Shown: one piece after another, positions 1 to 64,000 of the stretch | Layout: the number at the start of each line of letters is the position of its first letter | How positions within the stretch are numbered: the first letter of the stretch is position 1 | NCBI GenBank assembly: GCA_031396445.1 | Contig: JANNKU010000028.1 | Span: 20,651-84,650, forward strand | Length of the DNA: 64,000 bases | Source of the DNA: Deltaproteobacteria bacterium | GTDB lineage: Bacteria; Myxococcota_A; UBA9160; PR03 | Direction of reading: 5' to 3' | Position numbers and translations under genes: made by a program | Notes under the pieces: generated by a model | The model's database searches: none | Told to the model about the DNA's origin: nothing | Seen by the model: the letters and a program-made list of their open reading frames with translations, nothing else

Positions 1-367
1 CATCGGCATCGAGCGCCCGCGCGATCGTCGGCAGCAGCTGCGCCTCGATGCAGAACGGGTACTCGAGAAAGTGCAGCGCGCCGGAGCGACCCGCGCGGAA
101 CACCACCTCGGCCGCGGCGCCCGCGCTGTACAAAATGAACGGCACCTCGCGGATGCGTCGTACCGCGCGCAGCAAGCCGAGCCCATCGAGGCGCGGCATG
201 CCGTGATCCGACAGCACGACGTCGATCGGCTGCGCCGAGAACTGCGACAGCGCGTCGATGCCGTCCGCCGCCGTCAGCACGCTGAAACCAGAAGCCCGCA
301 GCGCTGCGCCGAGCCGCTCGCGCGTTGCGCTTTGATCCTCGGCGAGCAGGATGCGCGCGCGCGTCAC
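1..367 (-). CDS. Response regulator, CheY-like receiver domain (3' end runs off the window)
   Basis: Absent from the ORF track because there is no stop in the window. My reverse-complement translation from GTG at 367 reads VTRARILLAEDQSATRERLGAALRASGFSVLTAADGIDALSQFSAQPIDVVLSDHGMPRLDGLGLLRAVRRIREVPFILYSA... This is a REC fold with an acidic pair (ED) and a phospho-acceptor Asp context (VVLSDHGMP). GTGA start/stop overlap with the upstream kinase gene. Confidence 0.8.
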   Translation of the reverse strand, partial: MTRARILLAEDQSATRERLGAALRASGFSVLTAADGIDALSQFSAQPIDVVLSDHGMPRLDGLGLLRAVRRIREVPFILYSAGAAAEVVFRAGRSGALHFLEYPFCIEAQLLPTIARALDAD

Positions 368-3093
368 GCGTTTCCCTCGCTCGGCCCGAGTTGGGGCAGC
401 AGCATCCGGAACACCGTGCGACCCGGCGCCGACTCGGCTGCGAGCGAGCCCTCGTGCGCCGACACGACATCGCGACAGAGCGCGAGCCCGAGTCCGAAGC
501 CGCTGCGAAAGCGGCCGACGCCGGGCTCGAAGATGTCGGCGCCGAGTTCGGGCGGAATGCCGACGCCGTCGTCCTCGACTTCGATCGCCACCCACGGACC
601 CGGCGCGGCGCCGCGTGTCGCGAGCGCCGTCCGCACTTCCACGGCGCCGCCACGCGCGGTCGCCTTCACCGCATTGTCGAGCAGGTTCTCGAGCAGCGAC
701 GCGATTCGCACCGGATCGCCGAGCAGCGGCAGCCGCGCGAGCGCGTGCGAAACCGTGAAGCGTCGCTCGGAGCGCAGCCGCGCGACGCGCGCCGTCGCAT
801 CATCGACGAGGCGCACCAGATCGATACGCCGCAGGTCGAGCCGGCGCCCGCCACGCGAGAGCAGGCAATCGAGGCGGCGACCGAGTTCGTGCGTGATCGC
901 CTCGATGCGCTGCAGCGCGGGCCGCGACGCTGCGTCTGCCGCGCCCTCGATCGAGCGCGCGAGATGGCGGATCTCTTCGTTGGGCTTGCGCAGCTCGTGC
1001 GCGACGCCGCGGACGAACTCCGCGCAGCGCTGCCCCGATGCGATGCGCGCCAATTCGCGCGCCTGCTGCGCCACCTCTTGCTTCAGGGAGCTGAGCAGGT
1101 GGATGCGCTCGAGCGCCACGTTCGCGAGCGCACTCACCGCGTCGGCCTGCGGCTGCAAGTCAGCGGCGCGCTCCGGCGCGAGCGCGCCGATCGCGAGCCA
1201 GATCGAGCGCGTGGGCTCGACGTCGAGTCCGAGTCGCACGCTCTGTGGATCATGCGGCGCCGTCGCGCGTTCGAGTGGGCGACGCCCGGTGCAGCGGGCG
1301 AGAAACGTCGCCGCCGCCGCGCGCACCTGCGCCGCGCGCGCCGCTTCTTGCACGCGCGCCGCCGCTTCGAGCACCGCGCTGCGATCGTCGAGCGCGCACG
1401 AGAGCGCCGCCGTGCGCGCCGCGACGCACGACTCGAGTTGCGCAGAGGCAGCGGCGTCGCCGAGCGCGAGCGTCGCGAGCAGCGCGACGTCTTCGATCGC
1501 GCGCAGCTCTTCGGGCGCATACGGCAAGCCGTCGCGCCGCGGCGCGATCACCACCAGCGCCGGCTCGCTTGCGCGCGGTGTCAACGCAACGACGAGTTCC
1601 GGCCGCAGCATGTCGGGATCTTCCGTGCGCGACGGGCGCACGATGCCGTGGCTCGGCTCCGGCTTGGCGTCGCGCCAGACCTCGATGCCGCGTTCGGCGA
1701 GTGCGCCGTGGTGCGCGCCGTCACGAACGAAGAAGGCGAGGGCCGTGCCCGCGCGCAGTTCCTGACCGAGCAGCAGCGCGAGGCGCGCGAGCACATCGCC
1801 CGGGTTCGACGCGCCGGCCAACTCACGCGCGGCACGCGCGAGCAGCGCCTCGGGCGCCGCCGATGCGACGAGTCGCCCTGCGGCAAGGCGCGTCGCGAGC
1901 GAGTGGAAGCCCTGGTAGATCAGCGCGGTGGCGAGCGCGAGCGCGGCGCCATGAACGGGCGCGAAGTCGCGCGATGCGCCGGCCGCCTGCCATGCGGCGC
2001 CCGTTGTAATTGCCGCGAGCAGCAGTGCGATGCCAGCCGCCGCGACCGACACCACTCCGTGACGCAGCCACGCGGGCGGATCGAGCAGCCGATAGCGCAC
2101 GACGGCCCAGCCGAGTGCGAGCGGCAGCGCGAGCCCGCCGAGCGCGAGCAGTGCCGACACCGCAGGCGGTGGCTGCACCCCCGCGACGAACACGACGAGC
2201 GGCGCTGCACCCGCCAGCACGAACGCCGCCATCGCGGCGTGCGCTCGCGCCCGCTCGACCGGTGACAAGCGGCGCCCGGGAAACGCGCACGCCGCCACCA
2301 GGATCGCGCCCGCGAGAAAGCTCGCCGCCAGCGCGACGCGCTCCACGCCATCCACCGTCGCTGGCTCGCCGAAGCGCAACTGCGCGACCAGCGCGGGCAC
2401 CGTCCACAGTGCGTACGGAAGCATCGCGAGCGCGGGCCGCCGAAAGCGCGGCACGACGACCGGGAAGCGCGCCGCGAGATGCAGCAGTGCCGCCGGCAGC
2501 GCACACCACGCGAGCAGCCCGAGACGCGCGCGGAGGCCCGGCGCGTTCATGAGTCCCGCGTCACCCGGCATCGCCAACTCGATCGACGCGCCGAGCGCGG
2601 CGCCGAGGCAGAGCGACACAGAGAAGAGCGGCGTCGCAACCGGGTGTCGTCCGCCGAGCACGCAGGTGAGTGCGAAGAGCAGCAGCGCGCTCGCGGACAG
2701 CAGCGCCGGCCACTGCTCGACGAGCGCGTGCGCCGCGCGACTCCGGGCGACGCGCAGCTCCACGCTCCGCGAGCCGCGCGGCCCGCGCACGTTGGCGAGC
2801 ACGCTGTCGCCTACCCGCAGCTTCGCGACGCTGCGCAACAGCTCACCGCGATCGCGGGGCGCGACGACGCCGGTGTCGCCCGGCAGGCGCAGATCGAGCA
2901 CGCGCTCGCCGGGACGCAGTACGGCGTCAGGTGCGCCGAGCAGCACCGCCGCGAACGGCACCCGCAGCGAGGGGTCGAGCAGTTCCGCGAAGCCAAGTGC
3001 CGTCGCCGAAGCGAACCCGCGCGGATCCGGCAGCAGCGCCACGAACACGATCGCGACGAGCGCGCAGCCGGTGCAAGCGCGCGGCGAGCGCAT
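364..3093 (-). CDS. Sensor histidine kinase with a multi-TM N-terminal half (PDZ-like segment, at least 7 predicted TM helices), central GAF-like region, HisKA + HATPase_c
   Basis: Frame of track ORF 364..3576. I start it at the internal ATG at 3093 (MRSPRACTG...), which forms an ATGA overlap with the stop of the upstream exporter gene; the sequence further upstream in this frame is Arg-rich and overlaps that gene. H-box VRGVAHELRKPNEEI. ATPase motifs LLENLLDNAVKAT, EVEDDGVGIP, GFGLGLALCRD. Confidence 0.85.
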   Translation of the reverse strand: MRSPRACTGCALVAIVFVALLPDPRGFASATALGFAELLDPSLRVPFAAVLLGAPDAVLRPGERVLDLRLPGDTGVVAPRDRGELLRSVAKLRVGDSVLANVRGPRGSRSVELRVARSRAAHALVEQWPALLSASALLLFALTCVLGGRHPVATPLFSVSLCLGAALGASIELAMPGDAGLMNAPGLRARLGLLAWCALPAALLHLAARFPVVVPRFRRPALAMLPYALWTVPALVAQLRFGEPATVDGVERVALAASFLAGAILVAACAFPGRRLSPVERARAHAAMAAFVLAGAAPLVVFVAGVQPPPAVSALLALGGLALPLALGWAVVRYRLLDPPAWLRHGVVSVAAAGIALLLAAITTGAAWQAAGASRDFAPVHGAALALATALIYQGFHSLATRLAAGRLVASAAPEALLARAARELAGASNPGDVLARLALLLGQELRAGTALAFFVRDGAHHGALAERGIEVWRDAKPEPSHGIVRPSRTEDPDMLRPELVVALTPRASEPALVVIAPRRDGLPYAPEELRAIEDVALLATLALGDAAASAQLESCVAARTAALSCALDDRSAVLEAAARVQEAARAAQVRAAAATFLARCTGRRPLERATAPHDPQSVRLGLDVEPTRSIWLAIGALAPERAADLQPQADAVSALANVALERIHLLSSLKQEVAQQARELARIASGQRCAEFVRGVAHELRKPNEEIRHLARSIEGAADAASRPALQRIEAITHELGRRLDCLLSRGGRRLDLRRIDLVRLVDDATARVARLRSERRFTVSHALARLPLLGDPVRIASLLENLLDNAVKATARGGAVEVRTALATRGAAPGPWVAIEVEDDGVGIPPELGADIFEPGVGRFRSGFGLGLALCRDVVSAHEGSLAAESAPGRTVFRMLLPQLGPSEGNA

Positions 3094-5414
3094 CAGCGGA
3101 GCACGCGGTCGCGCGCGCCGACGAGCAGTGCGGCGGGCAACAAGAGCAGATTGCCCGCCAGCAGCAGGCCGACGCCAAGACTCGCGAGCAGCCCGAAGCC
3201 GACGAGCCCGCCCCACTGCGAGAAGAGCAGCACCGAGAAACCGAGCGCGAGTACGCCACTCGAAACGAGCACCGGCTCGCCAGCGCTGCGGAGCGCGCGG
3301 TCGATCGCATCGGCGGTGCGCAGGCCGTCGCGTCGCGCGTCGGCGTAGCGCAGCGAGAGATGGATCGTGTCGTCGACGCCGATCCCGATCAGGATCGCGC
3401 CGACCATCGCGTTGGCGGGATCGAGGCCGATCCCCGCCCAACCCATCAGACCGAGCAGCGCGACGACGGGCAGCGTGCTCGCGACGATGGCCCACGGCGC
3501 CAGCGCGCCGCAGCCGCGAAAGAGCACGATCAGCGTCACGGCCACCACCGCGAAAGCCGATGCGAAGCTCTTCCACTGCGTGTCGCGCAACTGTGTGACG
3601 AAGCGATCGGCGAGCACGAGGCCGCCTTCGAACGCGATCTGCGTACCGGGCGCCGCCGCGTGTTCGAGCGCCGCGAGGGAAGCGCGAACGCGGGTCACGT
3701 AGGGCGCCTGCGCTGCATCATCGAGCCACGCGCGATCGACCTGCACGCGCGCGCGCTCGTGACCACCCTCGTGCACCGCTTCCTTCCAGAACCAGCGCGC
3801 GGTTTCGCTCGACGCCACCAGCGCCACCGTGCGCGGCGCATCCGCGACGAGTTCGTCGAAGCTCGCCGGCGGTCGCCCGCGATCGACGCGGTGCGCGTCT
3901 TCGAGAAGATCGAGAAAGCTCCAGGTATCGCCGGTGGTCGGCTCGTTCGCGAAGAGCGACTCGATGCGCGCGAGCAGCCCGAGCGACGCCGCGTCGTAGA
4001 CATGCGCGCCGCTCGGCAGCGTCACGACCACCTCGGTCGTCATCGGCTTCCGGAAGTTTGCCTCGATCGCGCGCAGCGAACGCACCACGAACGACTGCTC
4101 GCCGAAGCCGAAGTCGCTGGCGTAGTGCAAGCGCGGCGCACCGGTGGCGAGCAGCGCAAAACCGCCGAGACACGCGGTCAGCACGAAGCGCGGGTAGCGC
4201 GTTACGGTGTCGCGAATCGCCGCGAGAATCTCGTCGGGCAGCGCGGAGCTGCGCACGCGCGAGCGCGCCGTGGTGCGCCGCAGATGCAGGTAGAGCAGCG
4301 CCGGCAGCACCGTGAAGGTCACGACGAACGAGAGCAACACGCCGATCGCAGCGAGGCCGCCGAAGTGGCGGAAGCTGGCGAGATCGCTCCACAGAAACGA
4401 GTCGAAGCCGACGGCCGTCGTCGCCGTCGTCCAAAAGCATCCGGGCCCGACTTCGCGCGCTGCGGCGACGAGCCGCGCCGCCGGATCGCGCTCCTCCGCG
4501 CGCGCCACCGCCGTCAGCAGATGGATCGACGTCGCGACGGCGATCACCACCAACAGCGGCGGCAACGCGGAGAGCAGCGACGTCATCGGCAACCCCGCGA
4601 GCGCCGCGATGCCCTGAACCGCTGCGGTGACGGAGCCCACCGCGAGCACCGGCAGCAGCGCGAACCAGACGTCGCGGAACCACAGCCACAACAGGGCGCC
4701 CATCACCGCGAACATCAGAACCGTCAGCACCAACGCGTCGCGCTCGAGCGTGTCCGCCGAAACCACCGTCCACACCGGATCGCCTGCGACATGCAGCTCC
4801 GCGCCCAGCTCGCGCTCGAACGCCGGCAAGAGCGCGAGCACGGCGCGCACCGCCTCGCGCATCGGCTGACTCTCGATCGATTGCAGCTCGACGACGATCC
4901 CAGCCGAGCGACCGTCTGCGGCGAGCACGGTTCCGCCGAAGAAACGCTGCTCGCGCGCTCGAGCGAGCAGCGGCTGCCAATCGCTCGCGAGCGTGAGCGC
5001 GTCGCCGTTGTGCTCGGCGAGCGTGCGCGTCTCGAGCGGGCCTACCACGATCGGTGTATTCAGCGCGCTCCAGGTGCGGCGCACGTTCGGCACCGCGTCG
5101 AGCTTCGCTTGCAGCCGGCCGAGAAACGCGAGCGCCCACGGTTCGGCAATCTGCTCGCAGCGCGTCGTCTCGCGACACCCGAATACGACGAGCAGATGCA
5201 CGCCGCTCTCGAACTCGTCGAGGAACGCGGCGAGCCGCATCACCTCGGGCGAGCGCGGCCCGAAGTAGGCCGCGTAGCCGACCTCACTCGGCAGACGCAA
5301 TGCGGCGAGGCCGAGCAGCGCCGTCGCGATGACAGCGATGGCGACCGTCGTGTGGGGGCGCCGCACGCTCGCGGCGCTGAGACCGGCGGCGAGCTGTGCG
5401 AGAGGCTGCTGCAA
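3093..5414 (-). CDS. MMPL/RND-superfamily exporter (HpnN-like, two 6-TM bundles with large loops)
   Basis: 773-aa ORF. It has two hydrophobic blocks, each preceded by a soluble loop. Motifs typical of MMPL/SSD transporters: GIGVDDTIHLSLRY and ALPPLLVVIAVATSIHLL. First gene of the exporter-HK-RR operon. Confidence 0.8.
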   Translation of the reverse strand: MQQPLAQLAAGLSAASVRRPHTTVAIAVIATALLGLAALRLPSEVGYAAYFGPRSPEVMRLAAFLDEFESGVHLLVVFGCRETTRCEQIAEPWALAFLGRLQAKLDAVPNVRRTWSALNTPIVVGPLETRTLAEHNGDALTLASDWQPLLARAREQRFFGGTVLAADGRSAGIVVELQSIESQPMREAVRAVLALLPAFERELGAELHVAGDPVWTVVSADTLERDALVLTVLMFAVMGALLWLWFRDVWFALLPVLAVGSVTAAVQGIAALAGLPMTSLLSALPPLLVVIAVATSIHLLTAVARAEERDPAARLVAAAREVGPGCFWTTATTAVGFDSFLWSDLASFRHFGGLAAIGVLLSFVVTFTVLPALLYLHLRRTTARSRVRSSALPDEILAAIRDTVTRYPRFVLTACLGGFALLATGAPRLHYASDFGFGEQSFVVRSLRAIEANFRKPMTTEVVVTLPSGAHVYDAASLGLLARIESLFANEPTTGDTWSFLDLLEDAHRVDRGRPPASFDELVADAPRTVALVASSETARWFWKEAVHEGGHERARVQVDRAWLDDAAQAPYVTRVRASLAALEHAAAPGTQIAFEGGLVLADRFVTQLRDTQWKSFASAFAVVAVTLIVLFRGCGALAPWAIVASTLPVVALLGLMGWAGIGLDPANAMVGAILIGIGVDDTIHLSLRYADARRDGLRTADAIDRALRSAGEPVLVSSGVLALGFSVLLFSQWGGLVGFGLLASLGVGLLLAGNLLLLPAALLVGARDRVLR

Positions 5415-5638
5415 CGTGAATCCGGCTAGGTTTCAGGGGCTGGGAAAAGCCTACGCGAGGGCGTGTCGAAGCCGAGCTAGGAAACCCCAAGGAATGCGGA
5501 AGTGCCTGAACCAACTAAGGTTTTCGGTTCTGGTCGTTGGTTGTTCCTGGTGGCTGCTGCGCGACCCGACGCGACCGTGTGTCCACGCATGGACGCCTTC
5601 TAACGCCGCCTGCCGTCCGTTGACGCCCGCACTTGCGG

Positions 5639-5653
5639 TGGCACATGACTTGC
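5639..5653 (+). promoter_or_regulatory. Sigma-54 (-24/-12) promoter TGGCAC-N5-TTGC
   Basis: The sequence tggcacatgacttgc matches the TGGCAC-N5-TTGC consensus exactly. It lies about 35 nt upstream of the ATG at 5689, in the divergent intergenic region. Confidence 0.6.
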
Positions 5654-5688
5654 CTCAGCGCGTCTACCGATCACGAGAGGGCGACTCG

Positions 5689-6708
5689 ATGAGCAGCCAG
5701 GCGGCATTTCATTTCGGCGCGCGCGCGGCGGCGGATCCCTTCCTGCGGCTCGCGGGCGACTCGCGCGCGATGGCAACGCTGCGCCACTCGCTGCGCCGCG
5801 TCGCATGTGCCGACGCAACGGTGCTGCTGGGCGGCGAGACGGGCACCGGGAAGGGCCTCGTCGCGCGATTGCTGCACGACGCCTCGGCGCGCGCCGCGGC
5901 GCCGTTCGCGCACGTCGATTGCGCCGCACTCGCGCCGAGCGTGATCGAGAGCGAACTCTTCGGCCACGAACGCGGCGCCTTCACCGGCGCCGATGCGTGT
6001 CGCCCAGGCCGCCTCGAAGCCGCCGCTCGCGGCACGCTCTTCCTCGACGAGATCGCCGAACTCGAGCCGCGCCTGCAATCGAAACTATTGCGCGCGCTGC
6101 AAGATCGCAGCTTCGAGCGCGTCGGCGGCACGCGCACGCTCAGCTTGACGGCGCGCGTCGTCGCCGCGACGCATCGCGATCTGCGCCGCGCCGTCGCCGA
6201 CGGCAGCTTCCGCGCCGATCTCTATTTCCGCCTGCAAGTCTTCGAAGTGACGCTGCCGCCGCTGCGCGAACGCCTCGACGATCTGCCCGCACTCGTCGCG
6301 CGCGGCCTCGCTGCGATCGCAGAGCGCATCGGTCGCGCCGCGCCGCGCTGCACCGACGCATTCCTCACCTCGCTCGCGCGCCACCGCTGGCCCGGCAACG
6401 TGCGCGAACTCTGGAACCTGCTCGAACGCCTCGTCGTGCACGACGAGGATGGCGTGCTCGATGCCGTCGATGCGGAGGCGGCGCTCGATGCGTCACTCGT
6501 CGATCTCGGCGCGATCGCGCTGACGCCTTCACCGATGCGAATCGCGGAGGCGCCGGAATCGAGCGACGACCGCACGCGCGTCGCCGCCGCGCTCGTCGCC
6601 GCGGGCGGCAACGTCGCGCGCGCGGCACGAAGGCTCGGCCTCGCGCGCACGACACTGCGGCATCGCGTCGATCGCTATGGGCTGCGCGAACTGATTCCGC
6701 GGGATTGA
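5689..6708 (+). CDS. Sigma-54-dependent transcriptional activator without an N-terminal sensory domain (PspF/HrpS-like architecture)
   Basis: Frame of track ORF 5329..6708, started at MSSQAAF (ATG 5689). Walker A GETGTGKG, intact GAFTGA loop (ERGAFTGA), Walker B FLDEI, WPGNVREL, C-terminal Fis-type HTH (VARAARRLGLARTTLRHRVDRYGL). Only about 25 residues precede the AAA+ core. Confidence 0.9.
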   Translation: MSSQAAFHFGARAAADPFLRLAGDSRAMATLRHSLRRVACADATVLLGGETGTGKGLVARLLHDASARAAAPFAHVDCAALAPSVIESELFGHERGAFTGADACRPGRLEAAARGTLFLDEIAELEPRLQSKLLRALQDRSFERVGGTRTLSLTARVVAATHRDLRRAVADGSFRADLYFRLQVFEVTLPPLRERLDDLPALVARGLAAIAERIGRAAPRCTDAFLTSLARHRWPGNVRELWNLLERLVVHDEDGVLDAVDAEAALDASLVDLGAIALTPSPMRIAEAPESSDDRTRVAAALVAAGGNVARAARRLGLARTTLRHRVDRYGLRELIPRD

Positions 6709-6779
6709 TTGGCCGACGAGCCGCCATCCACCGAACGACGCATCGGCAACGAGCGCAATACTGGGGAGTGGCGAAGCCT

Positions 6780-7433
6780 CTAGCGTTCCCGGGTTCCGGA
6801 TTGCATCGGCACGAGCCCCGCCTCGCCAAGTACCTCAGCGATTTGCTCCGCGTCACGACGCGATGCAGCCCAGCGAATCATGCCGCCCGTGGGTCTGCCG
6901 TGTTCGTCGCAGCGCCGTACCAGAAACCACAGTCCAGGCTCCGCCCCTCGCGGGGTCTGCTCGATCGTTCCGGCTTCCTCGACGCAGTAGGCGAGACCCT
7001 TCTTCCACGAAAGCCCGTCGCGCGATTCCCATCCCGGCATATGCGGGGCGAGACGCGCGATCGCGGAGTGCACCAGGAACTCCGAGCGCGACATGCCCGA
7101 GGTGCGCGCCCCGATGTCGATCTTGCGCAGACTCCTGGCAGGCGTCGTTATGTTGATCCGCGTCATCTTCTCCGGCTTCAGCGCCAGGTCCACGAGCACG
7201 ATGGCGGCGTCTTTCGCTTCTGCCGCCTCGCGCACTTCGTCGAGCGTGCTCGGATCGGGGAGCGGAGCTCCGTCTTCGAGCATGCCGCGCGCGTGAAACT
7301 CGAGCGCGTCGGACGCGAGCTTGCGCGCCTCTTCGAGCGTCGCGCCGGCGGTCACGCATCCCGGGAAATCGGGGAAGCTGACGCCGTAGTCGCTGCCCAC
7401 TTCCTTGTGGATGAGAGCGATGTTGGTCGCCAC
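6780..7433 (-). CDS. HicB-family antitoxin-like protein (HicB fold + RHH) with an extra C-terminal domain of roughly 85 aa of unknown function
   Basis: GTG at 7433 is preceded by GGAGGA 7 nt upstream. HicB-like core: IALIHKEVGSDYGVSFPDFPGCVTAGATLEEARKLASDALEFHARGMLEDGAPLP. RHH-like segment: INITTPARSLRKIDIGARTSGMSRSEFLVHSA. An unrecognised tail follows (PGWESRDGLSWKKGLAYCVEEAG...WFLVRRCDEHGRP...). Confidence 0.7.
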   Translation of the reverse strand: MATNIALIHKEVGSDYGVSFPDFPGCVTAGATLEEARKLASDALEFHARGMLEDGAPLPDPSTLDEVREAAEAKDAAIVLVDLALKPEKMTRINITTPARSLRKIDIGARTSGMSRSEFLVHSAIARLAPHMPGWESRDGLSWKKGLAYCVEEAGTIEQTPRGAEPGLWFLVRRCDEHGRPTGGMIRWAASRRDAEQIAEVLGEAGLVPMQSGTRER

Positions 7434-7722
7434 GCGCCGTCCTCCCCAGGCTCTTTCCGGTGATTCCGGCCCGCTTCGCGATGCTCGGAAGTCAGCGGAC
7501 GTGTAGAAGCGGAGCGGTGAAATTCTCTCCGAGCGCCCGCCGACCGTCACCATCCAACGCACGATTATGCTGGTCATGCTGCCGCCCAGATAGGCGTCGG
7601 CATAGTGGATTCTGATCGCGTGAGCCCCAGCCGGCCCGCGGGAGGGTGCCCGGGACCGTCCTCGCGTCAATTCCACTTCAATCCCCAACCAAACGCTCGG
7701 TAAATCCCCTTATCATCGGCGA

Positions 7723-10233
7723 ATGCGCCGCACGCTCCGTTCCACTCTCCTGCTGCTCCCCTACCTCGTCGGTCTCGGTTGCGACGATCCCCGCGTCGCC
7801 GACTTTGGCCTGCCGATCGCCGGCGGCGGTCTCCCGGTGACCGTCTTCGTGCGTGCAGGCGTGGCTCCCGCCGACGTCCAGATCGTCCTCGACGGCCAGG
7901 ACGTGGGGCCGCTCTTCACGGCCGGGCCGCAGGGTCTCAGCGCCACGCTTTCGCTGCCGACTCCTGGCACACATGAGCTCGCCGTGACGCAGCCCGGAAC
8001 GCTCGGCGTGCCGGTGCTGCAGAAGAAATTCTTCGAGGTGCCCGCACCTACGCCTACTCTTTCAAGCGTCACGCCCGCGGCGGGATCGATTCCCGTCACG
8101 TCCTGGTTTCGCTTCGAGTTCCAGCAGGATGTGAACGCCGCGATGTTCTCGGGCTTCGGCTTTGCGCTCTCTTGCGGCGGACAGCAGATCCCTCGTTTCG
8201 CCTACACCGTCGAGAACCGGAGCGTCGTGCTCGATCCGTTGCTCGCGCTCCCGGCGGGCGCTTGTCGTGTGGTCTGGCGCGATGCGAGCGGCGCGGTGGA
8301 ACGAAACTTCAGCGTTGCAGCGAAGGCGACCACTGCGCTCGCATCGGCGATCTACGACCGCGAGAGCCCGCTGGCGTTCGCACCCTTCCCGGACGATTGG
8401 TGGACCGCGGGCGGCGTCGACACACCGACCGGTTTGCAGCTCGCCTTCTACGGGCCGGCCTTCGGCGATCTGCGCGACGGCGTGGTCGGCGGCATCGCGG
8501 CTTCGATGGCAGAGCTGGATGGGTGGAGCCCGATCGGACCGATCGTGCTCTCCTTCTCGCACGCGGTCGAACGATCGCTGCTTCCCGCGGATGAGTTCGC
8601 GGCGCAGAGTCCGTTCTCACCGATCGCGATCGTCGATGTCGATCCCGCCAGCCCTGAATACGGGGCGCGAATTCCTTTCCTGGTCGAAGCGCGCGACGAC
8701 CGGGCGCCGAACGGGAGCATCGATCACACGCTCATCTTGTTTCCATCGATCACGCTACGGCCGCATGGGCGCTACGCCGTGGTCGTCACGCAGCGGCTGA
8801 TCGCGGCCGGCGATGCCACGCGCCCGATCGGTCGCTCGGGATTTTTCCATCGCGCGGCGAGCGATCCGACGCTCGCGTCGACACCGGAAGAGGATTTCAT
8901 CCGCGAGACCATCGCCCCGCTGCTGGAGATCCTCGAAACCGCGCCGTCGGTTCCGATCTACCGGAACGACGTCGCGCTGGTGCTCAGCGTGTCCACGCGT
9001 TCGACGCTGCGGGATCCGTCGGACATGGTCGCGATCAAGGAAAATGCGCTGGTCGCGCCGCCGCCGGTGCTGACCGTCACGAGCATCAGCACCTCGGCGC
9101 AGCGGCGTCTGATCGTGCGCGGCACGCTCGCGATTCCGAGCTATCTGCCGCCGGACGACATGAGCGATCTCACGCGCGACGCGCAGAGCGGTCGCCCGCT
9201 CTCCGAGACCACCGAGGCCGTGCCCTTCACGATGACGCTTCCGAACCAGGCGCTCGCTGGACCAGTTCCGATCGCGATCTTCCAGCACGGAAGTCCGGGT
9301 ACACAGGAAGACGTTCTCAGCGTCAACAACGAATTCCTCGACGATGCCGGCTACGCGATCGTCGGGATCCAGGACACGGCGAACCGTCGCTTCGGCGACG
9401 ACTCCACGCTGCAGACCGTGGGCGTCTTGTTGCATCTGGTGGAGTTCGGGCACATCCCGCTACTCGAGTTGCAGACACACGCCGACTTGCAGTCGCTCGT
9501 GCGTGCCCTCGAGGGGATCGCCGCGAGCGACTGGTTGCCGAACGGTGCACCCAATGGCGTGCCCGAGCTCGACACTTCGAAGATCGTCTACCGCGGTGTC
9601 AGCTTCGGCGCGCATCACTCGCTCGGCTTCCTGCCCTTCGCACCCGAGGTGCGCGCGGCGGCGAGCATCGTGGGCGCCGGGCGATTCTTCGAGAATTCGA
9701 TCCACCAGATCGACCACTACGGTGTGTTGGGCCAGATCCAGCAAGTGATCCCCGCGCTCCGTCCGATCGAATTGCTCGTGGGTCTCGCGGCGCTGCAGAA
9801 CGACGAAGATCGCCAGGATCCGCATCTGCTGGCGCGATACTTGTACCGGGAGCGACTGCCGATCGCGGGGATCTCGCCGTCGGCGCAGCCGCCGAGCCTG
9901 CTGTGGACCGAGGGCATCGGCGACACCGTCGTCTCGAACAACGCCACGCGCGCGGCGGCCCGAGAACTGGGCATCCCGCAGGTGCAGCGCGTGAAGCGCG
10001 CTTCGCCTGGGCTCGAGCAGGTGCCCGCGCCGCTTGCGGGCAACATCGGCCCCACGCGCACGGCGGGTCATTTCCAGTACGTGCCTTCGCAAACACCGAG
10101 TTGCGTCGCTGTGGGCTTGACGCAAGGCCATCACTGCCCGCAGCGCGCGACGGAGGCCCGGCAGCAGATCCTCACCTTCTTCTCGACCGCGCTCGCGGGC
10201 GGAGCGCCGCAGATCATCGATCCGTTGCCTTAG
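7723..10233 (+). CDS. Secreted lipoprotein: N-terminal Ig-like (SbsA_Ig-type) domains + C-terminal alpha/beta-hydrolase (lipase/esterase-like)
   Basis: Signal/lipobox-like N-terminus MRRTLRSTLLLLPYLVGLGC. Nucleophile elbow GVSFG (YRGVSFGAHHSLGF). IAIFQHGSPG oxyanion-like segment. 836-aa intact ORF. Confidence 0.7.
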   Translation: MRRTLRSTLLLLPYLVGLGCDDPRVADFGLPIAGGGLPVTVFVRAGVAPADVQIVLDGQDVGPLFTAGPQGLSATLSLPTPGTHELAVTQPGTLGVPVLQKKFFEVPAPTPTLSSVTPAAGSIPVTSWFRFEFQQDVNAAMFSGFGFALSCGGQQIPRFAYTVENRSVVLDPLLALPAGACRVVWRDASGAVERNFSVAAKATTALASAIYDRESPLAFAPFPDDWWTAGGVDTPTGLQLAFYGPAFGDLRDGVVGGIAASMAELDGWSPIGPIVLSFSHAVERSLLPADEFAAQSPFSPIAIVDVDPASPEYGARIPFLVEARDDRAPNGSIDHTLILFPSITLRPHGRYAVVVTQRLIAAGDATRPIGRSGFFHRAASDPTLASTPEEDFIRETIAPLLEILETAPSVPIYRNDVALVLSVSTRSTLRDPSDMVAIKENALVAPPPVLTVTSISTSAQRRLIVRGTLAIPSYLPPDDMSDLTRDAQSGRPLSETTEAVPFTMTLPNQALAGPVPIAIFQHGSPGTQEDVLSVNNEFLDDAGYAIVGIQDTANRRFGDDSTLQTVGVLLHLVEFGHIPLLELQTHADLQSLVRALEGIAASDWLPNGAPNGVPELDTSKIVYRGVSFGAHHSLGFLPFAPEVRAAASIVGAGRFFENSIHQIDHYGVLGQIQQVIPALRPIELLVGLAALQNDEDRQDPHLLARYLYRERLPIAGISPSAQPPSLLWTEGIGDTVVSNNATRAAARELGIPQVQRVKRASPGLEQVPAPLAGNIGPTRTAGHFQYVPSQTPSCVAVGLTQGHHCPQRATEARQQILTFFSTALAGGAPQIIDPLP

Positions 10234-10426
10234 CGGCGTCGCTCGAAACTTCTGGTCGAAAACTTCGCACGACGTGACCGAAGCTGTCACGCGGCCGTGG
10301 TCTCCTGCTCTTCGAGCCAGGCGCCGACCAATCTGTCCCCCTCGAATCGACCCTCGGTCGACGGCGCCTGGCTCGAAACCTCTTGCCGCTCACGGCAACG
10401 AAGTAGAGAGATGGAGGTTCGCAGCC

Positions 10427-10663
10427 ATGGCTCGATCTCAGACGACCGCACGGCGCCTCACGGCCCGCGCGCTCACCCCCGAAGCTTGTGGAGTATGCAG
10501 CGGCGCCGACGTCGCGATCGATGAGGTCTTCGAGCGCGGCCTGTGGCTGCTCTCGGAGTGCCGGCGTTGCCAACATCAATGGACCGAAGGCCCGCTCGCG
10601 AGCCCGCGCGGGCCGGTGGTTCGCGCGGTTGCGGCGGCGGTGGATCAGCAAGCGGCCGCGTAG
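10427..10663 (+). CDS. Small CxxC...CxxC zinc-ribbon protein
   Basis: ATG at 10427 is preceded by GGAGG. Translation: MARSQTTARRL...EACGVCSGADVAIDEVFERGLWLLSECRRCQHQW. It sits 46 nt upstream of the ArsA-like genes on the same strand. Confidence 0.55.
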   Translation: MARSQTTARRLTARALTPEACGVCSGADVAIDEVFERGLWLLSECRRCQHQWTEGPLASPRGPVVRAVAAAVDQQAAA

Positions 10664-10709
10664 CGACGAGCGCGAACTCGCAGTGCTCGTCAGGTGATAG
10701 CCTGCGCGC

Positions 10710-13076
10710 GTGAGATTGGTTTTCTACACGGGCAAGGGCGGCGTCGGCAAGACGACGACGGCGGCGGCCAGCGCCGCGCACGCGGCAACGCTCGGCCACC
10801 GCACGCTGGTGCTCTCCGCCGATCCGGCGCACAGCCTCGGCGATGTGCTCGGTGTCGCGCTCGATACGAAGACGACGACGCCCGTCGATGTGGCGCGCCG
10901 ACTCCGCGCGCTCGAAGTCGATGCGCGCGCGACGCTCGATCCGCACTGGGGCGCGATTCGCGACTACCTCATCTCGCTCTTTCGCCATCAGGGCATCGAG
11001 GACGTGATCGCCGACGAGCTGGCGCTCTTGCCCGGCGCCGAGGAAGTCGCCGCGCTGCTCGCCGTCGAAGAGGCCGCGCGTTCGGGCGACTACGACCTCT
11101 GCATCGTCGATTGCGCGCCCACCGGCTCGACGCTGCGCCTGGTGACACTGCCGGAAGTCGCGAGTCGCACGCTGCGGCTGCTGCTGCGCGTGCAGCGCGC
11201 CGTCGCGGCGCTGGTGTCGCCGGTGGCGCGCGCCGTCGTCCCCGTGCCGCTGCCTGGCCCGGAAGTGTTTCGCGATCTCGATCAGCTTCTCTACAAGCGA
11301 CTCGTCACGCTGCGCGAGATGCTGCTCTCGGCAGACACGAGCGTGCGTATCGTCGTGACGCCCGAGCGCATGGTGATCGACGAGGCGCTGCGCGCGCACA
11401 CCGATCTCGCGCTCTTCGAATTGCGCTGCGATGCGGTCGTGATGAACCGGCTCTTCCCGCCCGAGGCCGCGGCGGAGGCGTTCTTCGAGGGCTGGGGCCG
11501 TTGGCAGGAAGAGCGACTTGCCGAAGTGAACGAAGTGTTTGCGCCGCTGCCGGTGCTGCGCGCTCCGCTCGCGCAGGATGAAGTGGTGGGCGCGGCGGCG
11601 CTCGCCGCACACGGCGCGCTGATCTTCGCGGGCGCCGATCCCCACGCGGTGCTCTGCGTTGCACCGCGACTGCGTTTCCCGCGCGACAAACGCGGCTATC
11701 GCGTCGAGCTGCCGCTGCCGCACGCGCGCAGCGACGCGCTCGATGTCGCGAAGCTCGACGACACGCTGGTGGTGCGCGCTGGTGGTGCGCACTGGCAACC
11801 GCCGTCGCGCGATTCCGCTGCCGCGCAAACTCGCGCAACTCTCGCTGGTGTCTGCGAAGCTCGAGGCCGGCATGTTGATCGTGCGGCTCGCGCCGGCTGC
11901 GGAGGGCGCGGGCTGATGCGCGTGGTGTTGCTCACCGGCAAGGGCGGCGTCGGCAAGACGACGCTCTCGGCCGCGACGGCACTCGGCGCGGCGGAACACG
12001 CGCATCGCGTGTTCCTGCTCTCGACCGATCCCGCGCACAGTGTCGGCGACGCGCTCGGCATGCCGGTCGGCGCGCGACCGGTCGAAGTGGCGCCGAACGT
12101 CGTCGCGCAGGAAGTCGCCGTGCTCGACGAACTCGATCGCTCGTGGTCGGCGATCCAGGACTGGCTGCGCCAACTGCTGCGAGAAGGCGCCGACGAGCTG
12201 CTCGCAGAAGAAGTGCTGGTGTTCCCGGGACTCGAGGAACTCGTCGCATTGCGCGCGATTCGCGAAGTCGAGGCGCTCGGCGATTTCGATGTGTGCGTCG
12301 TCGATTGCGCGCCCACCGGCTCGACGCTGCGCATGCTGCGTTTCCCCGACGCGCTCGCGGTGTTCATGGGCGGCCTCTTCGATCTCGAACGCCGCGCCGC
12401 GCGCGCGCTGCGACCGATCCTCGGCGCGATCGGCATGCGCGGCCTCGTGCCGAGCGACGAAGTCTTCGCCGCCTTCGAGCGACTGGTGCGCGACGTGGAC
12501 GACGTCCGCCAGATCCTGCTCGATGGCGATCGCACCAGCGCGCGGCTCGTCACGAACGCGGCGCGCGTGGTGGTGGACGAGACGCGACGCTCGTTCGCGT
12601 ACTTGTGCCTCTACGGCGTCGCGACCGACGCGGTGCTGGTGAACAGGCTGCTGCCCGAGGTCGCGCGCGACGGCTTCTTCGCGAAGTGGGTCGCGCGCGA
12701 ACACGAAGAGATGCTCTCGCTCGAAGCCAGCTTCGGCGTGCCGCTGCTGCGCGCCCAATTGCGCGCCGCCGAGCCGATCGGTGTCGAAGCGCTGCGCGCG
12801 CTGTCGCGCGAGATCTACGGCGATCGCGACCCCGCCGCGATCCTGCACCGCGGCCGCCCGCTGCGCTGGCGCAGAGTCGGCGCCGCCACGCTGCTCGAAA
12901 TCGATCTCCCCAACGTCTCGAAGGAAGAGATCGAAGTGACCGTACACGGCGAAGACCTCCACCTCCGCGTCCGCGACGCCCGCCGCGTGATCGCGCTCCC
13001 GGCGTCCCTGGTCGGCCGCCCCCTCACCAGCGCCACCCTCCGCAACTCCCTCCTCGAAATCCGCTTCGCCCGGTGA
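10710..13076 (+). CDS. Two tandem ArsA/GET3-family P-loop ATPase modules, each with an HSP20-like C-terminal domain. They read as one 788-aa ORF because of a 13-bp duplication (see findings).
   Basis: Module 1: MRLVFYTGKGGVGKTTTAAA...SADPAHSLGD...DCAPTG. Module 2 from ATG 11916: MRVVLLTGKGGVGKTTLSAA...STDPAHSVGD...DCAPTG. C-terminal LLEIDLPNVSKEEIEVTVHGEDLHLRVRDARRVIALP = ArsA HSP20-like domain. Confidence 0.85.
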   Translation: MRLVFYTGKGGVGKTTTAAASAAHAATLGHRTLVLSADPAHSLGDVLGVALDTKTTTPVDVARRLRALEVDARATLDPHWGAIRDYLISLFRHQGIEDVIADELALLPGAEEVAALLAVEEAARSGDYDLCIVDCAPTGSTLRLVTLPEVASRTLRLLLRVQRAVAALVSPVARAVVPVPLPGPEVFRDLDQLLYKRLVTLREMLLSADTSVRIVVTPERMVIDEALRAHTDLALFELRCDAVVMNRLFPPEAAAEAFFEGWGRWQEERLAEVNEVFAPLPVLRAPLAQDEVVGAAALAAHGALIFAGADPHAVLCVAPRLRFPRDKRGYRVELPLPHARSDALDVAKLDDTLVVRAGGAHWQPPSRDSAAAQTRATLAGVCEARGRHVDRAARAGCGGRGLMRVVLLTGKGGVGKTTLSAATALGAAEHAHRVFLLSTDPAHSVGDALGMPVGARPVEVAPNVVAQEVAVLDELDRSWSAIQDWLRQLLREGADELLAEEVLVFPGLEELVALRAIREVEALGDFDVCVVDCAPTGSTLRMLRFPDALAVFMGGLFDLERRAARALRPILGAIGMRGLVPSDEVFAAFERLVRDVDDVRQILLDGDRTSARLVTNAARVVVDETRRSFAYLCLYGVATDAVLVNRLLPEVARDGFFAKWVAREHEEMLSLEASFGVPLLRAQLRAAEPIGVEALRALSREIYGDRDPAAILHRGRPLRWRRVGAATLLEIDLPNVSKEEIEVTVHGEDLHLRVRDARRVIALPASLVGRPLTSATLRNSLLEIRFAR
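11764..11790 (+). repeat. Exact tandem duplication, period 13 bp (gctggtggtgcgc x2)
   Basis: 11765-11777 and 11778-11790 are identical. Removing one copy joins frame 0 to the frame of track ORF 11659..11916. Confidence 0.95.
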
Positions 13077-13217
13077 GAAAGGGGACGGTCCTCGAAGTGA
13101 CTGGCTGTCGACTGGAGGGACAGACTTGGGTGAAGCATGTCCCTGTAGTCATCAGCCAGTCACTTCGAGGACCGTCCCTAAAGTGACTCCAAAGTGACTG
13201 GGTGATGACTACAGGGA
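13072..13217. repeat. Foldback (MITE/REP-like) element, family A, copy 1
   Basis: 26-bp perfect inverted repeat: gggacggtcctcgaagtgactggctg (13082-13107) against 13153-13178. Nested inverted pairs: gggaca...tgtccc and ccctgtagtcat...atgactacaggg. It shares GGTGAGAAAGGGGACGGTCCTCGAAGTGACTGG with 61604.. and 48709... The TGA stop of the ArsA gene (13074-13076) lies inside it. Confidence 0.9.
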
Positions 13218-13248
13218 CGGGCTTTGAGGGATGAGCGGGGTTTTGTGA

Positions 13249-14010
13249 ATGCCGGAGCGGATCGTGTCGCTGGTGCCGAGCCTTACCGAGGCGCTCTTTG
13301 AGCTCGGGCTCGGCGATCGCGTGGTGGGTGTGACGGATTGGTGCGTGCACCCGGCCGATGGGGTCCTGGCGCTGCCCAAGGTTGGGGGCACGAAGGATGC
13401 GAGCGCGGCGGCGATCGTTGCGCTGGCGCCCGATCTCGTGATTGCGAACCACGAGGAGAACACGCGGCGCGTGGTCGAGCAGCTGCGCGCGGCGGGTCTC
13501 GCCGTCTGGGTGACTTACCCCCGCACGGTTCGCGAGGGCGCGACGTTGTTGCGCGAACTCGCCGCGCTCGGCGCGACGCCGGCCGCGATCGCCGCGATCG
13601 TCGAGCCGGTCGAGGCCGCCGTTATCGAGGCCGAAGCGGCCCGGCCCACGCTACCCGTGCGCGTCTTCTGCCCGATCTGGCGTGACCCGTGGATGGCGGT
13701 CGCCCGCGACACCTACATCCATTCGATGCTCGAGCTCTGCGGTGGCACCAACGTTTTCGCCGACCGTGGCGACCGCCGCTACCCGATCGTCACCCTCGAC
13801 GACGTCATCGCCGCCGCGCCCGAAGTGATCCTGCTGCCCGACGAGCCCTACGCTTTTGGAGTTCGCGATGCCCAGGACTTGGCGCGCCTCGACCTTCCCG
13901 CGAGCCATTCGGGACGAATCCATTGCGTAGACGGCACTTGGGTGTCGTGGTACGGTCCGCGCATTCGACCGGCCGTGACGGCACTCCGCTCGCTACTCCA
14001 GCCGAGCTGA
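13249..14010 (+). CDS. Periplasmic-binding-protein-fold (BtuF/TroA-like, cobalamin/siderophore-type) substrate-binding protein
   Basis: 253-aa ORF. Motifs: MPERIVSLVPSLTEALFELGLGDRVVGVTDWC...LPKVGG...PDLVIAN...EVILLPDEPY, a pattern typical of BtuF-like helical-backbone binding proteins. Confidence 0.75.
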   Translation: MPERIVSLVPSLTEALFELGLGDRVVGVTDWCVHPADGVLALPKVGGTKDASAAAIVALAPDLVIANHEENTRRVVEQLRAAGLAVWVTYPRTVREGATLLRELAALGATPAAIAAIVEPVEAAVIEAEAARPTLPVRVFCPIWRDPWMAVARDTYIHSMLELCGGTNVFADRGDRRYPIVTLDDVIAAAPEVILLPDEPYAFGVRDAQDLARLDLPASHSGRIHCVDGTWVSWYGPRIRPAVTALRSLLQPS

Positions 14011-14314
14011 GCCAACTCGCGGACCTCCCTCCCCGGCCGACTCTCGCCCCCCCCGTCCTGTTGAGTTCGGATGAGATCTGGAAGAGAACCCGGAGTGGCA
14101 AAGTGCCTCCGGGTCTTCGGCAACCGGCGCGGATGCACGCGAGCTGCGTGGTCACGAGTAAGAAAGCACTCGCGTAATCCGCCCGTCCTGCCGAGGAGAT
14201 TTGCCAAAACCGCGAGCGACCGGCGTTCGAGGCGAACGCTGGCGCCCCGCAGACAAGGAGCTCCGCGTCGGCGATCTGCCGCGCGAGGGCTCGAAGGCAG
14301 GGGGAACGCGTCCC

Positions 14315-15886
14315 ATGGTGCGGCGGAACACGAATCGGCAGACGGAGTTCGCTGTCTCGCGGTCGAGCGCTGGGACGCGCGCGATCGTCGCGGCAGCCAT
14401 CGCGGCGCTGAGCTTCAACGCAACCGGCGCAGGCGCCGCGACCGTCTCGGAAGTGCGCGTCGGTACCCACGACGACGGGCATACCCGCATCGTCGTCGAG
14501 CTCGACTCGGCCGCGGGCTATCGCCTGCAAGCGCCGAGCGAAGGGAAGGCGCCCGAGCTGATCGTCGATCTCGACGCCACCAGCATCGAGCGCGACGTCC
14601 CCTCGAAGAGCCGCGTCGTGAAGAAGGTCCACGTCGAGCCGACCGCCAATGGTTCGACCGTGCGCATCTCGCTCGCAACGGGCGACGTTGCGGTGAAAGA
14701 GATGTTGCTCGCGAACCCGCCGCGGATCGTGCTCGATCTGAAGGCGCGCGGTCCGATCCCGAAGAGCGATGCCGTGGCCGACGCGGCCGCCGAGACTTCT
14801 GTTGCCGCGGCGAGCCCCGAGAAGGTGGCTCTCGTGCCGCCGACACCGGCGAAGGTCGAAGCGCCGAAGAGCGAGCCGGTCGTCGTCGCGGCTGCCGAGC
14901 CCACGCCGGTCGTCGAGAAGCGCGAAGCGCCGCTCCAGCTCGAAGCGCCGCCGTCCGCAGTGGCGAAGCCGTCGAACTCCGCTGCGCCGTCGCAAGCGAA
15001 GCGCGACGCGATGCCGCCGCCGCCCACCGATCCGCAGCCCGAGTTCGAATCGACTGCCACGGAACCGGCGGCTGCAAAGCCCACCTTGATTCCGCCCGTC
15101 GATCGCGAGAAGAGCAGCGCGCAGCAGACGTCGCCCGCGACCTCGATCGCCGCCGCCGCCGAAGCGCGTCGCAAGGCGATCGCCGAGAAGGCGCAGAGTT
15201 CGAGCAGCGAATCGCTGATGGATCTCGCGATGAGTCCCATCGGACTTGGCGCGATTGGCGCCGTCGTGCTGCTGCTCGCGATCGTGGTGATGCGCCGCCG
15301 CCGCAGCGCGGAAGACGAGGATCCGCTCTACACCGTGATGTCGGCCGACGATGCCGGCGTGGGTGTCTCGATGGACGCCGCCTATCCGGTCACTGACGAG
15401 GCGGAGTTCCGCACTCCGGTGCTCGCGAACCTCGGCCCCTTCGATCCCGATGCGTTCGAAGAAGCGTCCGAACCGGCGATCCGCGACAACGGACCGCGTC
15501 AGCTCGCACTCGGCAGTGCGCCGATCGTGAGCGAGCCGGAAGCGAGCGTGATGCTCGGCGACGACTCCGACGCGGACTCGATCTTCGCGGCGGAGCCCGA
15601 AGTGATCGCATCGGCCGTGCCGGTGATGGCGCCGGCCTTCGAGCCGACGCCGGTCGCGCCGCATGTCGCGCAGATTTCCGCCGAGGTCGAGCGCCGCGTA
15701 TCGGAGCTCGAACGCCGCCTCGAACAACTCACCGAAGCGCGCGAGCGACTCGAACGACAGGTCGCAGCGCAGACCGAAGAGCTGCGCGTTCAGCGCGCGG
15801 CGATCGCTCGCACACAGCGCGTCGTGCGCACGATCGCAAAGACGGAAGACATGGCGACCGAGCCGGTGCCGCGGGCCAACGCATGA
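14315..15886 (+). CDS. AMIN-domain protein with Pro/Ala/Glu-rich linker, one TM helix and a C-terminal coiled coil
   Basis: Frame of track ORF 14201..15886; I prefer ATG 14315 (MVRRNTNRQ...). AMIN signature: VSEVRVGTHDDGHTRIVVELD...PELIVDLD and NGSTVRISLA...PPRIVLDLKA. TM: IGLGAIGAVVLLLAIVVMRRRRS. Heptad-rich tail: VERRVSELERRLEQLTEARERLERQV. Confidence 0.75.
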   Translation: MVRRNTNRQTEFAVSRSSAGTRAIVAAAIAALSFNATGAGAATVSEVRVGTHDDGHTRIVVELDSAAGYRLQAPSEGKAPELIVDLDATSIERDVPSKSRVVKKVHVEPTANGSTVRISLATGDVAVKEMLLANPPRIVLDLKARGPIPKSDAVADAAAETSVAAASPEKVALVPPTPAKVEAPKSEPVVVAAAEPTPVVEKREAPLQLEAPPSAVAKPSNSAAPSQAKRDAMPPPPTDPQPEFESTATEPAAAKPTLIPPVDREKSSAQQTSPATSIAAAAEARRKAIAEKAQSSSSESLMDLAMSPIGLGAIGAVVLLLAIVVMRRRRSAEDEDPLYTVMSADDAGVGVSMDAAYPVTDEAEFRTPVLANLGPFDPDAFEEASEPAIRDNGPRQLALGSAPIVSEPEASVMLGDDSDADSIFAAEPEVIASAVPVMAPAFEPTPVAPHVAQISAEVERRVSELERRLEQLTEARERLERQVAAQTEELRVQRAAIARTQRVVRTIAKTEDMATEPVPRANA

Positions 15887-15943
15887 TTTTCGCACCACGG
15901 CCGCAGACGGCCGCGCGCTACTAAACCGAAATAGGATCAGGGG
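15882..15943 (-). repeat. Hairpin repeat, family B, copy 1 (diverged)
   Basis: The reverse complement reads cccctgatcctatttcggtttagtagcgcgcggccgtctgcggccgtggtgcgaaaatcatg, which aligns with the copies at 42.26, 46.47-46.63 and 47.35-47.49 kb. The TGA stop of the AMIN gene (15884-15886) lies in its TCATGA-like end. Confidence 0.75.
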
Positions 15944-15978
15944 TCCGGCCCTGCCGGCCCCGCATGGACGGCGCGCGC

Positions 15979-16284
15979 TCAAATCTCGATGCGCCCGCCT
16001 GCGTCACAACGCGCTTCGATCGGCGGCGCGTAGGTCTCGGTGCTGGGAAGCAGCTCCTGGTAGATGACGGAACCCGAAGCGGCGCAGATCGGGACCGTCT
16101 GACCTTCCGTGAGCGACCCTTCGTACAACCACGTCGTACATTCCGCAGGCGCGCTCGCTTCGCAGACACGAACCTGCGTCGAAGACGGGTCGGCATCGAT
16201 CTTCGTGAGCTGGCAACAGACCGCCTGCGCCGAACCCGATTGCATCGCAAAGAAAAGCGCAACCATCACTCTCGAAATCTTCAT
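15979..16284 (-). CDS. Small secreted Cys-rich protein (101 aa, 6 Cys in the mature part)
   Basis: Internal ATG at 16284 of track ORF 15979..16596 is preceded by GGAGGA 5 nt upstream. Signal peptide MKISRVMVALFFAMQSGSAQA. Mature part: VCCQLTKIDADPSSTQVRVCEASAPAEC.... Divergent from the giant-protein operon. Confidence 0.7.
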   Translation of the reverse strand: MKISRVMVALFFAMQSGSAQAVCCQLTKIDADPSSTQVRVCEASAPAECTTWLYEGSLTEGQTVPICAASGSVIYQELLPSTETYAPPIEARCDAGGRIEI

Positions 16285-16363
16285 CGTTTCCTCCGATTCT
16301 TGATCGTCGAATCTACGCGCTGCGCGTTGACACAGAATCCATTCACCGTAGCATGCGCGCCGC

Positions 16364-16723
16364 ATGAGCAAGTTCACCGCGCATCGGATCGCCGCAGCGT
16401 TCGCCGCGCTGCTGTCGTCGATGGCGTTTGCCGGATCGGTCAGTGCCGTGACGCTCGTCTCGAGCTGGCCGATCGGTGGCGACTCCGTGCCGGTCACGAT
16501 GACGTTCACCGACTTGCCGAGCGGCAACGGCGTCGAGATCACCGTCTCGATTCCAGAAGGAACCGGCGATCTGCTCGGCCTCTTCGGAAATGTCACCGAC
16601 GAGAGCCTCGTCCCGCAGCTCGATACAGTCGGGTCGCTCGTGTACCAAGAACAGTTCGCGGCGAATCTCGTCTACAAGGTCGGTGGCGGCAACGAAGTCG
16701 CTCCGGTGCAGCAATGGGATTAG
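16364..16723 (+). CDS. Signal-peptide-bearing N-terminal fragment, in frame with the following giant ORF (separated by one TAG)
   Basis: MSKFTAHRIAAAFAALLSSMAFAGSVSA|VTLV... is a Sec signal with an AxA site. The ORF ends at TAG 16721-16723, and the next 20 codons remain open in the same frame up to the track start of ORF 16784. Confidence 0.65.
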   Translation: MSKFTAHRIAAAFAALLSSMAFAGSVSAVTLVSSWPIGGDSVPVTMTFTDLPSGNGVEITVSIPEGTGDLLGLFGNVTDESLVPQLDTVGSLVYQEQFAANLVYKVGGGNEVAPVQQWD

Positions 16724-16783
16724 GGGCTGCGCTTCGAGAGTTCCACCTGGCAGAGCGAAGACATCCACACCGTCACGTTTCAG

Positions 16784-19700
16784 TTGACCGCTCCGGGTTT
16801 GACGAGCGTTCATCTGCTCAACGCCGCCAACCAGGGCTGGTACTTCGGCGTCCGGATCCGCCACACCCTCGGCCCCAAAACAAAAGCGAGCATTGGCTTT
16901 CCGGTGAGCCCGCCGCCCGCCGGTATCGCGGCCACGATTGCAATCTCGACACCCGCCGAAGCAGCGCTCTTTGTGCAGAGCGACGTTCCTGTTGCTGGAA
17001 CCCTGACCGGGACGACGCCCATCGCCGTCACCGTGAATGGCATCTGGGCCTACCTCAGTTCGGGATCCGTCGGCTTTCAACGCACCCTCACGCTGACCGA
17101 CGGCACGCACACGATTCGCGCGCTTGCGGGCAACTCTTGGGGGCACATGGGCGATGAGGTCACGGTCACAGTCGATACGGTCGCGCCCGTCATCTCCATC
17201 GCGGCGCCAGCCGCCGGAACGCTCACGACTGGCGACTCGATCATCGTCTCGGGAACAGCGACCGACGCAACGAGCGGCATCGCGAGTGTCGTCGTAAACG
17301 GCGTCTCGGCGACACTCGTTGGGAGCGCCTTCAACGCATTGGTCCCGCTCGCGCTCGGCGCGAACTCGATCACGGCGACGGCGACGGATGTGGCGGGCAA
17401 CACTGCGGCTGCGTCCAGGAGCGTCACGCGCGGGATCACGCCGACCGTTGTCATCACCGCGCCTGCTGCAGGACTTCTCACGAACCAGACTCCGATCGCG
17501 GTCACCGGAACTGTGAGTGGCACCGTCCCCGTCACGGTGACAGTCAACGGCGTTGCGGCGACCGTCACGGGCGAAACGTGGACCGCGAGTGTCGCGCTCG
17601 GGGAAGGGAGCAACACGCTCAGCGCGAGCGCGGTGAATGCGTTTGGCAATGGCAGCAGCTCGGTGGCGGTGACGCTCGACTCGACTCCGCCGCTCGTCTC
17701 GATCGCCGCGCCCGCAAACGGGACGACAGTGACGAGCCAACCGATTGCAGTGAGCGGAACGGTCGCCGACGCGAGCGCGATCGCATCGCTCCACGTCAAC
17801 GGCGACCCCATCGCCGCGAGCAACTCGTTCGCGACGACTGCCGCTCTCGCAACCGGCTCGAACACGATCGTCGTCGAAGCTACTGACGCTGCGGGCAACG
17901 CCGGCTCTGCCTCGGTCGCTGTGACCTACCAGCCGGCGACGTCGCTCTCAATCGAAATTGAAACGCCTCCCGCTGGCGCCCTCTTCTCGAAGGCCGAGGT
18001 CGAGGTCGCGGGCGCCGTGAGCGATCCGGTCGCGTCGGTGCGCGTGAACGGTGTACTCGCGACTGTCACGGGCGAGCGGTGGGTCGCATCCCGCGTGCCG
18101 CTCGCGGAAGGCCCCAACACGCTCACGGCTACGGCGACACGCGGAAACGACAGTGCAGCGGCAGCCGTCGCCGTCACGTACAACGCGCCGCCGCAGGTGG
18201 TGATCACGTCGCCCGCCGCGGGTGCGCTCTTTCGAACCGATGCGACCGATGTCGAGGGCGTCGTCGATGATCTCGCGGCGTTCGTCGATGTGAACGGCGT
18301 CATCTCAAGCGTCGGCGCGGGTGGTCGCTTCGTCGCGAGCGGAGTCGCGCTCGCACCCGGCGACAACACAATCATCGCGCGCGCCATCGACACGCTCGGT
18401 GCGAAGGGCACCGACTCGGTCGCCGTCCTGCGCGACGACGCCGCGGCTGGTCGCACGCGCCTCGTGATCCGCGAGAGCAACAGGTGGGTGGAGCCCTTGG
18501 AGGTAGTCTTCGCGAGCCTCGGTGATTGGGATGAGAGCCTTCGCGTCGGCAACGATCTAGGAACCTTTCCGCGGCCCTACGACATCGGCCGCGAGCGATT
18601 CCAACCGGTACCCGACGTCCCAACGGTTTATCCCGGGGAGCAGGTCTTCCTGCTCTCGGAGGAAGCTGGAGATGTCGACTTCGTGTCATTCCTCGGCCAC
18701 GAGACGGCAGCGCATCTCTCCCAAGCGGGAGTGTCGACGTTCCCGATGGAAGACCTCGGTATCTACCTCCCGCTCGAGATGCTCGCGTTGCCGGAGGTTC
18801 TCGAGCCGGGCGACTTCGAGCCGCGCTTCTTCGCGGTCGGCGACTCGCTCCTTGTCGCTTGCATAGTCGACAGTTGCCCGCCCGGCTCCATCGAGGGTGG
18901 ACGCGTGCGGCTGCGGGCAACCCAAGACGGTGTGCAGCGCGAGATCGCTCTCGCTGTCGATGCGAGACGCCCCGAGTTCGAGTTCTTCTCGCCGGGCGGC
19001 AGCTCCGTGATCGCCGGTGGTCTGGTCACGGTGACGGGCGTCGTCCGCGACGCGGGTCCGCTGCTCGACACGGTGTCCTACACGGTGTCCGATGAGTTCG
19101 GCATCGTCGTGTACGAGGGGCTCGTTCCGCTCCTCGTCGATTTGATCGATGGACCGAGCCCGGCGTTCCGCGGCCGCTTCGCGATCCCTGATCTCGTGCT
19201 CGCCAATGGACTCCATTTCGTCGAGGTGACGGCCTGGGATTCGCTCGGCAATCGGCGGATCTCGGGCACCGAGTTCACGATCGACGCCGATGCGCCAGCC
19301 GCCTCGCTCTACTCGCCTCTCGACGGCTCGGCATTCGTTGAGAGCGAAGTCCAGGCATCGCTCAACTTCGGAGCGCCGACGACAATCGTTTCCGTGAACG
19401 AAGTCCCCGACGGCCGGAGTTTCCCTGCCGGGATAGCCGCCAACGTCCTCACGCTGCCGCTCACACTCGGCCCGAATCTCGTCGAAGTCGAAGTACAGAA
19501 CAGCGCCGGCGTCTTCCTACTCTCGTTCACGCTGCACCGCGTGAGCGAGCAGCGCGAGGTCCGCATCATCGCGCCCGTCGCCGGCAATCTCGTGAACACG
19601 CACACCCTCACCGTCATGGGCACCGTGCCCCTCGGCGCCCCCGCCGTACTCGTGAACGGCGTCCTCGGCGCGATCGCGCCCGACCGCGTGTCGTTCACGG

Positions 19701-22534
19701 CGACGATTCCGGTTCCCTCGACGGAGAACATCGTGATCGATGGCGACGTGGCGAGGAAGCCATTCGCGATCACCGCCGAAGCGCTTCCACTCGGCGGGAG
19801 CGCCACGGTCGAGGTGACGCCCGACTTCCAGTTGCCACAGTTCCGCGTCGTGCTGCCCGAGGACGGCGCGTTCACGAGCGAAGCCGCCGTGGCGCTCACG
19901 GGCTTCCTCTCCGAAGCCGCGACCGTATCAATCGAAACGCTCGATGGGCCGCTCGTGGTTTCGACCGTCCGCGACCGCGCGCGCGAGGACGCGGAGCCCT
20001 TCAATCCCTTCAACGCAAAGCAGTTCCATCGCTTCGAGCTGCCAGAGATTGCGCTCGCGACGGGCGCGAACGCGCTGACGCTCCGCGCGCGGGACCGGGC
20101 GGGGAACGAAGGCGCTCGCACCCTCACGCTGACACGGGGCGACACGAGCCTCGCGCTGGTGAGTCCTGTGTCCGGCAGCACCGTCGCCGAGCGCGTGACG
20201 GGCGTCATGGTGCGCGCGGCGGCGGACCTGACGATCGACGCATGCTTCGTCGCAGGCCGCCAGATTCCTTCGCTCGGCGGAGCCACCATCGGGGCAGGAG
20301 TCGATACGCCGATCAACGGCCTGCCGCTCGTGCCCGGTGCGAACGACGTGCGCATCGTCCATCACCGCGCGGGCGGCGCGAGCGAAGTGCTTCGCTTCCA
20401 GCTCACTTCGACGGCCGCCGACTACGCGACGGTCTCCGGCCACGTGACCGACGTGCGCACCGGCGAAGCCGTTGCCGGCGCGCTCGTCTCGATCACCGCG
20501 GGCGGCGTGAGCTTCACCGTCGCTACGGACGCCAATGGGAACTATCTCGCGCAGGTGGCGCCGGGTTCGATTGCGGTAGCGACCGTCGCCGAGGGCTACG
20601 CCGCGGCGAGCGCATCGGGCAGCGCCGCGGCAGGCGCGACGCTCGTCGCCGACGTCGGCCTCGCTTCGACCGGCGTTCCCGCAGTGGCGAATGAAGTGCG
20701 TATCCTCGTACCGCCCGCAGGAGCCGTGACCGACTTCGCGATGCTGACGGTCGTCGGCACGGTGCTCAATCCTACTTCTACTGTCACGGTGAACGGGATC
20801 GCGGCGCAGGTCGTGGGCAATCGCTTCACAGCCAAGCATGTGCCGCTCGCGATGGGGGCGAACACGATCGCGGCGAGCGCGATGGTGCTCGGGTTGCCGA
20901 ACGCGACGCGAAGTGTCGGCGTCGCGCGGTCGGATGAGCCGGTGTTGCAGGTGAAGCTGTTCTCGCCGCCGGATGGCGCGACGGTGCCGGGCGGCGGGAT
21001 CGTCGTGCGCGGCTTTGCGAGTGCGGAGACTGTGCTCGTTCAAGTCTCGGGCGGAGGAGTAGCGGTACCCGTGGAGGGGGTATTCGAGGCCGCGGACGTC
21101 GCGCTGCCGATGGACGCAACGGAGATTGACGTCTCGGTTCGAACGATCGACGGTGCCCAAACCGCCCTCGCGTCGAGTGGAGTCACCGTGGACCGCGTCG
21201 GGTCTGCCCTCGTGCTCGGCGCCGATCCCGTCAATGGGAATGTTCCGCTCGAGACCGAACTCCAGCTCACCGCCACGCTGCCGCTCATTGCCGTCGCGCG
21301 CATCGACTTCGATCTCGACGGCAACGGAGTCCTGGACGTGCTGGCAAGCGCCAGCGCGACTGCGAGTCTGACGATCTCGGAGCCGACGCTCAGGCTGGCG
21401 CGTGCCTATGCGACGACGCACTCGGGCGTGGAGCTTTCCGCGCCGGTCGCTCTGCACGCGCATCTGCCCGCGACCCCGCTCCGGAGCTTTGCCGCGGGCA
21501 ATCCCGTCGATCTAGCGCCCGGCGCGGGCAACGATCTCTACGTCCTCGACGCGACGGCTGGGCGGGTTACTCGCTATGACCAGGACGGAACGGAACTCGA
21601 TGGCTTCGGCAGCTCCGGCGCCGGTCCCGACCAACTTGCGAGTCCACAGGCGTTCGCCGTCGGCGCCGACGGTCGCTTCTATGTCGCGGATACGGGGAAC
21701 GACCGAGTCCAGGTATTCACTCCGGCCGGTACGTTCGAGCGCAGCATCGGGGCGGGAGATCTGAGCGGACCATCGGGCGTCGCGGTCGACGGAGATCTCC
21801 TGATCGTGTCGGACACCGGAGCAGGCCGGCTTCGGATCTTCCGGCTCGACGGAGCGCCAGTCGCATCGGTTCCGATCGCGAATCCTCGTGGCATTGCGAC
21901 GACGGCCGCCGGCGGCGTTCTCGTCGCGAGTCCGAGCCAGGGGCTCCGTACTTTCTCGGACGGAGTGCTCACGACGATCGCGGCGATCGAGTCGCTGCCG
22001 CCCGAGCAACAGCCCGCATCACCGGTGGATGTCGTGGAAGGATCGGACTCGACGCTCGTAGCGGGCGCGTCGACTGGATCGGTCGTGCAGTTCTGGCCGA
22101 GTCTTCGGCTGCGACGGGTGATCTCCGACGTGGCGGGCGCGAAGGCTGTGCTCACCGGCCAGCGGCGGGAGATCGAGTCGATCTATGTCGCCGATGGAAA
22201 GCGGGTCACCGAAGTCGGTCTACCCGTTCCTTCGCCGCTGCCCACGCTGACGGCGCTGAAGGCGCGACTGCTCGCGCTGGACATCGAGGGCGCGCTCGAG
22301 TGGATCTCGCCGGAGCGACGAGCGTATTTCCGCGACGTCTACGAACGGAGCGGCGCAACGTTGGCAACCGAGGCCGCTGCGATGGGCCAACTCGACATCG
22401 ATCTCTTGCGGGAAGGTCGCGCAATCGCGCTGATCCATCGCGAAGTGCAGGAACCCACGGGCCCGGTGGATCGTCAGTATCCCGTGTATCTCGTGCGGTC
22501 GGCGGACGGAAGATGGCTCGTTCTCGACTACTGA
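16784..22534 (+). CDS. Giant surface/secreted protein: at least 11 Ig-like modules, a CarboxypepD_reg-like domain, an NHL-repeat beta-propeller and an NTF2-like C-terminal domain
   Basis: 1916-aa ORF. Recurrent module: ..P..G......I.VSG.V.D.....V.VNGV.A...G..F.A.V.L..G.N.I.A.A.D.AGN.....V.VT. CarboxypepD_reg segment: TVSGHVTDVRTGEAVAGALVSITAGGVSFTVATDANGNY. NHL repeats: FYVADTGNDRVQVFTPAGTF, LLIVSDTGAGRLRIF. The track start is a TTG with no signal peptide. Confidence 0.8.
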   Translation: MTAPGLTSVHLLNAANQGWYFGVRIRHTLGPKTKASIGFPVSPPPAGIAATIAISTPAEAALFVQSDVPVAGTLTGTTPIAVTVNGIWAYLSSGSVGFQRTLTLTDGTHTIRALAGNSWGHMGDEVTVTVDTVAPVISIAAPAAGTLTTGDSIIVSGTATDATSGIASVVVNGVSATLVGSAFNALVPLALGANSITATATDVAGNTAAASRSVTRGITPTVVITAPAAGLLTNQTPIAVTGTVSGTVPVTVTVNGVAATVTGETWTASVALGEGSNTLSASAVNAFGNGSSSVAVTLDSTPPLVSIAAPANGTTVTSQPIAVSGTVADASAIASLHVNGDPIAASNSFATTAALATGSNTIVVEATDAAGNAGSASVAVTYQPATSLSIEIETPPAGALFSKAEVEVAGAVSDPVASVRVNGVLATVTGERWVASRVPLAEGPNTLTATATRGNDSAAAAVAVTYNAPPQVVITSPAAGALFRTDATDVEGVVDDLAAFVDVNGVISSVGAGGRFVASGVALAPGDNTIIARAIDTLGAKGTDSVAVLRDDAAAGRTRLVIRESNRWVEPLEVVFASLGDWDESLRVGNDLGTFPRPYDIGRERFQPVPDVPTVYPGEQVFLLSEEAGDVDFVSFLGHETAAHLSQAGVSTFPMEDLGIYLPLEMLALPEVLEPGDFEPRFFAVGDSLLVACIVDSCPPGSIEGGRVRLRATQDGVQREIALAVDARRPEFEFFSPGGSSVIAGGLVTVTGVVRDAGPLLDTVSYTVSDEFGIVVYEGLVPLLVDLIDGPSPAFRGRFAIPDLVLANGLHFVEVTAWDSLGNRRISGTEFTIDADAPAASLYSPLDGSAFVESEVQASLNFGAPTTIVSVNEVPDGRSFPAGIAANVLTLPLTLGPNLVEVEVQNSAGVFLLSFTLHRVSEQREVRIIAPVAGNLVNTHTLTVMGTVPLGAPAVLVNGVLGAIAPDRVSFTATIPVPSTENIVIDGDVARKPFAITAEALPLGGSATVEVTPDFQLPQFRVVLPEDGAFTSEAAVALTGFLSEAATVSIETLDGPLVVSTVRDRAREDAEPFNPFNAKQFHRFELPEIALATGANALTLRARDRAGNEGARTLTLTRGDTSLALVSPVSGSTVAERVTGVMVRAAADLTIDACFVAGRQIPSLGGATIGAGVDTPINGLPLVPGANDVRIVHHRAGGASEVLRFQLTSTAADYATVSGHVTDVRTGEAVAGALVSITAGGVSFTVATDANGNYLAQVAPGSIAVATVAEGYAAASASGSAAAGATLVADVGLASTGVPAVANEVRILVPPAGAVTDFAMLTVVGTVLNPTSTVTVNGIAAQVVGNRFTAKHVPLAMGANTIAASAMVLGLPNATRSVGVARSDEPVLQVKLFSPPDGATVPGGGIVVRGFASAETVLVQVSGGGVAVPVEGVFEAADVALPMDATEIDVSVRTIDGAQTALASSGVTVDRVGSALVLGADPVNGNVPLETELQLTATLPLIAVARIDFDLDGNGVLDVLASASATASLTISEPTLRLARAYATTHSGVELSAPVALHAHLPATPLRSFAAGNPVDLAPGAGNDLYVLDATAGRVTRYDQDGTELDGFGSSGAGPDQLASPQAFAVGADGRFYVADTGNDRVQVFTPAGTFERSIGAGDLSGPSGVAVDGDLLIVSDTGAGRLRIFRLDGAPVASVPIANPRGIATTAAGGVLVASPSQGLRTFSDGVLTTIAAIESLPPEQQPASPVDVVEGSDSTLVAGASTGSVVQFWPSLRLRRVISDVAGAKAVLTGQRREIESIYVADGKRVTEVGLPVPSPLPTLTALKARLLALDIEGALEWISPERRAYFRDVYERSGATLATEAAAMGQLDIDLLREGRAIALIHREVQEPTGPVDRQYPVYLVRSADGRWLVLDY

Positions 22535-23082
22535 TCCTCGGGTTGGCCGTCACGGTCTTCCTGATCTTCTGGCTGCCGCTCTACAACTGCGGACCGATCT
22601 GGGCACGCCAACTCGAAGGCCAAGTGATCGACAAGGCGACGGGTAAACCGGTTCCCGAGGCGGAGGTCTTCGCGCTCTATCAGATGCGGCTCGGAGGTAC
22701 GATCGATTGGCGTTGGACGACGACGGACGCAGAAGGGCGGTTCGTCATCCCGGGCCATCTCGCGATCTTCTACTTCGGAAGGAGAGGCATCTTCGACCAG
22801 ACGGACAAGTACCCGCTCATCGAGGTCTTGCATCCGGCGTATGGGAGGTTCTGGTGGGGTGGCGGCAACTACGAGCCGGACTGGAGCTGGCGGAACGTTC
22901 GCATCGAGATCGAACGCGATGCGATCTGGTTGAAGGGCCTCGAACGAGATCGAAAGCGCGAAGACGCAGGCTTGTGTAACTACATGCCGTCAACGGCCCG
23001 CATACGTTGTTGCGAGTTGCTGTTCGGTAGCGACGCGGCTCGGATCTGCGCGCCCCCACGGCCAGGGACACTTCCGCGATGA
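22513..23082 (+). CDS. Membrane-anchored CarboxypepD_reg-like domain protein
   Basis: ATG 22513 (MARSRLLILGLAVTVFLIFWLPLY = N-terminal TM) overlaps the giant gene's 3' end by 22 nt. Domain segment: GQVIDKATGKPVPEAEVFA...TTTDAEGRFVIPG. ATGA overlap with the next gene. Confidence 0.6.
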   Translation: MARSRLLILGLAVTVFLIFWLPLYNCGPIWARQLEGQVIDKATGKPVPEAEVFALYQMRLGGTIDWRWTTTDAEGRFVIPGHLAIFYFGRRGIFDQTDKYPLIEVLHPAYGRFWWGGGNYEPDWSWRNVRIEIERDAIWLKGLERDRKREDAGLCNYMPSTARIRCCELLFGSDAARICAPPRPGTLPR

Positions 23083-26000
23083 ATAGATTGATGCGCTTGA
23101 TGATTCTCTCGTGGCTGGCAATGCCACAGTCGGCCCTCGCTTGGGGGAATCTGGAGGCTCATCCAGAGCTGACCAAGAGCGCCGTACTGCGCGACGAGCG
23201 GATCGCCCAACACCTTCGCGATGTCTACGGACTGGCACAAGGACTCGACGCCGAGCTCGCAGTGCAGGTTGGCTTCGACGACAGCACGGATCTCGACATC
23301 TTGGGCGGCGGCCCCGACAGTCAATCTCGGTTCGCGCAGAGCTGGAACAGCGGGATATTCCAAGACGCGGTCGAGACGCCGCCCTTCGATACACAGATAT
23401 TGCTGAATGCCGCGTGTCGAGCCCCGTCGTGTCTCGACGATCTGGCGCGGCGCAGTGTTCTCACCCTCCTTCGCTCGGGCTCGTTCGGCGAAGACAACCC
23501 GAACATCAGAGCGAGCCACCACTTCCACGACCCGGTGAAGCATCACGATGAGCCCGAGGTCACGGTTCCTGGGCAGTCTGTACCGCCCGGGAACAAGGGT
23601 CTGGACAACACGCAAGAGTATGTAACCGGAGAGCTCAAGGCGCTGGCTGCGAGCTTCGCCACGCTTTGGCTGCGCGGTGGGGGTGGAGACTTCCGATTCT
23701 TCGGGCGATCCGCCTTGGATCGCGCGTTGAACGAGCCCATCGGGAATCCGGCGTCTTCGGCCGCACCCGAGAACTTCTTCGCGCTCACGGACGCAGAGCA
23801 CTATCTGTTCGAGTCCGCCATGGCGTCATTGGCCGGCGAACGTGAGCACTACCTGGCGCTGCACTTCCTTGCCGTCGGGAGCGTGCTTCATCTGCTCCAG
23901 GACATGAGCAGCGTCGCCCACACACGAAACGATTTCCTTGCGGATCACCTCTATCCCGAGCTCGTTCCGTTCTCCGGTCTCACTCTCGAGGGCGCGGGTG
24001 AGCAAAGCGCGCTGTTGGGGTTTGTTGGACAGTTCGGTAAGTCCGAGACGGATGTCCTGGCGGCGTCTCCCGCTATCGCTCTGGCAAACCTCGATCCGAC
24101 CCGGTTTACCGGCTTGTACGCGTCGAGACTGCCGTTCTTCGACCCATCGGGAGCCGCATTCGCGGACTTCTGGGATTCGCCCAGCCGGCTCGGCCTCGCC
24201 GAGTTCACCAATGCGCACTTCTTCAGCCGCGCCACGGTCGACGACCGCTACGTCGCGGGGAACCCGAGCGCCACCTCCGAGACCGGCTACCCGTCGCCAC
24301 GTGTTGCCGGCTGCCAACTCGGTGCGGAAGCGGGCACCGGGAGTGCAAGAACCTTCGTGACGCTGCTGCCCCGGCGCGATCTCGACACCGGCCGGTTCCT
24401 CGGGCCGGAATCCGAGATTCCGTTTCTCTCGAGCGAGACCGTTCCGCACCTCGCGAAATGCGGTTGGCATGCGGCGGCAGCACCGAGCGTCATCGACGAC
24501 AGCGTGATGCGCGACTACTTGGAGATGCTGCTGCCGCTCGCCGTCGACTACAGCGCGAAGTTCCTGGAGCGATACTTCGCGCCGCGGATCGCCGTTCGCG
24601 CCGTCGGCGAGCGAGAGTTCCGCATCGAGAACGTGTCCGATCTCCCGATCCGCATTCGCGCCTCCGAGCTGCGCGCGGCCTACGACGACGACGACGGGAA
24701 CCGGTGGTCGATCGAACTGGACTGCGGAAGCGGCGCCTCGGAGATCGAGATCGAGCCCAGCGAGACGTCGGAGGCAACGTGCACGCTTCCGACCTCGCTG
24801 CCCTCCGCCAACGAACCACCCGCGGTGAGCGCCGACTTCTGGGTCGTGGCGCGTGGCGCGCACGGAACGCGTGGGAGCGCCGACCCGAGCGAGTTCGAGA
24901 CCCGCGGATTCGTGACGCTCGTCGCGCACATCCAGCCGCAGCTCCTCGTGCACGGCGCGATCACGAACGAAGCCTTCACCGATGACGACCCGCGCTACCC
25001 GATCGACATCTTCGCGATCCCGCTCGACCTCGGTCGCGAGGTGGCGGAGAACGACGTCCCCCCGACGCGCACCAATCTGACCGCTGCCCTGCGCGCGTCG
25101 ATCGGCAGCGCCTCGCTCGATCTCACGTCACCGAACGGCGAGCCGGGAGGAGTACGGATCGCGCTGCGCTCGGACAAGGACGCAACGGAGGCGGACGGAT
25201 TCTTCCTCGATGTCGCGGCTCCGCAGAAGGCGTACCTATTCGATCCAACCGCTCCGCCTTCATCGCCGGATGCGCTCACGCTGATTCCCGAATCGCAGAT
25301 CCACCTGCCGAACGGCCGACCTCACCTCGCGCCGCTCTTCAGTGGCGACGGCGCCGCGATCTTCTACTACGAGGACACCTCATTTGCCTCACAAGCGGAG
25401 AGAAGCTCGAAGGACGCATTGCTTCGCTATCGCATCGCAGACGAGCAGCACACGCGCTTCACGGATCGCATCGCCCTCGCGGCGTCGGACCCCGATGAAA
25501 CTCCCGACGATCGCGACCTCGGAGATCGGCGCGACGTCTGTGAGGGCCTAGAGAACGTGTCCGCTCGCTTGGAGTCGGTCATTGCGGGGCAGGTGAGCTG
25601 CCACCCCGAAGTGGTGCAAGCGCTTCCGAACGGGCAGAAGTTCTGGAGTGCGACGGGTCCATTTCGCCGAGAGATCCGCATCGCAACCGTCGAGCCGGCG
25701 GTCGACGAGCCGGGCAAGCTCGAAGCCCGCTATACGGATCGAATCGACGTCGTCGCGGGTGCAGCAATCCAGTGTGGCGGGAGCCCGAACCAATGCTGGC
25801 AGCGAGGCGGCGAACCGAGCGGCGGAGCGGTTGCACACGACGACGGCGTCGCTTGGTCGCCCGATGGAACTCGAATCGCATTCCTCCGGACACCGACGAG
25901 CAACCCGCTCGAATTCGAACAGGAGATCTGGGTCGCCGATCTGGTCACCCGCGAGGTCCGGCGCGTGATGACGGACGAGCACGGTGACCCGGGGGTCCCG

Positions 26001-26222
26001 CAGTGGTCGCCCGATGGAGACTGGCTGGTCTTCGGGATGAGTGTCGGAGCGCAAGCCGTCGTTACGCCCAATGGCTTGATCACCGAGAGCGAAGGCGACA
26101 TCGATGTTTACGCGATTCGCGCGGATGCCGCTTCGCCGCAGCCTCCGCAACGACTGACGCGCGGCCTCGAGCCGTTCTCGATCGGGATCTACGCGCCGCT
26201 TACGTTGCCGAGTACCCCGTGA
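23079..26222 (+). CDS. Secreted fusion protein: N-terminal zinc-dependent phospholipase C / P1-nuclease-like domain + long middle region + C-terminal TolB-like (PD40) beta-propeller repeats
   Basis: Signal peptide MNRLMRLMILSWLAMPQSALA followed directly by WGNLEAH (mature-N-terminal Trp + His, as in Zn-PLC/P1 nuclease). Further motifs: HHFHDP and VGSVLHLLQDMSSVAHTRND (H..D...H). C-terminus: GVAWSPDGTRIAFLR...EIWVADL...PQWSPDGDWLVF. Confidence 0.7.
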   Translation: MNRLMRLMILSWLAMPQSALAWGNLEAHPELTKSAVLRDERIAQHLRDVYGLAQGLDAELAVQVGFDDSTDLDILGGGPDSQSRFAQSWNSGIFQDAVETPPFDTQILLNAACRAPSCLDDLARRSVLTLLRSGSFGEDNPNIRASHHFHDPVKHHDEPEVTVPGQSVPPGNKGLDNTQEYVTGELKALAASFATLWLRGGGGDFRFFGRSALDRALNEPIGNPASSAAPENFFALTDAEHYLFESAMASLAGEREHYLALHFLAVGSVLHLLQDMSSVAHTRNDFLADHLYPELVPFSGLTLEGAGEQSALLGFVGQFGKSETDVLAASPAIALANLDPTRFTGLYASRLPFFDPSGAAFADFWDSPSRLGLAEFTNAHFFSRATVDDRYVAGNPSATSETGYPSPRVAGCQLGAEAGTGSARTFVTLLPRRDLDTGRFLGPESEIPFLSSETVPHLAKCGWHAAAAPSVIDDSVMRDYLEMLLPLAVDYSAKFLERYFAPRIAVRAVGEREFRIENVSDLPIRIRASELRAAYDDDDGNRWSIELDCGSGASEIEIEPSETSEATCTLPTSLPSANEPPAVSADFWVVARGAHGTRGSADPSEFETRGFVTLVAHIQPQLLVHGAITNEAFTDDDPRYPIDIFAIPLDLGREVAENDVPPTRTNLTAALRASIGSASLDLTSPNGEPGGVRIALRSDKDATEADGFFLDVAAPQKAYLFDPTAPPSSPDALTLIPESQIHLPNGRPHLAPLFSGDGAAIFYYEDTSFASQAERSSKDALLRYRIADEQHTRFTDRIALAASDPDETPDDRDLGDRRDVCEGLENVSARLESVIAGQVSCHPEVVQALPNGQKFWSATGPFRREIRIATVEPAVDEPGKLEARYTDRIDVVAGAAIQCGGSPNQCWQRGGEPSGGAVAHDDGVAWSPDGTRIAFLRTPTSNPLEFEQEIWVADLVTREVRRVMTDEHGDPGVPQWSPDGDWLVFGMSVGAQAVVTPNGLITESEGDIDVYAIRADAASPQPPQRLTRGLEPFSIGIYAPLTLPSTP

Positions 26223-26223
26223 G

Positions 26224-27072
26224 ATGCGGCTAACGGCGGTCGCGATCCTGTTCTCGATGGCCGCGCTGGCTTCGGTCGGATGCACGCAACAACAAGATCG
26301 CGCGCCGAAGCCTGCGACGTCCATCGCACCCCGCGGCATCGCGAGCGTCGACGGATCCACCATCGACGCATCCGAGTTGGCGTCCGGCAAGGACGAGCCG
26401 CGCCGTGATCCGAAGCGTCAACTCGACGTCGCGATCGCGCGCAAGCTCGCGACCGCCGAAGCTCGGTTTCGGAATCTCACCGAGCGTTCCGACGTCGCGG
26501 CGAAACTCGACGCGATCCGCCGCAACGCCGTGCGAGCCGAAGAAGAAGCGCTGCGCGACGCGCTCTTCGCATCCGTCCGCGACGCGGTCGCGCTCACCGA
26601 CGAAGATCTGCGCGCGCACTACGAGAAGACGAAGCTCCGCTTTGCCGAACGCCAGTGGCGTTTCCTGCGCCAACGCTTCGCATCCGAAGCGGAAGCGCGT
26701 GCAGCGGATGCGAAGCTCGGCGCAGACGGGCGACTCGATGCCGCGCACGCCGAGGCGATCGGCCCCGCTGCCGCAGCGGAGGTCGCAACGGCGACGAGCC
26801 CCGAAGTGCTGCGGCTCCAGCAACCCGGCGAGCGCGCCACCGTCGCGCACGACGGCGGCTACCAACTCGTCGAGCTGGTCGAGATCCTGCCCGCGGAATC
26901 AAAGCCGTTCGAAGCCGTGCGCCCGCAGGTCGAAGCGAGTCTTCGCACGCTGCGCGCGCAGGCGGCGTTCCGAGCGGAGATCGAGCGGCTGCGTGCGAGT
27001 GCGAAGATCGAGGTCGACGGGGACGCGCTCGAAGCGTTGGAGGCGGCCCCGCAGGCGAGCGCCTCGGAGTGA
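26224..27072 (+). CDS. Lipoprotein, SurA/PpiD-like chaperone with a degenerate parvulin-type PPIase domain
   Basis: MRLTAVAILFSMAALASVGC (lipobox-like). EDLRAHYEKTKLRFAE... and a C-terminal ...FRAEIERLRASAKIEVD pattern, as in SurA/PrsA-type proteins. It starts 1 nt after the stop of the upstream gene. Confidence 0.55.
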   Translation: MRLTAVAILFSMAALASVGCTQQQDRAPKPATSIAPRGIASVDGSTIDASELASGKDEPRRDPKRQLDVAIARKLATAEARFRNLTERSDVAAKLDAIRRNAVRAEEEALRDALFASVRDAVALTDEDLRAHYEKTKLRFAERQWRFLRQRFASEAEARAADAKLGADGRLDAAHAEAIGPAAAAEVATATSPEVLRLQQPGERATVAHDGGYQLVELVEILPAESKPFEAVRPQVEASLRTLRAQAAFRAEIERLRASAKIEVDGDALEALEAAPQASASE

Positions 27073-27121
27073 TCGTCAGCCCGGAGTCGCCAGGCGCTCC
27101 GACTCATTGTGGAACGCGACT

Positions 27122-27994
27122 TCAAGCCGCGCGTTCTCTGCTCGCGATGCGCAGCGCGCCGAGTGCGCCCGCGAACTCGCCGTTCGGCAGGAACACCGGA
27201 TCGCGTCCATGGCCGCGCAGGAAGTTTCCGAGCATCTCGGCGAGCGCCGGGTTGGAGCGCAGCGTAGAACCGCCGAACACGATGCGCTGCACCTGTGTCG
27301 CAGCGCTGAGCGCCGTGCAGACGAGCGAGATGTTCTCCGCGATCAGCCCCATGATCGCGTGCGCGACGTCGGCGCGTTCGATCGCTTCGCCGTCGCGCAG
27401 GCGCCGCGCGTACTTTCCGAAGTTCGCCGCGGTGAGATCGCCCGCGAGGTGGATGCCGCCAGCCGGGTAGATGTCGGAGACGAGCAGATCGATGGACTTG
27501 CGGGAGCCGTTCTGCGCAAGTGCCGCGATCGCGTCGAAGTCGCTGATGCCGAGCAATCCCGCGGCGAGACCGAGCAACGTGCCGCCACCGAGAGCCGTGC
27601 CGCCGATGCGTGTCACCGACGCGCCATCGACCAGCAGGATCGACGTGCCGGTGCCGACCGATACGAGCAGGTAGCGAGCGACGCCTACTTCATCGCGTTC
27701 GGCGAGCAATGCGGCGGCGCCCGCGCCCCACGCCGCGAACTCGTTCACCTGCACCAACTCGCCGGGCAATGCGCGCGCCAGCATCGTCGCGCCGCCGCCC
27801 GTGAGGCCCACGCGCGCCGCTCCGATGGCGACGAGCGCGGCGCGACTTGTGTCCGCGTCCTCGGTTGGAAGCAACCGGAACTCGACCTCGCCCTCCGGCG
27901 TACGGACGGCGAGCTTCGCCAACGTCGCGCCCCAATCGACGCCGATCGCCACGTTGGGAGAGTTGGTTGCGCGTTGCAGCGTCGCGGTTCCCAT
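27122..27994 (-). CDS. coaW: Type II pantothenate kinase (CoaW-like, ASKHA fold)
   Basis: Frame of track ORF 27122..28081, started at ATG 27994. Motifs match staphylococcal CoaW: IGVDWGATLAK, SVGTGTSI, GGTALGGGTLLGL, IDLLVSDIY, GDLTAANFG, NGEFAGALGAL. Confidence 0.8.
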   Translation of the reverse strand: MGTATLQRATNSPNVAIGVDWGATLAKLAVRTPEGEVEFRLLPTEDADTSRAALVAIGAARVGLTGGGATMLARALPGELVQVNEFAAWGAGAAALLAERDEVGVARYLLVSVGTGTSILLVDGASVTRIGGTALGGGTLLGLAAGLLGISDFDAIAALAQNGSRKSIDLLVSDIYPAGGIHLAGDLTAANFGKYARRLRDGEAIERADVAHAIMGLIAENISLVCTALSAATQVQRIVFGGSTLRSNPALAEMLGNFLRGHGRDPVFLPNGEFAGALGALRIASRERAA

Positions 27995-28038
27995 GGCCCG
28001 AGTCGGGTGATAGCCTTGGCGATCCAACAGGTTGGCCG

Positions 28039-29820
28039 ATGTATACCGCGTTCTTCGGGCTCCGCGAAAAGCCCTTTGCACTGAGCCCCGACCCGCGCTT
28101 CCTCTATTTGTCGGAGGCGCATCGCGAAGCGCTTGCCCATCTGTTGTACGGCATCGAGCAGGGCGAGGGCTTCATCGCCGTCACCGGCGAAGTCGGTACC
28201 GGCAAGACGACGCTCTGCCGCACGCTGCTGCGACGACTCGGCGGTGAAGTCGAAGTCGCGTTCCTCTTCAACCCGAAATTGTCCGCGCGCGAGTTGCTCG
28301 AGTCGATCCTGGTCGAGCTCGGCGCGGAGAAGTCGCGCACTCCGGGCCAGCAGAGCGCTCGCGAGTTGGTCGATGCGCTGAACCACTTCCTGCTCGAGAA
28401 GCACGCGGCCGGCAAGCGCGTGTTGCTGATCGTCGATGAAGCGCAGGGTCTGTTGCCCGAGACGCTCGAGCAGATCCGCTTGCTCTCCAATCTCGAGACC
28501 GAGAGCTCCAAGCTGATCCAGATCCTGCTGCTCGGGCAGCCGGAACTCGACGTGATGCTCGAGTCGCCCGAGTTGCGCCAACTGCGCCAACGCATCGGCG
28601 TGCGCTGGCGACTCGCGCCGCTCTCGCGCGACGAGACGTCCAACTACGTTCGCCATCGGCTGCGCGTTTCCGCCGACGCGGAACGCGATCATGTGTTCAG
28701 CGATGGCGCGCTCGGCGAAGTCTTCCGCTTCTCGGGCGGCATCCCGCGGCTGGTGAATCTCGTCTGCGATCGCGCGCTGTTGGCGGCCTATGGCGATGGC
28801 GCACCGCAGATCGGCGCCGACGTCGTGAAACATGCTGCCGTCGAGTTGCGCGGCGACAACGGCGCGGCGCAGCAGCGCTCCACGTCTGCGTGGCCGGCGC
28901 TCGCCGCGATGACGCTCGCCGCCGCGGTGGCCTTGCTCTTCGCGTTCGGCGGCCCGCGCGAGGTTGGCGAGCGACTCGGCATCATCCCGCGCGCGCCGGC
29001 GCCGATCGCAGCAGCGGTCGAGCTCGCGACTACACCGGAGGCGGTCGCCGACGCGACCCCCGATGTCGCGACGGCGCCACCCGCGAGCGCGTTGATCGCG
29101 GATTCCGCCACCACGCCCGCAGCACCTCCTGTCGAGGTGCCAGCCGTGCCGCGCGTCGACGACCTCGCTCACGCGCTCGCGCTGCGCTCGCCGGGCGCGA
29201 CGGTCGCGTCGTCGTATGCGGCGATTCTGCGCGCATGGTCAGAGCCGGCCACTGATCCAGCGCCGGATCTGCTCTCGTTCCCGGAACTCATCGGTGAACT
29301 CGATGTCCGTGGCCTCGCGGTGTTCACGTTCTCCGCGCCCGATCTCGAGGTGCTGCGCGTGCTCGATCATCCGGTGCTGCTCGGCATCGATGCGTCCGAC
29401 GGCGTGCGCCGCGTCGTTGCGCTGCGTCACTTGAGCGACGGCGAAGCCGAACTCGACGGCGTCATCGCGTCGGGTCCGGTGCGCGTGTCGATCGACGAAT
29501 TGATGAACGCGTGGCTCGGCGACGCCCATCTGGTGTGGCGCGACTTCGAGCCGCTGCCCGAGTTGATGCGCGCCGGTGACGCGGGCGATGACGTGGCGTG
29601 GTTGCAACAAGCACTGACCGATGCGGGCTTCTCGCCTGGCTCCGCGTCGGGACACTTCGATGCGGCAACCGAAGAGGCCGTGCGCGCATTCCAGGAAGAT
29701 CGCCGTCTCGACGTCGATGGCGCCGTCGGGCCGCTCACCAAGATGGCGCTCTATCGCGCGTCGGGTCGCTACGCGGTGCCGCACGTCGCGCTCGCCGCGC
29801 GCGTCGGAGACGCCGGATGA
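28039..29820 (+). CDS. ExeA/GspA-like AAA ATPase with C-terminal peptidoglycan-binding domain
   Basis: Started at ATG 28039. N-terminus: MYTAFFGLREKPFALSPDPRFLYLSEAHREALAHLLYGI. Walker A GEVGTGKTT, Walker B LLIVDEAQ, LLGQPEL. PG_binding_1-like tail: VAWLQQALTDAGFSPGSASGHFDAATEEAVRAFQEDRRLDVDGAVGPLT. Confidence 0.9.
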   Translation: MYTAFFGLREKPFALSPDPRFLYLSEAHREALAHLLYGIEQGEGFIAVTGEVGTGKTTLCRTLLRRLGGEVEVAFLFNPKLSARELLESILVELGAEKSRTPGQQSARELVDALNHFLLEKHAAGKRVLLIVDEAQGLLPETLEQIRLLSNLETESSKLIQILLLGQPELDVMLESPELRQLRQRIGVRWRLAPLSRDETSNYVRHRLRVSADAERDHVFSDGALGEVFRFSGGIPRLVNLVCDRALLAAYGDGAPQIGADVVKHAAVELRGDNGAAQQRSTSAWPALAAMTLAAAVALLFAFGGPREVGERLGIIPRAPAPIAAAVELATTPEAVADATPDVATAPPASALIADSATTPAAPPVEVPAVPRVDDLAHALALRSPGATVASSYAAILRAWSEPATDPAPDLLSFPELIGELDVRGLAVFTFSAPDLEVLRVLDHPVLLGIDASDGVRRVVALRHLSDGEAELDGVIASGPVRVSIDELMNAWLGDAHLVWRDFEPLPELMRAGDAGDDVAWLQQALTDAGFSPGSASGHFDAATEEAVRAFQEDRRLDVDGAVGPLTKMALYRASGRYAVPHVALAARVGDAG

Positions 29821-30578
29821 GCACGATCCTAAAAGCACTTCGACGGCTCGAAGAGCAGAAGTCCAGCGCAACGCCGCGCCCGCTGCGCGACGAAGTGGTG
29901 CTGGTGCCCGCGCGACGGCGTTCCCGCAACGGTGTCGTCGTCGCATTGGTCGCAGCGTTCGCGTTTGCGGTGTTGGGCGGTGCGCTGGTGTGGCTGCTCG
30001 ATCGCGCGCCCGGCACGACCGAGGCGCCCATCGCAGCGATCGCGCCCGCGATCGATGTCGCGGCGCCGCCCGCGAGCGCGCCGATCGCTGCCGAGCAGCA
30101 CGAGCGCACGAGCGAGGTGACGGTTGCAGCGCCCGATCCGATCGCGACGGCCACGCAGGCGCCCACCGTGCCGATTCCGACCGCGCCACCGGACTTCGCG
30201 ATCGTGCGTCCGCGCACGGAAACACGCATTGCGCCGGCCGCGTCTGCCGCTGAACCCGAAGTCGAGGAGTACGACGAGGTCGCCGTCGCTCGCCCGAGCG
30301 CCGCGCCGCGCTTGCCCGATACCGAGCGCGGATTCGTGGACGAGTCGATTCCAGCGGCGCGCGTCACGCGCCCGCGATCCCCCGTTCGTGTCGAGCGCAC
30401 GCAGTGGCACCCGAGCCCCGAGCGCCGCATCGCGTGGGTCGAAGTCGAAGGCGTGACGGCGCTGCGCGAAGTGCGCGAAGGCGAGCGCATCGGCTCGTAC
30501 ACCGTGCGCGAGATCGAACCCGCCGCCGTGTTGTTCGCCGACGGCAGCGTGGAGCTCCGGACCGAAGTCGGCCGATAG
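29817..30578 (+). CDS. GspB/ExeB-like bitopic membrane protein
   Basis: ATGA overlap with the exeA-like stop. N-terminus MSTILKALRRLEEQK resembles the GspB hallmark MSYILDALRK.E. One TM (VVVALVAAFAFAVLGGALVWLL). C-terminus: RIAWVEVEGVTALREVREGERIGSYTVREIEPAAVLF. Confidence 0.8.
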   Translation: MSTILKALRRLEEQKSSATPRPLRDEVVLVPARRRSRNGVVVALVAAFAFAVLGGALVWLLDRAPGTTEAPIAAIAPAIDVAAPPASAPIAAEQHERTSEVTVAAPDPIATATQAPTVPIPTAPPDFAIVRPRTETRIAPAASAAEPEVEEYDEVAVARPSAAPRLPDTERGFVDESIPAARVTRPRSPVRVERTQWHPSPERRIAWVEVEGVTALREVREGERIGSYTVREIEPAAVLFADGSVELRTEVGR

Positions 30579-30640
30579 GCTGCGCGCCCGTTCGATCGGC
30601 GCGCCGAACGCGAACTCTGAAGCCAAGCGGGAGAGCTCTC

Positions 30641-31993
30641 ATGCATCGAGCGGTCGCTGTCGCTGCGTTTGCCTTCGGATTGTTGCTCGCGGGATCGGCT
30701 TCGGCGCAGGGCGTGTGGAGTGATGGATCGCCGTCGCGACTCGAACACCGTTGTGTGCTCGGCATCGATCTCGTGGACACGATCGAAGATCTGGCGTGGA
30801 CGTGGGTCGGCTTCTTTGGATTGCCGCAGGTAGGGCAGGTCTACTACGCGCGCATCGCCGTCGGCGGTGTCGGCTGCAGCGGCGCCTGGGGAATCCCCGA
30901 GGTGAAGCTGCCGCGCGGAACCAGCTTCGCGATCACGCAGCAGAATCCCGTGCGTTGTTATCTGCGGGGCGCGAATCAGTCGGCGCCGGTTCAATTGACG
31001 GATGGTTCGTGTCCGCCCGCGCCGTTCTTCGGGCTCTATCCCGACTCGAACTCTTCGTTTCCCAACCCCGGTGGCAGCCCCTACTCCAATCAATTCTTTT
31101 CGTTCCCGCCGGTGACGCAGCCCTACTGGCCGCTGCCCCCCGGCGCGATCTTGACGATCGAGTTCCCGCTCGTGTCGAGTCAATCGCTCTCCGGTTTCGC
31201 GAGCAACGACTATCTGCTCGGCGCGGCAAACGTGCTCGACAACAATCCCGGCGGGCCGACTCTGCAATGGGACGGACACCCATCCTTCTACGCGGGCTCG
31301 GGAATTCCGTCGAGCGGCGCGTGGCAGGGTGTCTTCGTCACGCAGGGTCCGTACTCCGGGCCGCGCATCGTCTACCCGGAGCCGTCCACGCAGAACGTCA
31401 CGCAGACGACGGGGAACACGCTCGTTCATGTCTACAACACATCGTGTCTGAGCCAGAACAGCGTCGGCTTCGAGATCTTTCCGGCAGACAACGGAGTGCC
31501 GGACAACACTGTGTTCGTGGGCGGCTCTTGCACGACGCTCGGTGATGGCGGCTCCAGTTGCTACGCGAGTTGGAGCGGCTTCGACGCCGACACGCTCTAC
31601 AAGTGGCGCGCGTACTTCCTGCCCGGAACGCTGAACGCCTGCACCAACGTCGTCGAGGACGCCAACTTCAAGTTCTTCCAGACGCCGCCGCTGCCGGGCG
31701 CGCTTCGCTACACGCTGCTCGCGACGGCGGACGGCGACGGCTCCATCTCGCTGCAGCCCGCGGGCGGATCGTATGCGGCGAACACGGCGGTCACGGCGAC
31801 AGCGGTGCCCGCGCAAGGCGCGTCGTTCGTGCGCTGGCGCTTCAACGGCGGGAGCACCGCCACCACGAACCCGGTCGGTGTCACGATGAATCAGTCGCGC
31901 ACGCTCGTCGCGGAGTTCGCGCCCGAGGCGGGTGCGATGCTGCAATTCGTCGCGGCGATTGCGACGCTCGCTGCGGTCGCGCGGCGGCGCTGA
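30641..31993 (+). CDS. Secreted protein with InlB-B-repeat-like domain and PEP-CTERM-like C-terminal anchor (EFAPEA-TM-RRR)
   Basis: ATG 30641. Signal peptide MHRAVAVAAFAFGLLLAGSASA. The protein ends ...LVAEFAPEAGAMLQFVAAIATLAAVARRR*. Confidence 0.75.
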   Translation: MHRAVAVAAFAFGLLLAGSASAQGVWSDGSPSRLEHRCVLGIDLVDTIEDLAWTWVGFFGLPQVGQVYYARIAVGGVGCSGAWGIPEVKLPRGTSFAITQQNPVRCYLRGANQSAPVQLTDGSCPPAPFFGLYPDSNSSFPNPGGSPYSNQFFSFPPVTQPYWPLPPGAILTIEFPLVSSQSLSGFASNDYLLGAANVLDNNPGGPTLQWDGHPSFYAGSGIPSSGAWQGVFVTQGPYSGPRIVYPEPSTQNVTQTTGNTLVHVYNTSCLSQNSVGFEIFPADNGVPDNTVFVGGSCTTLGDGGSSCYASWSGFDADTLYKWRAYFLPGTLNACTNVVEDANFKFFQTPPLPGALRYTLLATADGDGSISLQPAGGSYAANTAVTATAVPAQGASFVRWRFNGGSTATTNPVGVTMNQSRTLVAEFAPEAGAMLQFVAAIATLAAVARRR

Positions 31994-32006
31994 CGCGTGA
32001 GCCGTT

Positions 32007-33461
32007 CTACGCCTCGACGTCGCGGTGCAGGCGGCGCAATGCCCACAGCGACAGCGGCGCCACCATCACGACTGCGACGCCAGCGGACCAGGCCGCCAGC
32101 GCGGGGCCCATCGACACGCCCGAGAGCAGCCGCGGCAAACCCGCCGCAAGCAGGCCGAGCACGAGGCCGAACGCGCTGAAGGCGAGATCGCTGCGCAGGA
32201 TGTGCACGCCGTGGCCGGCGAGCTGCCAGACGGCGAGCAAGTAGGTGGCGATCGCCGAAGCTGCGGCGCCGAGAATCAAGCCCGGCAGACCGCCGAGCCA
32301 GAACCCCGCCAGACAGCCGAGCGTCGTTGAGACGGCCTTGAATGCGGTGGTGACCGCCCAGCTTCGGGAATCGCCGACCGCGAGCAGGGCGCTGCCACTC
32401 ATGTCGCACAAATACGAGAACCAGACGCCGAGCATCGAGAGCTGGGCGATCCAACCGGCGTCGTGATAACGCGCGTCGTAGAGACCATCGAAGAGCACCG
32501 GGGCGAGTGCCACGGCGGCGACGGTGCCGGCGAGTGCGGCGGGCAGGATGTTGTTCCGCACGCGACCGATCACGCGCGGCAGCGCCTCCGGGCCGGAGCG
32601 CAGTGCAGTCGAGAAGGTCGGCAGCACGATCAGCCGGTTTACCTGCGCCAAGACTTCGCGCACGACGTTCGAGAGCATCACGGCAATGCTGTACACGCCG
32701 ACGACGTCTACCGGAACCAGCAACGCGACCAGCGCCAGATCGATGCGGAACGCGATGAAGTTGAAGGTCGTGCTGAGCGAGACCCAGCGCCCGAACTCGA
32801 ACATCTCGCGCACCGCAGCGCGATCCCAGCCGAAGCGATCGCGACGGCCGGGGATCGCCACGTGACTCGCGATCGCGCGCAACAGCGATGCGAAGAGTCC
32901 GCCGACTACCAGAGCCCATACGCTCCGCTTCCAATACGCGATCGCGACGATCGCGACGACCGACGCCACTTGCGTGCCGATCTCGATCATGACGATGCGG
33001 CCCGGAAGAATCTTGCGAGCGAGCGTGATCAGCTTCGTCGAGGAGACGCCGAACAACACCGCGCTGAAGCTCGCGACCGGAACCAGCTTGATGAGTTCGG
33101 GCTCTCCGTAGAGATGCGCCATCGGCACGGCCAGCGCGGTCCCGATGATCCAGAGCGCGAAGCCGCGCAGCACCTGCACGGTGAAGGCGGTGTCGAGGAA
33201 GCGGGGTTCGTCGCCGCGCTCGTGGCGGATGATCGCCGCCGCGAGGCCGACGTCCGAAACCGACTGCAGCGTCCACATCAGCAGGTTCACCAGCGCCATC
33301 AGACCGAAGGCTTCCGGGAAGAGCAGACGGGCGAGCACCAGGTTCGAGCCGAGGCGCAGGACCTGCGAGACAACCTGGCCGGCGATGCTGGTGATCGTGC
33401 CGCTCGCCATGCGGCTACTGAGCGCTTTGCGCTCGGTAGCGGCGTCGGCGTGTTCACTCAT
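32007..33461 (-). CDS. Wzx-type oligosaccharide flippase (MOP superfamily polysaccharide biosynthesis protein)
   Basis: 484-aa ORF, polytopic with about 12-14 TM helices. The N-terminus SGTITSIAGQVVSQVLRLGSNLVLARLL is typical of Wzx/RfbX proteins. Confidence 0.8.
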   Translation of the reverse strand: MSEHADAATERKALSSRMASGTITSIAGQVVSQVLRLGSNLVLARLLFPEAFGLMALVNLLMWTLQSVSDVGLAAAIIRHERGDEPRFLDTAFTVQVLRGFALWIIGTALAVPMAHLYGEPELIKLVPVASFSAVLFGVSSTKLITLARKILPGRIVMIEIGTQVASVVAIVAIAYWKRSVWALVVGGLFASLLRAIASHVAIPGRRDRFGWDRAAVREMFEFGRWVSLSTTFNFIAFRIDLALVALLVPVDVVGVYSIAVMLSNVVREVLAQVNRLIVLPTFSTALRSGPEALPRVIGRVRNNILPAALAGTVAAVALAPVLFDGLYDARYHDAGWIAQLSMLGVWFSYLCDMSGSALLAVGDSRSWAVTTAFKAVSTTLGCLAGFWLGGLPGLILGAAASAIATYLLAVWQLAGHGVHILRSDLAFSAFGLVLGLLAAGLPRLLSGVSMGPALAAWSAGVAVVMVAPLSLWALRRLHRDVEA

Positions 33462-33739
33462 GCGGGAGGCAACCTAGTAGTGGCGCGAGATCGCTGCCAT
33501 TTCGCGTCGCTGCGAGCGGCGCGGCGGGGACCCGTTGCCTACCGTGCCGCCGATTTCGAGCCGACCCGCTCAAGCCCCCCAGGAGGAGCCTCCGAAGGGT
33601 TCTCGTGGGCACCCCCAACCTCTCCTCATTTTTCGCAATGTCTCTGCTCGCGCCGTCGGCGCTGGCTGGCTCCCGGATTCTTGGCGCGCCGATGCTGGCC
33701 TCTGCGCGCTCGGTGCTCGGTCACCCGAGGTAAGCGGTA

Positions 33740-34639
33740 GTGAAGCAGCGCTACGTGGTCGTGACGCCCGCTCGCGACGAGGAGCGAACCATCGAGCTGA
33801 CCATGCGCTCGATGCTGGCGCAGACGATCCCGCCGCTGCGCTGGGTGATCGTCGATGACGGCTCCACCGACGGGACGCGCGAGCTCCTCGCGCGCCACAG
33901 CGCGAGCGCGCCGTGGATCGAAGTCGCCCAGCGCGGCGATCGCGGCTTTCGTGCTCTCGGTGGCGGCGTGATCGACGCGTTCAACGAGGGATTCGCGCGG
34001 GTTCGCGAGCTGCCCTTCGACTTCGTCGTGAAGCTCGACGCGGATCTGTCGTTCGAGCCGACGTACTTCGAGAATCTTCTGCGGCGCTTCGACGCGGATC
34101 CGAAGCTGGGCATGGCGAGCGGCAAGACCTTCCTCGTCGAGGATGGCGTGCGGAAGATCGAGTGGTGTCCGGACGAGCACGTGCGCGGCCCGGCGAAGAT
34201 GTATCGCCGCGAATGCTTCGAAGCGATCGGCGGTCTCGAAGCGCGGCGCGGCTGGGACATGATCGACGAGACACGCGCCCAGATGCTCGGCTGGACCACG
34301 CGCTCCTTCCTCTCAGAGCCACTGATCCATCACCGCCCGATCGACGGTAGACAAGCCAACGCATTGCGGAGTCGCTTCGAGATGGGCGCGCTCTACCACT
34401 TCCTTGGCTACCACTGGCTCTACCTGTTGGTGCGGAGCATGCGCAGCGCGGTGCAGGATTTTCCGCGCGGGACCGGCGGCGTTGCGCTGCTGCTCGGTTA
34501 CCTGCGCGCCGCGCTGCGCCGCACGCCGCGCTTCGACGCCGACTACGTCGCGTGGGTGCGCAAGCAGCAGCTCGCGCGCTTCAACCTGAGCCACTTGCGC
34601 GGCTATTTGAGCGCCACGCGAGATCGTCGCGATGCCTGA
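33740..34639 (+). CDS. Family 2 glycosyltransferase
   Basis: GTG start. VVVTPARDEERTI...VIVDDGSTDGT...VKLDADL (DxD-type) and a C-terminal membrane-associated segment. First gene of a translationally coupled five-gene operon. Confidence 0.85.
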   Translation: MKQRYVVVTPARDEERTIELTMRSMLAQTIPPLRWVIVDDGSTDGTRELLARHSASAPWIEVAQRGDRGFRALGGGVIDAFNEGFARVRELPFDFVVKLDADLSFEPTYFENLLRRFDADPKLGMASGKTFLVEDGVRKIEWCPDEHVRGPAKMYRRECFEAIGGLEARRGWDMIDETRAQMLGWTTRSFLSEPLIHHRPIDGRQANALRSRFEMGALYHFLGYHWLYLLVRSMRSAVQDFPRGTGGVALLLGYLRAALRRTPRFDADYVAWVRKQQLARFNLSHLRGYLSATRDRRDA

Positions 34640-36041
34640 GCGCGAGCGCAGCCACGGCGGCATCGCGCTGCGTGTGATCTCGCTCGTGATCGCGGCACTG
34701 CTCGGCTACGCGGCGCTGACCGATCGCGCGTGGCTCGGCGGGGATCCGGGAATCGGCGGTGTCGAAGCGGTGGCGCTCGGTGTCGCGGTGCTGCTCGCAG
34801 CGAGTGCGTTGCTGCGCCAGAGCTGGAACGGCGCGGTGCTGGCGATCGTGATTTCGACCGGCGCGACGCTGCTGCTGGCCGAAGTGGTGGCGCGCCCGCT
34901 GCTCGGTGCGCGCTACATGACACCGTTTCGGCTCGATGAACGCCGGCTCTACACACCCGTGCCGGGTGCGCGTCGCGAGTATCATCGGCCGGCCGCCAAC
35001 GGTGGCGACCGGATCGATTACGCGTTCAACGGGGACGCGTTTCGCGGCGCGCCGCTCGCGCGTCCCAAGTCCTCGCTGCGCGTCGTCGTCTATGGCGATT
35101 CGTTCATCCAGGCCGAGTACTCGAGCCTCGAGAACACCTTCACGGAGCAACTCGGCCGCGCTCTCGCCGCGAAGCTCGGGGTTGCGGTCGAAGCGGTGAA
35201 TGCCGGCGTCGCTGGCTACGGGCCCGATCAGAGTCTGCGCCGCATGCAGGACGAGCTCGGCTGGCTCGAGCCCGATCTGGTCGTCGTGTCGATCTACGGC
35301 GGCAACGACTTCGGCGATCTGGCGCGGAACAAGCTCTATCGGCTCGGGCCGGACGACGCGTTGGTCGAGAATGCCTTCACGCTCGACGACGATTTGCGGC
35401 TGCGCATGGAACTCGCGCGCCAGGAACCGGTGCTGCGCCGCGCGCTGCGCGAAGGCGTTCGCACCTTCCGCGCGATGCGCGCGCCTGCTCCCGTGGCGGA
35501 CGCGAAAGCGCGCGAGCAAAAAATCGATCGCTATCTGCGCCAGTCCGTCGCAGAGTACCAGGAGTTCGCCGAGCAGAACAACGACGTCGTTCATGAGCTG
35601 CTGTCGGATCCGTACAACGCGGATGTCACGCTGCTGCCCGAGAGCGACTCGGCGCGCTACAAGGTGCGGATGATGGCTGCGGTGATGAAAGAGATGGCGG
35701 CGCTCGCCGACGCGCACCACCTGCCGTTGCTCTTCGTCTTCATCCCGCATGCGATCGACGCGACGGGGCAGCACGCGAGCGGCGTCGTCGACGTCGCACG
35801 CTACCCGGAATACCACCCGAGTCGCGCGACCGACACGCTGGTCTCGATCGCGCAAAAACTCGGGCGCGCGCACGTCGATCTCTTTGCGCCGTTCCGCGCG
35901 CGCGGCGCCGATGCGCTCTATTTCCAGGATGTGGACGATCACTGGAACGACGCCGGCCAGGCCTACGCTGCGCACCTCGCTGCGGATGCGATCGTCGCCG
36001 GCGCGCTGCTGCCGCCCGCTGCTGCCGGGACGAGTCGATGA
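34632..36041 (+). CDS. Membrane-anchored SGNH/GDSL-fold hydrolase or O-acyltransferase (AlgX/AlgJ-like motifs)
   Basis: N-terminal TM helices. Block I VVVYGDSF. Catalytic DxxH block FQDVDDHWNDAG (the DxHW motif seen in polysaccharide O-acetyl-transfer proteins). 8-nt overlap with the GT2 gene. Confidence 0.7.
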   Translation: MPERERSHGGIALRVISLVIAALLGYAALTDRAWLGGDPGIGGVEAVALGVAVLLAASALLRQSWNGAVLAIVISTGATLLLAEVVARPLLGARYMTPFRLDERRLYTPVPGARREYHRPAANGGDRIDYAFNGDAFRGAPLARPKSSLRVVVYGDSFIQAEYSSLENTFTEQLGRALAAKLGVAVEAVNAGVAGYGPDQSLRRMQDELGWLEPDLVVVSIYGGNDFGDLARNKLYRLGPDDALVENAFTLDDDLRLRMELARQEPVLRRALREGVRTFRAMRAPAPVADAKAREQKIDRYLRQSVAEYQEFAEQNNDVVHELLSDPYNADVTLLPESDSARYKVRMMAAVMKEMAALADAHHLPLLFVFIPHAIDATGQHASGVVDVARYPEYHPSRATDTLVSIAQKLGRAHVDLFAPFRARGADALYFQDVDDHWNDAGQAYAAHLAADAIVAGALLPPAAAGTSR

Positions 36042-37654
36042 GCGCGACCGACTCGATTCCCGCGCAGCCCGACGCCGAAATGTGGGACGTCGTGGTCGTC
36101 GGCGCGGGCATGGGTGGCGCCACGCTCGGCTATGAACTCGCCCGGCGCGGTCGCCGCGTGCTCTTCCTCGAGAAGGGCAAGCTGCTGCACCGCGACCCGA
36201 GCACCGACTACTCACCGATTGGAGTCGGCCCGCAGCGCAGCGTGCCGGAAGAGCGCCTGCGCCGCGGCTGGTGGCCAACGCCGCTCTCGGGCGACACGAA
36301 TTTCGGTTCACTCGAGTTCTACGCGCCGCTCGGTTGTGGAACCGGCGGCTCGACGGCGATCTACGCCGCCGCGCTCGAGCGCTTTCACCCGATCGATTTC
36401 CGCCCGCGCGCGAATTTTCCGGGCGTCGCCGACACGACGCTGCCCGAGGCGTGGCCGATCTCGTACGAGGAACTCGCACCGTTCTATCAGCAGGCCGAAG
36501 AATTGTTTCATGTTCGCGGTACGCGCGATCCGCTGCACCCGGCGGGTGACACCGGATTGGCAGCACCGCCGCCGGCGAGCCCGCGCGACGAAGCGCTGCT
36601 CGAATCCTTCGAGTCGGCGGGGCTGCATCCGTATCGACTGCATTCCGGTCGGCGCTACGTACCCGGTTGCGACGAGTGCCCGGCCGGCGCGTGCGCGCGC
36701 GATTGCAAAGCCGATGCGGGCTGGGTCTGCGTGCTGCCGGCGCTCGAGCGCTTCGGCGCCGCGGTGTTGCCCGAGTGCGAAGTGGTGGCGCTCGAATCCG
36801 AGGGTGCGTCGGTAAACGCTGTCCAGTGTCGTTGGCAGGGCCGCGAGCTGCGCATCCGCGCGAAGATCGTGGTGCTCGCGGCAGGCGCTTTCATGACGCC
36901 GGTGTTGCTGCAGAACTCGCGCTCGTCCGCTGCGCCAAACGGGATCGCGAACGGCTCCGGGCTGGTCGGTCGCAACTTGATGCTGCACGCGAGTGACTTC
37001 ATCGCGGTGCGGCCGCCGCTGCGGCGCGCAACGACTGGTGCGAGCAAGTCGATCGCGCTGAACGACTTCTACGTCGCCGAAGGGCGCAAGCTCGGCACCT
37101 TCCAATCGGTGGGTGTGGATCTCACTCCGTGGCGGATCCGGTCTTTTCTGGGCGATCAGTGGGAGCGCGCGCCGGAGGCGTGGCACCGCTTCGTGCGGCC
37201 GCTGCTGAAGCCGGTGTCGCACGCGTCGATGCTCTATTTCAACAACGCGGCGATCTTCGCGTCGATCGTCGAAGATCTGCCGTATCTCGACAATCGAGTG
37301 GTTCCGGATGCGAGCACGCCGAGCGGGATGCGCTTCACCTATCGCTACACCGGCGAGTTGCGCGAGCGCGTGCGCTGGTTCCGGCGCCATCTCGAAGCAT
37401 CACTTGGACCGATCCAGACTTTCGTGCTGTCGAGCGACAACAACATCAACTATGGACACGTGTGCGGGACTTGCCGTTTCGGCGACGACCCGGCCACCAG
37501 CGTGCTCGATCGGAACAATCGCGCCCACGAGGTGGACAACCTCTACGTCGTGGACGCATCGTTCTTCCCGTCGAGCAGCGGCACGAACCCGAGCCTCACG
37601 ATCAGCGCCAATGCGCTGCGCGTGGCCGGCGAGATCGATCGGCGCTTCGCGTAG
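36038..37654 (+). CDS. GMC-family FAD-dependent oxidoreductase
   Basis: ATGA overlap with the upstream gene. FAD fingerprint DVVVVGAGMGGATLGYELARRGRRVLFLEKG. C-terminal GMC motifs GTCRFGDDP...NLYVVDASFFPSS. Confidence 0.85.
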   Translation: MSATDSIPAQPDAEMWDVVVVGAGMGGATLGYELARRGRRVLFLEKGKLLHRDPSTDYSPIGVGPQRSVPEERLRRGWWPTPLSGDTNFGSLEFYAPLGCGTGGSTAIYAAALERFHPIDFRPRANFPGVADTTLPEAWPISYEELAPFYQQAEELFHVRGTRDPLHPAGDTGLAAPPPASPRDEALLESFESAGLHPYRLHSGRRYVPGCDECPAGACARDCKADAGWVCVLPALERFGAAVLPECEVVALESEGASVNAVQCRWQGRELRIRAKIVVLAAGAFMTPVLLQNSRSSAAPNGIANGSGLVGRNLMLHASDFIAVRPPLRRATTGASKSIALNDFYVAEGRKLGTFQSVGVDLTPWRIRSFLGDQWERAPEAWHRFVRPLLKPVSHASMLYFNNAAIFASIVEDLPYLDNRVVPDASTPSGMRFTYRYTGELRERVRWFRRHLEASLGPIQTFVLSSDNNINYGHVCGTCRFGDDPATSVLDRNNRAHEVDNLYVVDASFFPSSSGTNPSLTISANALRVAGEIDRRFA

Positions 37655-37675
37655 CGAGCGCGAGAAGGAGCAGCG

Positions 37676-38428
37676 GTGAGCGGCATCTTCGAGGGCAAGA
37701 CGGTGGTGGTGACGGGCGCGGGTTCCGGCGTGGGACGCGGACTCGCGATCGGCTTCGCGCGCGATGGCGCCAATGTGGTCGGAATCGGGCGCACCGAGCG
37801 CGATCTCGCGGAGACCGCCGCGCAATGCGGCGGTGCAATGGCGTTCGTGGTCGGCGACGTGCGGCTCGAAGCCGATGTCGAGCGCCTCTTCGCGGAGGCG
37901 GAGCGGCTCCACGGTCGCGTGGACATCCTGGTGAACAACGCGGCCGTGTATCCGAAGCGCAGTGTTCTCGAGTGCCCGGTCGAAGAGTGGTCGCGCACCC
38001 TCGAGATCAACGTGGTCGGCATGTATCTGTGCTGCCGGCGCGCGCTGCCCGGCATGCTCGAGCGCGGCTACGGGCGGATCCTGAATCTCGGTTCGTTCGC
38101 GTGGCGCCAACCGATTCCGCACAGCTCGGCGTATGCGGCGTCGAAGGGCGCCGTGCGCGCGCTCAGCCGCGCGATCGCCTCCGAGGTCGATCGCTCTCGC
38201 TACCCCGATGTGCTGGTGAACGAGCTGATCGCGGGCGTCTTTCGTACACGCATGAGCGACACCGGCGCCGATCCGATGGAGGGATACCAGCACGCGCGCA
38301 CCGTGGCGTCGCTGCCGGCCGGCGGTCCGCACGGCGAAACCTTCGCGCGTTCCGAGGTCTTCGTGGAGGATCCGCCGGGGCTGCGCGAGCGGCTTCGCAA
38401 TCTTGTGACGGGTCGCAAGCGCTCGTGA
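37676..38428 (+). CDS. Short-chain dehydrogenase/reductase (SDR)
   Basis: AAGGAG RBS + GTG. TGAGSGVGRG cofactor motif, NNAA, catalytic YAASKGAV. Confidence 0.85.
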   Translation: MSGIFEGKTVVVTGAGSGVGRGLAIGFARDGANVVGIGRTERDLAETAAQCGGAMAFVVGDVRLEADVERLFAEAERLHGRVDILVNNAAVYPKRSVLECPVEEWSRTLEINVVGMYLCCRRALPGMLERGYGRILNLGSFAWRQPIPHSSAYAASKGAVRALSRAIASEVDRSRYPDVLVNELIAGVFRTRMSDTGADPMEGYQHARTVASLPAGGPHGETFARSEVFVEDPPGLRERLRNLVTGRKRS

Positions 38429-39396
38429 GCGATGCCGCGTCGATGCTGATCCACGTCGGTTACCCGAAGACGGGATCGACGTGGCTTCAGGAAGACCTCT
38501 TCGCCAACGCGAGCTCAGGCTTCTGGTCGCCGTGGACGCTCGATGTGAAAGAGCAGTACCTGCTAGCGAATCCGTATCGCTTCTCGGCCGAGCGCGTGCG
38601 CCAGGTGTTCCGGACGGGCTGCGATCACGCCGCAGCGCGCGGTCTCGTGCCGGTGATCACAGACGAGTGGTTGATCGGCAACCAGGTGTCGGGCGACTAC
38701 CGCGGCAAGCAGATCGCGGAGCAATTGCACGCGACGTTTCCGACGGCCGTCGTGTTGATCGTGATTCGCGAACAGCAATCGATGCTGCTGTCGTCCTACC
38801 GCGAATACGTGCAGGCGGGCGGCGGCGAGACGCTCGAGGAATTCATCGGCGCCGAGTCCGCGCTGCCCGGTTTCGTGCCGCAGTGTCGACTCGATCACCT
38901 CGAGTACGACTTGTCGATCGCGCACTACCACGCGCTCTTCGGCGCGGCGCATGTGTTGGTCGAGCCATTCGAGCGGATGGTGGCCGATCCGATTGCGTTT
39001 CACGCGCGGCTCGTCGCGTTCACCGGTGCGCGCGGGAGCTACCAGCATCCGCAGCAAGCGCGCAATGTCGGTCTGCGCGGCGCGACGCTGACGATGCGTC
39101 GCGCGCTCAACAACCTGGTGCATCCGTTCGGCCTGAACTTCAGGCGCGGCGCCCGGCGGCGGCGCTGGATCGCGCGCTCTGCGGAACGCATTGGCCGCGT
39201 GCTCTGCGGAACGCATTGGCCGCGTGCTGCCGGCGGGTCTGCACGCGCGCTGCGAAGCCGATTTGCGAGTGCGGCTGCAGCGGCAAACCGACGGCTACTA
39301 CGCGGCCAGCAACCAGCGGACCAGCAAGTCGATCGACATCGATCTCGCCGCGCTCGGCTATCCGTGTTGAGTGCGGAGCGTGCTCCTTGCTCCTGA
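38425..39396 (+). CDS. Sulfotransferase-family protein; C-terminus frameshifted by a 25-bp tandem duplication (the restored reading ends at 39369)
   Basis: GTGA overlap with the SDR stop (alternative ATG at 38443). PAPS 5'-phosphosulfate-binding-type motif HVGYPKTGSTWLQ. After 39200 the current frame gives LCGTHWPRAAGGSARAL.... Deleting one repeat unit gives ...RIGRVLPAGLHARCEADLRVRLQRQTDGYYAASNQRTSKSIDIDLAALGYPC*. Confidence 0.7.
   Translation: MSDAASMLIHVGYPKTGSTWLQEDLFANASSGFWSPWTLDVKEQYLLANPYRFSAERVRQVFRTGCDHAAARGLVPVITDEWLIGNQVSGDYRGKQIAEQLHATFPTAVVLIVIREQQSMLLSSYREYVQAGGGETLEEFIGAESALPGFVPQCRLDHLEYDLSIAHYHALFGAAHVLVEPFERMVADPIAFHARLVAFTGARGSYQHPQQARNVGLRGATLTMRRALNNLVHPFGLNFRRGARRRRWIARSAERIGRVLCGTHWPRAAGGSARALRSRFASAAAAANRRLLRGQQPADQQVDRHRSRRARLSVLSAERAPCS
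39176..39225 (+). repeat. Exact tandem duplication, period 25 bp (gctctgcggaacgcattggccgcgt x2)
   Basis: 39176-39200 and 39201-39225 are identical, and the next 3 nt (gct) also match the unit start. Confidence 0.95.
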
Positions 39397-39485
39397 GCCC
39401 GCGAATCAGCTCGCCCTGTCACCTGTACCGCCGCCAGAGGCACTCACCTGGGAGCGTCCCCATTGCGTCGCTGGAGTCGGCACCG

Positions 39486-40796
39486 ATGAGCCCCCACAAC
39501 CATCTGATTGGGCGGCTCGGCGTGCGCTTGGCGCTACTCGCGTTCGTGTCAGTGCTGGCGGGAGCCGCGTCGGCCGCGACGTCCTACGCGGTCGCCGCAG
39601 AGGATGATCCCGGATCCTCCACCGGCGCCGACACGGTGGCGATCGGCGTACCCGACTACCAATTCGTGAATGACATCGGCTTCGGCGGCGCCAACGCCGA
39701 CATCTTCGGTCCCGGCGAATCGACGGTGCTGAGCTTTCCGGTTGCGATCCGCAACATCGCGGACCAGCCAGATCTCTTGATCTCCGCGTTCGTCGGCGGC
39801 GCGGGTGCAACCGACGGCGCCGAAGTGCAGGTCGATGTGTCGAGCGACGGCATCGACTTCACGGAAGTTGCGACCTTCGACACCACAGACGGTCGCAACG
39901 TCGCGCTCTATCCATTCCCCGAAGTCGCGTTCGAGTCGGTCAAGCACTTCGCGATCGAGCTCGGCAGCGCAAGCGCTGCGACCCACGTGCGGCTCACCAA
40001 TCTCGCGAGTACCGCGGAGGGTCTGCGCCTCGACGCCGTCGAAGGCTTGCAGCCGGCGACCGCGTCGTCGCACGCGTTCGAGATCCGCTTCGAGAAGTAT
40101 CGCGGCGACGAGGTCGGGCGCTTTCTCGTGCGCATCAAGAACACCGCGCGTCCGAATGGTGTCGCGATCCGCGAGCTGCGGATCGACAAATCCACGACGC
40201 CCGGCGTGACGCTCGAGGACACCGTGACCTCCTTGTGCGAGCAACGGGAGCAGGTATTCACACCGCTCACCACTTGCCCAGAGCCCGGGAGCTTCGTGTG
40301 TGTCGAGAATTGCATCCTCGACAATGGGCCGAGCATTCCGTTCAGCCGTCACGTCTGGTCGATCGATGGCGAGAACGAGGCGCCCGCTGGAACAGGCCTC
40401 GAACCAGGCCGCCAGGCGATGCACCTGCGCAACGAGAACTTCGACACCGATGGAACGCTGCTGACGTTCCTCGGCGGTTTCGCGTTCACCGTCACCTTCG
40501 CGGACGGCTTCGAACACTCCTTTACGTTCAGTGACGACGTCCTCGATCAAGCGACGACAGGCTCCCTGTTCCAGAAGTATCTCTACTTCTCGAACACACC
40601 CACCGTGTTCGGACCGCGGCCGGTCTACTACTACGAGTTCGTGCCGGAGCCCGAAGGCGCGGGCGCTGCGATCGCAGCGGTTGCCGCTCTGCTGGCGTTG
40701 ACGCGCCGGCGCGCATCGATGCTCCACCGCGAAGCCAGAAGCACCCCCGAAACCACGACGCAGCTCCACGCGAACCAATTGCCCCACACGACGTAA
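39486..40796 (+). CDS. Secreted protein with PEP-CTERM-like anchor (EFVPEPE-TM-RRR) followed by an atypical 27-aa tail
   Basis: ATG 39486. Signal peptide MSPHNHLIGRLGVRLALLAFVSVLAGAASA. C-terminal YYYEFVPEPEGAGAAIAAVAALLALTRRRA. The body has no motif I recognise. Confidence 0.7.
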   Translation: MSPHNHLIGRLGVRLALLAFVSVLAGAASAATSYAVAAEDDPGSSTGADTVAIGVPDYQFVNDIGFGGANADIFGPGESTVLSFPVAIRNIADQPDLLISAFVGGAGATDGAEVQVDVSSDGIDFTEVATFDTTDGRNVALYPFPEVAFESVKHFAIELGSASAATHVRLTNLASTAEGLRLDAVEGLQPATASSHAFEIRFEKYRGDEVGRFLVRIKNTARPNGVAIRELRIDKSTTPGVTLEDTVTSLCEQREQVFTPLTTCPEPGSFVCVENCILDNGPSIPFSRHVWSIDGENEAPAGTGLEPGRQAMHLRNENFDTDGTLLTFLGGFAFTVTFADGFEHSFTFSDDVLDQATTGSLFQKYLYFSNTPTVFGPRPVYYYEFVPEPEGAGAAIAAVAALLALTRRRASMLHREARSTPETTTQLHANQLPHTT

Positions 40797-42232
40797 AGCC
40801 CCGGCACAAGCAGCGGCGTGACGTCGCCCACCAGCGCGACGCGTTCGAAGAGCTGCGTGTGCGCGACGATCTGGCCGCGCGCGTCGATCAGCGCGCTGAT
40901 GCCGGTGGTGGTCGAGCGGATCACCGGGACACCGAGTTGTGCCGCTTGCGTCGCGACGAGCATCAGATGTTGCGCGGGCTCCGCGGTGTCGCCGAACCAG
41001 CCGTCGTAGGTGAGGTTCACGAGCAGGTTTGCGCCGCGTTGCACGGGCTCGCGCACGTAGCGCGGCAGGATCGCCTCGTAGCAGATCAGGAATGCGAAGC
41101 GCGCGCCGTCTGCTTCGTAGAGCGGCATTTCGCTGCCGGCGAGGAACGGTGAGCGACCGATCCATTTCGTGAGCCACGGGAGTCGTTCGCCGAACGGCAC
41201 GTACTCGCCGAACGGAACCAGCACGTTCTTGTCGTAGCGCGGGTCGATCGCGCCGTCGGCGCGCAATCGATACGCGGAGTTGAAGTGGCGTGGATGCTCG
41301 CGATCCGTGGTGTCCGAGGAACTCGCGCCGGTCCAGATCTCGACGCGGCGATTCGTCGCGAGTTCGCGCACCGCGCGATTCCAGCGCTTCGTCGGTCCCC
41401 ACTCGAGCGACTTCTCCGGCAGCACGAGTACGGCGATCGAGGGATCCGCATCGAGGGTCTCGCTCGCGAGTGCGGCGAGTTTCTCGACGACGCGCTCGGC
41501 CTCCTCGGTGCTCTTCGCGCGCGGCGCGGTGGGATCGCCGCCCGGTTGGATCAGCGCGACGCGTAGCGAACGCGCATCTCGTGCGGCGGCGGCGATGCGA
41601 GCATCTTGTCGATGCGCGGCGAGGAGCGCCGCTGCGACGAGCAGCGCCAACACGAACGCGTTTAGCGCGAGTGCGCGCACACCGCGCCGCGCGCGCAATG
41701 TCTCGATCGCTTGCAGCGCCACCGCGTTCGCGAGCAGCACCAGGAACGTGATTCCCGCGACGCCGGTCGTCGCGCTCGCGAGGAACACGTTCGGCGTCTG
41801 GTACCACGCGACGCCCTGGAAGTAGGGGAAGAATTGCGGGCTCGCGAACTCGCAAGCGGTGAACCACGCGGCGATCGCGAGCGGCCACGCGGAACCCGCA
41901 GCGCTGCGGATCGCCGCAAAGCCCCACGCGAAGACGCCCGCGTAGAGGCCGAACGTTGCCGCGAACAACGCGAGTGCGAGCACGCCGACGGCGGGACCGA
42001 GCGCGGTGAAGACGTCGATCGTCGGGACGAGCCACGCGAAGATCGCCGCGTTCGCAGACGAGCCCACGAGCCAACCTGCGAAGAAGGCGCGTCGCCCACG
42101 CAATCTCGAAATCACGAAGCACGCGGGAACCCAGGCGAGGGGATGCAGCGCGATCCATGAGAACGGCGGCGCAATCGCGGCTTGGATCGCGCCAGAAAAT
42201 AAAAGAGCGAGAACAGGGAAGGCGCGAGGCAT
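40631..42232 (-). CDS. lnt: Apolipoprotein N-acyltransferase
   Basis: 533-aa ORF. N-terminal polytopic domain (PPFSWIALHPLAWV). CN-hydrolase domain (RVALIQPG..., FLICYEAILP, NLTYDGWFG). Terminal TM helix. Confidence 0.9.
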   Translation of the reverse strand: MPRAFPVLALLFSGAIQAAIAPPFSWIALHPLAWVPACFVISRLRGRRAFFAGWLVGSSANAAIFAWLVPTIDVFTALGPAVGVLALALFAATFGLYAGVFAWGFAAIRSAAGSAWPLAIAAWFTACEFASPQFFPYFQGVAWYQTPNVFLASATTGVAGITFLVLLANAVALQAIETLRARRGVRALALNAFVLALLVAAALLAAHRQDARIAAAARDARSLRVALIQPGGDPTAPRAKSTEEAERVVEKLAALASETLDADPSIAVLVLPEKSLEWGPTKRWNRAVRELATNRRVEIWTGASSSDTTDREHPRHFNSAYRLRADGAIDPRYDKNVLVPFGEYVPFGERLPWLTKWIGRSPFLAGSEMPLYEADGARFAFLICYEAILPRYVREPVQRGANLLVNLTYDGWFGDTAEPAQHLMLVATQAAQLGVPVIRSTTTGISALIDARGQIVAHTQLFERVALVGDVTPLLVPGLYVVWGNWFAWSCVVVSGVLLASRWSIDARRRVNASRAATAAIAAPAPSGSGTNS

Positions 42233-42256
42233 CGGGCCGACTCTAGTTCACGATTT

Positions 42257-42312
42257 CAACTCATGATTTCCGCACCGGCCGCAGGAAGCGGCCGCGCCAA
42301 CACGAGTCAGGG
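42257..42312 (-). repeat. Hairpin repeat, family B, copy 2
   Basis: The reverse complement reads ccctgactcgtgttggcgcggccgcttcctgcggccggtgcggaaatcatgagttg. Located between the DUF4097 gene stop and the lnt start. Confidence 0.85.
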
Positions 42313-42323
42313 TGCGCTTTGGG

Positions 42324-43211
42324 TCAGCGGACGGAGACGGAGCCGTTCGAGGTGCGGAGTTTGATCAGCACGCCGCCGAGGCCGAGGGCGCCAGCGAGGC
42401 GGCCGCCCGTCGAGTGGGTGCAGCGCGAGAGTGAGCGCTGGCTGCGGATGATGCCGTTGTCGACGCGCACATCGACGTCGGCGTCCACCGATTCGGGCAG
42501 CGAGAGGGCGATGCGGCCGTTGCTGGTGGCGAGCACCACCGGGCCGCTCACTTCGCGGATCTGTGCGTCGATGACGCCGTTCGAGGTCGCGGCGTCGATC
42601 GCGCCGCTGTGCTGCGATACTTCGATCTTGCCATTGCTGGTGCGCGCGATGAGTCGGCCGCTAACGCAAGCGCAACGCACCTTGGCGTTCGATGACTGGA
42701 TCTCGACGTCGCCCTCGATGTTCTCGACCGAGACGGCGCCGTTGCTGGAACGCGCCTTCACCGAAGCGTGGATCGACGAGATGCAGACCTTGCCGTTCGA
42801 TGCGGTGATGTCGATGCGCACACCGCGCGGCACGCGCAGCTCCATGTTCACCACGCCGCGCCGGTTCCACTTGCGCGGAATCGTGACTTCGAGATCGAGC
42901 GAGGTGTCGGTCTCGCTCGCGGCGAGACGCGTCGCATCGGCGAGCGCGCGGGCCGCCGTCTCGCTCTCGGCGCGCGCGATCTTCTGCAAACGCACTTCGA
43001 TGTCGCTGCGATCCTCGCCGATCACGCGCGTCTTGCCGTTGGCGTTCTCGATGTGCAGCAAGCCCGAGCGCGGCGCCGCGAAGTGCACGATCTCCTGCAC
43101 TTCGGCGCGATCGCTCCACGGGATGCCGGCGAGCAGGCTGTGCAGGAACTCGGCGAAGCCGCCGTGCTCGTGATCGCAGGGAGCGCCGTTGCGTGAGCTG
43201 CGCCGCTTCAT
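42324..43211 (-). CDS. DUF4097-type beta-helical repeat protein (putative adhesin fold)
   Basis: Internal ATG 43211 of track ORF 42324..44201 (MKRRSSRNG...). Repeated strands TASNGKVCI / RSSNGAVSV / QSSNAKVRC / RTSNGKIEV / ATSNGVIDA / ATSNGRIAL / RTSNGSVSV. ATGA overlap with the sirtuin stop. Confidence 0.75.
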   Translation of the reverse strand: MKRRSSRNGAPCDHEHGGFAEFLHSLLAGIPWSDRAEVQEIVHFAAPRSGLLHIENANGKTRVIGEDRSDIEVRLQKIARAESETAARALADATRLAASETDTSLDLEVTIPRKWNRRGVVNMELRVPRGVRIDITASNGKVCISSIHASVKARSSNGAVSVENIEGDVEIQSSNAKVRCACVSGRLIARTSNGKIEVSQHSGAIDAATSNGVIDAQIREVSGPVVLATSNGRIALSLPESVDADVDVRVDNGIIRSQRSLSRCTHSTGGRLAGALGLGGVLIKLRTSNGSVSVR

Positions 43212-44020
43212 CTGCGCACCAACGCGATGTGATCGAGCAGGCGCGTCAGCACCGCTGCGCCGGGACCGCGCAACGAGAGCGTCGCGTCGGGCGTGAGCTC
43301 GCTCGGCTCGGGGTTCACTTCGATCACGACACCGCCCTGACGCAGCACCGTGTGCGGAAACTCGGCGGCGGGAAACACCGTGGCCGACGTGCCGACGACG
43401 AGCATCAGGTCGGCGCGCGCGACGGTGTCGAAGCAGGCGCGCAGCACCGTCCGCGGAATCGGTTCGCCGAAGTGGACGACGTCGCCCTTCAGCACACCGG
43501 CGCACTCCGGGCAAAGCGGCGGCAGTTGCTGCGGATCGATGGCGATCGCTTCCGGCTCGAAGCGCGCGTGACATTCGCTGCAGCGAATCTGTCGATGATT
43601 GCCGTGGATCTCGAGCACCTGCTGATGGCCGGCCTGGCGGTGCAACTCGTCGATGTTCTGCGTGATCAGCGTGGCGAGCAGGCCGCGGCGTTCGAGCTCG
43701 GCGAGCGCTTTGTGGCCGGCGTTCGGCTTCGCGGTCCGCACCGCGTCGCCGAGTACGCGCATCCAGTCTTGTTTGGGCGCCAGCCGCTCTTCCCAGTACC
43801 CGCGCGGGTTGCGCAGGAAGCGCTGGTAGCCGTCCATCGGCGGCTCGCCGTATTTCGTCCAGATGCCGCCGGGGCCGCGGAACGGCGGGATCCCGCTCTC
43901 GACCGACAACCCCGCGCCGGTGAGCGCCACCCGATGCGTCGCCCGCACGACGAGCGCCGCGGCGCGCGCAATCGCGGCGTCGGTGGCTTCGTCGAGGGTG
44001 AACGTGGCGGGATCGCTCAA
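43208..44020 (-). CDS. cobB: NAD-dependent protein deacylase (Sir2/CobB family)
   Basis: GAGLSVESGIPPFRG, TQNIDELH, catalytic HG, Zn ribbon CSECH...CPECAG, GTSATVFPA. Start placed at TTG 44020 (GGAGAG upstream), 15 nt after the rhomboid stop. The start is uncertain. Confidence 0.8.
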   Translation of the reverse strand: MSDPATFTLDEATDAAIARAAALVVRATHRVALTGAGLSVESGIPPFRGPGGIWTKYGEPPMDGYQRFLRNPRGYWEERLAPKQDWMRVLGDAVRTAKPNAGHKALAELERRGLLATLITQNIDELHRQAGHQQVLEIHGNHRQIRCSECHARFEPEAIAIDPQQLPPLCPECAGVLKGDVVHFGEPIPRTVLRACFDTVARADLMLVVGTSATVFPAAEFPHTVLRQGGVVIEVNPEPSELTPDATLSLRGPGAAVLTRLLDHIALVRR

Positions 44021-44034
44021 AGAGGACTCTCCGG

Positions 44035-44760
44035 TCAGTGGTACGAAGGTCGGTCGTTCGAGGGGCGCGATTGATCGTTCTGCACCGCGCGCAAGCGTTT
44101 GCGCATCTGCCAGCGCTTGAAACGCCAGCGGATCTGTTCGAGCGAGAGCAGCCCGCGCGTGTTGCCTTCGCTGCGCAGCAAGAGCCAGCCGACGAGCACA
44201 CCGCCGAGGTGGCCAGCGTGGCTGATGTTCGCTGGGCCGAAGGAGGCTTCCATGAAGAAGAGCAGGGGAATCAGCCAGATCGCGCGGAACGCGACGGGCG
44301 GGAAGATCAGCATGATGGTGCGATCGGGCCAGGTGAGCGAGTAGGCGAGCAACACGCCGAAGATCGCGCCCGAAGCGCCGAGTGTCGGGTACTGCAGACT
44401 CGCGCCATCCGAGACGCCCAGTAGAACCGGGATCCACGGGTACGAGACGATGATCAAACCCGCGCCGACACCGCAGAGCAGGTAGTAGCGGAGGAAGCGC
44501 TGCGCGCCCCAGACCAGCGCCACCTGCGAGCCGAACATCCACAGACTGAACATGTTGGCGAGGATGTGGCCGAGGCCAGCGTGCATCCACATGTAGGTGA
44601 AGGGCTGCCAGAGGAAACCGCGCCGCCAGAAATCCCAGGGCGACGCGGTGAAGAGATCGAAGATCGACATCTGGAACGCGGCTTGCGCAAAATAGACGGC
44701 GACGTTCGCGATGATCAGCTGCTTGATGACGGGCGGTGTTACCGGCGGACCGAAGCCCAT
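44035..44760 (-). CDS. Rhomboid-family intramembrane serine protease
   Basis: WQPFTYMWMHAG..HILANM, catalytic GASGAIFG and HLGG. Minimal start at ATG 44760 (MGFGPPVTPP...). An upstream in-frame TTG (LRGDDLYGRGYSGGG) is possible. Confidence 0.8.
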   Translation of the reverse strand: MGFGPPVTPPVIKQLIIANVAVYFAQAAFQMSIFDLFTASPWDFWRRGFLWQPFTYMWMHAGLGHILANMFSLWMFGSQVALVWGAQRFLRYYLLCGVGAGLIIVSYPWIPVLLGVSDGASLQYPTLGASGAIFGVLLAYSLTWPDRTIMLIFPPVAFRAIWLIPLLFFMEASFGPANISHAGHLGGVLVGWLLLRSEGNTRGLLSLEQIRWRFKRWQMRKRLRAVQNDQSRPSNDRPSYH

Positions 44761-44963
44761 GCCGCCACCCGAGTACCCGCGTCCGTACAAATCGTCTCCT
44801 CGCAAACCCCCAAAGCGCGCGTTGGACGGGGGGGCGTCTCGCTTCTCTTCGGCCGACTCACCGTTCGGAGAGTCGAGCAGCGTGCGTGAGTGGCACGCAG
44901 AGCTTCGTTCTTGAATCAGGAAGGCGGCCGCGAGTCGGGCGCGAGACCCCGCAGCGGGAGCGA

Positions 44964-44992
44964 GCGTAAGCGCGTCAACCCTGCCGGTCAAC
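44964..44992 (-). promoter_or_regulatory. Candidate sigma-70-type promoter (TTGACC-17 nt-TACGCT) for the rhomboid operon
   Basis: The reverse complement of 44964-44992 reads ttgaccggcagggttgacgcgcttacgct, in the only sizeable gap upstream of the operon. Pattern match only. Confidence 0.25.
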
Positions 44993-45010
44993 AAGGCTTT
45001 CAGGTGGCTT

Positions 45011-45937
45011 TCATGCGCCAGCGAGAGCTTCGAGCGCGGCCTCGGCCTCGGGCTGCGAGAGACCTGCGAGGTCGAGCACCGGCAAGTCGATGCCGAGATC
45101 GCCGCGGATCGACGCGATTCGATCGCGACAGCGCGCGGCCGGGCCCGCGAGGATCGCTTCGCCCAACTCAGCGTCGGGCAGGGCGCGGAACCACGGGTGC
45201 CAGCGGCGGAACTCGATGGCGAGCGCTGCGTCATCGATCGCTCGACCGGGTCGCGCGAAGATCCAGATCGAGCGCCCGATCGAAGCCGGGTCGCGGCCGA
45301 TCGCGTCGCATGCGCGTTCGAGCCGGCCGGTCGCTTCGCGCACGAGTCGCGCGACGGGCGGGACGTTCAGGTCCCAGCGATCCGCGCGACGCGCCACCAC
45401 GGCGAGCAGCCGCGCGCCGGCGCCGGCCACCTCGATCGGCATCGAGCCGCCGCGCGGCAGTGGTCGCACCAGCGCATCGTCGAGCGTGACGAAGCGGCCC
45501 GCCATCGTGACGCGCTCGCCGGCCCACAGGCGCCGCAGCGCATCGAGCAATTCGTCGAGCCACGCGATGCGATCGCTCGCGGGCGGGAGCGCGAAACCGA
45601 AGCGTCGATCCGCGGGCTGTCCGCCGATCGACGCGAGAAAGCGCAGCCGGCCCGGCGCGACGCATTCCGCTGTCGCGACCGCTTGCGCGAGTCGCGCCGC
45701 GTTCCAGTGGTGCACGAGGCGGATCGAACCGATCTCGATGCGCGTCGTGCTCGCCAGCAGCGCAACCGTCGCGGTCCAGCCGTCGAGCACCGCGCCGTCC
45801 CCGCGCGACGGCACGATCGACACATCGCCGTCCACATAGGCAGCGCGGTAGCCGAGCGCTTCTGCGCGCAACACCAGCGCGAGCACTTCGCCGAAGTCGC
45901 GGTGATGCCCGCCGAGATGCACCGCGAGATCGGCCAC
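45011..45937 (-). CDS. Luciferase-like (LLM-class, flavin/F420-dependent) oxidoreductase
   Basis: Frame of track ORF 45011..46036, started at GTG 45937, which lies 1 nt after the Nudix stop. Motifs: VADLAVHLGGHHRDFGEVLALVLRAEALGYRAAYVDGD...IEIGSIRL...GGSMPIEVAG. Confidence 0.75.
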   Translation of the reverse strand: MADLAVHLGGHHRDFGEVLALVLRAEALGYRAAYVDGDVSIVPSRGDGAVLDGWTATVALLASTTRIEIGSIRLVHHWNAARLAQAVATAECVAPGRLRFLASIGGQPADRRFGFALPPASDRIAWLDELLDALRRLWAGERVTMAGRFVTLDDALVRPLPRGGSMPIEVAGAGARLLAVVARRADRWDLNVPPVARLVREATGRLERACDAIGRDPASIGRSIWIFARPGRAIDDAALAIEFRRWHPWFRALPDAELGEAILAGPAARCRDRIASIRGDLGIDLPVLDLAGLSQPEAEAALEALAGA

Positions 45938-45938
45938 G

Positions 45939-46460
45939 TCAGCGCAGCCGGCCGAGATGGCGCGCGGCATGCAACAACGCGAGGGCGCTCTTCGCGTCGG
46001 CGAGCTCGCCGCTCCACACCAGCGCGAGCGCGTCATCGAGCGACATCCGCACCAACTCGATCACCTCGTCCGCCTCGCGCCGATGCGGCACCACCTCGAG
46101 ATCGAACGCGGCAAAGAGGTGGATGCGCTCATCGGTGAAACCGGGCGTCGTCCAGATCGTCGCGAGCGAAACCAACCGCCCCGCGCGCCGTCCCGCCTCT
46201 TCTTCCAACTCGCGCGCTGCACACAATTCGGGAGCATCGCCATCGAGCTTGCCCGCAGGAACTTCCCAGATCGTGCCGCCCGCCGCATGGCGATACTGGC
46301 GAAGGAGCAGCACATCGCTCTCACTCTCGAACGGCACCACCGCCGACGCACCCGGGTGTCGCACGATGTCGAGCGGAACCGTGAGCCCATTCGGCAGCAC
46401 CGCCTCCTCGACCCAAACCGAAATGGACCGCCCCGCGTACGCCAGCTCCCGCTTACCCAA
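45939..46460 (-). CDS. Nudix hydrolase (ADP-ribose pyrophosphatase-like)
   Basis: Nudix box GKLDGDAPELCAARELEEEAG. TTG start per the track. Confidence 0.85.
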   Translation of the reverse strand: MGKRELAYAGRSISVWVEEAVLPNGLTVPLDIVRHPGASAVVPFESESDVLLLRQYRHAAGGTIWEVPAGKLDGDAPELCAARELEEEAGRRAGRLVSLATIWTTPGFTDERIHLFAAFDLEVVPHRREADEVIELVRMSLDDALALVWSGELADAKSALALLHAARHLGRLR

Positions 46461-46465
46461 AGCGC

Positions 46466-46632
46466 CCCCTTGCCCGTGTTGGCGCGGCCGCTTCCAGCGG
46501 CCGGCGCAGAATCATCAGTTGAACCCGCACACCTGCCAACTCCCCTGACCCGTTTTGGCGCGCGGCCGTCCGGCCGTAGTGCGGAACCATGAACTGGGCC
46601 GTGGTGCGGAAATCATGAGTTGGGGAATCATG
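46466..46632 (+). repeat. Hairpin repeats, family B, copies 3 and 4 plus a duplicated 3' motif
   Basis: 46466-46523: cccccttgcccgtgttggcgcggccgcttccagcggccggcgcagaatcatcagttgaa. 46541-46598: tcccctgacccgttttggcgcgcggccgtccggccgtagtgcggaaccatgaactggg. 46599-46632: partial ccgtggtgcggaaatcatgagttggggaatcatg. Confidence 0.9.
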
Positions 46633-46659
46633 CGCAGCCTACAGAACCGGAGATGATGA

Positions 46660-47298
46660 ATGGCGCGGGGCGAGGAGCGTGCGGTGACGATCCTGCTCGA
46701 GGGCGACGAGGCCGTCGCGCTCGACGGTCTCTACATGGCGGGCAGCGATCCCGACGCAGGCGGCGTCGTGATCGCGCCGCCACATCCGCTCTACGGCGGC
46801 AGCATGGATTCGCCGGTCGTCTCGGAGATCGCTTGGGCGTGCGCGCGCGCGGGACTCGCGTCGCTGCGCTTCAACTGGCGCGGCGTCGGCGCGAGCGGCG
46901 GCACATCGAGCGGCGACGCGGAACACGCACGCGCCGACTACGCCGCCGCGCTCGCACAACTCGCGAGCACGGTCGAAGGCCGAGTGCTCGCCGCCGGCTA
47001 CTCCTTCGGCGCCGCCGCGGCCGTGCGCGCCGCCGCCACCGACCCGCGCGTGCGCGGCTTGCTGCTCGTAGCGCCGCCGCCCTCGTTGCTCGATCTCAGC
47101 GCGCTCGAAGCGTGCCCTCGCGACGCGCTGATCCTCACCGGCGAACACGACGCGATCGCCCCGCCCGCCGCGCTCGAAGCAATCGCAGCATCCCTACCGC
47201 GCGCCCGCTTCGTGAAGATCGACGACGCAGACCACTTCTTCGGCGCCGGTCTCACCGACGTCGGCGCCGCAATCACGAAATGGCTGGATCGCGACTGA
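46660..47298 (+). CDS. Alpha/beta-fold hydrolase (small, single domain)
   Basis: 212-aa ORF. Nucleophile elbow GYSFGA. Motifs GGVVIAPPHPLYGGSMDSP and C-terminal DDADHFF (Asp/His). Confidence 0.75.
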   Translation: MARGEERAVTILLEGDEAVALDGLYMAGSDPDAGGVVIAPPHPLYGGSMDSPVVSEIAWACARAGLASLRFNWRGVGASGGTSSGDAEHARADYAAALAQLASTVEGRVLAAGYSFGAAAAVRAAATDPRVRGLLLVAPPPSLLDLSALEACPRDALILTGEHDAIAPPAALEAIAASLPRARFVKIDDADHFFGAGLTDVGAAITKWLDRD

Positions 47299-47345
47299 CG
47301 AAGACCCCGAGAAGCGCCGAAACACTTCGGTGCCTCCAACAACCA

Positions 47346-47494
47346 CGCCCCTTGACCCGTGTTGGCGCGGGCCCGTCCGGGCCCGGCGCGGAAATCATCA
47401 AGACGCGGTCGCAAACCTCGCAGTGCCCTGACCCGTGTTGGCGCGCGGCCTTCGGCCGCGGCGCGGAATCATGAGCTGGGAATCATGAGTTCGG
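47346..47494 (+). repeat. Hairpin repeats, family B, copies 5 and 6 plus a duplicated 3' motif
   Basis: 47346-47402: cgccccttgacccgtgttggcgcgggcccgtccgggcccggcgcggaaatcatcaag. 47423-47494: gtgccctgacccgtgttggcgcgcggccttcggccgcggcgcggaatcatgagctgggaatcatgagttcgg. The minus-strand TGA stop of the kinase gene (47483-47485) is inside the last TCATGA. Confidence 0.9.
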
Positions 47495-48760
47495 AAGACG
47501 GATCCGGAATCGACTCCCACCGCCGTTGCGATCGCTGATCACGAGCGTGCCGGACGCTTCGCCGATGATGCGCAACGAGATCGCGAGGCCGAGGCCGCCC
47601 GGACGTTCGGACTTGGTCGAGAAGAACGGTTCGAAGAGGCGACGGCGCAGCGCGCGCGGAATCCCCGGCCCGCGATCCTCGATATCGATCTGCACGACGT
47701 GGCCGAGCGAGCGCGCGGAGATGCGCACGTCGCCATTCGCGGGCGTCGCATCGAGCGCGTTGAGCGTCACATTCAGCAGCACCTGACGGAGCGCGTCGGG
47801 CGCGAGTCTGCAGGCGGGCAACGCCGGCGCGACATCGGTCGCGAGTTCTACGCCGGCGGCCGCAGCGCGATGCGCGACCAGCCGCAGCACTGCCGCGACG
47901 CCTTCCGCAATGCTGCAACCGCCGTCCTGCGCCGGTGTAGGAAGGCGCGGGCTCGCGTGATCGAGCACCAGATCGAGCAGGCGTTCGATGCGCACCAACT
48001 CGTCGCCGGCGATGTCGAGGAAGCTCTGCAAGAACTCGGGGTCGTCGCGGCGTTCGGGCAGCAGTTGCAGGAAGGTCTTCACCGAGACGAGGGGATTGCG
48101 CACTTCGTGCACGATCTCGGCGACCAGCCCGCCGAGTGCGGCGAGTCGGTCGAGGTGTCGCACATCGGCGTCGATGCGCGAGAGCCGTGCCTCCGCGATC
48201 GCGCCGAGCAGCGGCGCTTCGATGCGTCGCGCGGCAGCGTCGAGCGCGGCGAGCGTGCGCGGTCGCACCGGGGTGGCGTCGGTGCTTGCGCTGCCGAGCA
48301 GCAACACGGCGGCCGGCGTGCCCGCGGTGATCGCGACCGGAACCGCAGCGGTGTAGCCGTCGTGCAGGATCGCGGCACGCGCGGGATCGGGCGGCGCCGC
48401 GTCACACAGGTCGGTGGCACGAGTCAGCGCCGCGAGCGAGGCGTACGCGGCGGCGCTCGGCGCGCGCGCCGGTGGCTCCGCGCCGATGGCCGCGACGACG
48501 CGCGCTGCGCTGCCCGGCGCGGCCGACCACGCCGCAGCGCGCGTAGCACCGGTCGCCGTGACGAGTCGTTGCAGCGCGCTCGCGAGCAGGCTCTGGAAGT
48601 CGTCGTCGTCGCGGGTTGATGCGGCGGAGCTGCGTTCGTGCGCGCCGCGTCCGCGCGCCGTGGCGGTAGAACGTCGAGCGGGGCGAGGTGTGTCCCTCGA
48701 GTCAACCGCCAGTCCTCGAGGAGGACCGTCCCCTTTCTCACCTTTCTCGACGCGCTCCAC
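47483..48760 (-). CDS. Cytoplasmic histidine kinase (GAF-like N-terminal region, HisKA, HATPase_c); start uncertain
   Basis: H-box VAEIVHEVRNPLVSV. LLNVTLNALDAT, IEDRGPGIP, GGLGLAISLRI. No ATG lies upstream of the sensor region. The only canonical in-frame start is GTG 48760, 2 nt after the PBP1A stop. Confidence 0.75.
   Translation of the reverse strand: MERVEKGEKGDGPPRGLAVDSRDTPRPARRSTATARGRGAHERSSAASTRDDDDFQSLLASALQRLVTATGATRAAAWSAAPGSAARVVAAIGAEPPARAPSAAAYASLAALTRATDLCDAAPPDPARAAILHDGYTAAVPVAITAGTPAAVLLLGSASTDATPVRPRTLAALDAAARRIEAPLLGAIAEARLSRIDADVRHLDRLAALGGLVAEIVHEVRNPLVSVKTFLQLLPERRDDPEFLQSFLDIAGDELVRIERLLDLVLDHASPRLPTPAQDGGCSIAEGVAAVLRLVAHRAAAAGVELATDVAPALPACRLAPDALRQVLLNVTLNALDATPANGDVRISARSLGHVVQIDIEDRGPGIPRALRRRLFEPFFSTKSERPGGLGLAISLRIIGEASGTLVISDRNGGGSRFRIRLPNS
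48709..48742. repeat. Family A element, partial/degenerate single arm (copy 2)
   Basis: ccagtcctcgaggaggaccgtcccctttctcacc versus the family arm ccagtcacttcgaggaccgtcccctttctcacc. Contains the local palindrome gtcctcgaggaggac. Confidence 0.7.
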
Positions 48761-48762
48761 CG

Positions 48763-51321
48763 CTAGAAGTCCATGCGCAGGATTTTGCGTTCTTCGCCTT
48801 CGCTGAGGCCGCCTGCGCCGGGGGCTTCGGTGGGTTCGTGGCCGGCCGGGAATGCCTGCAGATACGAGTTCGAGGATTCGTCGCTGGCGAGTTTGCCCGT
48901 TGCAGGATCGACGCGCGCGTACGAGACGCCTTCGGGGATCGGGAACTCGCGCACCGGTTTGTCCAGATGCGCCTCGCGCATGAAGTCGATCCAGATCGGC
49001 AGCGCGGCGCGGCCGCCCGTCTCGCCCTTGCCGAGATTGCGGCGCTCGTCGAAGCCGACCCAGGCGCCCGCGGCGATGTCGGCCGAGAAGCCGATGAACC
49101 AGCAATCACCGTGATCGTCGGTGGTGCCCGTCTTGCCAGCGAGCGGTCGGCCGAGCGCGCGCGCCTTGGCTGCCGTGCCGCCCGGATGATCGATCGGCGC
49201 GCGCATCAGGTCCGTCACCAAGAAGGCGTCGCGCGGCGACATCACCTGATTGGGGCCCATCGGCACGCCATCGGCGAGAATCTGAGGCGCCTGCTTCGCG
49301 CTCTCCCAGGTGGGCGGCGATTCGTCGCTCGGGCGATCGAGCGCGAGATTTTCGAGCAGCACCTTGCCATCGCGGTCGAGCACGCGGCGAATGAAGATTG
49401 GCTCGACGCGCTGACCGCCGGCCGGGAACGCCGCGTACGCCGAGGTGATCTCGACCAGGGTCACGGCGTTGGCGCCGAGCGCGAGCGACGGATAGGGCGC
49501 GAGGTGCGACTGGATGCCGAGCTGATGCGACAGGTTCACGATCGGCCGGATGCCGACGCGAAAGAGCAGGTTCACCGTCGCGAGGTTGAGCGAACGCGCC
49601 AGCGCTTCGCGCAGCGAGACGACGCCCCGGTATTTGTGGTCGTAGTTCTGCGGCGACCAGGCCGCACCGCTGGTGGGATCGGTGTACGAAATCGGCGCGT
49701 CGTTGAGGGTCGACACCGCCGTGAGTCCCTTGGTGAGCGCCGTCGCGTAGACGAAGGGCTTGAACGCGGAGCCTGGCTGGCGGCGCGCCTGCACGGCGCG
49801 ATCGAACTGGGAGCGCGCGTAGTCGTAGCCGCCGACCAGCGCGAGCACCTCGCCGGTCGCGATGTCGAGCGCGAGGAACGCGCCTTCGACGACGGGAGAT
49901 TGGTAGAGCTTGACGCTCATCGCCGTGGGCGGCGGCGGCGGGGCCGCGGCGTCCGCAACGAGCGGCTCTGCGTCGGACTCGGGATCGGGCGCGCCGCTCT
50001 CGGTCTCTGCCTCGGGCGGCGTTGCCGCCGGAGGTGACACGCGGAAGCGTGCGACGTCGCCGACCGAGAGCGCCGGCCCGCTCTTCGCGTTCGGCGCGGA
50101 GGCGCGCTCGATGTTGCGCGCGCGCGCCCATGCCACGTCGCCGAGATGCACCTCGGCGCTGAGATTCGGTGCGAACGCGACGTGCGCGATCTTCTTGCCG
50201 TCGTCGTTGGCGGTGACGACGCCGAGCCACGTCTTCGCCGGATCGAGCGAAGCGAGCGTCAGCAGCGCAGTGGGATCGAGCTTGTTCTCCACCGCGACGC
50301 GCTGCACCTCGGCTTCCACTTGCGCGCGCGGCACACGACGCACTGGTCCGCGCCAGCCCTGCCGATGATCGAGCGCCTCGACGCCCGCGCGCAGCGCCGT
50401 TTCTGCAGAGCGTTGCAGATGCAAGTCGAGCGTGGTCTCGATGCGCAGGCCGCCCTTCAAAACGGTGTCGCCGCCGAGCCGTTGGAACAGATGGCGGCGC
50501 ACCTCCTCGGCGAACCAGGTCGCGGCGACGTAGTCGGCGCGTTCCGGCGAGACGCGGAGCACGGGCAGCGCCGCGAGCTCGGCCTGATATGTCTCGTCGT
50601 CGAGGAAGCCGACGGCGAACATGCGGCCCAACACATATCGGCGCCGGTTGTCGGCGGCCTCGTAGTTGCCGAGCGGCGAGAAGCGCGACGGCGCCTTCGG
50701 CAAGCCCGCCAGCATCGCGCCCTCGGATATGGTCAGCTCGCCAATCGGCTTGCCGAAGTAGGTGCGCGCTGCTTCGCCGATGCCCCACGCGCCGCCGCCG
50801 AAATAGATCTGGTTCAGATAGAGCGTGAGAATCTCGTCCTTGGTCAGGTGCTGCTCGAGGCGCCGGGCGAGAATCAATTCCTTGATCTTGCGATCGAAGC
50901 GGCGTTCGGGCGTCAGCAGCAGGCTCTTCACCGTCTGCTGCGTGATCGTCGAGCCGCCTTGCACGATCTCGCCGGCCGTGAAGTCGACCCACGCTGCACG
51001 CAAGATCGAGCGGAAGTCGATCCCGCTGTGCTCGAAGAACGAATCGTCTTCGCCCGCGACGAAGGCGAGGATCACGTGCTCGGGGATCTCGTCGAGGTGT
51101 ACGAGGCGGCGGCGCTCGTCGAAGAACTCGCCGATCGGCTTGCCGTCGCGGTCGTAGACGGTGCTGACCAGCGGCGGGTGGTAGTCGTCGATCCCGCGCA
51201 TGTCGGGGAGATCGCTGACGATCGCGAGATAGAGCGCGATCGCCGTGCCGGCAGCCCCCGCCACTGCGAGGATGAAGAGGCCCACGAGCGCGAGCGCGAT
51301 CCGCCTGAAGAAGGACCTCAT
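48763..51321 (-). CDS. mrcA: Class A penicillin-binding protein (PBP1A-type glycosyltransferase + transpeptidase)
   Basis: 852-aa ORF. N-terminal TM. GT51 motifs EDDSFFEHSGID, GGSTITQQ, RKIKE. Transpeptidase motifs SAFKP, SLN, KTGTT. Confidence 0.9.
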   Translation of the reverse strand: MRSFFRRIALALVGLFILAVAGAAGTAIALYLAIVSDLPDMRGIDDYHPPLVSTVYDRDGKPIGEFFDERRRLVHLDEIPEHVILAFVAGEDDSFFEHSGIDFRSILRAAWVDFTAGEIVQGGSTITQQTVKSLLLTPERRFDRKIKELILARRLEQHLTKDEILTLYLNQIYFGGGAWGIGEAARTYFGKPIGELTISEGAMLAGLPKAPSRFSPLGNYEAADNRRRYVLGRMFAVGFLDDETYQAELAALPVLRVSPERADYVAATWFAEEVRRHLFQRLGGDTVLKGGLRIETTLDLHLQRSAETALRAGVEALDHRQGWRGPVRRVPRAQVEAEVQRVAVENKLDPTALLTLASLDPAKTWLGVVTANDDGKKIAHVAFAPNLSAEVHLGDVAWARARNIERASAPNAKSGPALSVGDVARFRVSPPAATPPEAETESGAPDPESDAEPLVADAAAPPPPPTAMSVKLYQSPVVEGAFLALDIATGEVLALVGGYDYARSQFDRAVQARRQPGSAFKPFVYATALTKGLTAVSTLNDAPISYTDPTSGAAWSPQNYDHKYRGVVSLREALARSLNLATVNLLFRVGIRPIVNLSHQLGIQSHLAPYPSLALGANAVTLVEITSAYAAFPAGGQRVEPIFIRRVLDRDGKVLLENLALDRPSDESPPTWESAKQAPQILADGVPMGPNQVMSPRDAFLVTDLMRAPIDHPGGTAAKARALGRPLAGKTGTTDDHGDCWFIGFSADIAAGAWVGFDERRNLGKGETGGRAALPIWIDFMREAHLDKPVREFPIPEGVSYARVDPATGKLASDESSNSYLQAFPAGHEPTEAPGAGGLSEGEERKILRMDF

Positions 51322-51434
51322 CGATGACTCCGGGGGAGGGGTCGCAGGCTAGCCGACGGCTTCAAGGCTGCGCTACCGAACGGCGTCGCCTGCGCGCGGC
51401 CCGGAGCCCCGAATTGTCGAACGTTGCGCTTTCG

Positions 51435-52397
51435 ATGCTCTTTGTGATGGACCCCATCGGGTCGATCGACATCGATAAGGACACGACCTTCGTGTTGATG
51501 CTCGCGGCGCAGCAGCGCGGGCACCGCGTCTTCTATTGCGAGCCGACGACGCTCTCGGTCGAAGAGGGCAAGCCCATCGCGCACGCGCAAGCCGTCACGC
51601 TGCGCCGCGAAGTGGGCCGTCACGCGGATCTCGCCGCGCCGCGCACGCTCTCGCTCGACGACGACATCGATGTCGTGTTCCAACGCAAAGACCCCCCGGT
51701 CGATCTCGATTATGTCACCGCAACGCAGATCCTTTCGCTGTGCCGGCGCGCCCTCGTGCTGAATCGCCCCGACACGGTGATCTGGGCCAATGAGAAGCTC
51801 TACGCCGTGCAATTCGCGGACTTGATGCCCGAGACTCGCGTCTCGCGGCGCATCCCCGAGTTCATCGATTTCCTCGCGAAACTCGGCGGCGAGATGATCG
51901 TGAAGCCGCTCGGCGGCAAGGGCGGCGAAGGTGTCTTTCATCTGCGTCACGACGATCGCAACCTCTTCTCGATCCTCGAGCAGGTGACTGGCTTCGGCAC
52001 CCGTTGGGCGATGGCGCAGCGCTACGTCCCCGAAGTGCGACAGGGCGACAAGCGCATCCTGCTCGTCGATGGCGATGCGATCGGCGCCGTGCTGCGCGTC
52101 CCCGCGAAGGGCGAGACGCGCGCCAATCTCCATGTCGGTGGCACCGCTGCGCGTGCCGCGCTGAGCGAGGCGGACCGTCGCATCGTCGATCGCCTGCGCC
52201 CCCATCTGCTGCGCGACGGCCTCTTCTTCGTCGGCATCGACGTCATCGGCGGCTGCCTCACCGAGGTGAACGTCACCAGCCCCACCGGCATCCAGGAGAT
52301 CAACGCACTCGAAGGTGTGCGCCTGGAACTCCAGGTCATCGAAGCCGCGGAGATCCGCGCCGCCCAACACAAAAGATCGTCCAGCGGCGTGGCCTAG
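51435..52397 (+). CDS. gshB: Glutathione synthetase (ATP-grasp)
   Basis: Started at ATG 51435. MLFVMDPIGSIDIDKDTTFVLMLAAQQRGH, VFQRKDPP, IVKPLGGKGGEGVF, GDKRILLVDG, GIDVIGGCLTEVNVTSPTG. Confidence 0.9.
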   Translation: MLFVMDPIGSIDIDKDTTFVLMLAAQQRGHRVFYCEPTTLSVEEGKPIAHAQAVTLRREVGRHADLAAPRTLSLDDDIDVVFQRKDPPVDLDYVTATQILSLCRRALVLNRPDTVIWANEKLYAVQFADLMPETRVSRRIPEFIDFLAKLGGEMIVKPLGGKGGEGVFHLRHDDRNLFSILEQVTGFGTRWAMAQRYVPEVRQGDKRILLVDGDAIGAVLRVPAKGETRANLHVGGTAARAALSEADRRIVDRLRPHLLRDGLFFVGIDVIGGCLTEVNVTSPTGIQEINALEGVRLELQVIEAAEIRAAQHKRSSSGVA

Positions 52398-52432
52398 CCT
52401 CGCAGCTTCCGCCATAACCCCTTGAAAAATCA

Positions 52433-52449
52433 TTGACACCCTGGTGTCA
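52433..52449 (+). promoter_or_regulatory. TTGACA box overlapping a perfect palindrome TGACACC-CT-GGTGTCA (candidate promoter/operator)
   Basis: The sequence cattgacaccctggtgtcacaaggccatctt lies about 110 nt upstream of the ATG at 52559. TTGACA is at 52433-52438 and the palindrome at 52434-52449. A possible weak -10 (catctt) follows 17 nt later. Confidence 0.35.
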
Positions 52450-52558
52450 CAAGGCCATCTTGCGCCCGACACCGCGTCCCTGAACCCGATGCGATGTCGT
52501 CTCCTCCACGTTCCCGCAAGCCGCATCCCCGGCACTGCACAACGAAGGAGGCGGCCCC

Positions 52559-52882
52559 ATGGCCACGAAGATCGCAAAGACCGGTATCACCCGTGAACGC
52601 GGGTGGCTCTATTACCTCGACAAGAACGGCGACGTGAGTCGCACCAAGATGGCGCGCGGCTCTGCGCCCACGCAGAAGAGCAAGCCGCAGCGGATCGCCA
52701 AAGTGGGCGTGAAGCGCGAGAGCGGCTTCCTCTATTTCGTCGACAAAGACGGTGACGTCGCGAAGGCGAAAATGGCGAAGCCCGGTTCGCGCCGAAAGAG
52801 CGTGCGCCGCGCAACGCCGCGCACACCGCGCCGCAAAGTGGCGGCGACGCGGACGAAGACCAAGCGCAGCGCTCGGCGCTAG
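52559..52882 (+). CDS. Small basic protein with two tandem ~30-aa repeats and a Lys/Arg-rich tail (function unknown; nucleic-acid binding plausible)
   Basis: AGGAGG RBS. Repeat 1: KTGITRERGWLYYLDKNGDVSRTKMAR. Repeat 2: KVGVKRESGFLYFVDKDGDVAKAKMAK. Tail: RRKSVRRATPRTPRRKVAATRTKTKRSARR. Confidence 0.7.
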   Translation: MATKIAKTGITRERGWLYYLDKNGDVSRTKMARGSAPTQKSKPQRIAKVGVKRESGFLYFVDKDGDVAKAKMAKPGSRRKSVRRATPRTPRRKVAATRTKTKRSARR

Positions 52883-52961
52883 GAGGCCGACTCGCAGTCG
52901 GCTGACGCGCAGCGAGCCGCAGGCGAGCGAAGTCCATGTGTTGCGCTGGGTTCGATCGAAG

Positions 52962-52993
52962 CGGCAGGCCGAACACACGCGCTCGGCCTGCCG
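52962..52993 (+). terminator. Strong GC hairpin (11-bp stem) followed by a T-containing tract; a second 7-bp hairpin lies at 52886-52902
   Basis: cggcaggccga-acacacgcgc-tcggcctgccg followed by tcgttcgttg. Earlier hairpin: gccgact-cgc-agtcggc, immediately after the stop codon. Confidence 0.5.
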
Positions 52994-53024
52994 TCGTTCG
53001 TTGCGATAGCGGTATGCTGGCCGC

Positions 53025-54494
53025 GTGACTTCCCCCGCCGGTCCCAGCGGCACTCCCTACGCGATCCTCATCGTCGATGATGAAGAAGGCATTCGCGAAA
53101 GCCTCGAGCTGACGCTCGCGGACGAGTACCGCGTCTTCACCGCGAAAAACGCACAAGAGGGTCTCGCGATCATCGAGCGCGAGAACATCGCGCTGGTGAT
53201 CGCCGATCAGGTGCTGCCCGGCATGACCGGCGTCGAGTTTCTCGAGAAAGTGATCGAGCACAATCCGAACGCGATCCGGATGATGCTCACCGGCTATGCG
53301 GACGTCGCGTCGATCGTGCGCGCCGTCAACGAAGGCCGAATCTATCGCTACATCCCGAAGCCGTGGGAGCCCGAGGAGCTGCGCGTCAACGTGCGTCGCG
53401 CCCTCGAGTCGTACTCGCTGGCGACGGAGAACGCGACGCTCGCCGCCGCGCTGCGCGACGCCAACGACCGGCTGCGCCAGGAAAATCTCTATCTGCGCCG
53501 CGAAGTGCAGCGGCGCTACGCCTTCGACAACTTGATCGGCTCGAGCCCGCCGATCCTGCGCGTCTTCGAGGTGATGGAGAAGGTCGCGACCACCGACGCC
53601 ACGGTGCTGCTCACCGGCGAGACGGGTACCGGCAAGGATCTCGTCGCGCGCGCGATCCACTACGCCGGCGTGCGCAAGAGCGGTCGCTTCGTGGCACAGA
53701 ACTGTGGCGCGCTGCCGGACACGCTGCTCGAGAGCGAACTCTTCGGCCACAAGCGCGGCGCCTTCACCGGCGCGCACGAAGACAAGAAGGGCCTCTTCGA
53801 GCTGGCCCACAACGGCACGATCTTTCTCGACGAGATCGGCGAGACGAATCTGAGCATGCAGGTACGGCTGCTGCGCGTGTTGCAAGACGGCGAGGTGCGC
53901 CCGCTCGGCGCCTCCGAAACGCGCAAGGTCGATGTGCGCGTGATCGCCGCGACCAATCGCGATTTGCGCAAGATGGTGCAAGAAGGCGCGTTCCGCGAAG
54001 ACCTCTACTACCGGCTGCGCGTCGTCGAGATCACGATCCCGCCGCTGCGCGATCGCCGCGAAGACATCCCCGTGCTCGCGCATCACTTCCTCGAGGACGC
54101 CAACAAGCGCATGAGCCGCGGCATCAAGGGTTTCACCAACGCGGTGATGGATCGCCTCGTCGCGCAGCAGTGGAGCGGCAACGTGCGCGAACTCCACAAC
54201 GAGATCGAGCGCATCGTCGCGCTGGCTGGCGACGCCGACACCATCACCGTCGAGATGCTCTCCGAACACGTGCGCGGCCGTCCCGCGAAGGACGACAGCA
54301 GCGCCGGCGGCGACGAGAGCGTCGATCTCTCCGACATGAATCTCGCCGTCGATGAACTCAAGCGAAAGCTGATCCGCCAGGCGCTCGAGGAAACCGGCTC
54401 GAAGAGCAAGGCCTCCGAGAAACTCGGGATCCCGCGGCAATCGCTGCAGAAGATGATGAAGCGGCTGGGGATGAAGGACGCGGGCGCGGACTGA
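53025..54494 (+). CDS. NtrC-family sigma-54-dependent response regulator (REC + AAA+ + Fis HTH)
   Basis: REC: ILIVDDEEGIRE...LVIADQVLPGMTG...KPW. AAA+: GETGTGKD, GAFTGA, FLDEIGE, WSGNVREL. HTH: ASEKLGIPRQSLQKMMKRLG. Confidence 0.9.
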   Translation: MTSPAGPSGTPYAILIVDDEEGIRESLELTLADEYRVFTAKNAQEGLAIIERENIALVIADQVLPGMTGVEFLEKVIEHNPNAIRMMLTGYADVASIVRAVNEGRIYRYIPKPWEPEELRVNVRRALESYSLATENATLAAALRDANDRLRQENLYLRREVQRRYAFDNLIGSSPPILRVFEVMEKVATTDATVLLTGETGTGKDLVARAIHYAGVRKSGRFVAQNCGALPDTLLESELFGHKRGAFTGAHEDKKGLFELAHNGTIFLDEIGETNLSMQVRLLRVLQDGEVRPLGASETRKVDVRVIAATNRDLRKMVQEGAFREDLYYRLRVVEITIPPLRDRREDIPVLAHHFLEDANKRMSRGIKGFTNAVMDRLVAQQWSGNVRELHNEIERIVALAGDADTITVEMLSEHVRGRPAKDDSSAGGDESVDLSDMNLAVDELKRKLIRQALEETGSKSKASEKLGIPRQSLQKMMKRLGMKDAGAD

Positions 54495-54512
54495 TTCGCG
54501 CCGCTGTGGGCG

Positions 54513-55463
54513 CTACGGCGCCTTGCGCTGTCGCTCGAGGAACGACCAGATCAGGTCGGTCGCGTTCACGCCCGACGGCTCTGGATCGAGATTGCCGCCG
54601 GGCCAGCTGTGCTGCTCGGCGAGCGCGACATCGAGTTCGACTTCGGTGCCGCCCGCTCCGCCGCCGCTTCGGATTCGGTAGATGAGTCCGTCCGCCGTGA
54701 GCGCGGCTTCCGGCGGCTGCGTCGCGCCATCGACTGCGACGAAATGAAAGTAGGAATCGAGTGTCGGCACGTGAACCGCATCGGTGACGCCCGAGGCGCC
54801 CAGGCCACCCCAGAACGGAACGTTCTCATCGCGCCAACCCTGGATGATTTTCACCGACACGGGCGCCACGGGCGGCGGCGGCACGATGAACGGCGCGTCG
54901 GGCGACGCCTGTCCGGTGACGGCGCCCGCGACGACGGCGATCGCAGCGATCGCATCGCCGTGCTCGATCGCCATCCGATACGCCATGATCGCTCCGTTCG
55001 AGTGACCCGCGACGTAGATCCGCGCGCGCTCCACTTTCAGCGCTTCGGCGAAGAGCTCGATCAGGAGGCGCAGGAAGCCCGCATCATCCACGCCCGATGC
55101 GAGGGCTGGCCCACAGCAGTGGTAGCCGTTCCACGTGCGCACGACGCCAGTACCGTCGGGATACACCGAGAGGAAGCCCTCGGCGTCGGCCTTCGCCGAC
55201 ATCGCTGCGGTGTTCGCGGCTTGCTGGCCGCTGCCGAAGCCGCCGTGCAAGAGCAGCAGCAGCGGAAGCGCAGCGGCGCTGTCGTATTGCGGCGGAACAT
55301 GGAGGATGAAGGTTCGCTCGATTCCGTCCCACGGCAGCGATAATGCGTAGTCGCCGGCATCGAGTTGCTCGATCTTCTGGGCCTGCGCCGTCGGCGGATG
55401 CGCCAGCAGTACCAAGGCGCAGGAAATCGCGATGCTCGCGAGGTACCGACGCGTTCGTCTCAT
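54513..55463 (-). CDS. Secreted esterase of the PHB-depolymerase/LpqC family
   Basis: ATG 55463 (MRRTRRYLASIAISCALVLLAHPPTAQA signal). LLLLLHGGFGSG, nucleophile GHSNGAIMAY. ATGA overlap with the upstream methyltransferase gene. Confidence 0.75.
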   Translation of the reverse strand: MRRTRRYLASIAISCALVLLAHPPTAQAQKIEQLDAGDYALSLPWDGIERTFILHVPPQYDSAAALPLLLLLHGGFGSGQQAANTAAMSAKADAEGFLSVYPDGTGVVRTWNGYHCCGPALASGVDDAGFLRLLIELFAEALKVERARIYVAGHSNGAIMAYRMAIEHGDAIAAIAVVAGAVTGQASPDAPFIVPPPPVAPVSVKIIQGWRDENVPFWGGLGASGVTDAVHVPTLDSYFHFVAVDGATQPPEAALTADGLIYRIRSGGGAGGTEVELDVALAEQHSWPGGNLDPEPSGVNATDLIWSFLERQRKAP

Positions 55464-56086
55464 CACTCGCTCCTCCGCCACACACTCGCGAGCCACGGCT
55501 GCTGCTCGCGTGGCAACCCATCCGGCCGGTAGTAGTGCTCGACTTCGACGAAGCCGGCACCGGACACAAAGGTGCGCCACGCATCGAGATCGTGGTACGC
55601 GGCGTAGCGGTCCTGGTTCCAGCCTTCCTCGTTCGCGCCGCGTGGGTTGGAGGCGAAGAGGACGCCGCCGCGCTTCAGCGTCGATCGCAACTGGCGCAGC
55701 ACGCGCGGAAGTTCGCGCGACGGGACGTGGAAGAGCGAGGCGTTGGCGAACACGCCGTCGAAGCGTTCGTCCGGTAGATCGAGCGCCAGGAAGTCCTGCT
55801 GCCAGACCTCGCAACCGCTGTCCGCGCGCGCCATCGCGACGAAGCGACCGGCGCCGTCGAGGCCGATCGCCGTGTGACCGCGGCGCGTGAACGTCTGCAG
55901 ATCGCGGCCCGGCCCGCAGCCGAAGTCGAGGATCGCGAACGGCGGCGTTGCCTCGATGTGACGCAGCATCGCGTCAATGTTCTGGCTGACGTCGTGGTCG
56001 CGCGTGCCGTCGCGAAAATCCTCGGCGCGCTGCTCGTAGTGGGCGAGCGTCGCGGCGGAGACATCGCGAGGCGTTTCTCTCGTCAT
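55463..56086 (-). CDS. Class I SAM-dependent methyltransferase
   Basis: SAM motif I ILDFGCGPGRD, FDGVFANASLFH, LKRGGVLF. Confidence 0.8.
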   Translation of the reverse strand: MTRETPRDVSAATLAHYEQRAEDFRDGTRDHDVSQNIDAMLRHIEATPPFAILDFGCGPGRDLQTFTRRGHTAIGLDGAGRFVAMARADSGCEVWQQDFLALDLPDERFDGVFANASLFHVPSRELPRVLRQLRSTLKRGGVLFASNPRGANEEGWNQDRYAAYHDLDAWRTFVSGAGFVEVEHYYRPDGLPREQQPWLASVWRRSE

Positions 56087-56142
56087 GCTTCCCCTGCGCC
56101 GACGCTGGCACTCAGAAGCCTCAGCTTACCTCCGCCGGAGAC

Positions 56143-56922
56143 TCACACTACGCCCGGGTACGAGCCCCCGTCGATCTGCAGGTTCTGTCCGGAGACGAAG
56201 CCCGCCTGCGCGCCGCAGAGGAACGCGCACGCGGCGCCGAACTCTTCCGGGGTGCCGAGCCGCCTGGCCGCGATCGTGGACGCCATCTCCTTGTATGCCT
56301 CTTCGAGCGTTACGCCGCCGCTCTTCGCGCGGAGCTCCGCCATGAAGCGCTGCCGATCGGTGTCGATGCGCTCGGGCAGCAGGTTGTTGATCGTCACGTT
56401 GTCGCGCGCGACTTCTCGCGAGAGGCCCTTACACACCGCGGTGAGTCCGCTGCGCGCGGCCGTCGAGAGGCCCATCGCAACATGCGGCGCCTTCACCATC
56501 GCCGACGTGATGTTGACGATGCGACCGAAGCGGCGCGCGCGCATGCCGCCGATCACGCCACGGATCAGCAGCACGGGCGCCAGCAGGTTGGCCTCGAGCG
56601 CTTCGAGCCAGCGCGCGTGATCCCAATCCTCGAAGCGGCCGGGCGCCGGCCCACCGTTGTTGTTGACGAGGATGTCGGGATCGGGGCAAGCGTCGAGAAA
56701 TCTTTGGCGGCCCGCGTCGGTGCAGAGATCGGCCACGACTGCGGTGATGCTTGCGCCGGTCGCCGCGCGCAGTTCTTCGGCGGTTGCTTCGAGTCGCGCT
56801 GCATCGCGCCCGTTCACGACGACGATCGCGCCCTCGGCGGCGAGCGCGTGTGCGCAGGCTTTGCCCAATCCTCGACTCGACGCACAGACCAGCGCACGAC
56901 GCCCCGCAATGCCCAGATCCAT
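56143..56922 (-). CDS. SDR-family oxidoreductase
   Basis: ATG 56922 preceded by AGGAGG. ALVCASSRGLGKA, NNNGGP. C-terminal VSGQNLQIDGG. Confidence 0.8.
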   Translation of the reverse strand: MDLGIAGRRALVCASSRGLGKACAHALAAEGAIVVVNGRDAARLEATAEELRAATGASITAVVADLCTDAGRQRFLDACPDPDILVNNNGGPAPGRFEDWDHARWLEALEANLLAPVLLIRGVIGGMRARRFGRIVNITSAMVKAPHVAMGLSTAARSGLTAVCKGLSREVARDNVTINNLLPERIDTDRQRFMAELRAKSGGVTLEEAYKEMASTIAARRLGTPEEFGAACAFLCGAQAGFVSGQNLQIDGGSYPGVV

Positions 56923-56935
56923 CCTGTGTACCTCC

Positions 56936-58582
56936 TCAGCTCCCGAGAATGTGATCGAGCGCGGCGCGCAGAGCGTCGCGCGGATTCTCGACGCCGCGCG
57001 CGGATCGCCATGCGACGTGCTGGTCGGGTCGCACCAGCAGCGCTCCGTCCGCACCGATGCCGAGCGCGTGCGCCCAGCTTTGATCGACGTCGGCGACATC
57101 GTCGCCGATCGCGACACAGTGCAGCGGCGGCGTAGCGATCTCCGCCGCCGCCGTCGCCCAACGTTTCCCCGCACGGCCGGTGATCAGCGTGAAGCGGTCG
57201 TGCGCAACGAGGTCGAGCGTCGAGCGATGCGGGGAACCGTGATCGAGCCAGGCATGCGGCAGCCTCGCACCCGGCCGACCGCTCGGCACGTACTCGCGCA
57301 CGGGATTTTCGACCGCCGGTGCATCGCTGCCGTCCGGCACCAGTGCGCCCGCGTCGTAACAGAAGCCGAGCTGAAGCCCGAGCATGTCAAAGTGCTCGGC
57401 TTGATTCGCGATCGCGGCGCGCACCTCTTCGCGTGCGCCATCGCCGTTCGGGCCGAGCGCTTGAAACACCTCGACAAGCTTCGCAGCATTGCGCGCGCTG
57501 GCCTGCGCGTTCGCATGCGCCACCGGACGCCGTTCGGTGTCGTAGCTGTCGAGCAACGTCACGGGCGCCCAGCCGGATTCGATCGCAGCGATCTTCCAGA
57601 CGAGGTTGTGCGCGTCCTGCACGCCGGTGTTGAGGCCGAGGCCGCCGGTCGGCGGGAAGCGGTGCGCGGCGTCGCCGATCAGGAAGCATCGTTCGGCGCG
57701 ATAGCGCGCGGCGATCTGCAAACTCATGTGCCAGGTGCGGATCGTGCGGATGGGAACCGCGAACTTCGTCGTCCCTAGCGCGCGGCGCACGATCTCGGCG
57801 CACACCGGCTCGCTGTATGCCTCGGCCGATTCCTGCTCGGGATCCCAAGCGTGCATGAAGACCCACGTCGAGTCGATGTCGTGCGCGATGAAGGTGCCGG
57901 TCCCGCCTGGCGCCGTGGTCCAGTAGAGCACGGCCGGGCGCTGTCCGACGAGGCCGCGCAGATTCGCCTCGAAGTGAATCATCACGAACGAACGCAGCCG
58001 CGCCGGGCCGGCCATTTCGATACCCAACGCTTTACGCACGCGGCTGCCGGCGCCGTCCGCCGCGAGCAGGTAGCGAGAGCGGACGGAGAGAATGCGATCG
58101 GTCTCGACGTTGCGGATCTGCGACGTGACGCCGTCTGCATCCTGCTCCGCCGACACCCACTCGTGACGGCGCCAGAGCGACGCGGCGGAGCGTTTCTCGA
58201 GATCGTCCAGCAGGATCGGCTCGAGTTTGTGTTGGGAGAGGTTGCGGAGCGGTGTTGGCGTGAGCGCGCGCGTGTCGTCGCCCTGGCGTTCGAAGGGGAG
58301 ACAACCGATCTCGTCGCCCGCGAGTGTCGTCATCCAACGCACGAAGCCCGCGTCCGCGGGATCCTTGCACGCCGCATCGAGCGCGGATGCATCGACGCCG
58401 GCCGCGCGGAGGATCTCGAAGGTGCGCGCATTCACGACGTGCGCAGCGGGCGCCGACTCCGGCTCGCTGCGTCGTTCGACGACGAGACTCTCGATGCCTT
58501 GTTGCGCGAGCAGGATCGCCGCCGCGAGCCCGACGGGCCCGCCGCCCACGATCAATACGGGCACTTCGATTTGCTCGCTCAT
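56936..58582 (-). CDS. FAD-dependent aromatic-ring monooxygenase (PheA/TfdB/MhpA class)
   Basis: VLIVGGGPVGLAAAILLAQQG dinucleotide fold. CFLIGDAAHRFPPTGGLGLNTGVQDAHNL (DG/GD motifs). C-terminal thioredoxin-like extension typical of phenol-hydroxylase-type enzymes. Confidence 0.8.
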   Translation of the reverse strand: MSEQIEVPVLIVGGGPVGLAAAILLAQQGIESLVVERRSEPESAPAAHVVNARTFEILRAAGVDASALDAACKDPADAGFVRWMTTLAGDEIGCLPFERQGDDTRALTPTPLRNLSQHKLEPILLDDLEKRSAASLWRRHEWVSAEQDADGVTSQIRNVETDRILSVRSRYLLAADGAGSRVRKALGIEMAGPARLRSFVMIHFEANLRGLVGQRPAVLYWTTAPGGTGTFIAHDIDSTWVFMHAWDPEQESAEAYSEPVCAEIVRRALGTTKFAVPIRTIRTWHMSLQIAARYRAERCFLIGDAAHRFPPTGGLGLNTGVQDAHNLVWKIAAIESGWAPVTLLDSYDTERRPVAHANAQASARNAAKLVEVFQALGPNGDGAREEVRAAIANQAEHFDMLGLQLGFCYDAGALVPDGSDAPAVENPVREYVPSGRPGARLPHAWLDHGSPHRSTLDLVAHDRFTLITGRAGKRWATAAAEIATPPLHCVAIGDDVADVDQSWAHALGIGADGALLVRPDQHVAWRSARGVENPRDALRAALDHILGS

Positions 58583-58593
58583 CCGCGCGCTCC

Positions 58594-59523
58594 CTAGGCG
58601 CCGAACGGAGTCGGCGCCGGCGGGCCCCAGTGTGACTCGGCGCCGGACGGCGTGATCGCAACACCGCCGGTGGCGGTCGATGCGTTGAAGAGATCGCCAT
58701 CGGTCCAGTGCTCGACGACGTTGCCGAAGGGGTCGCGCCAGTAGTCGTAGATCTGCGAGCCGACGACGTGGCGACCGACGCCCCAGTGATGCGCGTAGTT
58801 GCGGCCGCGCAGGTGTTCGTGCCCCGCCATCAAGTCGTCGAGGTCCTGCACCTCGAACGAGACGTGATTCAGCTCGACGCGGCCCGCGCCGACCGCGAGG
58901 AATGTGTGGTGGTCCACGTAGTCGTCGCCGCGATCGAGGCGCATGAAGGCGGCGAGCACCGTCTCGCGGTCGCCGAGATACACCTCGTCGGAGTTCCGGA
59001 AGCCGAAGTGGGAGCGATAGAACGCCTCGGTCTCGCGGAAGTCGTTCACGAGCAGCACGAAGTGGCCGAGCCGCTTCACGTGCGCGGGCCCGCGCTCGAC
59101 GGACTGGCGCTCCCCCAGCCGCGCGCGACAGGATTCCGTGTTGAGCGGCCGTCGCGTGGGCAGCGGCAGTGCTTCGACGGAGTGGATGCCGTGGACGACT
59201 TCGATCTCGATCCCGTTCGGATCGCGCAGGCGCACGCGTGACCCGCCGCCCGGTTCATCGATTGCTTCGATCGCGCTGGCTCCGGGCACACGCGCAATCG
59301 AAGCGAGGTCGGCGGCGCTGGCCGCCTCGAATCCAACGCCGACAAAAGCGGGCTCTCCCAGCTCCGTCACATGGATGTGATGGTGCGTGTCGGCGCCGCG
59401 CATGTAGAGCGCCGTGTCGGTGCGCGCCGAACGGACCAGACCGAAGTCCGTCAGGAACGATTCCATCCGGTCGAGGTCGGGGGCGCGAAACCGGATGTGG
59501 GCGAGATCGTTGATGCGGATCAC
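58594..59523 (-). CDS. Two-domain VOC-superfamily extradiol ring-cleavage dioxygenase
   Basis: 309 aa with two glyoxalase/bleomycin-type modules: LAHIRFRAPDL... and RLGHFVLLVNDF.... Metal ligand contexts HHTFL, NHVSFEV, DPFGNVVEH. Confidence 0.75.
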   Translation of the reverse strand: MIRINDLAHIRFRAPDLDRMESFLTDFGLVRSARTDTALYMRGADTHHHIHVTELGEPAFVGVGFEAASAADLASIARVPGASAIEAIDEPGGGSRVRLRDPNGIEIEVVHGIHSVEALPLPTRRPLNTESCRARLGERQSVERGPAHVKRLGHFVLLVNDFRETEAFYRSHFGFRNSDEVYLGDRETVLAAFMRLDRGDDYVDHHTFLAVGAGRVELNHVSFEVQDLDDLMAGHEHLRGRNYAHHWGVGRHVVGSQIYDYWRDPFGNVVEHWTDGDLFNASTATGGVAITPSGAESHWGPPAPTPFGA

Positions 59524-59641
59524 GGGGCTCTCCTCGGGTCGTCAGGCGCTTACTCGGGCGTATAATCCCCTCGATAACGGTATTGGTCAAGTGAGTAATT
59601 CGAAGATTTCGCTGCTAGCCTGGATCGCCGGGGAGAACGCG

Positions 59642-60346
59642 ATGACGGCAAAGCCGAAACGACGAGTCGTGCGCCGCGCCGCGACCCGCGCGCGCAAGAG
59701 CAGGGCGCTGGCCGTCGCAGCGCCGCGCGAAGCGGAGCCGGGCGCGCGTGTGCGGATTCTCGTCGCGGCGCTGCAGGTCTTCGCCGAGCACGGCTTCGAT
59801 GGCGCTCGCACCCGCGAGATCGCCGAGCGAGCCGACGCCAACCTCGGACTCATCAAATACTACTTCGGCTCCAAAGCGAAGCTGTGGGAGGCGGCGATCT
59901 CGCTCGCGTTTCTCGATCTCCAGAACGAGCTCGGCGACGCGATCGCTCCGCCTGCGGGCGAAGGCGCCGACGAGCGCGTGCGACTCGAGCGATTCTTGCG
60001 CCGCTTCGTGAACTTCGTCGCGCGACGTCCCGAGTTCATGCGCATGATGAACGACGAGGGAAAGCGCGATGGCCCGCGCATGCGCTGGCTCGCCGATCAC
60101 TACGTGAGGCCGATGAATGAAGCGGTGCGCGCGATGTTGGAGCGCGCCGCGGCCCAGGGGATCACGCCGGCGATCTCGCCAGCAATCCTCCACTACATCG
60201 CGCTCGGCGCCGCGGGTCTCGTGTTCAGCCAGGCGCCCGAATGCAAGTACGTGACGGGCGTCGATCCGACCAGCGACGCCTTCGCCGCTGCGCATGCCGA
60301 CGCGCTCGTGCGGCTGCTGCTTCCGGTGAGCCCAGCCACCGCTTGA
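59642..60346 (+). CDS. TetR-family transcriptional regulator
   Basis: ATG 59642. HTH: ILVAALQVFAEHGFDGARTREIAERADANLGLIKYYFGSKAKLW. Divergent from the ring-cleavage cluster. The intergenic region contains TATAAT (59561-59566) and is conspicuously AT-rich for this sequence. Confidence 0.85.
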   Translation: MTAKPKRRVVRRAATRARKSRALAVAAPREAEPGARVRILVAALQVFAEHGFDGARTREIAERADANLGLIKYYFGSKAKLWEAAISLAFLDLQNELGDAIAPPAGEGADERVRLERFLRRFVNFVARRPEFMRMMNDEGKRDGPRMRWLADHYVRPMNEAVRAMLERAAAQGITPAISPAILHYIALGAAGLVFSQAPECKYVTGVDPTSDAFAAAHADALVRLLLPVSPATA

Positions 60347-60358
60347 GCGGCGCTCTCG

Positions 60359-61561
60359 TCAGGGCTTCGCGACGAAAACTTCCGCGCGCGTGAACGCCGG
60401 CGCGTCATCGCGCCGATACGGCCACATTTCGGTGTCGATCGACGCGAGCATCGCGCGCACGAAAGCGTCTTGTCGCTTGCGCGCGACATCGATCGCGACC
60501 TTGTGATTCAGGATCGCGAAGTAGACGACGCCGTGATCACGCGTGCGCAGCGCGCCGGCCAGCGCGCAAGCGCCGTAGTCGCCGTAGGTGCCGGTCTTGC
60601 CGACCACATGGCCGAGCTGTCCGGGGCCATCGAGGCGATGGCGAAGCGTGCCTTCGTCGATCCCCGCGACGGGAAGTACGTCGGCGAGCGAGTGCTGGCT
60701 CTTCGCGAGTTCGTCGTTCAGTGCGCGCAGCAGCGCGACGGCGGCGCGCGGGCTCAGCCGGTTGCGCGGGTTCGCGCCAGCCCCATCGCCGAGCGTGATC
60801 TCATCGCGCATCGCAGCGGGAACGCTTTCGCGCGCGATCGATTGCACCGCCGCGATGCCGCCCGCGGCGCCCGCGAAATCCGCAAAGATGTTGTTCGAGT
60901 AGTCGTTGAGCGCCTTCACGAGCGGAACCAGCGGCTGCGAGCGATGCGTCACGAGCAGCGTCCGCGCGGTCGCGCCCGCAGCCTTCGCGTTGCCAAATGC
61001 GATCGCCGGCTGCTTGGCGGGAACTGCGCTGCGAGACGCTTCGGCCGCGCGCACGATCGACCAGGTCGGCGCCGGGATCTTGCCGGACAACGCTTGTTGG
61101 AGTCGCCCCGCGGCGCCCGCCCGCGTCCAGTTGAAAAGGAACGGCGTGGGTGATGTGACGTTGCCCGCGACGCGGCGCAGCCCGAGATCGTGCAGCGCGA
61201 GCATCACGAGCAGCGCGTTCTCATCGACAAAGAACGGATCACCCGAGCCCTCGACGACGAGATCTCCCGCGATTGCACCCTCGCGCAGCGGGCCGCTCGC
61301 CGAGAAGCGCGTCGCGAAGCGGTAGTCGGCGCCGAGCTCGCGCAGCAGCGCCAGCGTCGTCGGCACCTTCGACACCGAAGCGGGATGCACCGCGCGCTCC
61401 GCCGCCTGCGCAACGAGCACCGTGCCATCCTCCGCCTCGACGTAAACACCCTGGTCCGCGCCCACCAACGCCCGCGCCTGCCCCGCGAGATCGCCCGCCG
61501 CCAACGCCTCCGCACCCAACGCCATCGCAACAACGACAACCGCGAACCAACGCAACATCAC
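60359..61561 (-). CDS. dacB: D-alanyl-D-alanine carboxypeptidase/endopeptidase (PBP4, peptidase S13)
   Basis: Signal peptide MMLRWFAVVVVAMALGAEALA. SxxK PASVSKV, YSNN (SxN), KTGT (VVGKTGTYGD). Confidence 0.8.
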   Translation of the reverse strand: MMLRWFAVVVVAMALGAEALAAGDLAGQARALVGADQGVYVEAEDGTVLVAQAAERAVHPASVSKVPTTLALLRELGADYRFATRFSASGPLREGAIAGDLVVEGSGDPFFVDENALLVMLALHDLGLRRVAGNVTSPTPFLFNWTRAGAAGRLQQALSGKIPAPTWSIVRAAEASRSAVPAKQPAIAFGNAKAAGATARTLLVTHRSQPLVPLVKALNDYSNNIFADFAGAAGGIAAVQSIARESVPAAMRDEITLGDGAGANPRNRLSPRAAVALLRALNDELAKSQHSLADVLPVAGIDEGTLRHRLDGPGQLGHVVGKTGTYGDYGACALAGALRTRDHGVVYFAILNHKVAIDVARKRQDAFVRAMLASIDTEMWPYRRDDAPAFTRAEVFVAKP

Positions 61562-61602
61562 CCCGCCCCCCCAAATAAATCAAAACAATGTGCCCCGTCT
61601 CG

Positions 61603-61725
61603 AACCGGTGAGAAAGGGGACGGTCCTCGAAGTGACTGGCTGATGACTAGAGGGACACCCTTCATCGAGGCCCGTCCCTTTTCTCACCAGCCCGTCACTT
61701 CGAGGACCGTCCCCTTTCTCACCGG
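61603..61725. repeat. Foldback (MITE/REP-like) element, family A, copy 3
   Basis: 33-bp perfect terminal inverted repeat: accggtgagaaaggggacggtcctcgaagtgac (61603-61635) against 61693-61725. Internal partial arm gtcccttttctcacc (61673-61687). Located in the divergent dacB/ogt intergenic region. Confidence 0.9.
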
Positions 61726-61742
61726 TGGTATTGTGGTCGACC

Positions 61743-62267
61743 ATGGAGACGGTGCATTCGGCGAACTTCGAGTCTCCGATTGGTGTGCTGCGGATTGCGT
61801 CCACTGCGGAGGGCGTTGCCTATCTCGGGCTTCCGCGCGCGGGTGGACGCGGATTTGCGGGGTGGCTCGCTCGATCGGCGCGCGGTGCGCGACACGAGCA
61901 GGCTTATGCGCCGAATCGCGATGCGATTCGTCAGGTGGTCGAGTATCTCGACGGCAAGCGCAGCGACTTCGAGCTGGAACTCGATCTGCGTGGCACACCG
62001 TTCCAGCTCTCGGTGTGGAACGCATTGCGCGAGATTCCGTACGGCGTGACGCGAAGCTACGCCGACGTGGCGCGCGCGGTGCGCAATCCGAATGCGGTGC
62101 GCGCGGTCGGAACGGCCAACGGCGCGAACCCGGTCGCGCTCATCGTTCCGTGTCACCGCGTGATCGCGGCGGGCGGCAAGCTCGGCGGCTACGGCGGCGG
62201 TCTCGACCTGAAGCGACGACTGCTCGCGATGGAGCAAGCGTCGCGCGGGCCGGGAACGTTGCTATAG
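61743..62267 (+). CDS. ogt: Methylated-DNA--protein-cysteine methyltransferase
   Basis: TPFQLSVWNALREIPYGVTRSYADVA and active site IVPCHRVI. Confidence 0.9.
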   Translation: METVHSANFESPIGVLRIASTAEGVAYLGLPRAGGRGFAGWLARSARGARHEQAYAPNRDAIRQVVEYLDGKRSDFELELDLRGTPFQLSVWNALREIPYGVTRSYADVARAVRNPNAVRAVGTANGANPVALIVPCHRVIAAGGKLGGYGGGLDLKRRLLAMEQASRGPGTLL

Positions 62268-63473
62268 CGTCGCGAGCGCCTGCTCGAGATCGGCGACGAG
62301 GTCGTCGCCGTCCTCGACGCCGAGCGACAGCCGCACCAGCGAGTCCGTGATGCCGAGCGCGTAGCGCTCATCGCGCGACAAATCCCAGTACGACATCGTC
62401 GCGGGCATTTCGATCAGCGACTCGACACCGCCGAGGCTCGGGCCGATGTACGGGATGCGCACGCCGTCGATGAAGCGGCAGGTGGCGTCGAAGTCGGCTT
62501 CCAGCTCGAAGGTCACGACGCCGCCGAAGCCGCGCATCGTGCGCACCGCGACTGCGTGATCGGGATGACTCGCGAGTCCGGGGAACCAGACGCGCCGCAC
62601 CTTCGGGTGATCTTCGAGCCACTGCGCGATGCGCAGGCCGTTCGCGTTGTGGCGCTCCATGCGCAGCCCGAGCGTCTTCATGCCGCGCAGCAGAAGCCAT
62701 GCTGCGTGTGCATCGAGCACGCCGCCGAGAATGCCGACCGCCTCGCGCAGCGCGCCGATGATCGGCGCCGGCCCGATCGCCGCGCCGGCGAGCAGATCGT
62801 TGTGACCGCCGAGATATTTCGTCGCACTGTGGATCACGAGATCGGCGCCGTCGCCCAGCGCGCGGTGATTCACCGGCGACGCGAAGGTCGAGTCGATGAT
62901 CACCTTGACGCCGCGCGCATGGCAGACCTTGGCCGCCTCCGCGACATCGGTCACGCGCAGATACGGATTGGTGGGGCTCTCGGTGAAGAAGAGCTTCGTC
63001 TCGGGACGGATCGCCTCGGCCAGCTTCTGCGTGTTCGCCGGTTCGATCACCGTCGTCTCGACACCGAGCTTCGTCAGGTACTGACGGATGAACTGGCGCG
63101 TGCGCCGGTAGCAATCGCTCGTCACTACCATGTGTGAGCCCTGCGGCAGCATCGCCAAGAAGGTAGTCGTCGCGGCGCACATGCCCGATGCGAAGAGCAC
63201 CGCGTCGGCGCCGCCTTCGAGCTCCGCGAGTTTGCGCTCGACCGCGCGCCACGTCGGGTTGCCGTAGCGACCGTATTCGTCGCGCGCGCTGCGCCCTTCC
63301 TGGTACGCGCGCACTTCTTCCGAATCGCGGAACGTGTAGGTCGAAGTCTGGTGGATCGGGACGGTGATCGAGTGGCTCTCGCGCGATTCGCGCTCACCGC
63401 CGTGCACCGCGTTCGTGGAATCACCGCGACGCGGAATGGACGAGTCGCCCCCATCGGGTCGGCGTTCGCTCAT
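62262..63473 (-). CDS. Cys/Met-metabolism PLP-dependent enzyme (cystathionine gamma-synthase/beta-lyase family)
   Basis: 403 aa. PIHQTSTY, GRYGNPT, TESPTNP. PLP-lysine context IHSATKYLGGH. Confidence 0.85.
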   Translation of the reverse strand: MSERRPDGGDSSIPRRGDSTNAVHGGERESRESHSITVPIHQTSTYTFRDSEEVRAYQEGRSARDEYGRYGNPTWRAVERKLAELEGGADAVLFASGMCAATTTFLAMLPQGSHMVVTSDCYRRTRQFIRQYLTKLGVETTVIEPANTQKLAEAIRPETKLFFTESPTNPYLRVTDVAEAAKVCHARGVKVIIDSTFASPVNHRALGDGADLVIHSATKYLGGHNDLLAGAAIGPAPIIGALREAVGILGGVLDAHAAWLLLRGMKTLGLRMERHNANGLRIAQWLEDHPKVRRVWFPGLASHPDHAVAVRTMRGFGGVVTFELEADFDATCRFIDGVRIPYIGPSLGGVESLIEMPATMSYWDLSRDERYALGITDSLVRLSLGVEDGDDLVADLEQALATL

Positions 63474-63674
63474 GGTGCTGCTCTTCTCGAATGGCGCTTA
63501 GCAGTGGCGGGGGCTCCGAGGAACGCTCCTCGGGGGGCCTGCAAGCGTCAGAAATCGCCCCGCAGATCGCGACGAGTCGGTGGGAGCCGGCCAGCCGCAT
63601 CGATCAATTTGCAGATTAGGCGTGCCCCGGGGCCAGCGTCAACCGAGCACGCCCCGTCCCAAGCCTTGCCAATT

Positions 63675-63701
63675 CGAACAGATGATTGAAACATCCGTTC
63701 G
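63675..63701 (+). promoter_or_regulatory. Imperfect inverted repeat abutting the TetR start codon (candidate autoregulatory operator)
   Basis: cgaacagatg-attgaaa-catccgttcg: 10-bp arms, 1 mismatch, 7-nt spacer. It ends 1 nt before ATG 63702. Confidence 0.35.
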
Positions 63702-64000
63702 ATGTCTGCCAAAGCGCGCGCACTCCAGCGCACCCCGAGACCGGTGACCCGCGATCGCCTGATCGATGCGGCCGGCGCCGTCTTCGCCGAGCGTGGCTAT
63801 CGCGGCGCGACGATGCGAGAGATCGCCGACCGCTCCGGCGCGAACCTGGCCGCGGCGCACTACCACTTCGGTTCGAAGCAGGATCTCTATCGCGAAGTGG
63901 CGCGCGCCCACTTCGAGCGGCTCGAACGACGCCTCGCAGAAAGCGGCGGCGCGATCGACGCGAAGGCCACCGCGAAACTCTCGCGTCCCGAACTCGTCGC
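63702..64000 (+). CDS. TetR-family transcriptional regulator (3' end beyond the window)
   Basis: Not in the track (no stop). My translation: MSAKARALQRTPRPVTRDRLIDAAGAVFAERGYRGATMREIADRSGANLAAAHYHFGSKQDLYREV..., a TetR N-terminal HTH. Confidence 0.85.
   Translation, partial: MSAKARALQRTPRPVTRDRLIDAAGAVFAERGYRGATMREIADRSGANLAAAHYHFGSKQDLYREVARAHFERLERRLAESGGAIDAKATAKLSRPELV

Follow-up and report, generated by a model that had tools for sequence, protein, structure and literature searches.

The region between 30.6 and 42.3 kb of the 64-kb window (the whole stretch of DNA analysed) is an 11.7 kb lineage-specific insert that carries a short series of recurrent sugar-tailoring genes, together with genes for two surface proteins, sec1 and sec2, whose ends are divergent forms of a known sorting tail. 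The insert lies between a GspB-like gene and a DUF4097 gene; it adds a further example of kinds already known and does not amount to a novel stand-alone system. The region is probably assembled from three parts of separate origin: the backbone, the insert cassette and the two adhesin-like secreted proteins. All genes described in the sequence-only reading of the window are present at the coordinates given there (Table 1). Its interpretation stood in part: the PEP-CTERM-class tails and the glycan-tailoring operon were retained, and the GspA/GspB-led locus, the compact substrate module and the EFxPEx motif were not.

Table 1. Features of the insert and the adjoining backbone (positions in the window).
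Feature	Position	Strand	Evidence and remarks
GspA/ExeA-family ATPase, C-terminal peptidoglycan-binding domain	28039..29820	+	AAA_22, AAA_16, PG_binding_1; backbone gene, outside insert
GspB-like partner, 253 aa	29817..30578	+	Single TM helix, Pro/Ala-rich linker, small C-terminal beta domain; backbone gene
sec1, secreted adhesin-like protein, 450 aa	30641..31993	+	Signal peptide, Cys-rich N-domain, InlB-type B-repeat, APEA-TM-RRR tail at the stop
Wzx-type MOP flippase	32007..33461	-	Polysacc_synt_3 152 bits; MOP flippase NF007773 92 bits; divergent from tailoring operon
GT2 glycosyltransferase, 299 aa	33740..34639	+	Glycos_transf_2 62 bits
Membrane-anchored SGNH/AlgX-like protein, 469 aa	34632..36041	+	3 N-terminal TM helices; Lipase_GDSL_2 44 bits, weak ALGX match
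GMC-family FAD sugar dehydrogenase	36038..37654	+	GMC_oxred_N, GMC_oxred_C
Classical SDR oxidoreductase	37676..38428	+	adh_short 162.6 bits
PAPS-type sulfotransferase	38443..39396	+	Sulfotransfer_3 28.6 bits; 3' end frameshifted in this assembly
25-bp tandem duplication, GCTCTGCGGAACGCATTGGCCGCGT x2	39176..39225 (39176-39200 / 39201-39225)	+	Frameshifts sulfotransferase; repeat family D6
sec2, secreted protein of an undescribed family, 436 aa	39486..40796	+	CBM32/discoidin-like domain, VPEP-TM-RRR tail + 27 residues
Apolipoprotein N-acyltransferase Lnt	40631..42232	-	TIGR00546 219 bits, above cutoff 132.9; distal end of insert
Backbone resumption: DUF4097, SIR2 (about 43223-43936), rhomboid protease	42324..45234	-	Pfam scan; tblastn matches to L032, L006

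Synteny with related loci sets the limits of the insert. The conserved backbone reads ArsA-PeriBP-AMIN-PanK-GspA-GspB on one side and DUF4097-SIR2-rhomboid-luciferase-like-NUDIX on the other, and it is present without the insert in 20 related loci (L032 and 19 metagenome loci). The order PanK-GspA-GspB is kept across related loci, and the GspB-like gene lies directly 3' of GspA in L031, L032, L033-L041, L050, L062 and L065. None of the 80 GspA loci examined has sec1, sec2, Wzx, GT2, GMC, sulfotransferase or Lnt genes near GspA. Both the GspA/ExeA-type ATPase and the GspB-like protein coupled to it count as conserved housekeeping genes in this uncultured Myxococcota clade; the locus cannot be described as led by them, because the pair sits in the backbone of the 20 loci without glycan genes. 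The majority pattern among loci favors an insertion here over a deletion elsewhere. Repeats, tRNA and mobility genes were not found at the insert junctions. In relatives the position downstream of GspB is empty, is occupied by this insert, or has an SGNH-like gene with a PEP-tailed protein of 385 aa. On the other side of PanK lies a second insert, about 11 kb long, with surface-protein genes. The whole cassette with sec2 and Lnt is kept only in the closest relative (JANLTC010000224.1), where the order sulfotransferase, sec2, Lnt is the same and a gene other than sec1 lies upstream of Wzx. Lnt and sec2 converge with a 166 bp overlap. In L006 the interval from sec2 to DUF4097 also contains Lnt; in L032 and the other backbone loci Lnt is not at that position.

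The ATPase (AAA_22, 98.5 bits; PG_binding_1, 64.2 bits; Pfam) has a domain architecture common to more than 7,600 homologues and scores 293.8 bits against TIGR03015, under the cutoff of 324.5. Its stop codon overlaps the ATG of the partner (ATGA), the arrangement of coupled genes. The partner matched neither T2SSB/GspB nor any other Pfam or NCBIfam family, and its putative GspB-like identity is assigned from an N-terminal MSTILKALRRLEEQK motif, the single TM helix and the conserved pairing with GspA. The pair resembles ExeA/ExeB (GspA/GspB) and the XrtA-associated TIGR03015 proteins in coupling a P-loop AAA_22 ATPase with C-terminal PG_binding_1 to a small bitopic protein with a GspB-resembling N-terminus. 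It differs in the subthreshold ATPase score, the unmatched partner and the neighbors, which are PanK, an AMIN-domain protein and ArsA-like ATPases, with no adjacent secretin, T2SS or exosortase genes. PEP-CTERM genes adjoin GspA in three configurations (that of the window, that of the L031 clade and that of L060/L067/L074/L075/L080), and therefore the GspA-type ATPase may be functionally linked in some way to PEP-CTERM proteins.

Pfam and NCBIfam domain assignments agree with the reading of the five-gene operon as a glycan-tailoring set. Its genes, in the order GT2-SGNH-GMC-SDR-sulfotransferase, are joined by 8-bp and 4-bp overlaps and then 21-bp and 14-bp gaps. The SGNH protein has more than 300 homologues, and those listed are near full length and mostly annotated ALGX plus GDSL_2. 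The closest solved relatives of the GMC enzyme are FAD glucose dehydrogenase and fructose dehydrogenase large subunits. The sulfotransferase has an N-terminal GYPKTGSTW that matches the 5'-PSB loop. The near-identical contig L001 differs from the window by one 25-bp indel and 3 mismatches over 12.6 kb; it lacks the duplication and encodes an intact sulfotransferase of 300 aa.

The conserved unit is a recurrent five-gene core of Wzx, GT2, SGNH/AlgX-like protein, GMC and SDR. The core recurs in other polysaccharide loci without sec1 or sec2, and the sulfotransferase accompanies only the closest relative's copy. The arrangement is Wzx-GT2-SGNH-GMC::SDR in QEVM01000022.1, with GMC and SDR fused in one 818-aa product, GT2-Wzx/SDR-GMC-SGNH in CAVPHD010000010.1, and SDR-GMC-Wzx-SGNH within a large polysaccharide cluster of a Gammaproteobacteria MAG. 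Wzx accompanies the core in L013, L014, L018 and L012, and the SGNH gene neighbors SDR, GMC and Wzx in L011 and L012 and SDR in L010. An SGNH homologue in CP121329.1 has a sulfotransferase, an SDR and GTs as neighbors. GT2 orthologues (62-90% identity, in 10 Myxococcota-type MAG loci) adjoin elsewhere an ArnT-like GT-C, an MBOAT and a DPPRS-like UbiA enzyme. The window itself has neither an acceptor nor a partner of the GT-C, MBOAT or AT3 type.

Both secreted proteins have signal peptides and endings of the form (A/V)PE(A/P)-TM-RRR. The sec1 protein ends in AEFAPEAGAMLQFVAAIATLAAVARRR and reads PEA, not PEP, and sec2 contains YEFVPEPEGAGAAIAAVAALLALTRRR with 27 more residues before the stop. 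A six-frame regex scan of the 64 kb found PEx-TM-RRR tails only on these two proteins. As the sequence-only reading had noted, the two C-termini align, without gaps over 27 residues and with 12 of the 27 identical. The EF of its proposed motif is the last strand of each passenger domain and lies outside the sorting signal. TIGR02595 and PF07589 gave no match to the window's own tails even at E<=10. The tails of sec2 homologues score 16.2-24.0 bits on TIGR02595 (cutoff 16), and sec1 homologue P0200, with a VPEPG-TM-RR ending, scores 15.3 bits (cutoff 16). The passing tails occupy the same alignment position and uphold the PEP-CTERM-class assignment: as judged from these homologues, the sec1 and sec2 tails are divergent, Ala-rich PEP-CTERM sorting signals.

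The sec1 B-repeat is Flg_new_2 (Pfam, residues 357-428), and an AF2 model (pLDDT 77) predicts Ig-like/pilin-like folds. The AF2 model of sec2 (pLDDT 85) matches CBM32 modules, and only 1 of its 70 homologues has a Pfam annotation (PKD, outside the shared domain). Eleven full-length sec1 homologues (family alignment A3) carry a MYXO-CTERM-like tail of Cys, TM helix and RRR, and the tails of sec2 homologues alternate between PEP-CTERM, Cys-containing MYXO-like and IPTL-like forms. In the 'choice-of-anchor' families of NCBIfam, one passenger domain bears alternative C-terminal sorting tails across genomes. The sec1 and sec2 passenger domains likewise carry alternative tails in different genomes, but neither matches an existing choice-of-anchor model (NCBIfam).

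The two proteins share with the PEP-CTERM/exosortase system (Haft et al. 2006; TIGR02595, PF07589) the signal peptide, a P-E-P-type motif abutting the TM helix, the Arg cluster, passenger domains with little known homology, a position beside polysaccharide genes and homologous tails that pass the curated model. They depart from it in their Ala-rich, subthreshold tails, the PEA of sec1 and the 27-residue extension of sec2; in having no exosortase, PrsK/R/T system or sigma-54 box nearby; and in their host, a Myxococcota lineage, where MYXO-CTERM is the described signal. The MYXO-CTERM/myxosortase system (TIGR03901; PMC11980579) has the same tripartite architecture, and many sec1 and sec2 homologues carry Cys-containing, MYXO-CTERM-like tails in the equivalent place. 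Surface display of MYXO-CTERM proteins in Myxococcus needs the type II secretion system (PMC11980579). The window tails lack the invariant Cys, and therefore Cys lipidation followed by CPBP cleavage cannot apply. It is highly improbable that the tails are instead a distinct exosortase-independent signal, cleaved by a different intramembrane protease (such as the rhomboid nearby or a CPBP enzyme of the myxosortase type) in a clade that otherwise uses MYXO-CTERM. Curated PEP-CTERM models do miss both tails, the best match of the sec2 tail is the TM+RRR part of MYXO-CTERM (16.8 bits, cutoff 20), most sec1 homologues have MYXO-CTERM-like tails, a rhomboid gene lies 3 kb downstream and the retrieved DNA contains no exosortase. 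However, the tails that homologues carry at this position pass TIGR02595 or PF07589, the Cys that defines MYXO-CTERM is missing, and the rhomboid is a backbone gene that also occurs without a tailed neighbor and scores 20.7 bits versus the rhombosortase cutoff of 84.

No exosortase was seen in the window or in any of about 110 retrieved loci. In Pfam/NCBIfam scans of most GC3-supported ORFs, with hydropathy for unannotated ORFs, the 64 kb yielded neither an exosortase nor Wzy, Wza/Wzc or a priming transferase, the same outcome as the earlier reading (which had not named Wzy). The missing exosortase had been considered odd. As a rule, PEP-CTERM genes stand alone at dispersed sites as single-gene units; the median is eight to a genome, and counts of at least 20 are frequent (PMC1569441; 10.1101/2023.06.07.544157). 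A distant exosortase is therefore expected.

The earlier proposal of a compact module with the two anchored proteins as substrates was weighed as a self-contained glycoprotein system, in which GspA/GspB would assist export and the GT2 and tailoring enzymes would be specific to sec1 and sec2. The two are the sole tailed proteins in 64 kb, share the insert and flank the operon; sec2 and the whole operon stay together in the closest relative; a PEP-CTERM gene adjoins the GT2 orthologue in L015; PEP-CTERM genes are repeatedly found beside GspA-type ATPases; and many PEP-CTERM proteins are suggested to be glycosylated (10.1101/2023.06.07.544157). Such a system is nevertheless unlikely. GspA and GspB occur as backbone genes without the cassette in 20 loci, and the core occurs without sec1 or sec2 in L011/L014, L018 and L012. 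The sec1 gene is not at the syntenic position even in the closest syntenic relative (L006), and the sec2 homologues P0027 and P0028 lie in unrelated gene contexts. Wzx implies a lipid-linked glycan intermediate, not direct protein modification, and no oligosaccharyltransferase is present.

Accidental co-location, with the tailed genes, cassette and Lnt as unrelated cargo that gathered in a variable region and share no function, is unlikely. It is consistent with the variation downstream of GspB among relatives, the second insert beyond PanK and the failure of sec1 and sec2 to be co-conserved with the core past the nearest relative. Against it, an association of PEP-CTERM proteins with EPS loci is known (PMC1569441), the predicted sec2 fold is of a carbohydrate-binding type, and the order of sulfotransferase, sec2 and Lnt is maintained in the closest relative. 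A backbone with an inserted accessory cassette and two PEP-CTERM-tailed proteins is the explanation we favor for the whole.

The cassette resembles lipid-linked sugar modification by DprE1/DprE2 and by three-component synthase/flippase/GT-C side-chain glycosylation systems (PMC11127046) in having one GT2-type transferase with a flippase, an FAD enzyme and an SDR as oxidase and reductase (one relative has the two fused) and no polymerase; GT2 orthologues elsewhere adjoin GT-C and DPPRS-like enzymes. In contrast to these systems, the oxidase is of the GMC family where DprE1 is VAO-type, the flippase is MOP/Wzx, not GtrA, SMR or MATE, the window has no GT-C, and the cassette adds an SGNH/AlgX-like protein and a sulfotransferase.

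Family membership and the gene fusion suggest biochemical roles for GT2, GMC, SDR and SGNH. GT2 would place a sugar on a lipid-linked carrier or glycan at the cytoplasmic face. GMC would oxidize a sugar hydroxyl to a keto group that SDR would reduce, for a net epimerization or other redox tailoring by the logic of DprE1/DprE2. The sulfotransferase would O-sulfate the unit, Wzx would flip it, and the SGNH/AlgX-like domain would O-acetylate or de-esterify it in the periplasm. Priming, polymerization, ligation and export would come from elsewhere in the genome, which would make this an accessory modification cassette and not a complete EPS pathway. The sec1 and sec2 proteins would be exported by Sec, anchored in the inner membrane through the C-terminal helix, cleaved by an exosortase encoded elsewhere and displayed at the surface, where the CBM32-like module of sec2 may bind glycan.

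Genes in the window were called by third-position GC bias because its G+C content is 63-73%, and the calls were checked against a mechanical ORF list. The gene coordinates of the sequence-only reading hold by this procedure, and the genes it described are present (table). The operon running from the GT2 gene to the sulfotransferase gene contains two gene overlaps and two short gaps. The Polysacc_synt_3 match identifies the Wzx-type flippase expected of a Wzx/Wzy-dependent EPS or O-antigen locus. Pfam/NCBIfam scans of most GC3-supported window ORFs and hydropathy analysis of the unannotated ones recovered no priming phosphoglycosyltransferase, Wzy, PCP (Wzc) or OPX (Wza). A sequence search against solved structures gave no match for the sulfotransferase and weak matches for GT2 and SGNH; for the GMC enzyme, the nearest relatives with a solved structure are catalytic subunits, those of FAD glucose dehydrogenase and of fructose dehydrogenase. 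The sec2 gene converges on a bona fide lnt gene, and the two overlap by 166 bp, compared with 91 bp in the closest syntenic relative (L006). The PEP-CTERM tail of sec2 is antisense to the Lnt C-terminal tail (...RRRVNASRAATAAIAAPAPSGSGTNS*).

Features of the window and of related loci (window positions unless a locus or contig is named)
Feature	Position	Strand	Remarks
HicB-like ORF	6780-7688		302 aa; HicB-like antitoxin domain, 104 bits
MMPL-to-GspB neighbourhood	3093-30578		conserved, uncharacterised
Second insert	16364-27072 (about 16.3-27.1 kb)		119-aa protein; 1916-aa Glucodextran_B/NHL; 1047-aa PD40; PPIase
GspA ATPase	28039-29820	+	593 aa; AAA_22 98.5 bits, AAA_16, C-terminal PG_binding_1 64.2 bits
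GspB-like protein	29817-30578	+	253 aa; start overlaps GspA stop; 1 TM helix, Pro/Ala-rich linker, small C-terminal domain
sec1	30641-31993	+	signal peptide, Cys-rich N-domain, InlB-type B-repeat (Flg_new_2); C-terminus ...EFAPEAGAMLQFVAAIATLAAVARRR*
Wzx-type MOP flippase	32007-33461	-	Polysacc_synt_3, 152 bits
GT2	33740-34639	+	operon gene 1
SGNH/AlgX-like	34632-36041	+	operon gene 2; 3 N-terminal TM helices
GMC FAD oxidoreductase	36038-37654	+	operon gene 3
SDR	37676-38428	+	operon gene 4
Sulfotransferase	38443-39396	+	operon gene 5; Sulfotransfer_3
25-bp tandem duplication	39176-39225		perfect; repeat unit GCTCTGCGGAACGCATTGGCCGCGT
sec2	39486-40796	+	signal peptide, no known domain; ...YEFVPEPEGAGAAIAAVAALLALTRRR then 27 more residues
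sec2/lnt overlap	40631-40796		convergent
lnt	40631-42232	-	TIGR00546, 219 bits
Rhomboid ORF	44035-45234		399 aa
Sigma-54 response regulator	53025-54494		PrsR model 376 bits, cutoff 503
Match to contig L001	29362-42018		Logan contig, run SRR20217202
PEP-tailed gene, L060	353-1225		directly upstream of GspA; PF07589 22-24 bits
PEP-tailed gene, L067	8401-9945		directly upstream of GspA; PF07589 22-24 bits
GMC::SDR fusion, L011 (QEVM01000022.1)	11413-13869		818 aa

The two secreted proteins that flank the glycan genes, sec1 and sec2, both have signal-peptide-like N-termini, and towards the C-terminus both carry a PEP-type motif with a TM helix and basic cluster behind it. The sec2 tail reads VPEP-EGAGAAIAAVAALLALT-RRR and the sec1 tail APEA-GAMLQFVAAIATLAAVA-RRR, the third motif residue in sec1 being Ala, not Pro. 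The sec1 protein stops at RRR*, and the extension that follows RRR in sec2 varies in length across its family. A six-frame search of the 64-kb window with a PEx-TM-RRR regular expression returned exactly these two tails, bearing out the pair noticed in the sequence-only reading, and the remaining large secreted proteins there lack such a tail. Neither tail was matched by TIGR02595 or PF07589 at E<=10. The invariant Cys of MYXO-CTERM (TIGR03901) is absent from both, with sec2 scoring 16.8 bits over the TM and RRR part only (cutoff 20), and neither contains a GlyGly motif. The sequence-only reading had taken EFxPEx as the shared motif. The YYEF residues are kept in sec2 homologues whatever the tail, and xF ends the B-repeat of the sec1 family; EF forms the final strand of either passenger domain and does not belong to the signal. 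A search for the sigma-54 'PEP-CTERM box' upstream of sec1 and sec2 gave 22 matches against 18.8 expected, none rightly placed. Assignment to the PEP-CTERM class follows from the comparable tails of homologues that pass TIGR02595, and the window tails appear to be Ala-rich, sub-threshold versions of this signal.

The sec2 family comprises 70 metagenomic proteins, several labelled Myxococcota, that share a domain of ~370 aa ending ...YQKYLYFxxTPxxSGPRPVDYYEF. Pfam annotates only 1 of the 70, with PKD domains that lie outside this shared domain. Beyond this domain the proteins end in one of four ways: VPEP-TM-RRR, a CNDGxDNDGDG repeat followed by CGLG-TM-RRRR, xVPxLS-TM-RxR, or nothing. The VPEP tails of four members score 24.0 (P0065), 21.2 (P0027), 18.9 (P0052) and 16.2 bits (P0016) on TIGR02595 (cutoff 16). 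In the sec1 family, 11 full-length homologues end in a Gly/Ser linker and a Cys-containing MYXO-CTERM-like tail, and a PEP-type tail is found only in sec1 itself (APEAG) and in P0200 (VPEPG; 15.3 bits on TIGR02595). Locus L007 encodes three PEP-type tails, those of the sec2 homologue P0027 and of two DUF4215 proteins (21.8 and 19.8 bits on TIGR02595), and further ones occur in loci L015, L031, L060, L067, L074, L075 and L080. The sec1 and sec2 passenger families swap anchors between metagenomic lineages, alternating among PEP-CTERM, Cys-containing MYXO-CTERM-like, IPTL-like and no tail. This 'choice-of-anchor' behaviour is captured by no current NCBIfam model. AlphaFold models sec2 (pLDDT 85, pTM 0.81) with beta-sandwich domains, and a match to CBM32/discoidin carbohydrate-binding modules is found for one of them; the sec1 model (pLDDT 77) shows Ig-like domains that resemble pilins and adhesins. 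Neither predicted structure looks enzyme-like.

Proteins of the PEP-CTERM class combine a signal peptide with a tail made up of PEP motif, TM helix and basic cluster; they number a median of eight per genome and often 20 or more, are mostly encoded as single-gene units, and are served by a single exosortase that often lies within an EPS locus (PMC1569441; 10.1101/2023.06.07.544157). No exosortase was found in the window by Pfam/NCBIfam scans of most GC3-supported ORFs and a hydropathy check of the unannotated ORFs. The same was true of the annotated parts and selected scanned ORFs of the fetched loci, and of the polytopic membrane ORFs near GT2 orthologues or near GspA in the PEP-CTERM subclade. 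The sequence-only reading had listed the missing exosortase as an oddity. The absence is confirmed for the window ORFs scanned, but since the tailed genes are mostly single-gene units and a genome has one exosortase, an exosortase beyond the 64-kb window is what the literature predicts. Several candidates for components of such a system were rejected. A protein with 6-7 TM helices after GspA in L060, L075 and L080 is LPG_synthase_TM-like and not an exosortase, the window rhomboid is a backbone gene that scores 20.7 bits as a rhombosortase against a cutoff of 84, and the sigma-54 response regulator falls below the PrsR cutoff.

The window GspA combines an AAA ATPase with a peptidoglycan-binding domain, as in ExeA/GspA. 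It scores 293.8 bits on TIGR03015, the XrtA/PEP-CTERM system-associated ATPase model, below the 324.5 cutoff. The exosortase/EPS-locus setting expected for that ATPase was not found, and the genes annotated at the GspA loci include no exosortase. The architecture has thousands of homologues, many annotated by JGI as general secretion pathway protein A. The GspB-like protein had no Pfam/NCBIfam match even at E<=10, the T2SSB/GspB models included, and the scans of the window ORFs found no T2SS secretin or gsp genes. Conserved neighbours of GspA are PanK, AMIN and ArsA on one side and DUF4097 and rhomboid on the other. A 1.59-Mb contig of a related organism (L032), whose GspA is 55% identical to that of the window, has the order MMPL, sigma-54 activator, two ArsA genes, periplasmic binding protein, AMIN, PanK (minus strand), GspA and GspB, followed directly by DUF4097 (minus strand), SIR2, rhomboid, luciferase-like, NUDIX and abhydrolase genes. 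Every one of these has a window counterpart flanking 30.6-42.3 kb. In 80 metagenome loci sampled around GspA relatives, GspA(-GspB) is followed by DUF4097, rhomboid and NUDIX in 19, among those with enough downstream DNA, and sec1, sec2, Wzx, GT2, GMC, sulfotransferase and Lnt were near GspA in none. The pair had been proposed to lead the glycan locus; its occurrence without glycan genes in L032 and the 19 metagenome loci places it in the backbone instead. In the closest GspA clade (80-84% identity; L031, L035-L041), the genes after GspB encode another SGNH/AlgX-like protein, different from that of the window, and a protein of 385 aa, which in L031 ends ...CTTVPEPASAASAAVALAALCAWRAARRSVSR*.

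A neighbourhood widely conserved in this Myxococcota clade leads up to the pair. It encodes an MMPL/SSD transporter, a sigma-54 activator, ArsA-like ATPases (in tandem or fused, with an HSP20-like domain), a periplasmic binding protein, a coiled-coil protein with an AMIN domain, PanK and GspA-GspB. It also occurs in L031, L032, L036, L039, L041, L048, L052, L082 and L104 and may be a peptidoglycan-associated envelope machine. The HicB-like ORF lies in this upstream region. The rhomboid ORF downstream is longer in the window than in relatives L006 and L032 (245-251 aa), and its long N-terminal extension is probably an over-called start.

PEP-tailed genes adjoin GspA-type ATPases in three independent arrangements. 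One is a GspA subclade (45-47% identical; L060, L067, L074, L075, L080) in which GspA is preceded by a PEP-tailed gene. Minor pilin genes of the PilW/PilY1 type are found upstream of this gene in L067; the LPG_synthase_TM-like gene of L060, L075 and L080 lies downstream of GspA. The type II secretion system is required by both MYXO-CTERM and GlyGly-CTERM proteins (PMC11980579). The three arrangements and the closeness of the ATPase to TIGR03015 make it plausible that the GspA-type ATPase family is loosely linked in function to the export of proteins with C-terminal tags. The link is not specific to the glycan cassette of the window.

The backbone junction without the intervening genes, seen in L032 and the metagenome GspA loci, suggests that sec1, lnt and everything between them form a lineage-specific insert of 11.7 kb at a variable site in the conserved backbone. 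A second lineage-specific insert of about 11 kb separates the AMIN-domain gene from PanK, which abut in at least 8 loci (L031, L032, L036, L037, L039, L041, L046, L047). Neither insert has a tRNA, flanking direct repeats or a GC shift at its junctions, so the direction of insertion is taken from the majority pattern. The 1916-aa protein of the second insert carries six Glucodextran_B repeats and NHL. It lacks a signal peptide and the 119-aa ORF has one, so the two may be one split gene.

Genes of the insert recur elsewhere. The closest available relative, JANLTC010000224.1 (GCA_031362725.1; 70-90% amino-acid identity), keeps the order Wzx-GT2-SGNH-GMC-SDR-sulfotransferase-sec2-Lnt-DUF4097-SIR2-rhomboid but has a gene other than sec1 upstream of Wzx. 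Contig QEVM01000022.1 (63-85% identity) has Wzx-GT2-SGNH followed by a single GMC::SDR fusion, and neither a sulfotransferase nor sec1, sec2 or GspA/B occurs within 10 kb. Downstream of the fusion are a 652-aa protein that faintly matches choice-of-anchor Q and a DUF4215/malectin protein of 1052 aa. CAVPHD010000010.1 has GT2-Wzx with SDR-GMC-SGNH on the opposite strand, and a Gammaproteobacteria MAG has SDR-GMC-Wzx-SGNH within a large GT/aminotransferase/PKS polysaccharide cluster. An SGNH homologue of the complete genome CP121329.1 is surrounded by a sulfotransferase, SDR, carbamoyltransferase, GTs and a chain-length determinant. The SGNH family has >300 homologues, and among the matches listed these are near full length and mostly annotated with an AlgX SGNH-like domain. 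Other GT2 orthologues (62-73% identity) occur without the SGNH/GMC/SDR trio, and the sec2 homologues P0027 and P0028 (~55% identity) are in unrelated neighbourhoods. This pattern of conservation across the loci of relatives points to Wzx, GT2, SGNH, GMC and SDR as the evolutionary unit, with the sulfotransferase, sec1, sec2 and Lnt as probable accessory neighbours.

The near-identical contig L001 differs from the window over the matched stretch by 3 mismatches and one 25-bp indel. The indel is a tandem duplication present in the window and absent from L001, and it puts the final ~55 codons of the sulfotransferase gene out of frame. Without it the enzyme has 300 aa and the C-terminus ...LAALGYPC*. 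The duplication reflects either variation within the population or an error of assembly.

The Wzx-GT2-SGNH-GMC-SDR-sulfotransferase set has one GT2, a flippase of the Wzx type and no polymerase, and it is most simply read as an accessory cassette that is not self-sufficient. Its role would be to assemble or alter a lipid-linked sugar unit. The GMC and SDR enzymes may sequentially oxidize and then reduce a sugar hydroxyl, as suggested by the resemblance of GMC to FAD glucose/fructose dehydrogenases and by the GMC::SDR fusion in one relative. A like oxidation/reduction logic is that of DprE1/DprE2, which act on decaprenyl-phospho-ribose (PMC11127046), although the cassette enzymes are unrelated to them. 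The sulfotransferase would sulfate the unit with PAPS in the cytoplasm, the flippase would flip it, and the periplasmic SGNH/AlgX-like domain could then acylate or de-esterify it, the acceptor and assembly machinery presumably being encoded elsewhere. Three-component periplasmic glycan modification (polyprenyl-P-sugar synthase/flippase/GT-C) differs in its GT-C, which the window lacks; a GT-C in this sense was found only near GT2 orthologues (an ArnT-like PMT_2 enzyme, beside an MBOAT gene, in L019), and L022 has a DPPRS-like UbiA enzyme in the corresponding neighbourhood. A broader reading joins the cassette to the tailed proteins: the recurrent Wzx-GT2-SGNH/AlgX-GMC-SDR cassette would be an uncharacterised pathway in which the GMC-type FAD dehydrogenase and SDR epimerise or otherwise redox-tailor a lipid-linked sugar by DprE1/DprE2 logic with unrelated enzymes, and in this lineage the sugar, once sulfated, would be added to a surface glycan or to the glycan moiety that an exosortase joins to PEP-CTERM proteins. 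We regard this as improbable. If it were true, the two tailed proteins beside the cassette would be displayed on the modified glycan or bound to it.

The genes and the two tails of the sequence-only reading are confirmed, as is, over the window ORFs scanned, the lack of an exosortase, Wza, Wzc and priming transferase; the single module that it proposed resolves into ordinary components. The locus consists of divergent PEP-CTERM proteins and a recurrent uncharacterised glycan-tailoring cassette in an insert, next to an unrelated conserved GspA/GspB pair, and reveals no new kind of system. The recurrent five-gene cassette (Wzx, GT2, SGNH/AlgX-like, GMC, SDR) merits biochemical study. Ala-rich PEP-CTERM variants slip past curated models, which bears on the annotation of high-GC genomes. 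The sec1 and sec2 proteins define two undescribed 'choice-of-anchor' passenger domains and provide a natural example of sorting-signal swapping, in which an uncultured Myxococcota clade uses PEP-CTERM-type tails on families that elsewhere bear MYXO-CTERM or IPTL-like tails.

Follow-up and report, generated by a model that had tools for sequence, protein, structure and literature searches.

Intergenic hairpin repeats with REP-like traits in an uncultured lineage of "Deltaproteobacteria"

Several intergenic regions of the deltaproteobacterial DNA analysed here (a stretch of 64,000 nucleotides, referred to below as the window) carry a repeat of about 70 bases in which a GC-rich hairpin is flanked by two conserved boxes. 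The question raised by this locus is what kind of element the repeat represents. A sequence-only reading of the window had described it as a conserved intergenic hairpin family, and had proposed a REP-like element serving as a RAYT substrate, a terminator and a small RNA family among its possible identities. The repeats are a real family, and both the sequence and a covariance model (R1) confirmed its copies at the places where they had been reported. We lean towards the view that these short interspersed extragenic palindromic repeats make up a lineage-specific family with REP/BIME-like behaviour, hosted by an uncultured lineage of "Deltaproteobacteria" from soil and sediment.

The repeat family and its hairpin

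When the window was scanned with R1 with its filters off, five full copies scoring 60-74 bits and one partial copy were detected, and there was no other credible match. The sequence-only reading had counted at least seven copies; their locations hold, while the count resolves into five full copies, one degenerate copy and one fragment, an extra 3' module. All of them are intergenic, as had been claimed and as gene calls and Pfam checks uphold. The left box CCCTGACCCGTGTTGGCGCG has five window matches at no more than 3 mismatches versus 0.00 expected, the right box three versus 0.03, and the motif GRAATCATSA five versus 0.30. The copies are as follows.

15876-15943 (R1 match 15876-15918), minus strand: degenerate copy, 31.8 bits over model positions 22-61 only; hairpin 15892-15918 and right box AAAATCATGCGTTG intact, left box decayed to CCCCTGATCC plus unrelated sequence
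42245-42318, minus strand: full copy 5, 67.4 bits; hairpin 42272-42297 (stem GGCCGC, loop TTCCT)
46461-46532, plus strand: full copy 1, 60.3 bits; left box about 46465-46481, hairpin 46482-46507 (stem GGCCGC, loop TTCCA), right box AGAATCATCAGTTG at 46508-46521
46537-46608, plus strand: full copy 2, 69.6 bits; hairpin 46558-46582 (stem CGGCCG, loop GTCC, two G·U positions TAGTGC), right box degenerate, GGAACCATGAACTG
46599-46632, plus strand: extra 3' modules only, a 3' stem arm with right box CCGTGGTGCGGAAATCATGAGTTGG, then GGAATCATG
47344-47414, plus strand: full copy 3, first unit of a dimer, 73.8 bits; hairpin 47365-47389 (stem GGGCCC, loop GTCC)
47420-47494 (R1 match 47420-47488), plus strand: full copy 4, second unit of the dimer, 73.4 bits; hairpin 47441-47464 (stem CGGCC, loop TT), then two right modules, GGAATCATGAGCTG and GGAATCATGAGTT

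Copies 1 and 2 lie head-to-tail with a period of 76 nt, the former adjoining the start of a NUDIX gene (45939-46460, minus strand; Pfam check). The piece at 46599-46632, which includes a right-box match with 1 mismatch (46604-46622), is a duplicated 3' module (3' stem arm, right box and a second GGAATCATG) rather than a full copy, and lies 28 nt upstream of an alpha/beta-hydrolase gene (46660-47298). Copy 3 begins 45 nt past the stop codon of this gene and is connected to copy 4 by the linker ATCATCAAGACGCGGTCGCAAACCTCG. Copy 5 is located between two co-oriented minus-strand genes, a DUF4097 gene (stop at 42324) and an Lnt-like gene, and the degenerate copy lies downstream of a small uncalled minus-strand gene (about 15979-16285). 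Two copies also donate a stop codon to a neighbour, both correctly recognized in the sequence-only reading: the TGA at 15884-15886 in the degenerate copy ends the plus-strand gene 14201-15886, and the TCA at 47483-47485 in copy 4 is the stop codon of a convergent minus-strand histidine-kinase gene (47483-48760; HisKA/HATPase_c). Stop-codon donation by the element is real; its simplest explanation is that stops are sparse in high-GC DNA, where an open frame would run on until it reaches the AT-containing TCATGA.

The covariance-model scan for further copies, which the sequence-only reading had suggested, revealed about 200 beyond the window at about 44 distinct genomic sites in four related MAGs, one further MAG contig and 114 metagenome contigs; by source, 60 copies come from five genomes and 144 more from the 114 metagenome contigs. 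No match was found in the viral contigs searched. Exact left-box matches number about 8-15 per MAG, from which we extrapolate about 25-40 copies per genome, given that the exact pattern fits three of the five full copies in the window.

From 5' to 3', each unit comprises one to several left modules of 21-22 nt (..CTCnGAGCCCCCTGACCCG), a hairpin module, and one to four right modules of 15-24 nt (GGAAATCATGAGTTG), the whole conserved unit being about 70 nt long. The hairpin module consists, in order, of TGTTG, GCGC, G, a variable 5-6-bp stem, a loop GTCC or TTCCN, the complement of the stem, and Y-G(bulge)-GYGC; the hairpin spans 24-27 nt with 10 pairs and one 1-nt bulge on the 3' side. The stem covariation noticed earlier is statistically supported. 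Among the 60 copies of the five genomes, 96.3% of cells are paired and both sides have changed in 9 of the 10 pairs, a level reached by none of 500 shuffles; the value for 126 metagenome copies is 95.6%, again with 0/500 shuffles, and compensatory changes are seen in 8-9 of the 10 stem pairs across datasets. Sliding the 3' partners by 1-3 columns lowers the pairing to 25-58%. Even the near-invariant outer GCGC stem has compensated variants (GTTC/GAAC, GCTC/GAGC and GTGC/GCAC). Eight or more unrelated stem sequences occur, each kept complementary, and the copies form discrete stem subfamilies common to several genomes.

Furthermore, the two strands are not equivalent. In the 3' arm, C-to-T changes, which give G·U pairs, are found in 37 of 120 cells versus 2 of 120 for G to A, so that G·U wobbles occur on one strand only, and the sense hairpin is stabler than the antisense one in 55 of the 60 copies with RNA parameters and in 56 with DNA parameters. 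These data show that the hairpin is kept as a structure on one strand, with the boxes and the loop kept as sequence. Covariation, compensatory changes at orthologous loci and strand-specific G·U pairs together support the earlier proposal of selection on a folded structure, which would act on the single strand. Separately, the fold of the copy at 42245 gave rise to the idea of an extended box-box helix (GACYCGTG with CATGAGTT), which is 73% paired, no better than shuffles, and has no covariation.

Genomic placement, turnover and alternative explanations

By gene context, 41 sites could be classified: 12 sense and 10 antisense co-directional, 10 convergent and 9 divergent, at least four of the antisense sites resting on high-scoring flanking genes. 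Divergent-gene contexts hold about 30% of copies, convergent regions have about twice as many as their part of the intergenic length would predict, and many copies begin 3-45 nt past a co-oriented stop codon. The lack of orientation bias with respect to transcription favours a DNA-level reading of the hairpin strand. Tandem copies are all head-to-tail with a period of about 76 nt (22 dimers and one trimer among 204 copies), and no inverted pair within 300 nt was found among the 204. At two loci (L018 and L020) there are also arrays of about five left modules without hairpins, with a period of about two helical turns.

Alignments inspected by eye, on which our conclusions on turnover rest, show that orthologous sites differ between species in the presence, orientation, stem subfamily and unit number of the element; automated detection of empty sites by flank projection is unreliable owing to the variation in module number. 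The site of copy 5 (42257), filled in the window, lacks the element in L020, L128 and L151 and has a left-box fragment only in L012. The site corresponding to 44805-45011 is empty in the window, L028, L048, L108 and L140, filled in sense orientation in L020 and L160, and filled in antisense orientation in L012. Depending on the genome, the intergenic region 47298-47483 contains a copy of the GGGCCC, the GGCCGC or an inverted GGCCGG subfamily. In addition, the dimer of copies 3 and 4 with its linker also occurs in L038 and L002, giving three unrelated gene contexts in all, apparently by movement as a unit. Strains with about 100% identical flanks differ by one compensatory stem change (G-C to A-T), by right-module indels of 15 nt and 24 nt, and by one whole extra unit.

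Most copies nevertheless occupy orthologous positions across species, and there is little to suggest recent jumping. Between element-bearing genomes, four-fold degenerate sites are no more than 57-73% identical, yet the GGGCCC hairpin downstream of the hydrolase gene is identical or one base different in four species. A left-box-like remnant is left at the "empty" sites, so that deletion between short direct repeats, and not insertion, could account for the presence/absence cases; comparison of filled and empty sites gave no clean case of a target-site duplication, nor of a terminal inverted repeat. A host function would be just as good an explanation for the strong conservation at orthologous sites.

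Such a function is the core of the main alternative, which we consider unlikely: a host-selected cis-acting RNA hairpin, i.e. a 3'-end stabiliser, a U-tract-independent terminator or an RNase processing site, in a family that spreads by duplication and is kept by selection on RNA structure. The covariation with G·U wobbles, the closeness to co-oriented stop codons, the enrichment in convergent regions and the conservation of the hairpin at orthologous sites despite about 34% four-fold-site divergence are all consistent with it, and REPs have been credited with roles of this kind (PMC3733652). However, 9 of the 41 sites are divergent, with no gene reading into the element, the co-directional sites split into 12 sense and 10 antisense, the sequence-conserved boxes of about 20 nt and the loop would be needless for a generic stabiliser hairpin, and it takes a process at the DNA level to invert a copy or exchange its subfamily in one place. 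Termination in particular, one of the roles proposed earlier, is poorly compatible with the data: no copy was among the terminator-like sites of an intrinsic terminator scan, the stem is followed by GGAAATCATGAG on one strand and AACACGGGTCAGG on the other, with no T tract on either, and divergent and antisense placements are common.

We hold it to be improbable that the repeats are double-stranded DNA binding-site modules for a chromosomal protein (a nucleoid-associated protein, gyrase, IHF as in BIMEs, or a transcription factor), the tandem 21-22-nt left modules being iterated binding sites and the palindrome a dimer site. The invariant sequence of the boxes, the hairpin-free left-module arrays described above, and the intergenic position in every context, promoter regions included, without orientation bias would suit such a role, but a sequence-specific site would not tolerate at least eight unrelated, still complementary stems, and the strand asymmetry (G·T tolerated, A·C not) is meaningless in a duplex. 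Nor does the element fit a sigma-54 promoter (TGGCAC-N5-TTGC), as the TGGCGC of the left box has no correctly spaced GC (GG-N10-GC spacing checked by eye).

Small RNA genes or riboregulators with their own promoters, for which a conserved secondary structure, a conceivable autonomous transcript from copies in divergent regions and the likeness of the antisense right box (CATGAT) to a -10 hexamer might speak, are highly improbable, as the window has no Rfam match at gathering thresholds and, over 46400-47560 at E<=10, three chance-level matches with none on the elements, the promoter evidence amounts to one weak antisense sigma-70-like match (46539-46511, with the right box as -10) and no conserved -35/-10 pair or terminator inside the element, module number is variable, and the proposed flank-flank helix shows no covariation.

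Enzyme search, possible mechanism and significance

A RAYT substrate, as proposed in the sequence-only reading, would lead one to look for a RAYT/IS200-like gene. No RAYT/Y1-like ORF was found in 1.06 Mb of element-bearing DNA, either by tblastn and phmmer with E. coli RayT or by hmmsearch of all six-frame ORFs with a profile of 120 sequences, close enterobacterial RAYTs only rather than a diverse set, which limits sensitivity for distant RAYTs. The best tblastn match to RayT reached only E=0.6 and lies just upstream of a dimer in what sequence motifs indicate to be a PilZ-domain protein. With neither a GTAG/CGTC tag nor inverted dimers, the proposal of a RAYT substrate was not borne out.

Other candidates were rejected as well. 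No transposase adjoins any copy examined, and the genes between distant inverted copies (L046, L045, L040 and L104) are housekeeping ones (NYN/YacP-like, dehydrogenases and the hydrolase), judging from translations inspected by eye and orthology to window genes. A 650-nt insertion beside a copy in L034 relative to L022 encodes a small membrane-anchored protein, not a transposase. The element is not a MITE, its ends CCCCTGACC... and ...ATCATGAGTTG not being mutual inverted repeats; GGTCAGGG occurs downstream of a few copies, inconsistently, and no variable duplication was seen at filled versus empty sites. The hydrolase gene between two dimers is not an integron cassette, as it is syntenic in all related genomes, and against attC sites in general stand the direct orientation of the repeated GTTG(G) motifs and the flanking genes, which are of housekeeping type and keep their synteny across all related genomes.

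Under the REP/BIME-like interpretation that we favour, the element would be non-autonomous DNA on which a structure-specific single-strand DNA enzyme acts in trans, reading the hairpin, bulge, loop and flanking boxes together; the obvious candidate would be an HUH/Y1 transposase of the RAYT/IS200 type. Changes in module number may result from slippage or recombination between direct GTTG-type repeats. Resident copies probably also fold in transcripts, in the fashion of REPs, though transcript folding would not be what defines their distribution. Several features are unlike every described REP/RAYT system, namely the absence of a GTAG/CGTC tag, the conserved GTCC/TTCC loop with a bulged G, exclusively head-to-tail arrays, copies inverted where they stand, and fixed intergenic hotspots at which one stem subfamily takes the place of another. 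They are the ground for a more speculative reading, to which we give little credence, that the element may be the substrate of a non-RAYT hairpin-guided single-strand DNA recombinase or transposase; if true, an uncultured Myxococcota-like lineage would harbour a mobile or gene-conversion system of a new, structure-specific kind.

The main survey of REPs names no myxobacterial genus (PMC3733652), and with the present family the range of small palindromic extragenic repeats widens to include an uncultured high-GC "Deltaproteobacteria" lineage of soil, wetland and sediment. REP traits (covarying stems, G·T tolerance, stop donation and long persistence) here accompany neither a GTAG/CGTC tag nor a nearby RAYT, which is relevant to how such repeats arise and persist. 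Intergenic hotspots prone to recombination are marked by the elements, whose module number differs even between near-identical strains and could serve typing; at ORF ends they can lead gene callers astray. The case is ordinary in kind, and its value is mainly descriptive unless a new enzyme is found.

Comparison with known systems

In integron attC sites, structure rather than sequence is conserved, with an extrahelical base, strand choice and complementary R''(RYYYAAC)/R'(GTTRRRY) boxes. Our element shares the conservation of structure over sequence, the extrahelical base and the strand choice, but has no RYYYAAC, cassette array or intI. Mycobacterial MIRUs are intergenic tandem modules of 15-77 nt that vary between strains and overlap flanking stop codons; they are oriented with the operon and are not built round a covarying hairpin. 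The intergenic location, strain-variable number of tandem modules and stop-codon overlap of the element recall MIRUs and intergenic minisatellites, whereas its covarying hairpin and lack of orientation bias set it apart.

The ends of IS200/IS605 elements and PATEs are recognized strand-specifically through a subterminal imperfect hairpin with an extrahelical base and short conserved flanks, without terminal inverted repeats or target-site duplication; each ends in two dissimilar hairpins and uses a defined target of four or five nucleotides. The element has a similar imperfect hairpin with an extrahelical base and conserved flanks, and likewise neither terminal inverted repeats nor a clean target-site duplication, but one hairpin per unit, no definable target motif, and no tnpA found. 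REPIN-RAYT systems resemble it in that their hairpin repeats are non-autonomous, form long-lived populations passed on vertically, and fall into sequence subfamilies inside one genome. A REPIN, however, is a pair of REPs in inverted orientation that folds as one long hairpin, and REPINs are linked to a single-copy RAYT with REPs beside it (PMC3116915), whereas the doublets of the element are direct and no RAYT was seen in the 1.06 Mb of element-bearing DNA.

REPs themselves are strictly extragenic palindromes of 25-30 nt, often within 20 nt of ORF 3' ends (PMC3733652; PMC2817692), present in more than 100 copies per genome (PMC2817692), situated mostly downstream of ORFs in unidirectional and convergent contexts, and defined by an unpaired GTAG or CGTC tag (or listed degenerate forms) at one stem end (PMC3733652). 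The element has no GTAG/CTAC or CGTC/GACG beside the stem on either strand: in the consensus, CGTGTTG precedes GCGCG...GYGC and GGAAATCATGA follows it, the 5' foot of the hairpin having CGTGTTG before and GAAATCATGA after it. It also differs in the conserved single-stranded box of about 20 nt on each side, which makes a unit of about 70 nt versus 20-40 for a REP, in dimers that are only head-to-tail, unlike the head-to-head or tail-to-tail dimers of REPs and the alternating orientation in BIMEs, in its tens of copies per genome (extrapolated) versus hundreds, in having about a quarter of its sites in divergent regions, and in lacking any detected flanking RAYT. On the grounds of the missing tag, the head-to-tail dimers, the low copy number and the lack of a RAYT-like ORF in the DNA searched, the element appears not to be a canonical REP. 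On the other hand, it shares with REPs and BIMEs a GC-rich imperfect palindrome with a bulge and a short loop, an extragenic position, subfamilies with alternative complementary stem residues, G·T pairs, stop-donating termini, mosaic and tandem reiteration with neighbouring short motifs, and persistence at orthologous sites. Published traits of REPs include stem residues that alternate in complementary fashion between subfamilies, G·T pairs, a location near ORF ends and stop donation (PMC3733652). The REP-like element proposed at the outset is the best functional analogy for this family.

Copies and architecture of the element

The element is built of a left box, a GC-rich hairpin and a right box, as the sequence-only reading had described it and as is seen when the copies themselves are read. 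In the window (G+C 68%), the left box CCCTGACCCGTGTTGGCGCG is found 5 times when up to 3 mismatches are allowed (shuffles give 0.00), and the right box 3 times (0.03 expected). The whole window was also scanned, with filters off, with a covariance model of the element (R1) trained on 42 copies, which confirmed five full copies and one partial copy; no other match scored above 16 bits, the remainder being generic GC hairpins within genes. At least seven copies had been proposed: five full and one degenerate copy stand, and the seventh is merely a fragment (46599-46632).

Copies of the element in the window, with the sense strand
46461-46532, +: full copy (R1, 60-74 bits)
46537-46608, +: full copy (R1, 60-74 bits)
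47344-47414, +: full copy (R1, 60-74 bits)
47420-47488, +: full copy (R1, 60-74 bits)
42245-42318, -: full copy (R1, 60-74 bits)
15876-15918, -: partial copy, hairpin and right box only (R1, 31.8 bits)
46599-46632, +: duplicated 3' module, not a full copy (from the sequence)

The build of each unit is modular. The left module, 21-22 nt long and roughly CTCnGAGCCCCCTGACCCG, can stand in tandem without hairpins, in arrays of about five units at L018 and L020 (L numbers denote element-bearing loci from related MAGs or metagenome contigs). These CCCCTTGACCGAACTCCGAGC-like arrays (L018 ~7140-7290, L020 ~7490-7560) are orthologous to window ~46460 and immediately precede the start of the NUDIX gene, their unit number varying by genome. 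The hairpin module opens with TGTTG, the outer stem GCGC, a G and an inner stem of 5-6 bp that varies; then come the loop, which is conserved (GTCC or TTCCN), the complement of the inner stem, Y, the bulged G and GYGC. Direct GTTG(G) repeats bracket this module (...CGTGTTG / GCGCG...ATCATGAGTTG /), which can recur at a period of ~46 nt (three units in L028). The right module, GGAA(A)TCATGAGTTG, is present 1-4 times per element and is at times duplicated along with the 3' stem arm only. Among 204 copies, full units form 22 head-to-tail dimers and one trimer with a period of ~76 nt, and 0 inverted pairs within 300 nt.

The degenerate copy lies just downstream of a small gene at 15979-16285 (-), whose G+C is below that of its neighbours and whose cysteine-rich product of ~100 aa has a start (MKISRVMVALFFAMQSGSAQA...) resembling a signal peptide. 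The window also carries a second, unrelated and likewise intergenic repeat family (13070-13224 and 61604-61726; L042 2669-2781), a near-perfect palindrome of ~110-125 nt (ACCGGTGAGAAAGGGGACGGTCCTCGAAGTGACTGGCTGATGACTAGAGGGAC ... its reverse complement) with arms 87-91% complementary, which occurs in the CAWDFQ MAG as well and looks like a MITE or REPIN. The direct-repeat families D2, D8, D10-11, D4-5 and D9 include protein-level internal repetition of three kinds, i.e. a ~1.2-kb internal duplication in a putative two-domain ArsA/GET3-like ATPase (10701-13076), AAA+ motifs common to two putative sigma-54 activator paralogues (5689-6708 and 53025-54494), and ~250-nt periodic repeats in a 1917-aa protein (16784-22534).

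Covariation and strand specificity of the hairpin

The stem covariation first noticed by eye is upheld in two sets of copies. In alignments that were model-fitted, but whose complementarity is nonetheless visible directly in the raw sequences, 96.3% of the cells of the 10-pair hairpin are paired in 60 copies (window and MAG loci) and 95.6% in an independent 126 metagenome copies, with 0 of 500 shuffles reaching any of five covariation measures in the former and 0/500 in the latter. Both sides have changed in 9 of the 10 pairs among the 60 copies, and pairing falls to 25-58% when the 3' partners are slid. The variation is not continuous; it takes the form of discrete classes common to several genomes, with several rarer classes besides the five main ones.

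Main stem classes
CGGCC: 38 copies
GCCGG, TTCCN loop: 26 copies
CCGCC: 25 copies
GGCCC: 14 copies
GCCGC, TTCCT loop: 13 copies

At least some classes can be recognised by linker and left-module sequences peculiar to them, as seen for the GGCCGG-TTCCN class. Covariation can also be followed as individual evolutionary changes: the orthologous loci L022 and L034 differ in their stems (CGGCCG vs CGCCCG/CGGGCG), and L024 and L092, whose flanks are ~100% identical, are set apart by the compensated change of one pair from G-C to A-T; the outer stem is otherwise invariant, and its rare variants are compensated too. A helix between the two boxes, possible on paper, was rejected as it shows no covariation.

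The two strands are not equivalent. At the two 3'-arm positions where C lies opposite G, T is found in 37 of 120 cells (G·U or G·T), whereas at the two where G lies opposite C, A is found in only 2 of 120. Both changes are transitions, for which equal frequencies are expected under strand-symmetric mutation, and the asymmetry thus indicates that selection acts for pairing on the sense strand. Of the two strands, this is the one with the more stable fold in 55 of the 60 copies under RNA parameters and in 56 under DNA parameters.

Distribution, gene context and turnover

An exact-pattern scan (one genome per species) returned ~40 true copies; ~14 further matches, in unrelated taxa, lack the hairpin and were discarded as chance. 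The element is carried by the MAGs JANLTC01, JAGSPS01 and CAWDFQ01 ("Deltaproteobacteria"-labelled) and CAYGWM01 (labelled Spirochaetales), and by contig QEVM01. The window represents a fifth, related species, with 80-86% identity to orthologous loci and merely 57-73% at four-fold degenerate sites. A scan of JGI metagenome samples added 114 element-bearing contigs (best identity to the window ~88-90%), and no element was found in viral contigs. The R1 copies, 60 in the window and MAG loci and 144 in metagenome loci, represent ~44 distinct genomic sites when grouped by flank similarity. Copies are few: exact left-box matches number 8-15 per MAG and, as 3 of the 5 full window copies match that pattern, extrapolation gives a few tens of copies per genome. 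In every one of these genomes the region of the window forms a local hotspot.

Every copy is intergenic, so that the original statement to this effect is borne out, and the adjoining genes are housekeeping ones; in the window they are unremarkable (Lnt-like, DUF4097, Sir2, rhomboid, luciferase-like monooxygenase, NUDIX, alpha/beta hydrolase, histidine kinase and PBP1). Placement could be classified at 41 sites, of which 12 are sense and 10 antisense between unidirectional genes, 10 are convergent and 9 divergent; orthologs fell into mixed classes at 12 sites, and the in-house, GC3-based gene caller overlooks small genes, e.g. 15979-16285 (-); long, high-scoring genes underlie at least 4 of the antisense placements. 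Relative to intergenic length, convergent regions are enriched about two-fold and divergent regions are as expected. Convergent genes that adjoin the right end often terminate within the right module or close to it, the distance from stop codon to model end being negative in ~8 of 15 cases. One of these is 47483-47485, in agreement with the stop-codon contribution claimed earlier, which is expected if ORFs run to the first stop in stop-poor, GC-rich DNA. The only promoter-like match near the elements (46511-46539, -) points toward the NUDIX gene, its -10 being the right-box reverse complement (GATGAT) and its -35 the inter-copy linker (TTGGCA); this is a hint that -10-like hexamers in divergent regions could come from antisense right boxes (CATGAT).

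A role in RNA, as a stabiliser or terminator of transcripts, would leave the antisense and divergent placements unexplained, as well as the sequence conservation of the boxes, and the copies have neither a T tract nor a terminator-like score, which speaks against the terminator previously put forward. We regard such a role as possible though unlikely; it may coexist with one in DNA, as has been proposed for REPs.

Orthologous sites differ extensively. The window has a copy at site 42257, whereas L020, L128 and L151 have none and L012 has only CCGAGCCCCCTGACCG. The luciferase-like/rhomboid site (window 44805-45011) is empty in the window, L028, L048, L108 and L140, all of which retain a left-box-like CCACC(C/T)GAAAGCC followed by GTGTTGACC; it is filled with one stem class in L020 and L160 (sense) and in L012 (antisense), and with a different class in L087. 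Downstream of this site, a promoter-like TTGACC-17-TACGCT and a GC-rich leader of ~200 nt before the rhomboid gene (window 44830-45000 in - strand sense, L012 870-1060, L020 5680-5880) are conserved across species at the intergenic level, the leader being a possible structured 5' UTR.

Every genome carries copies upstream of the hydrolase gene, but the hairpin units number 1, 2 or 3 and the stems differ. There an nth-like (endonuclease III-like) gene, recognised by eye from its translation, has been inserted on the opposite strand between element and hydrolase gene in the CAWDFQ and JAGSPS lineages (L018 6425-7050; L020 7640-8000 with L004 1-300; vs window 46633-46659), and its absence from the window, L028 and L048 makes it a gene-sized indel at a repeat hotspot. 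On the downstream side of the hydrolase gene, four lineages keep a GGGCCC copy whose hairpin is identical or one base different, despite ~34% four-fold-site divergence; GGCCGC-class copies take its place in L094 and L104, and an inverted GGCCGG-class copy does so in the group of L004, L112 and L128. A ATCATCAAGACGCGnCCGCAAAnCTCG-joined dimer occurs in three unrelated contexts, i.e. after the hydrolase gene (window), in a pilZ-tatA gap (L038) and beside a tRNA gene (L002). Near-identical strains differ by right-module indels of 15 and 24 nt and by one whole unit. Taken together, these differences show gain, loss, inversion, replacement and slippage of copies at the DNA level, along with long persistence of resident copies whose sequence is maintained. 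At another element site, L034 and L064 have 650 nt more than L022 (L034 5499-6032 vs L022 ~6215; flanks ~95% identical), containing a gene for a 178-aa membrane-anchored protein and a second element copy.

Mechanism and comparison with known repeats

The strand-specific hairpin, the invariant loop, bulge and flanking boxes, the discrete subfamilies, the lack of transcriptional orientation bias and the turnover at fixed intergenic hotspots lead us to consider the element, on balance, a non-autonomous REP/BIME-like repeat. In this view a structure-specific enzyme acting in trans would recognise the folded single strand of its DNA, and replication slippage or recombination between short direct repeats would vary the number of modules; the structure, strand asymmetry and turnover are demonstrated by the data, while the enzyme and the single-stranded state are what we infer. 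A RAYT substrate had been suggested, and no RAYT-like ORF was detected in 1.06 Mb of element-bearing DNA with an enterobacterial-only profile of limited sensitivity. That the element belongs to a hairpin-guided recombination system other than RAYT seems improbable. A protein-binding site in duplex DNA, quite improbable in our view, and a small-RNA family, very improbable indeed, both fit more poorly than the REP/BIME-like and RNA-level readings; no Rfam family matched. The element has no terminal inverted repeats or target-site duplication. A sigma-54 promoter (wrong spacing, checked by eye) and an integron attC site (no complementary R boxes or cassette organisation) were rejected.

No description of this element was found in the literature searched, and none of the four myxobacterial genera looked for is named in the survey of REPs by Di Nocera et al. 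(2013, PMC3733652). According to that survey, REPs are palindromes of 20-40 bp with an unpaired GTAG or CGTC tag, whose subfamilies have alternative complementary stem residues and frequent G·T pairs; they sit near ORF 3' ends, their termini supply stop codons, and their dimers are mostly head-to-head or tail-to-tail, head-to-tail ones being rare or absent in most genomes. The suggestion of a REP-like element holds for behaviour, which the two have in common, but not for the tag and the inverted dimers, two defining features that were tested and that the element lacks. As its conserved unit is also much longer and its copy number low, we do not file it as a REP.
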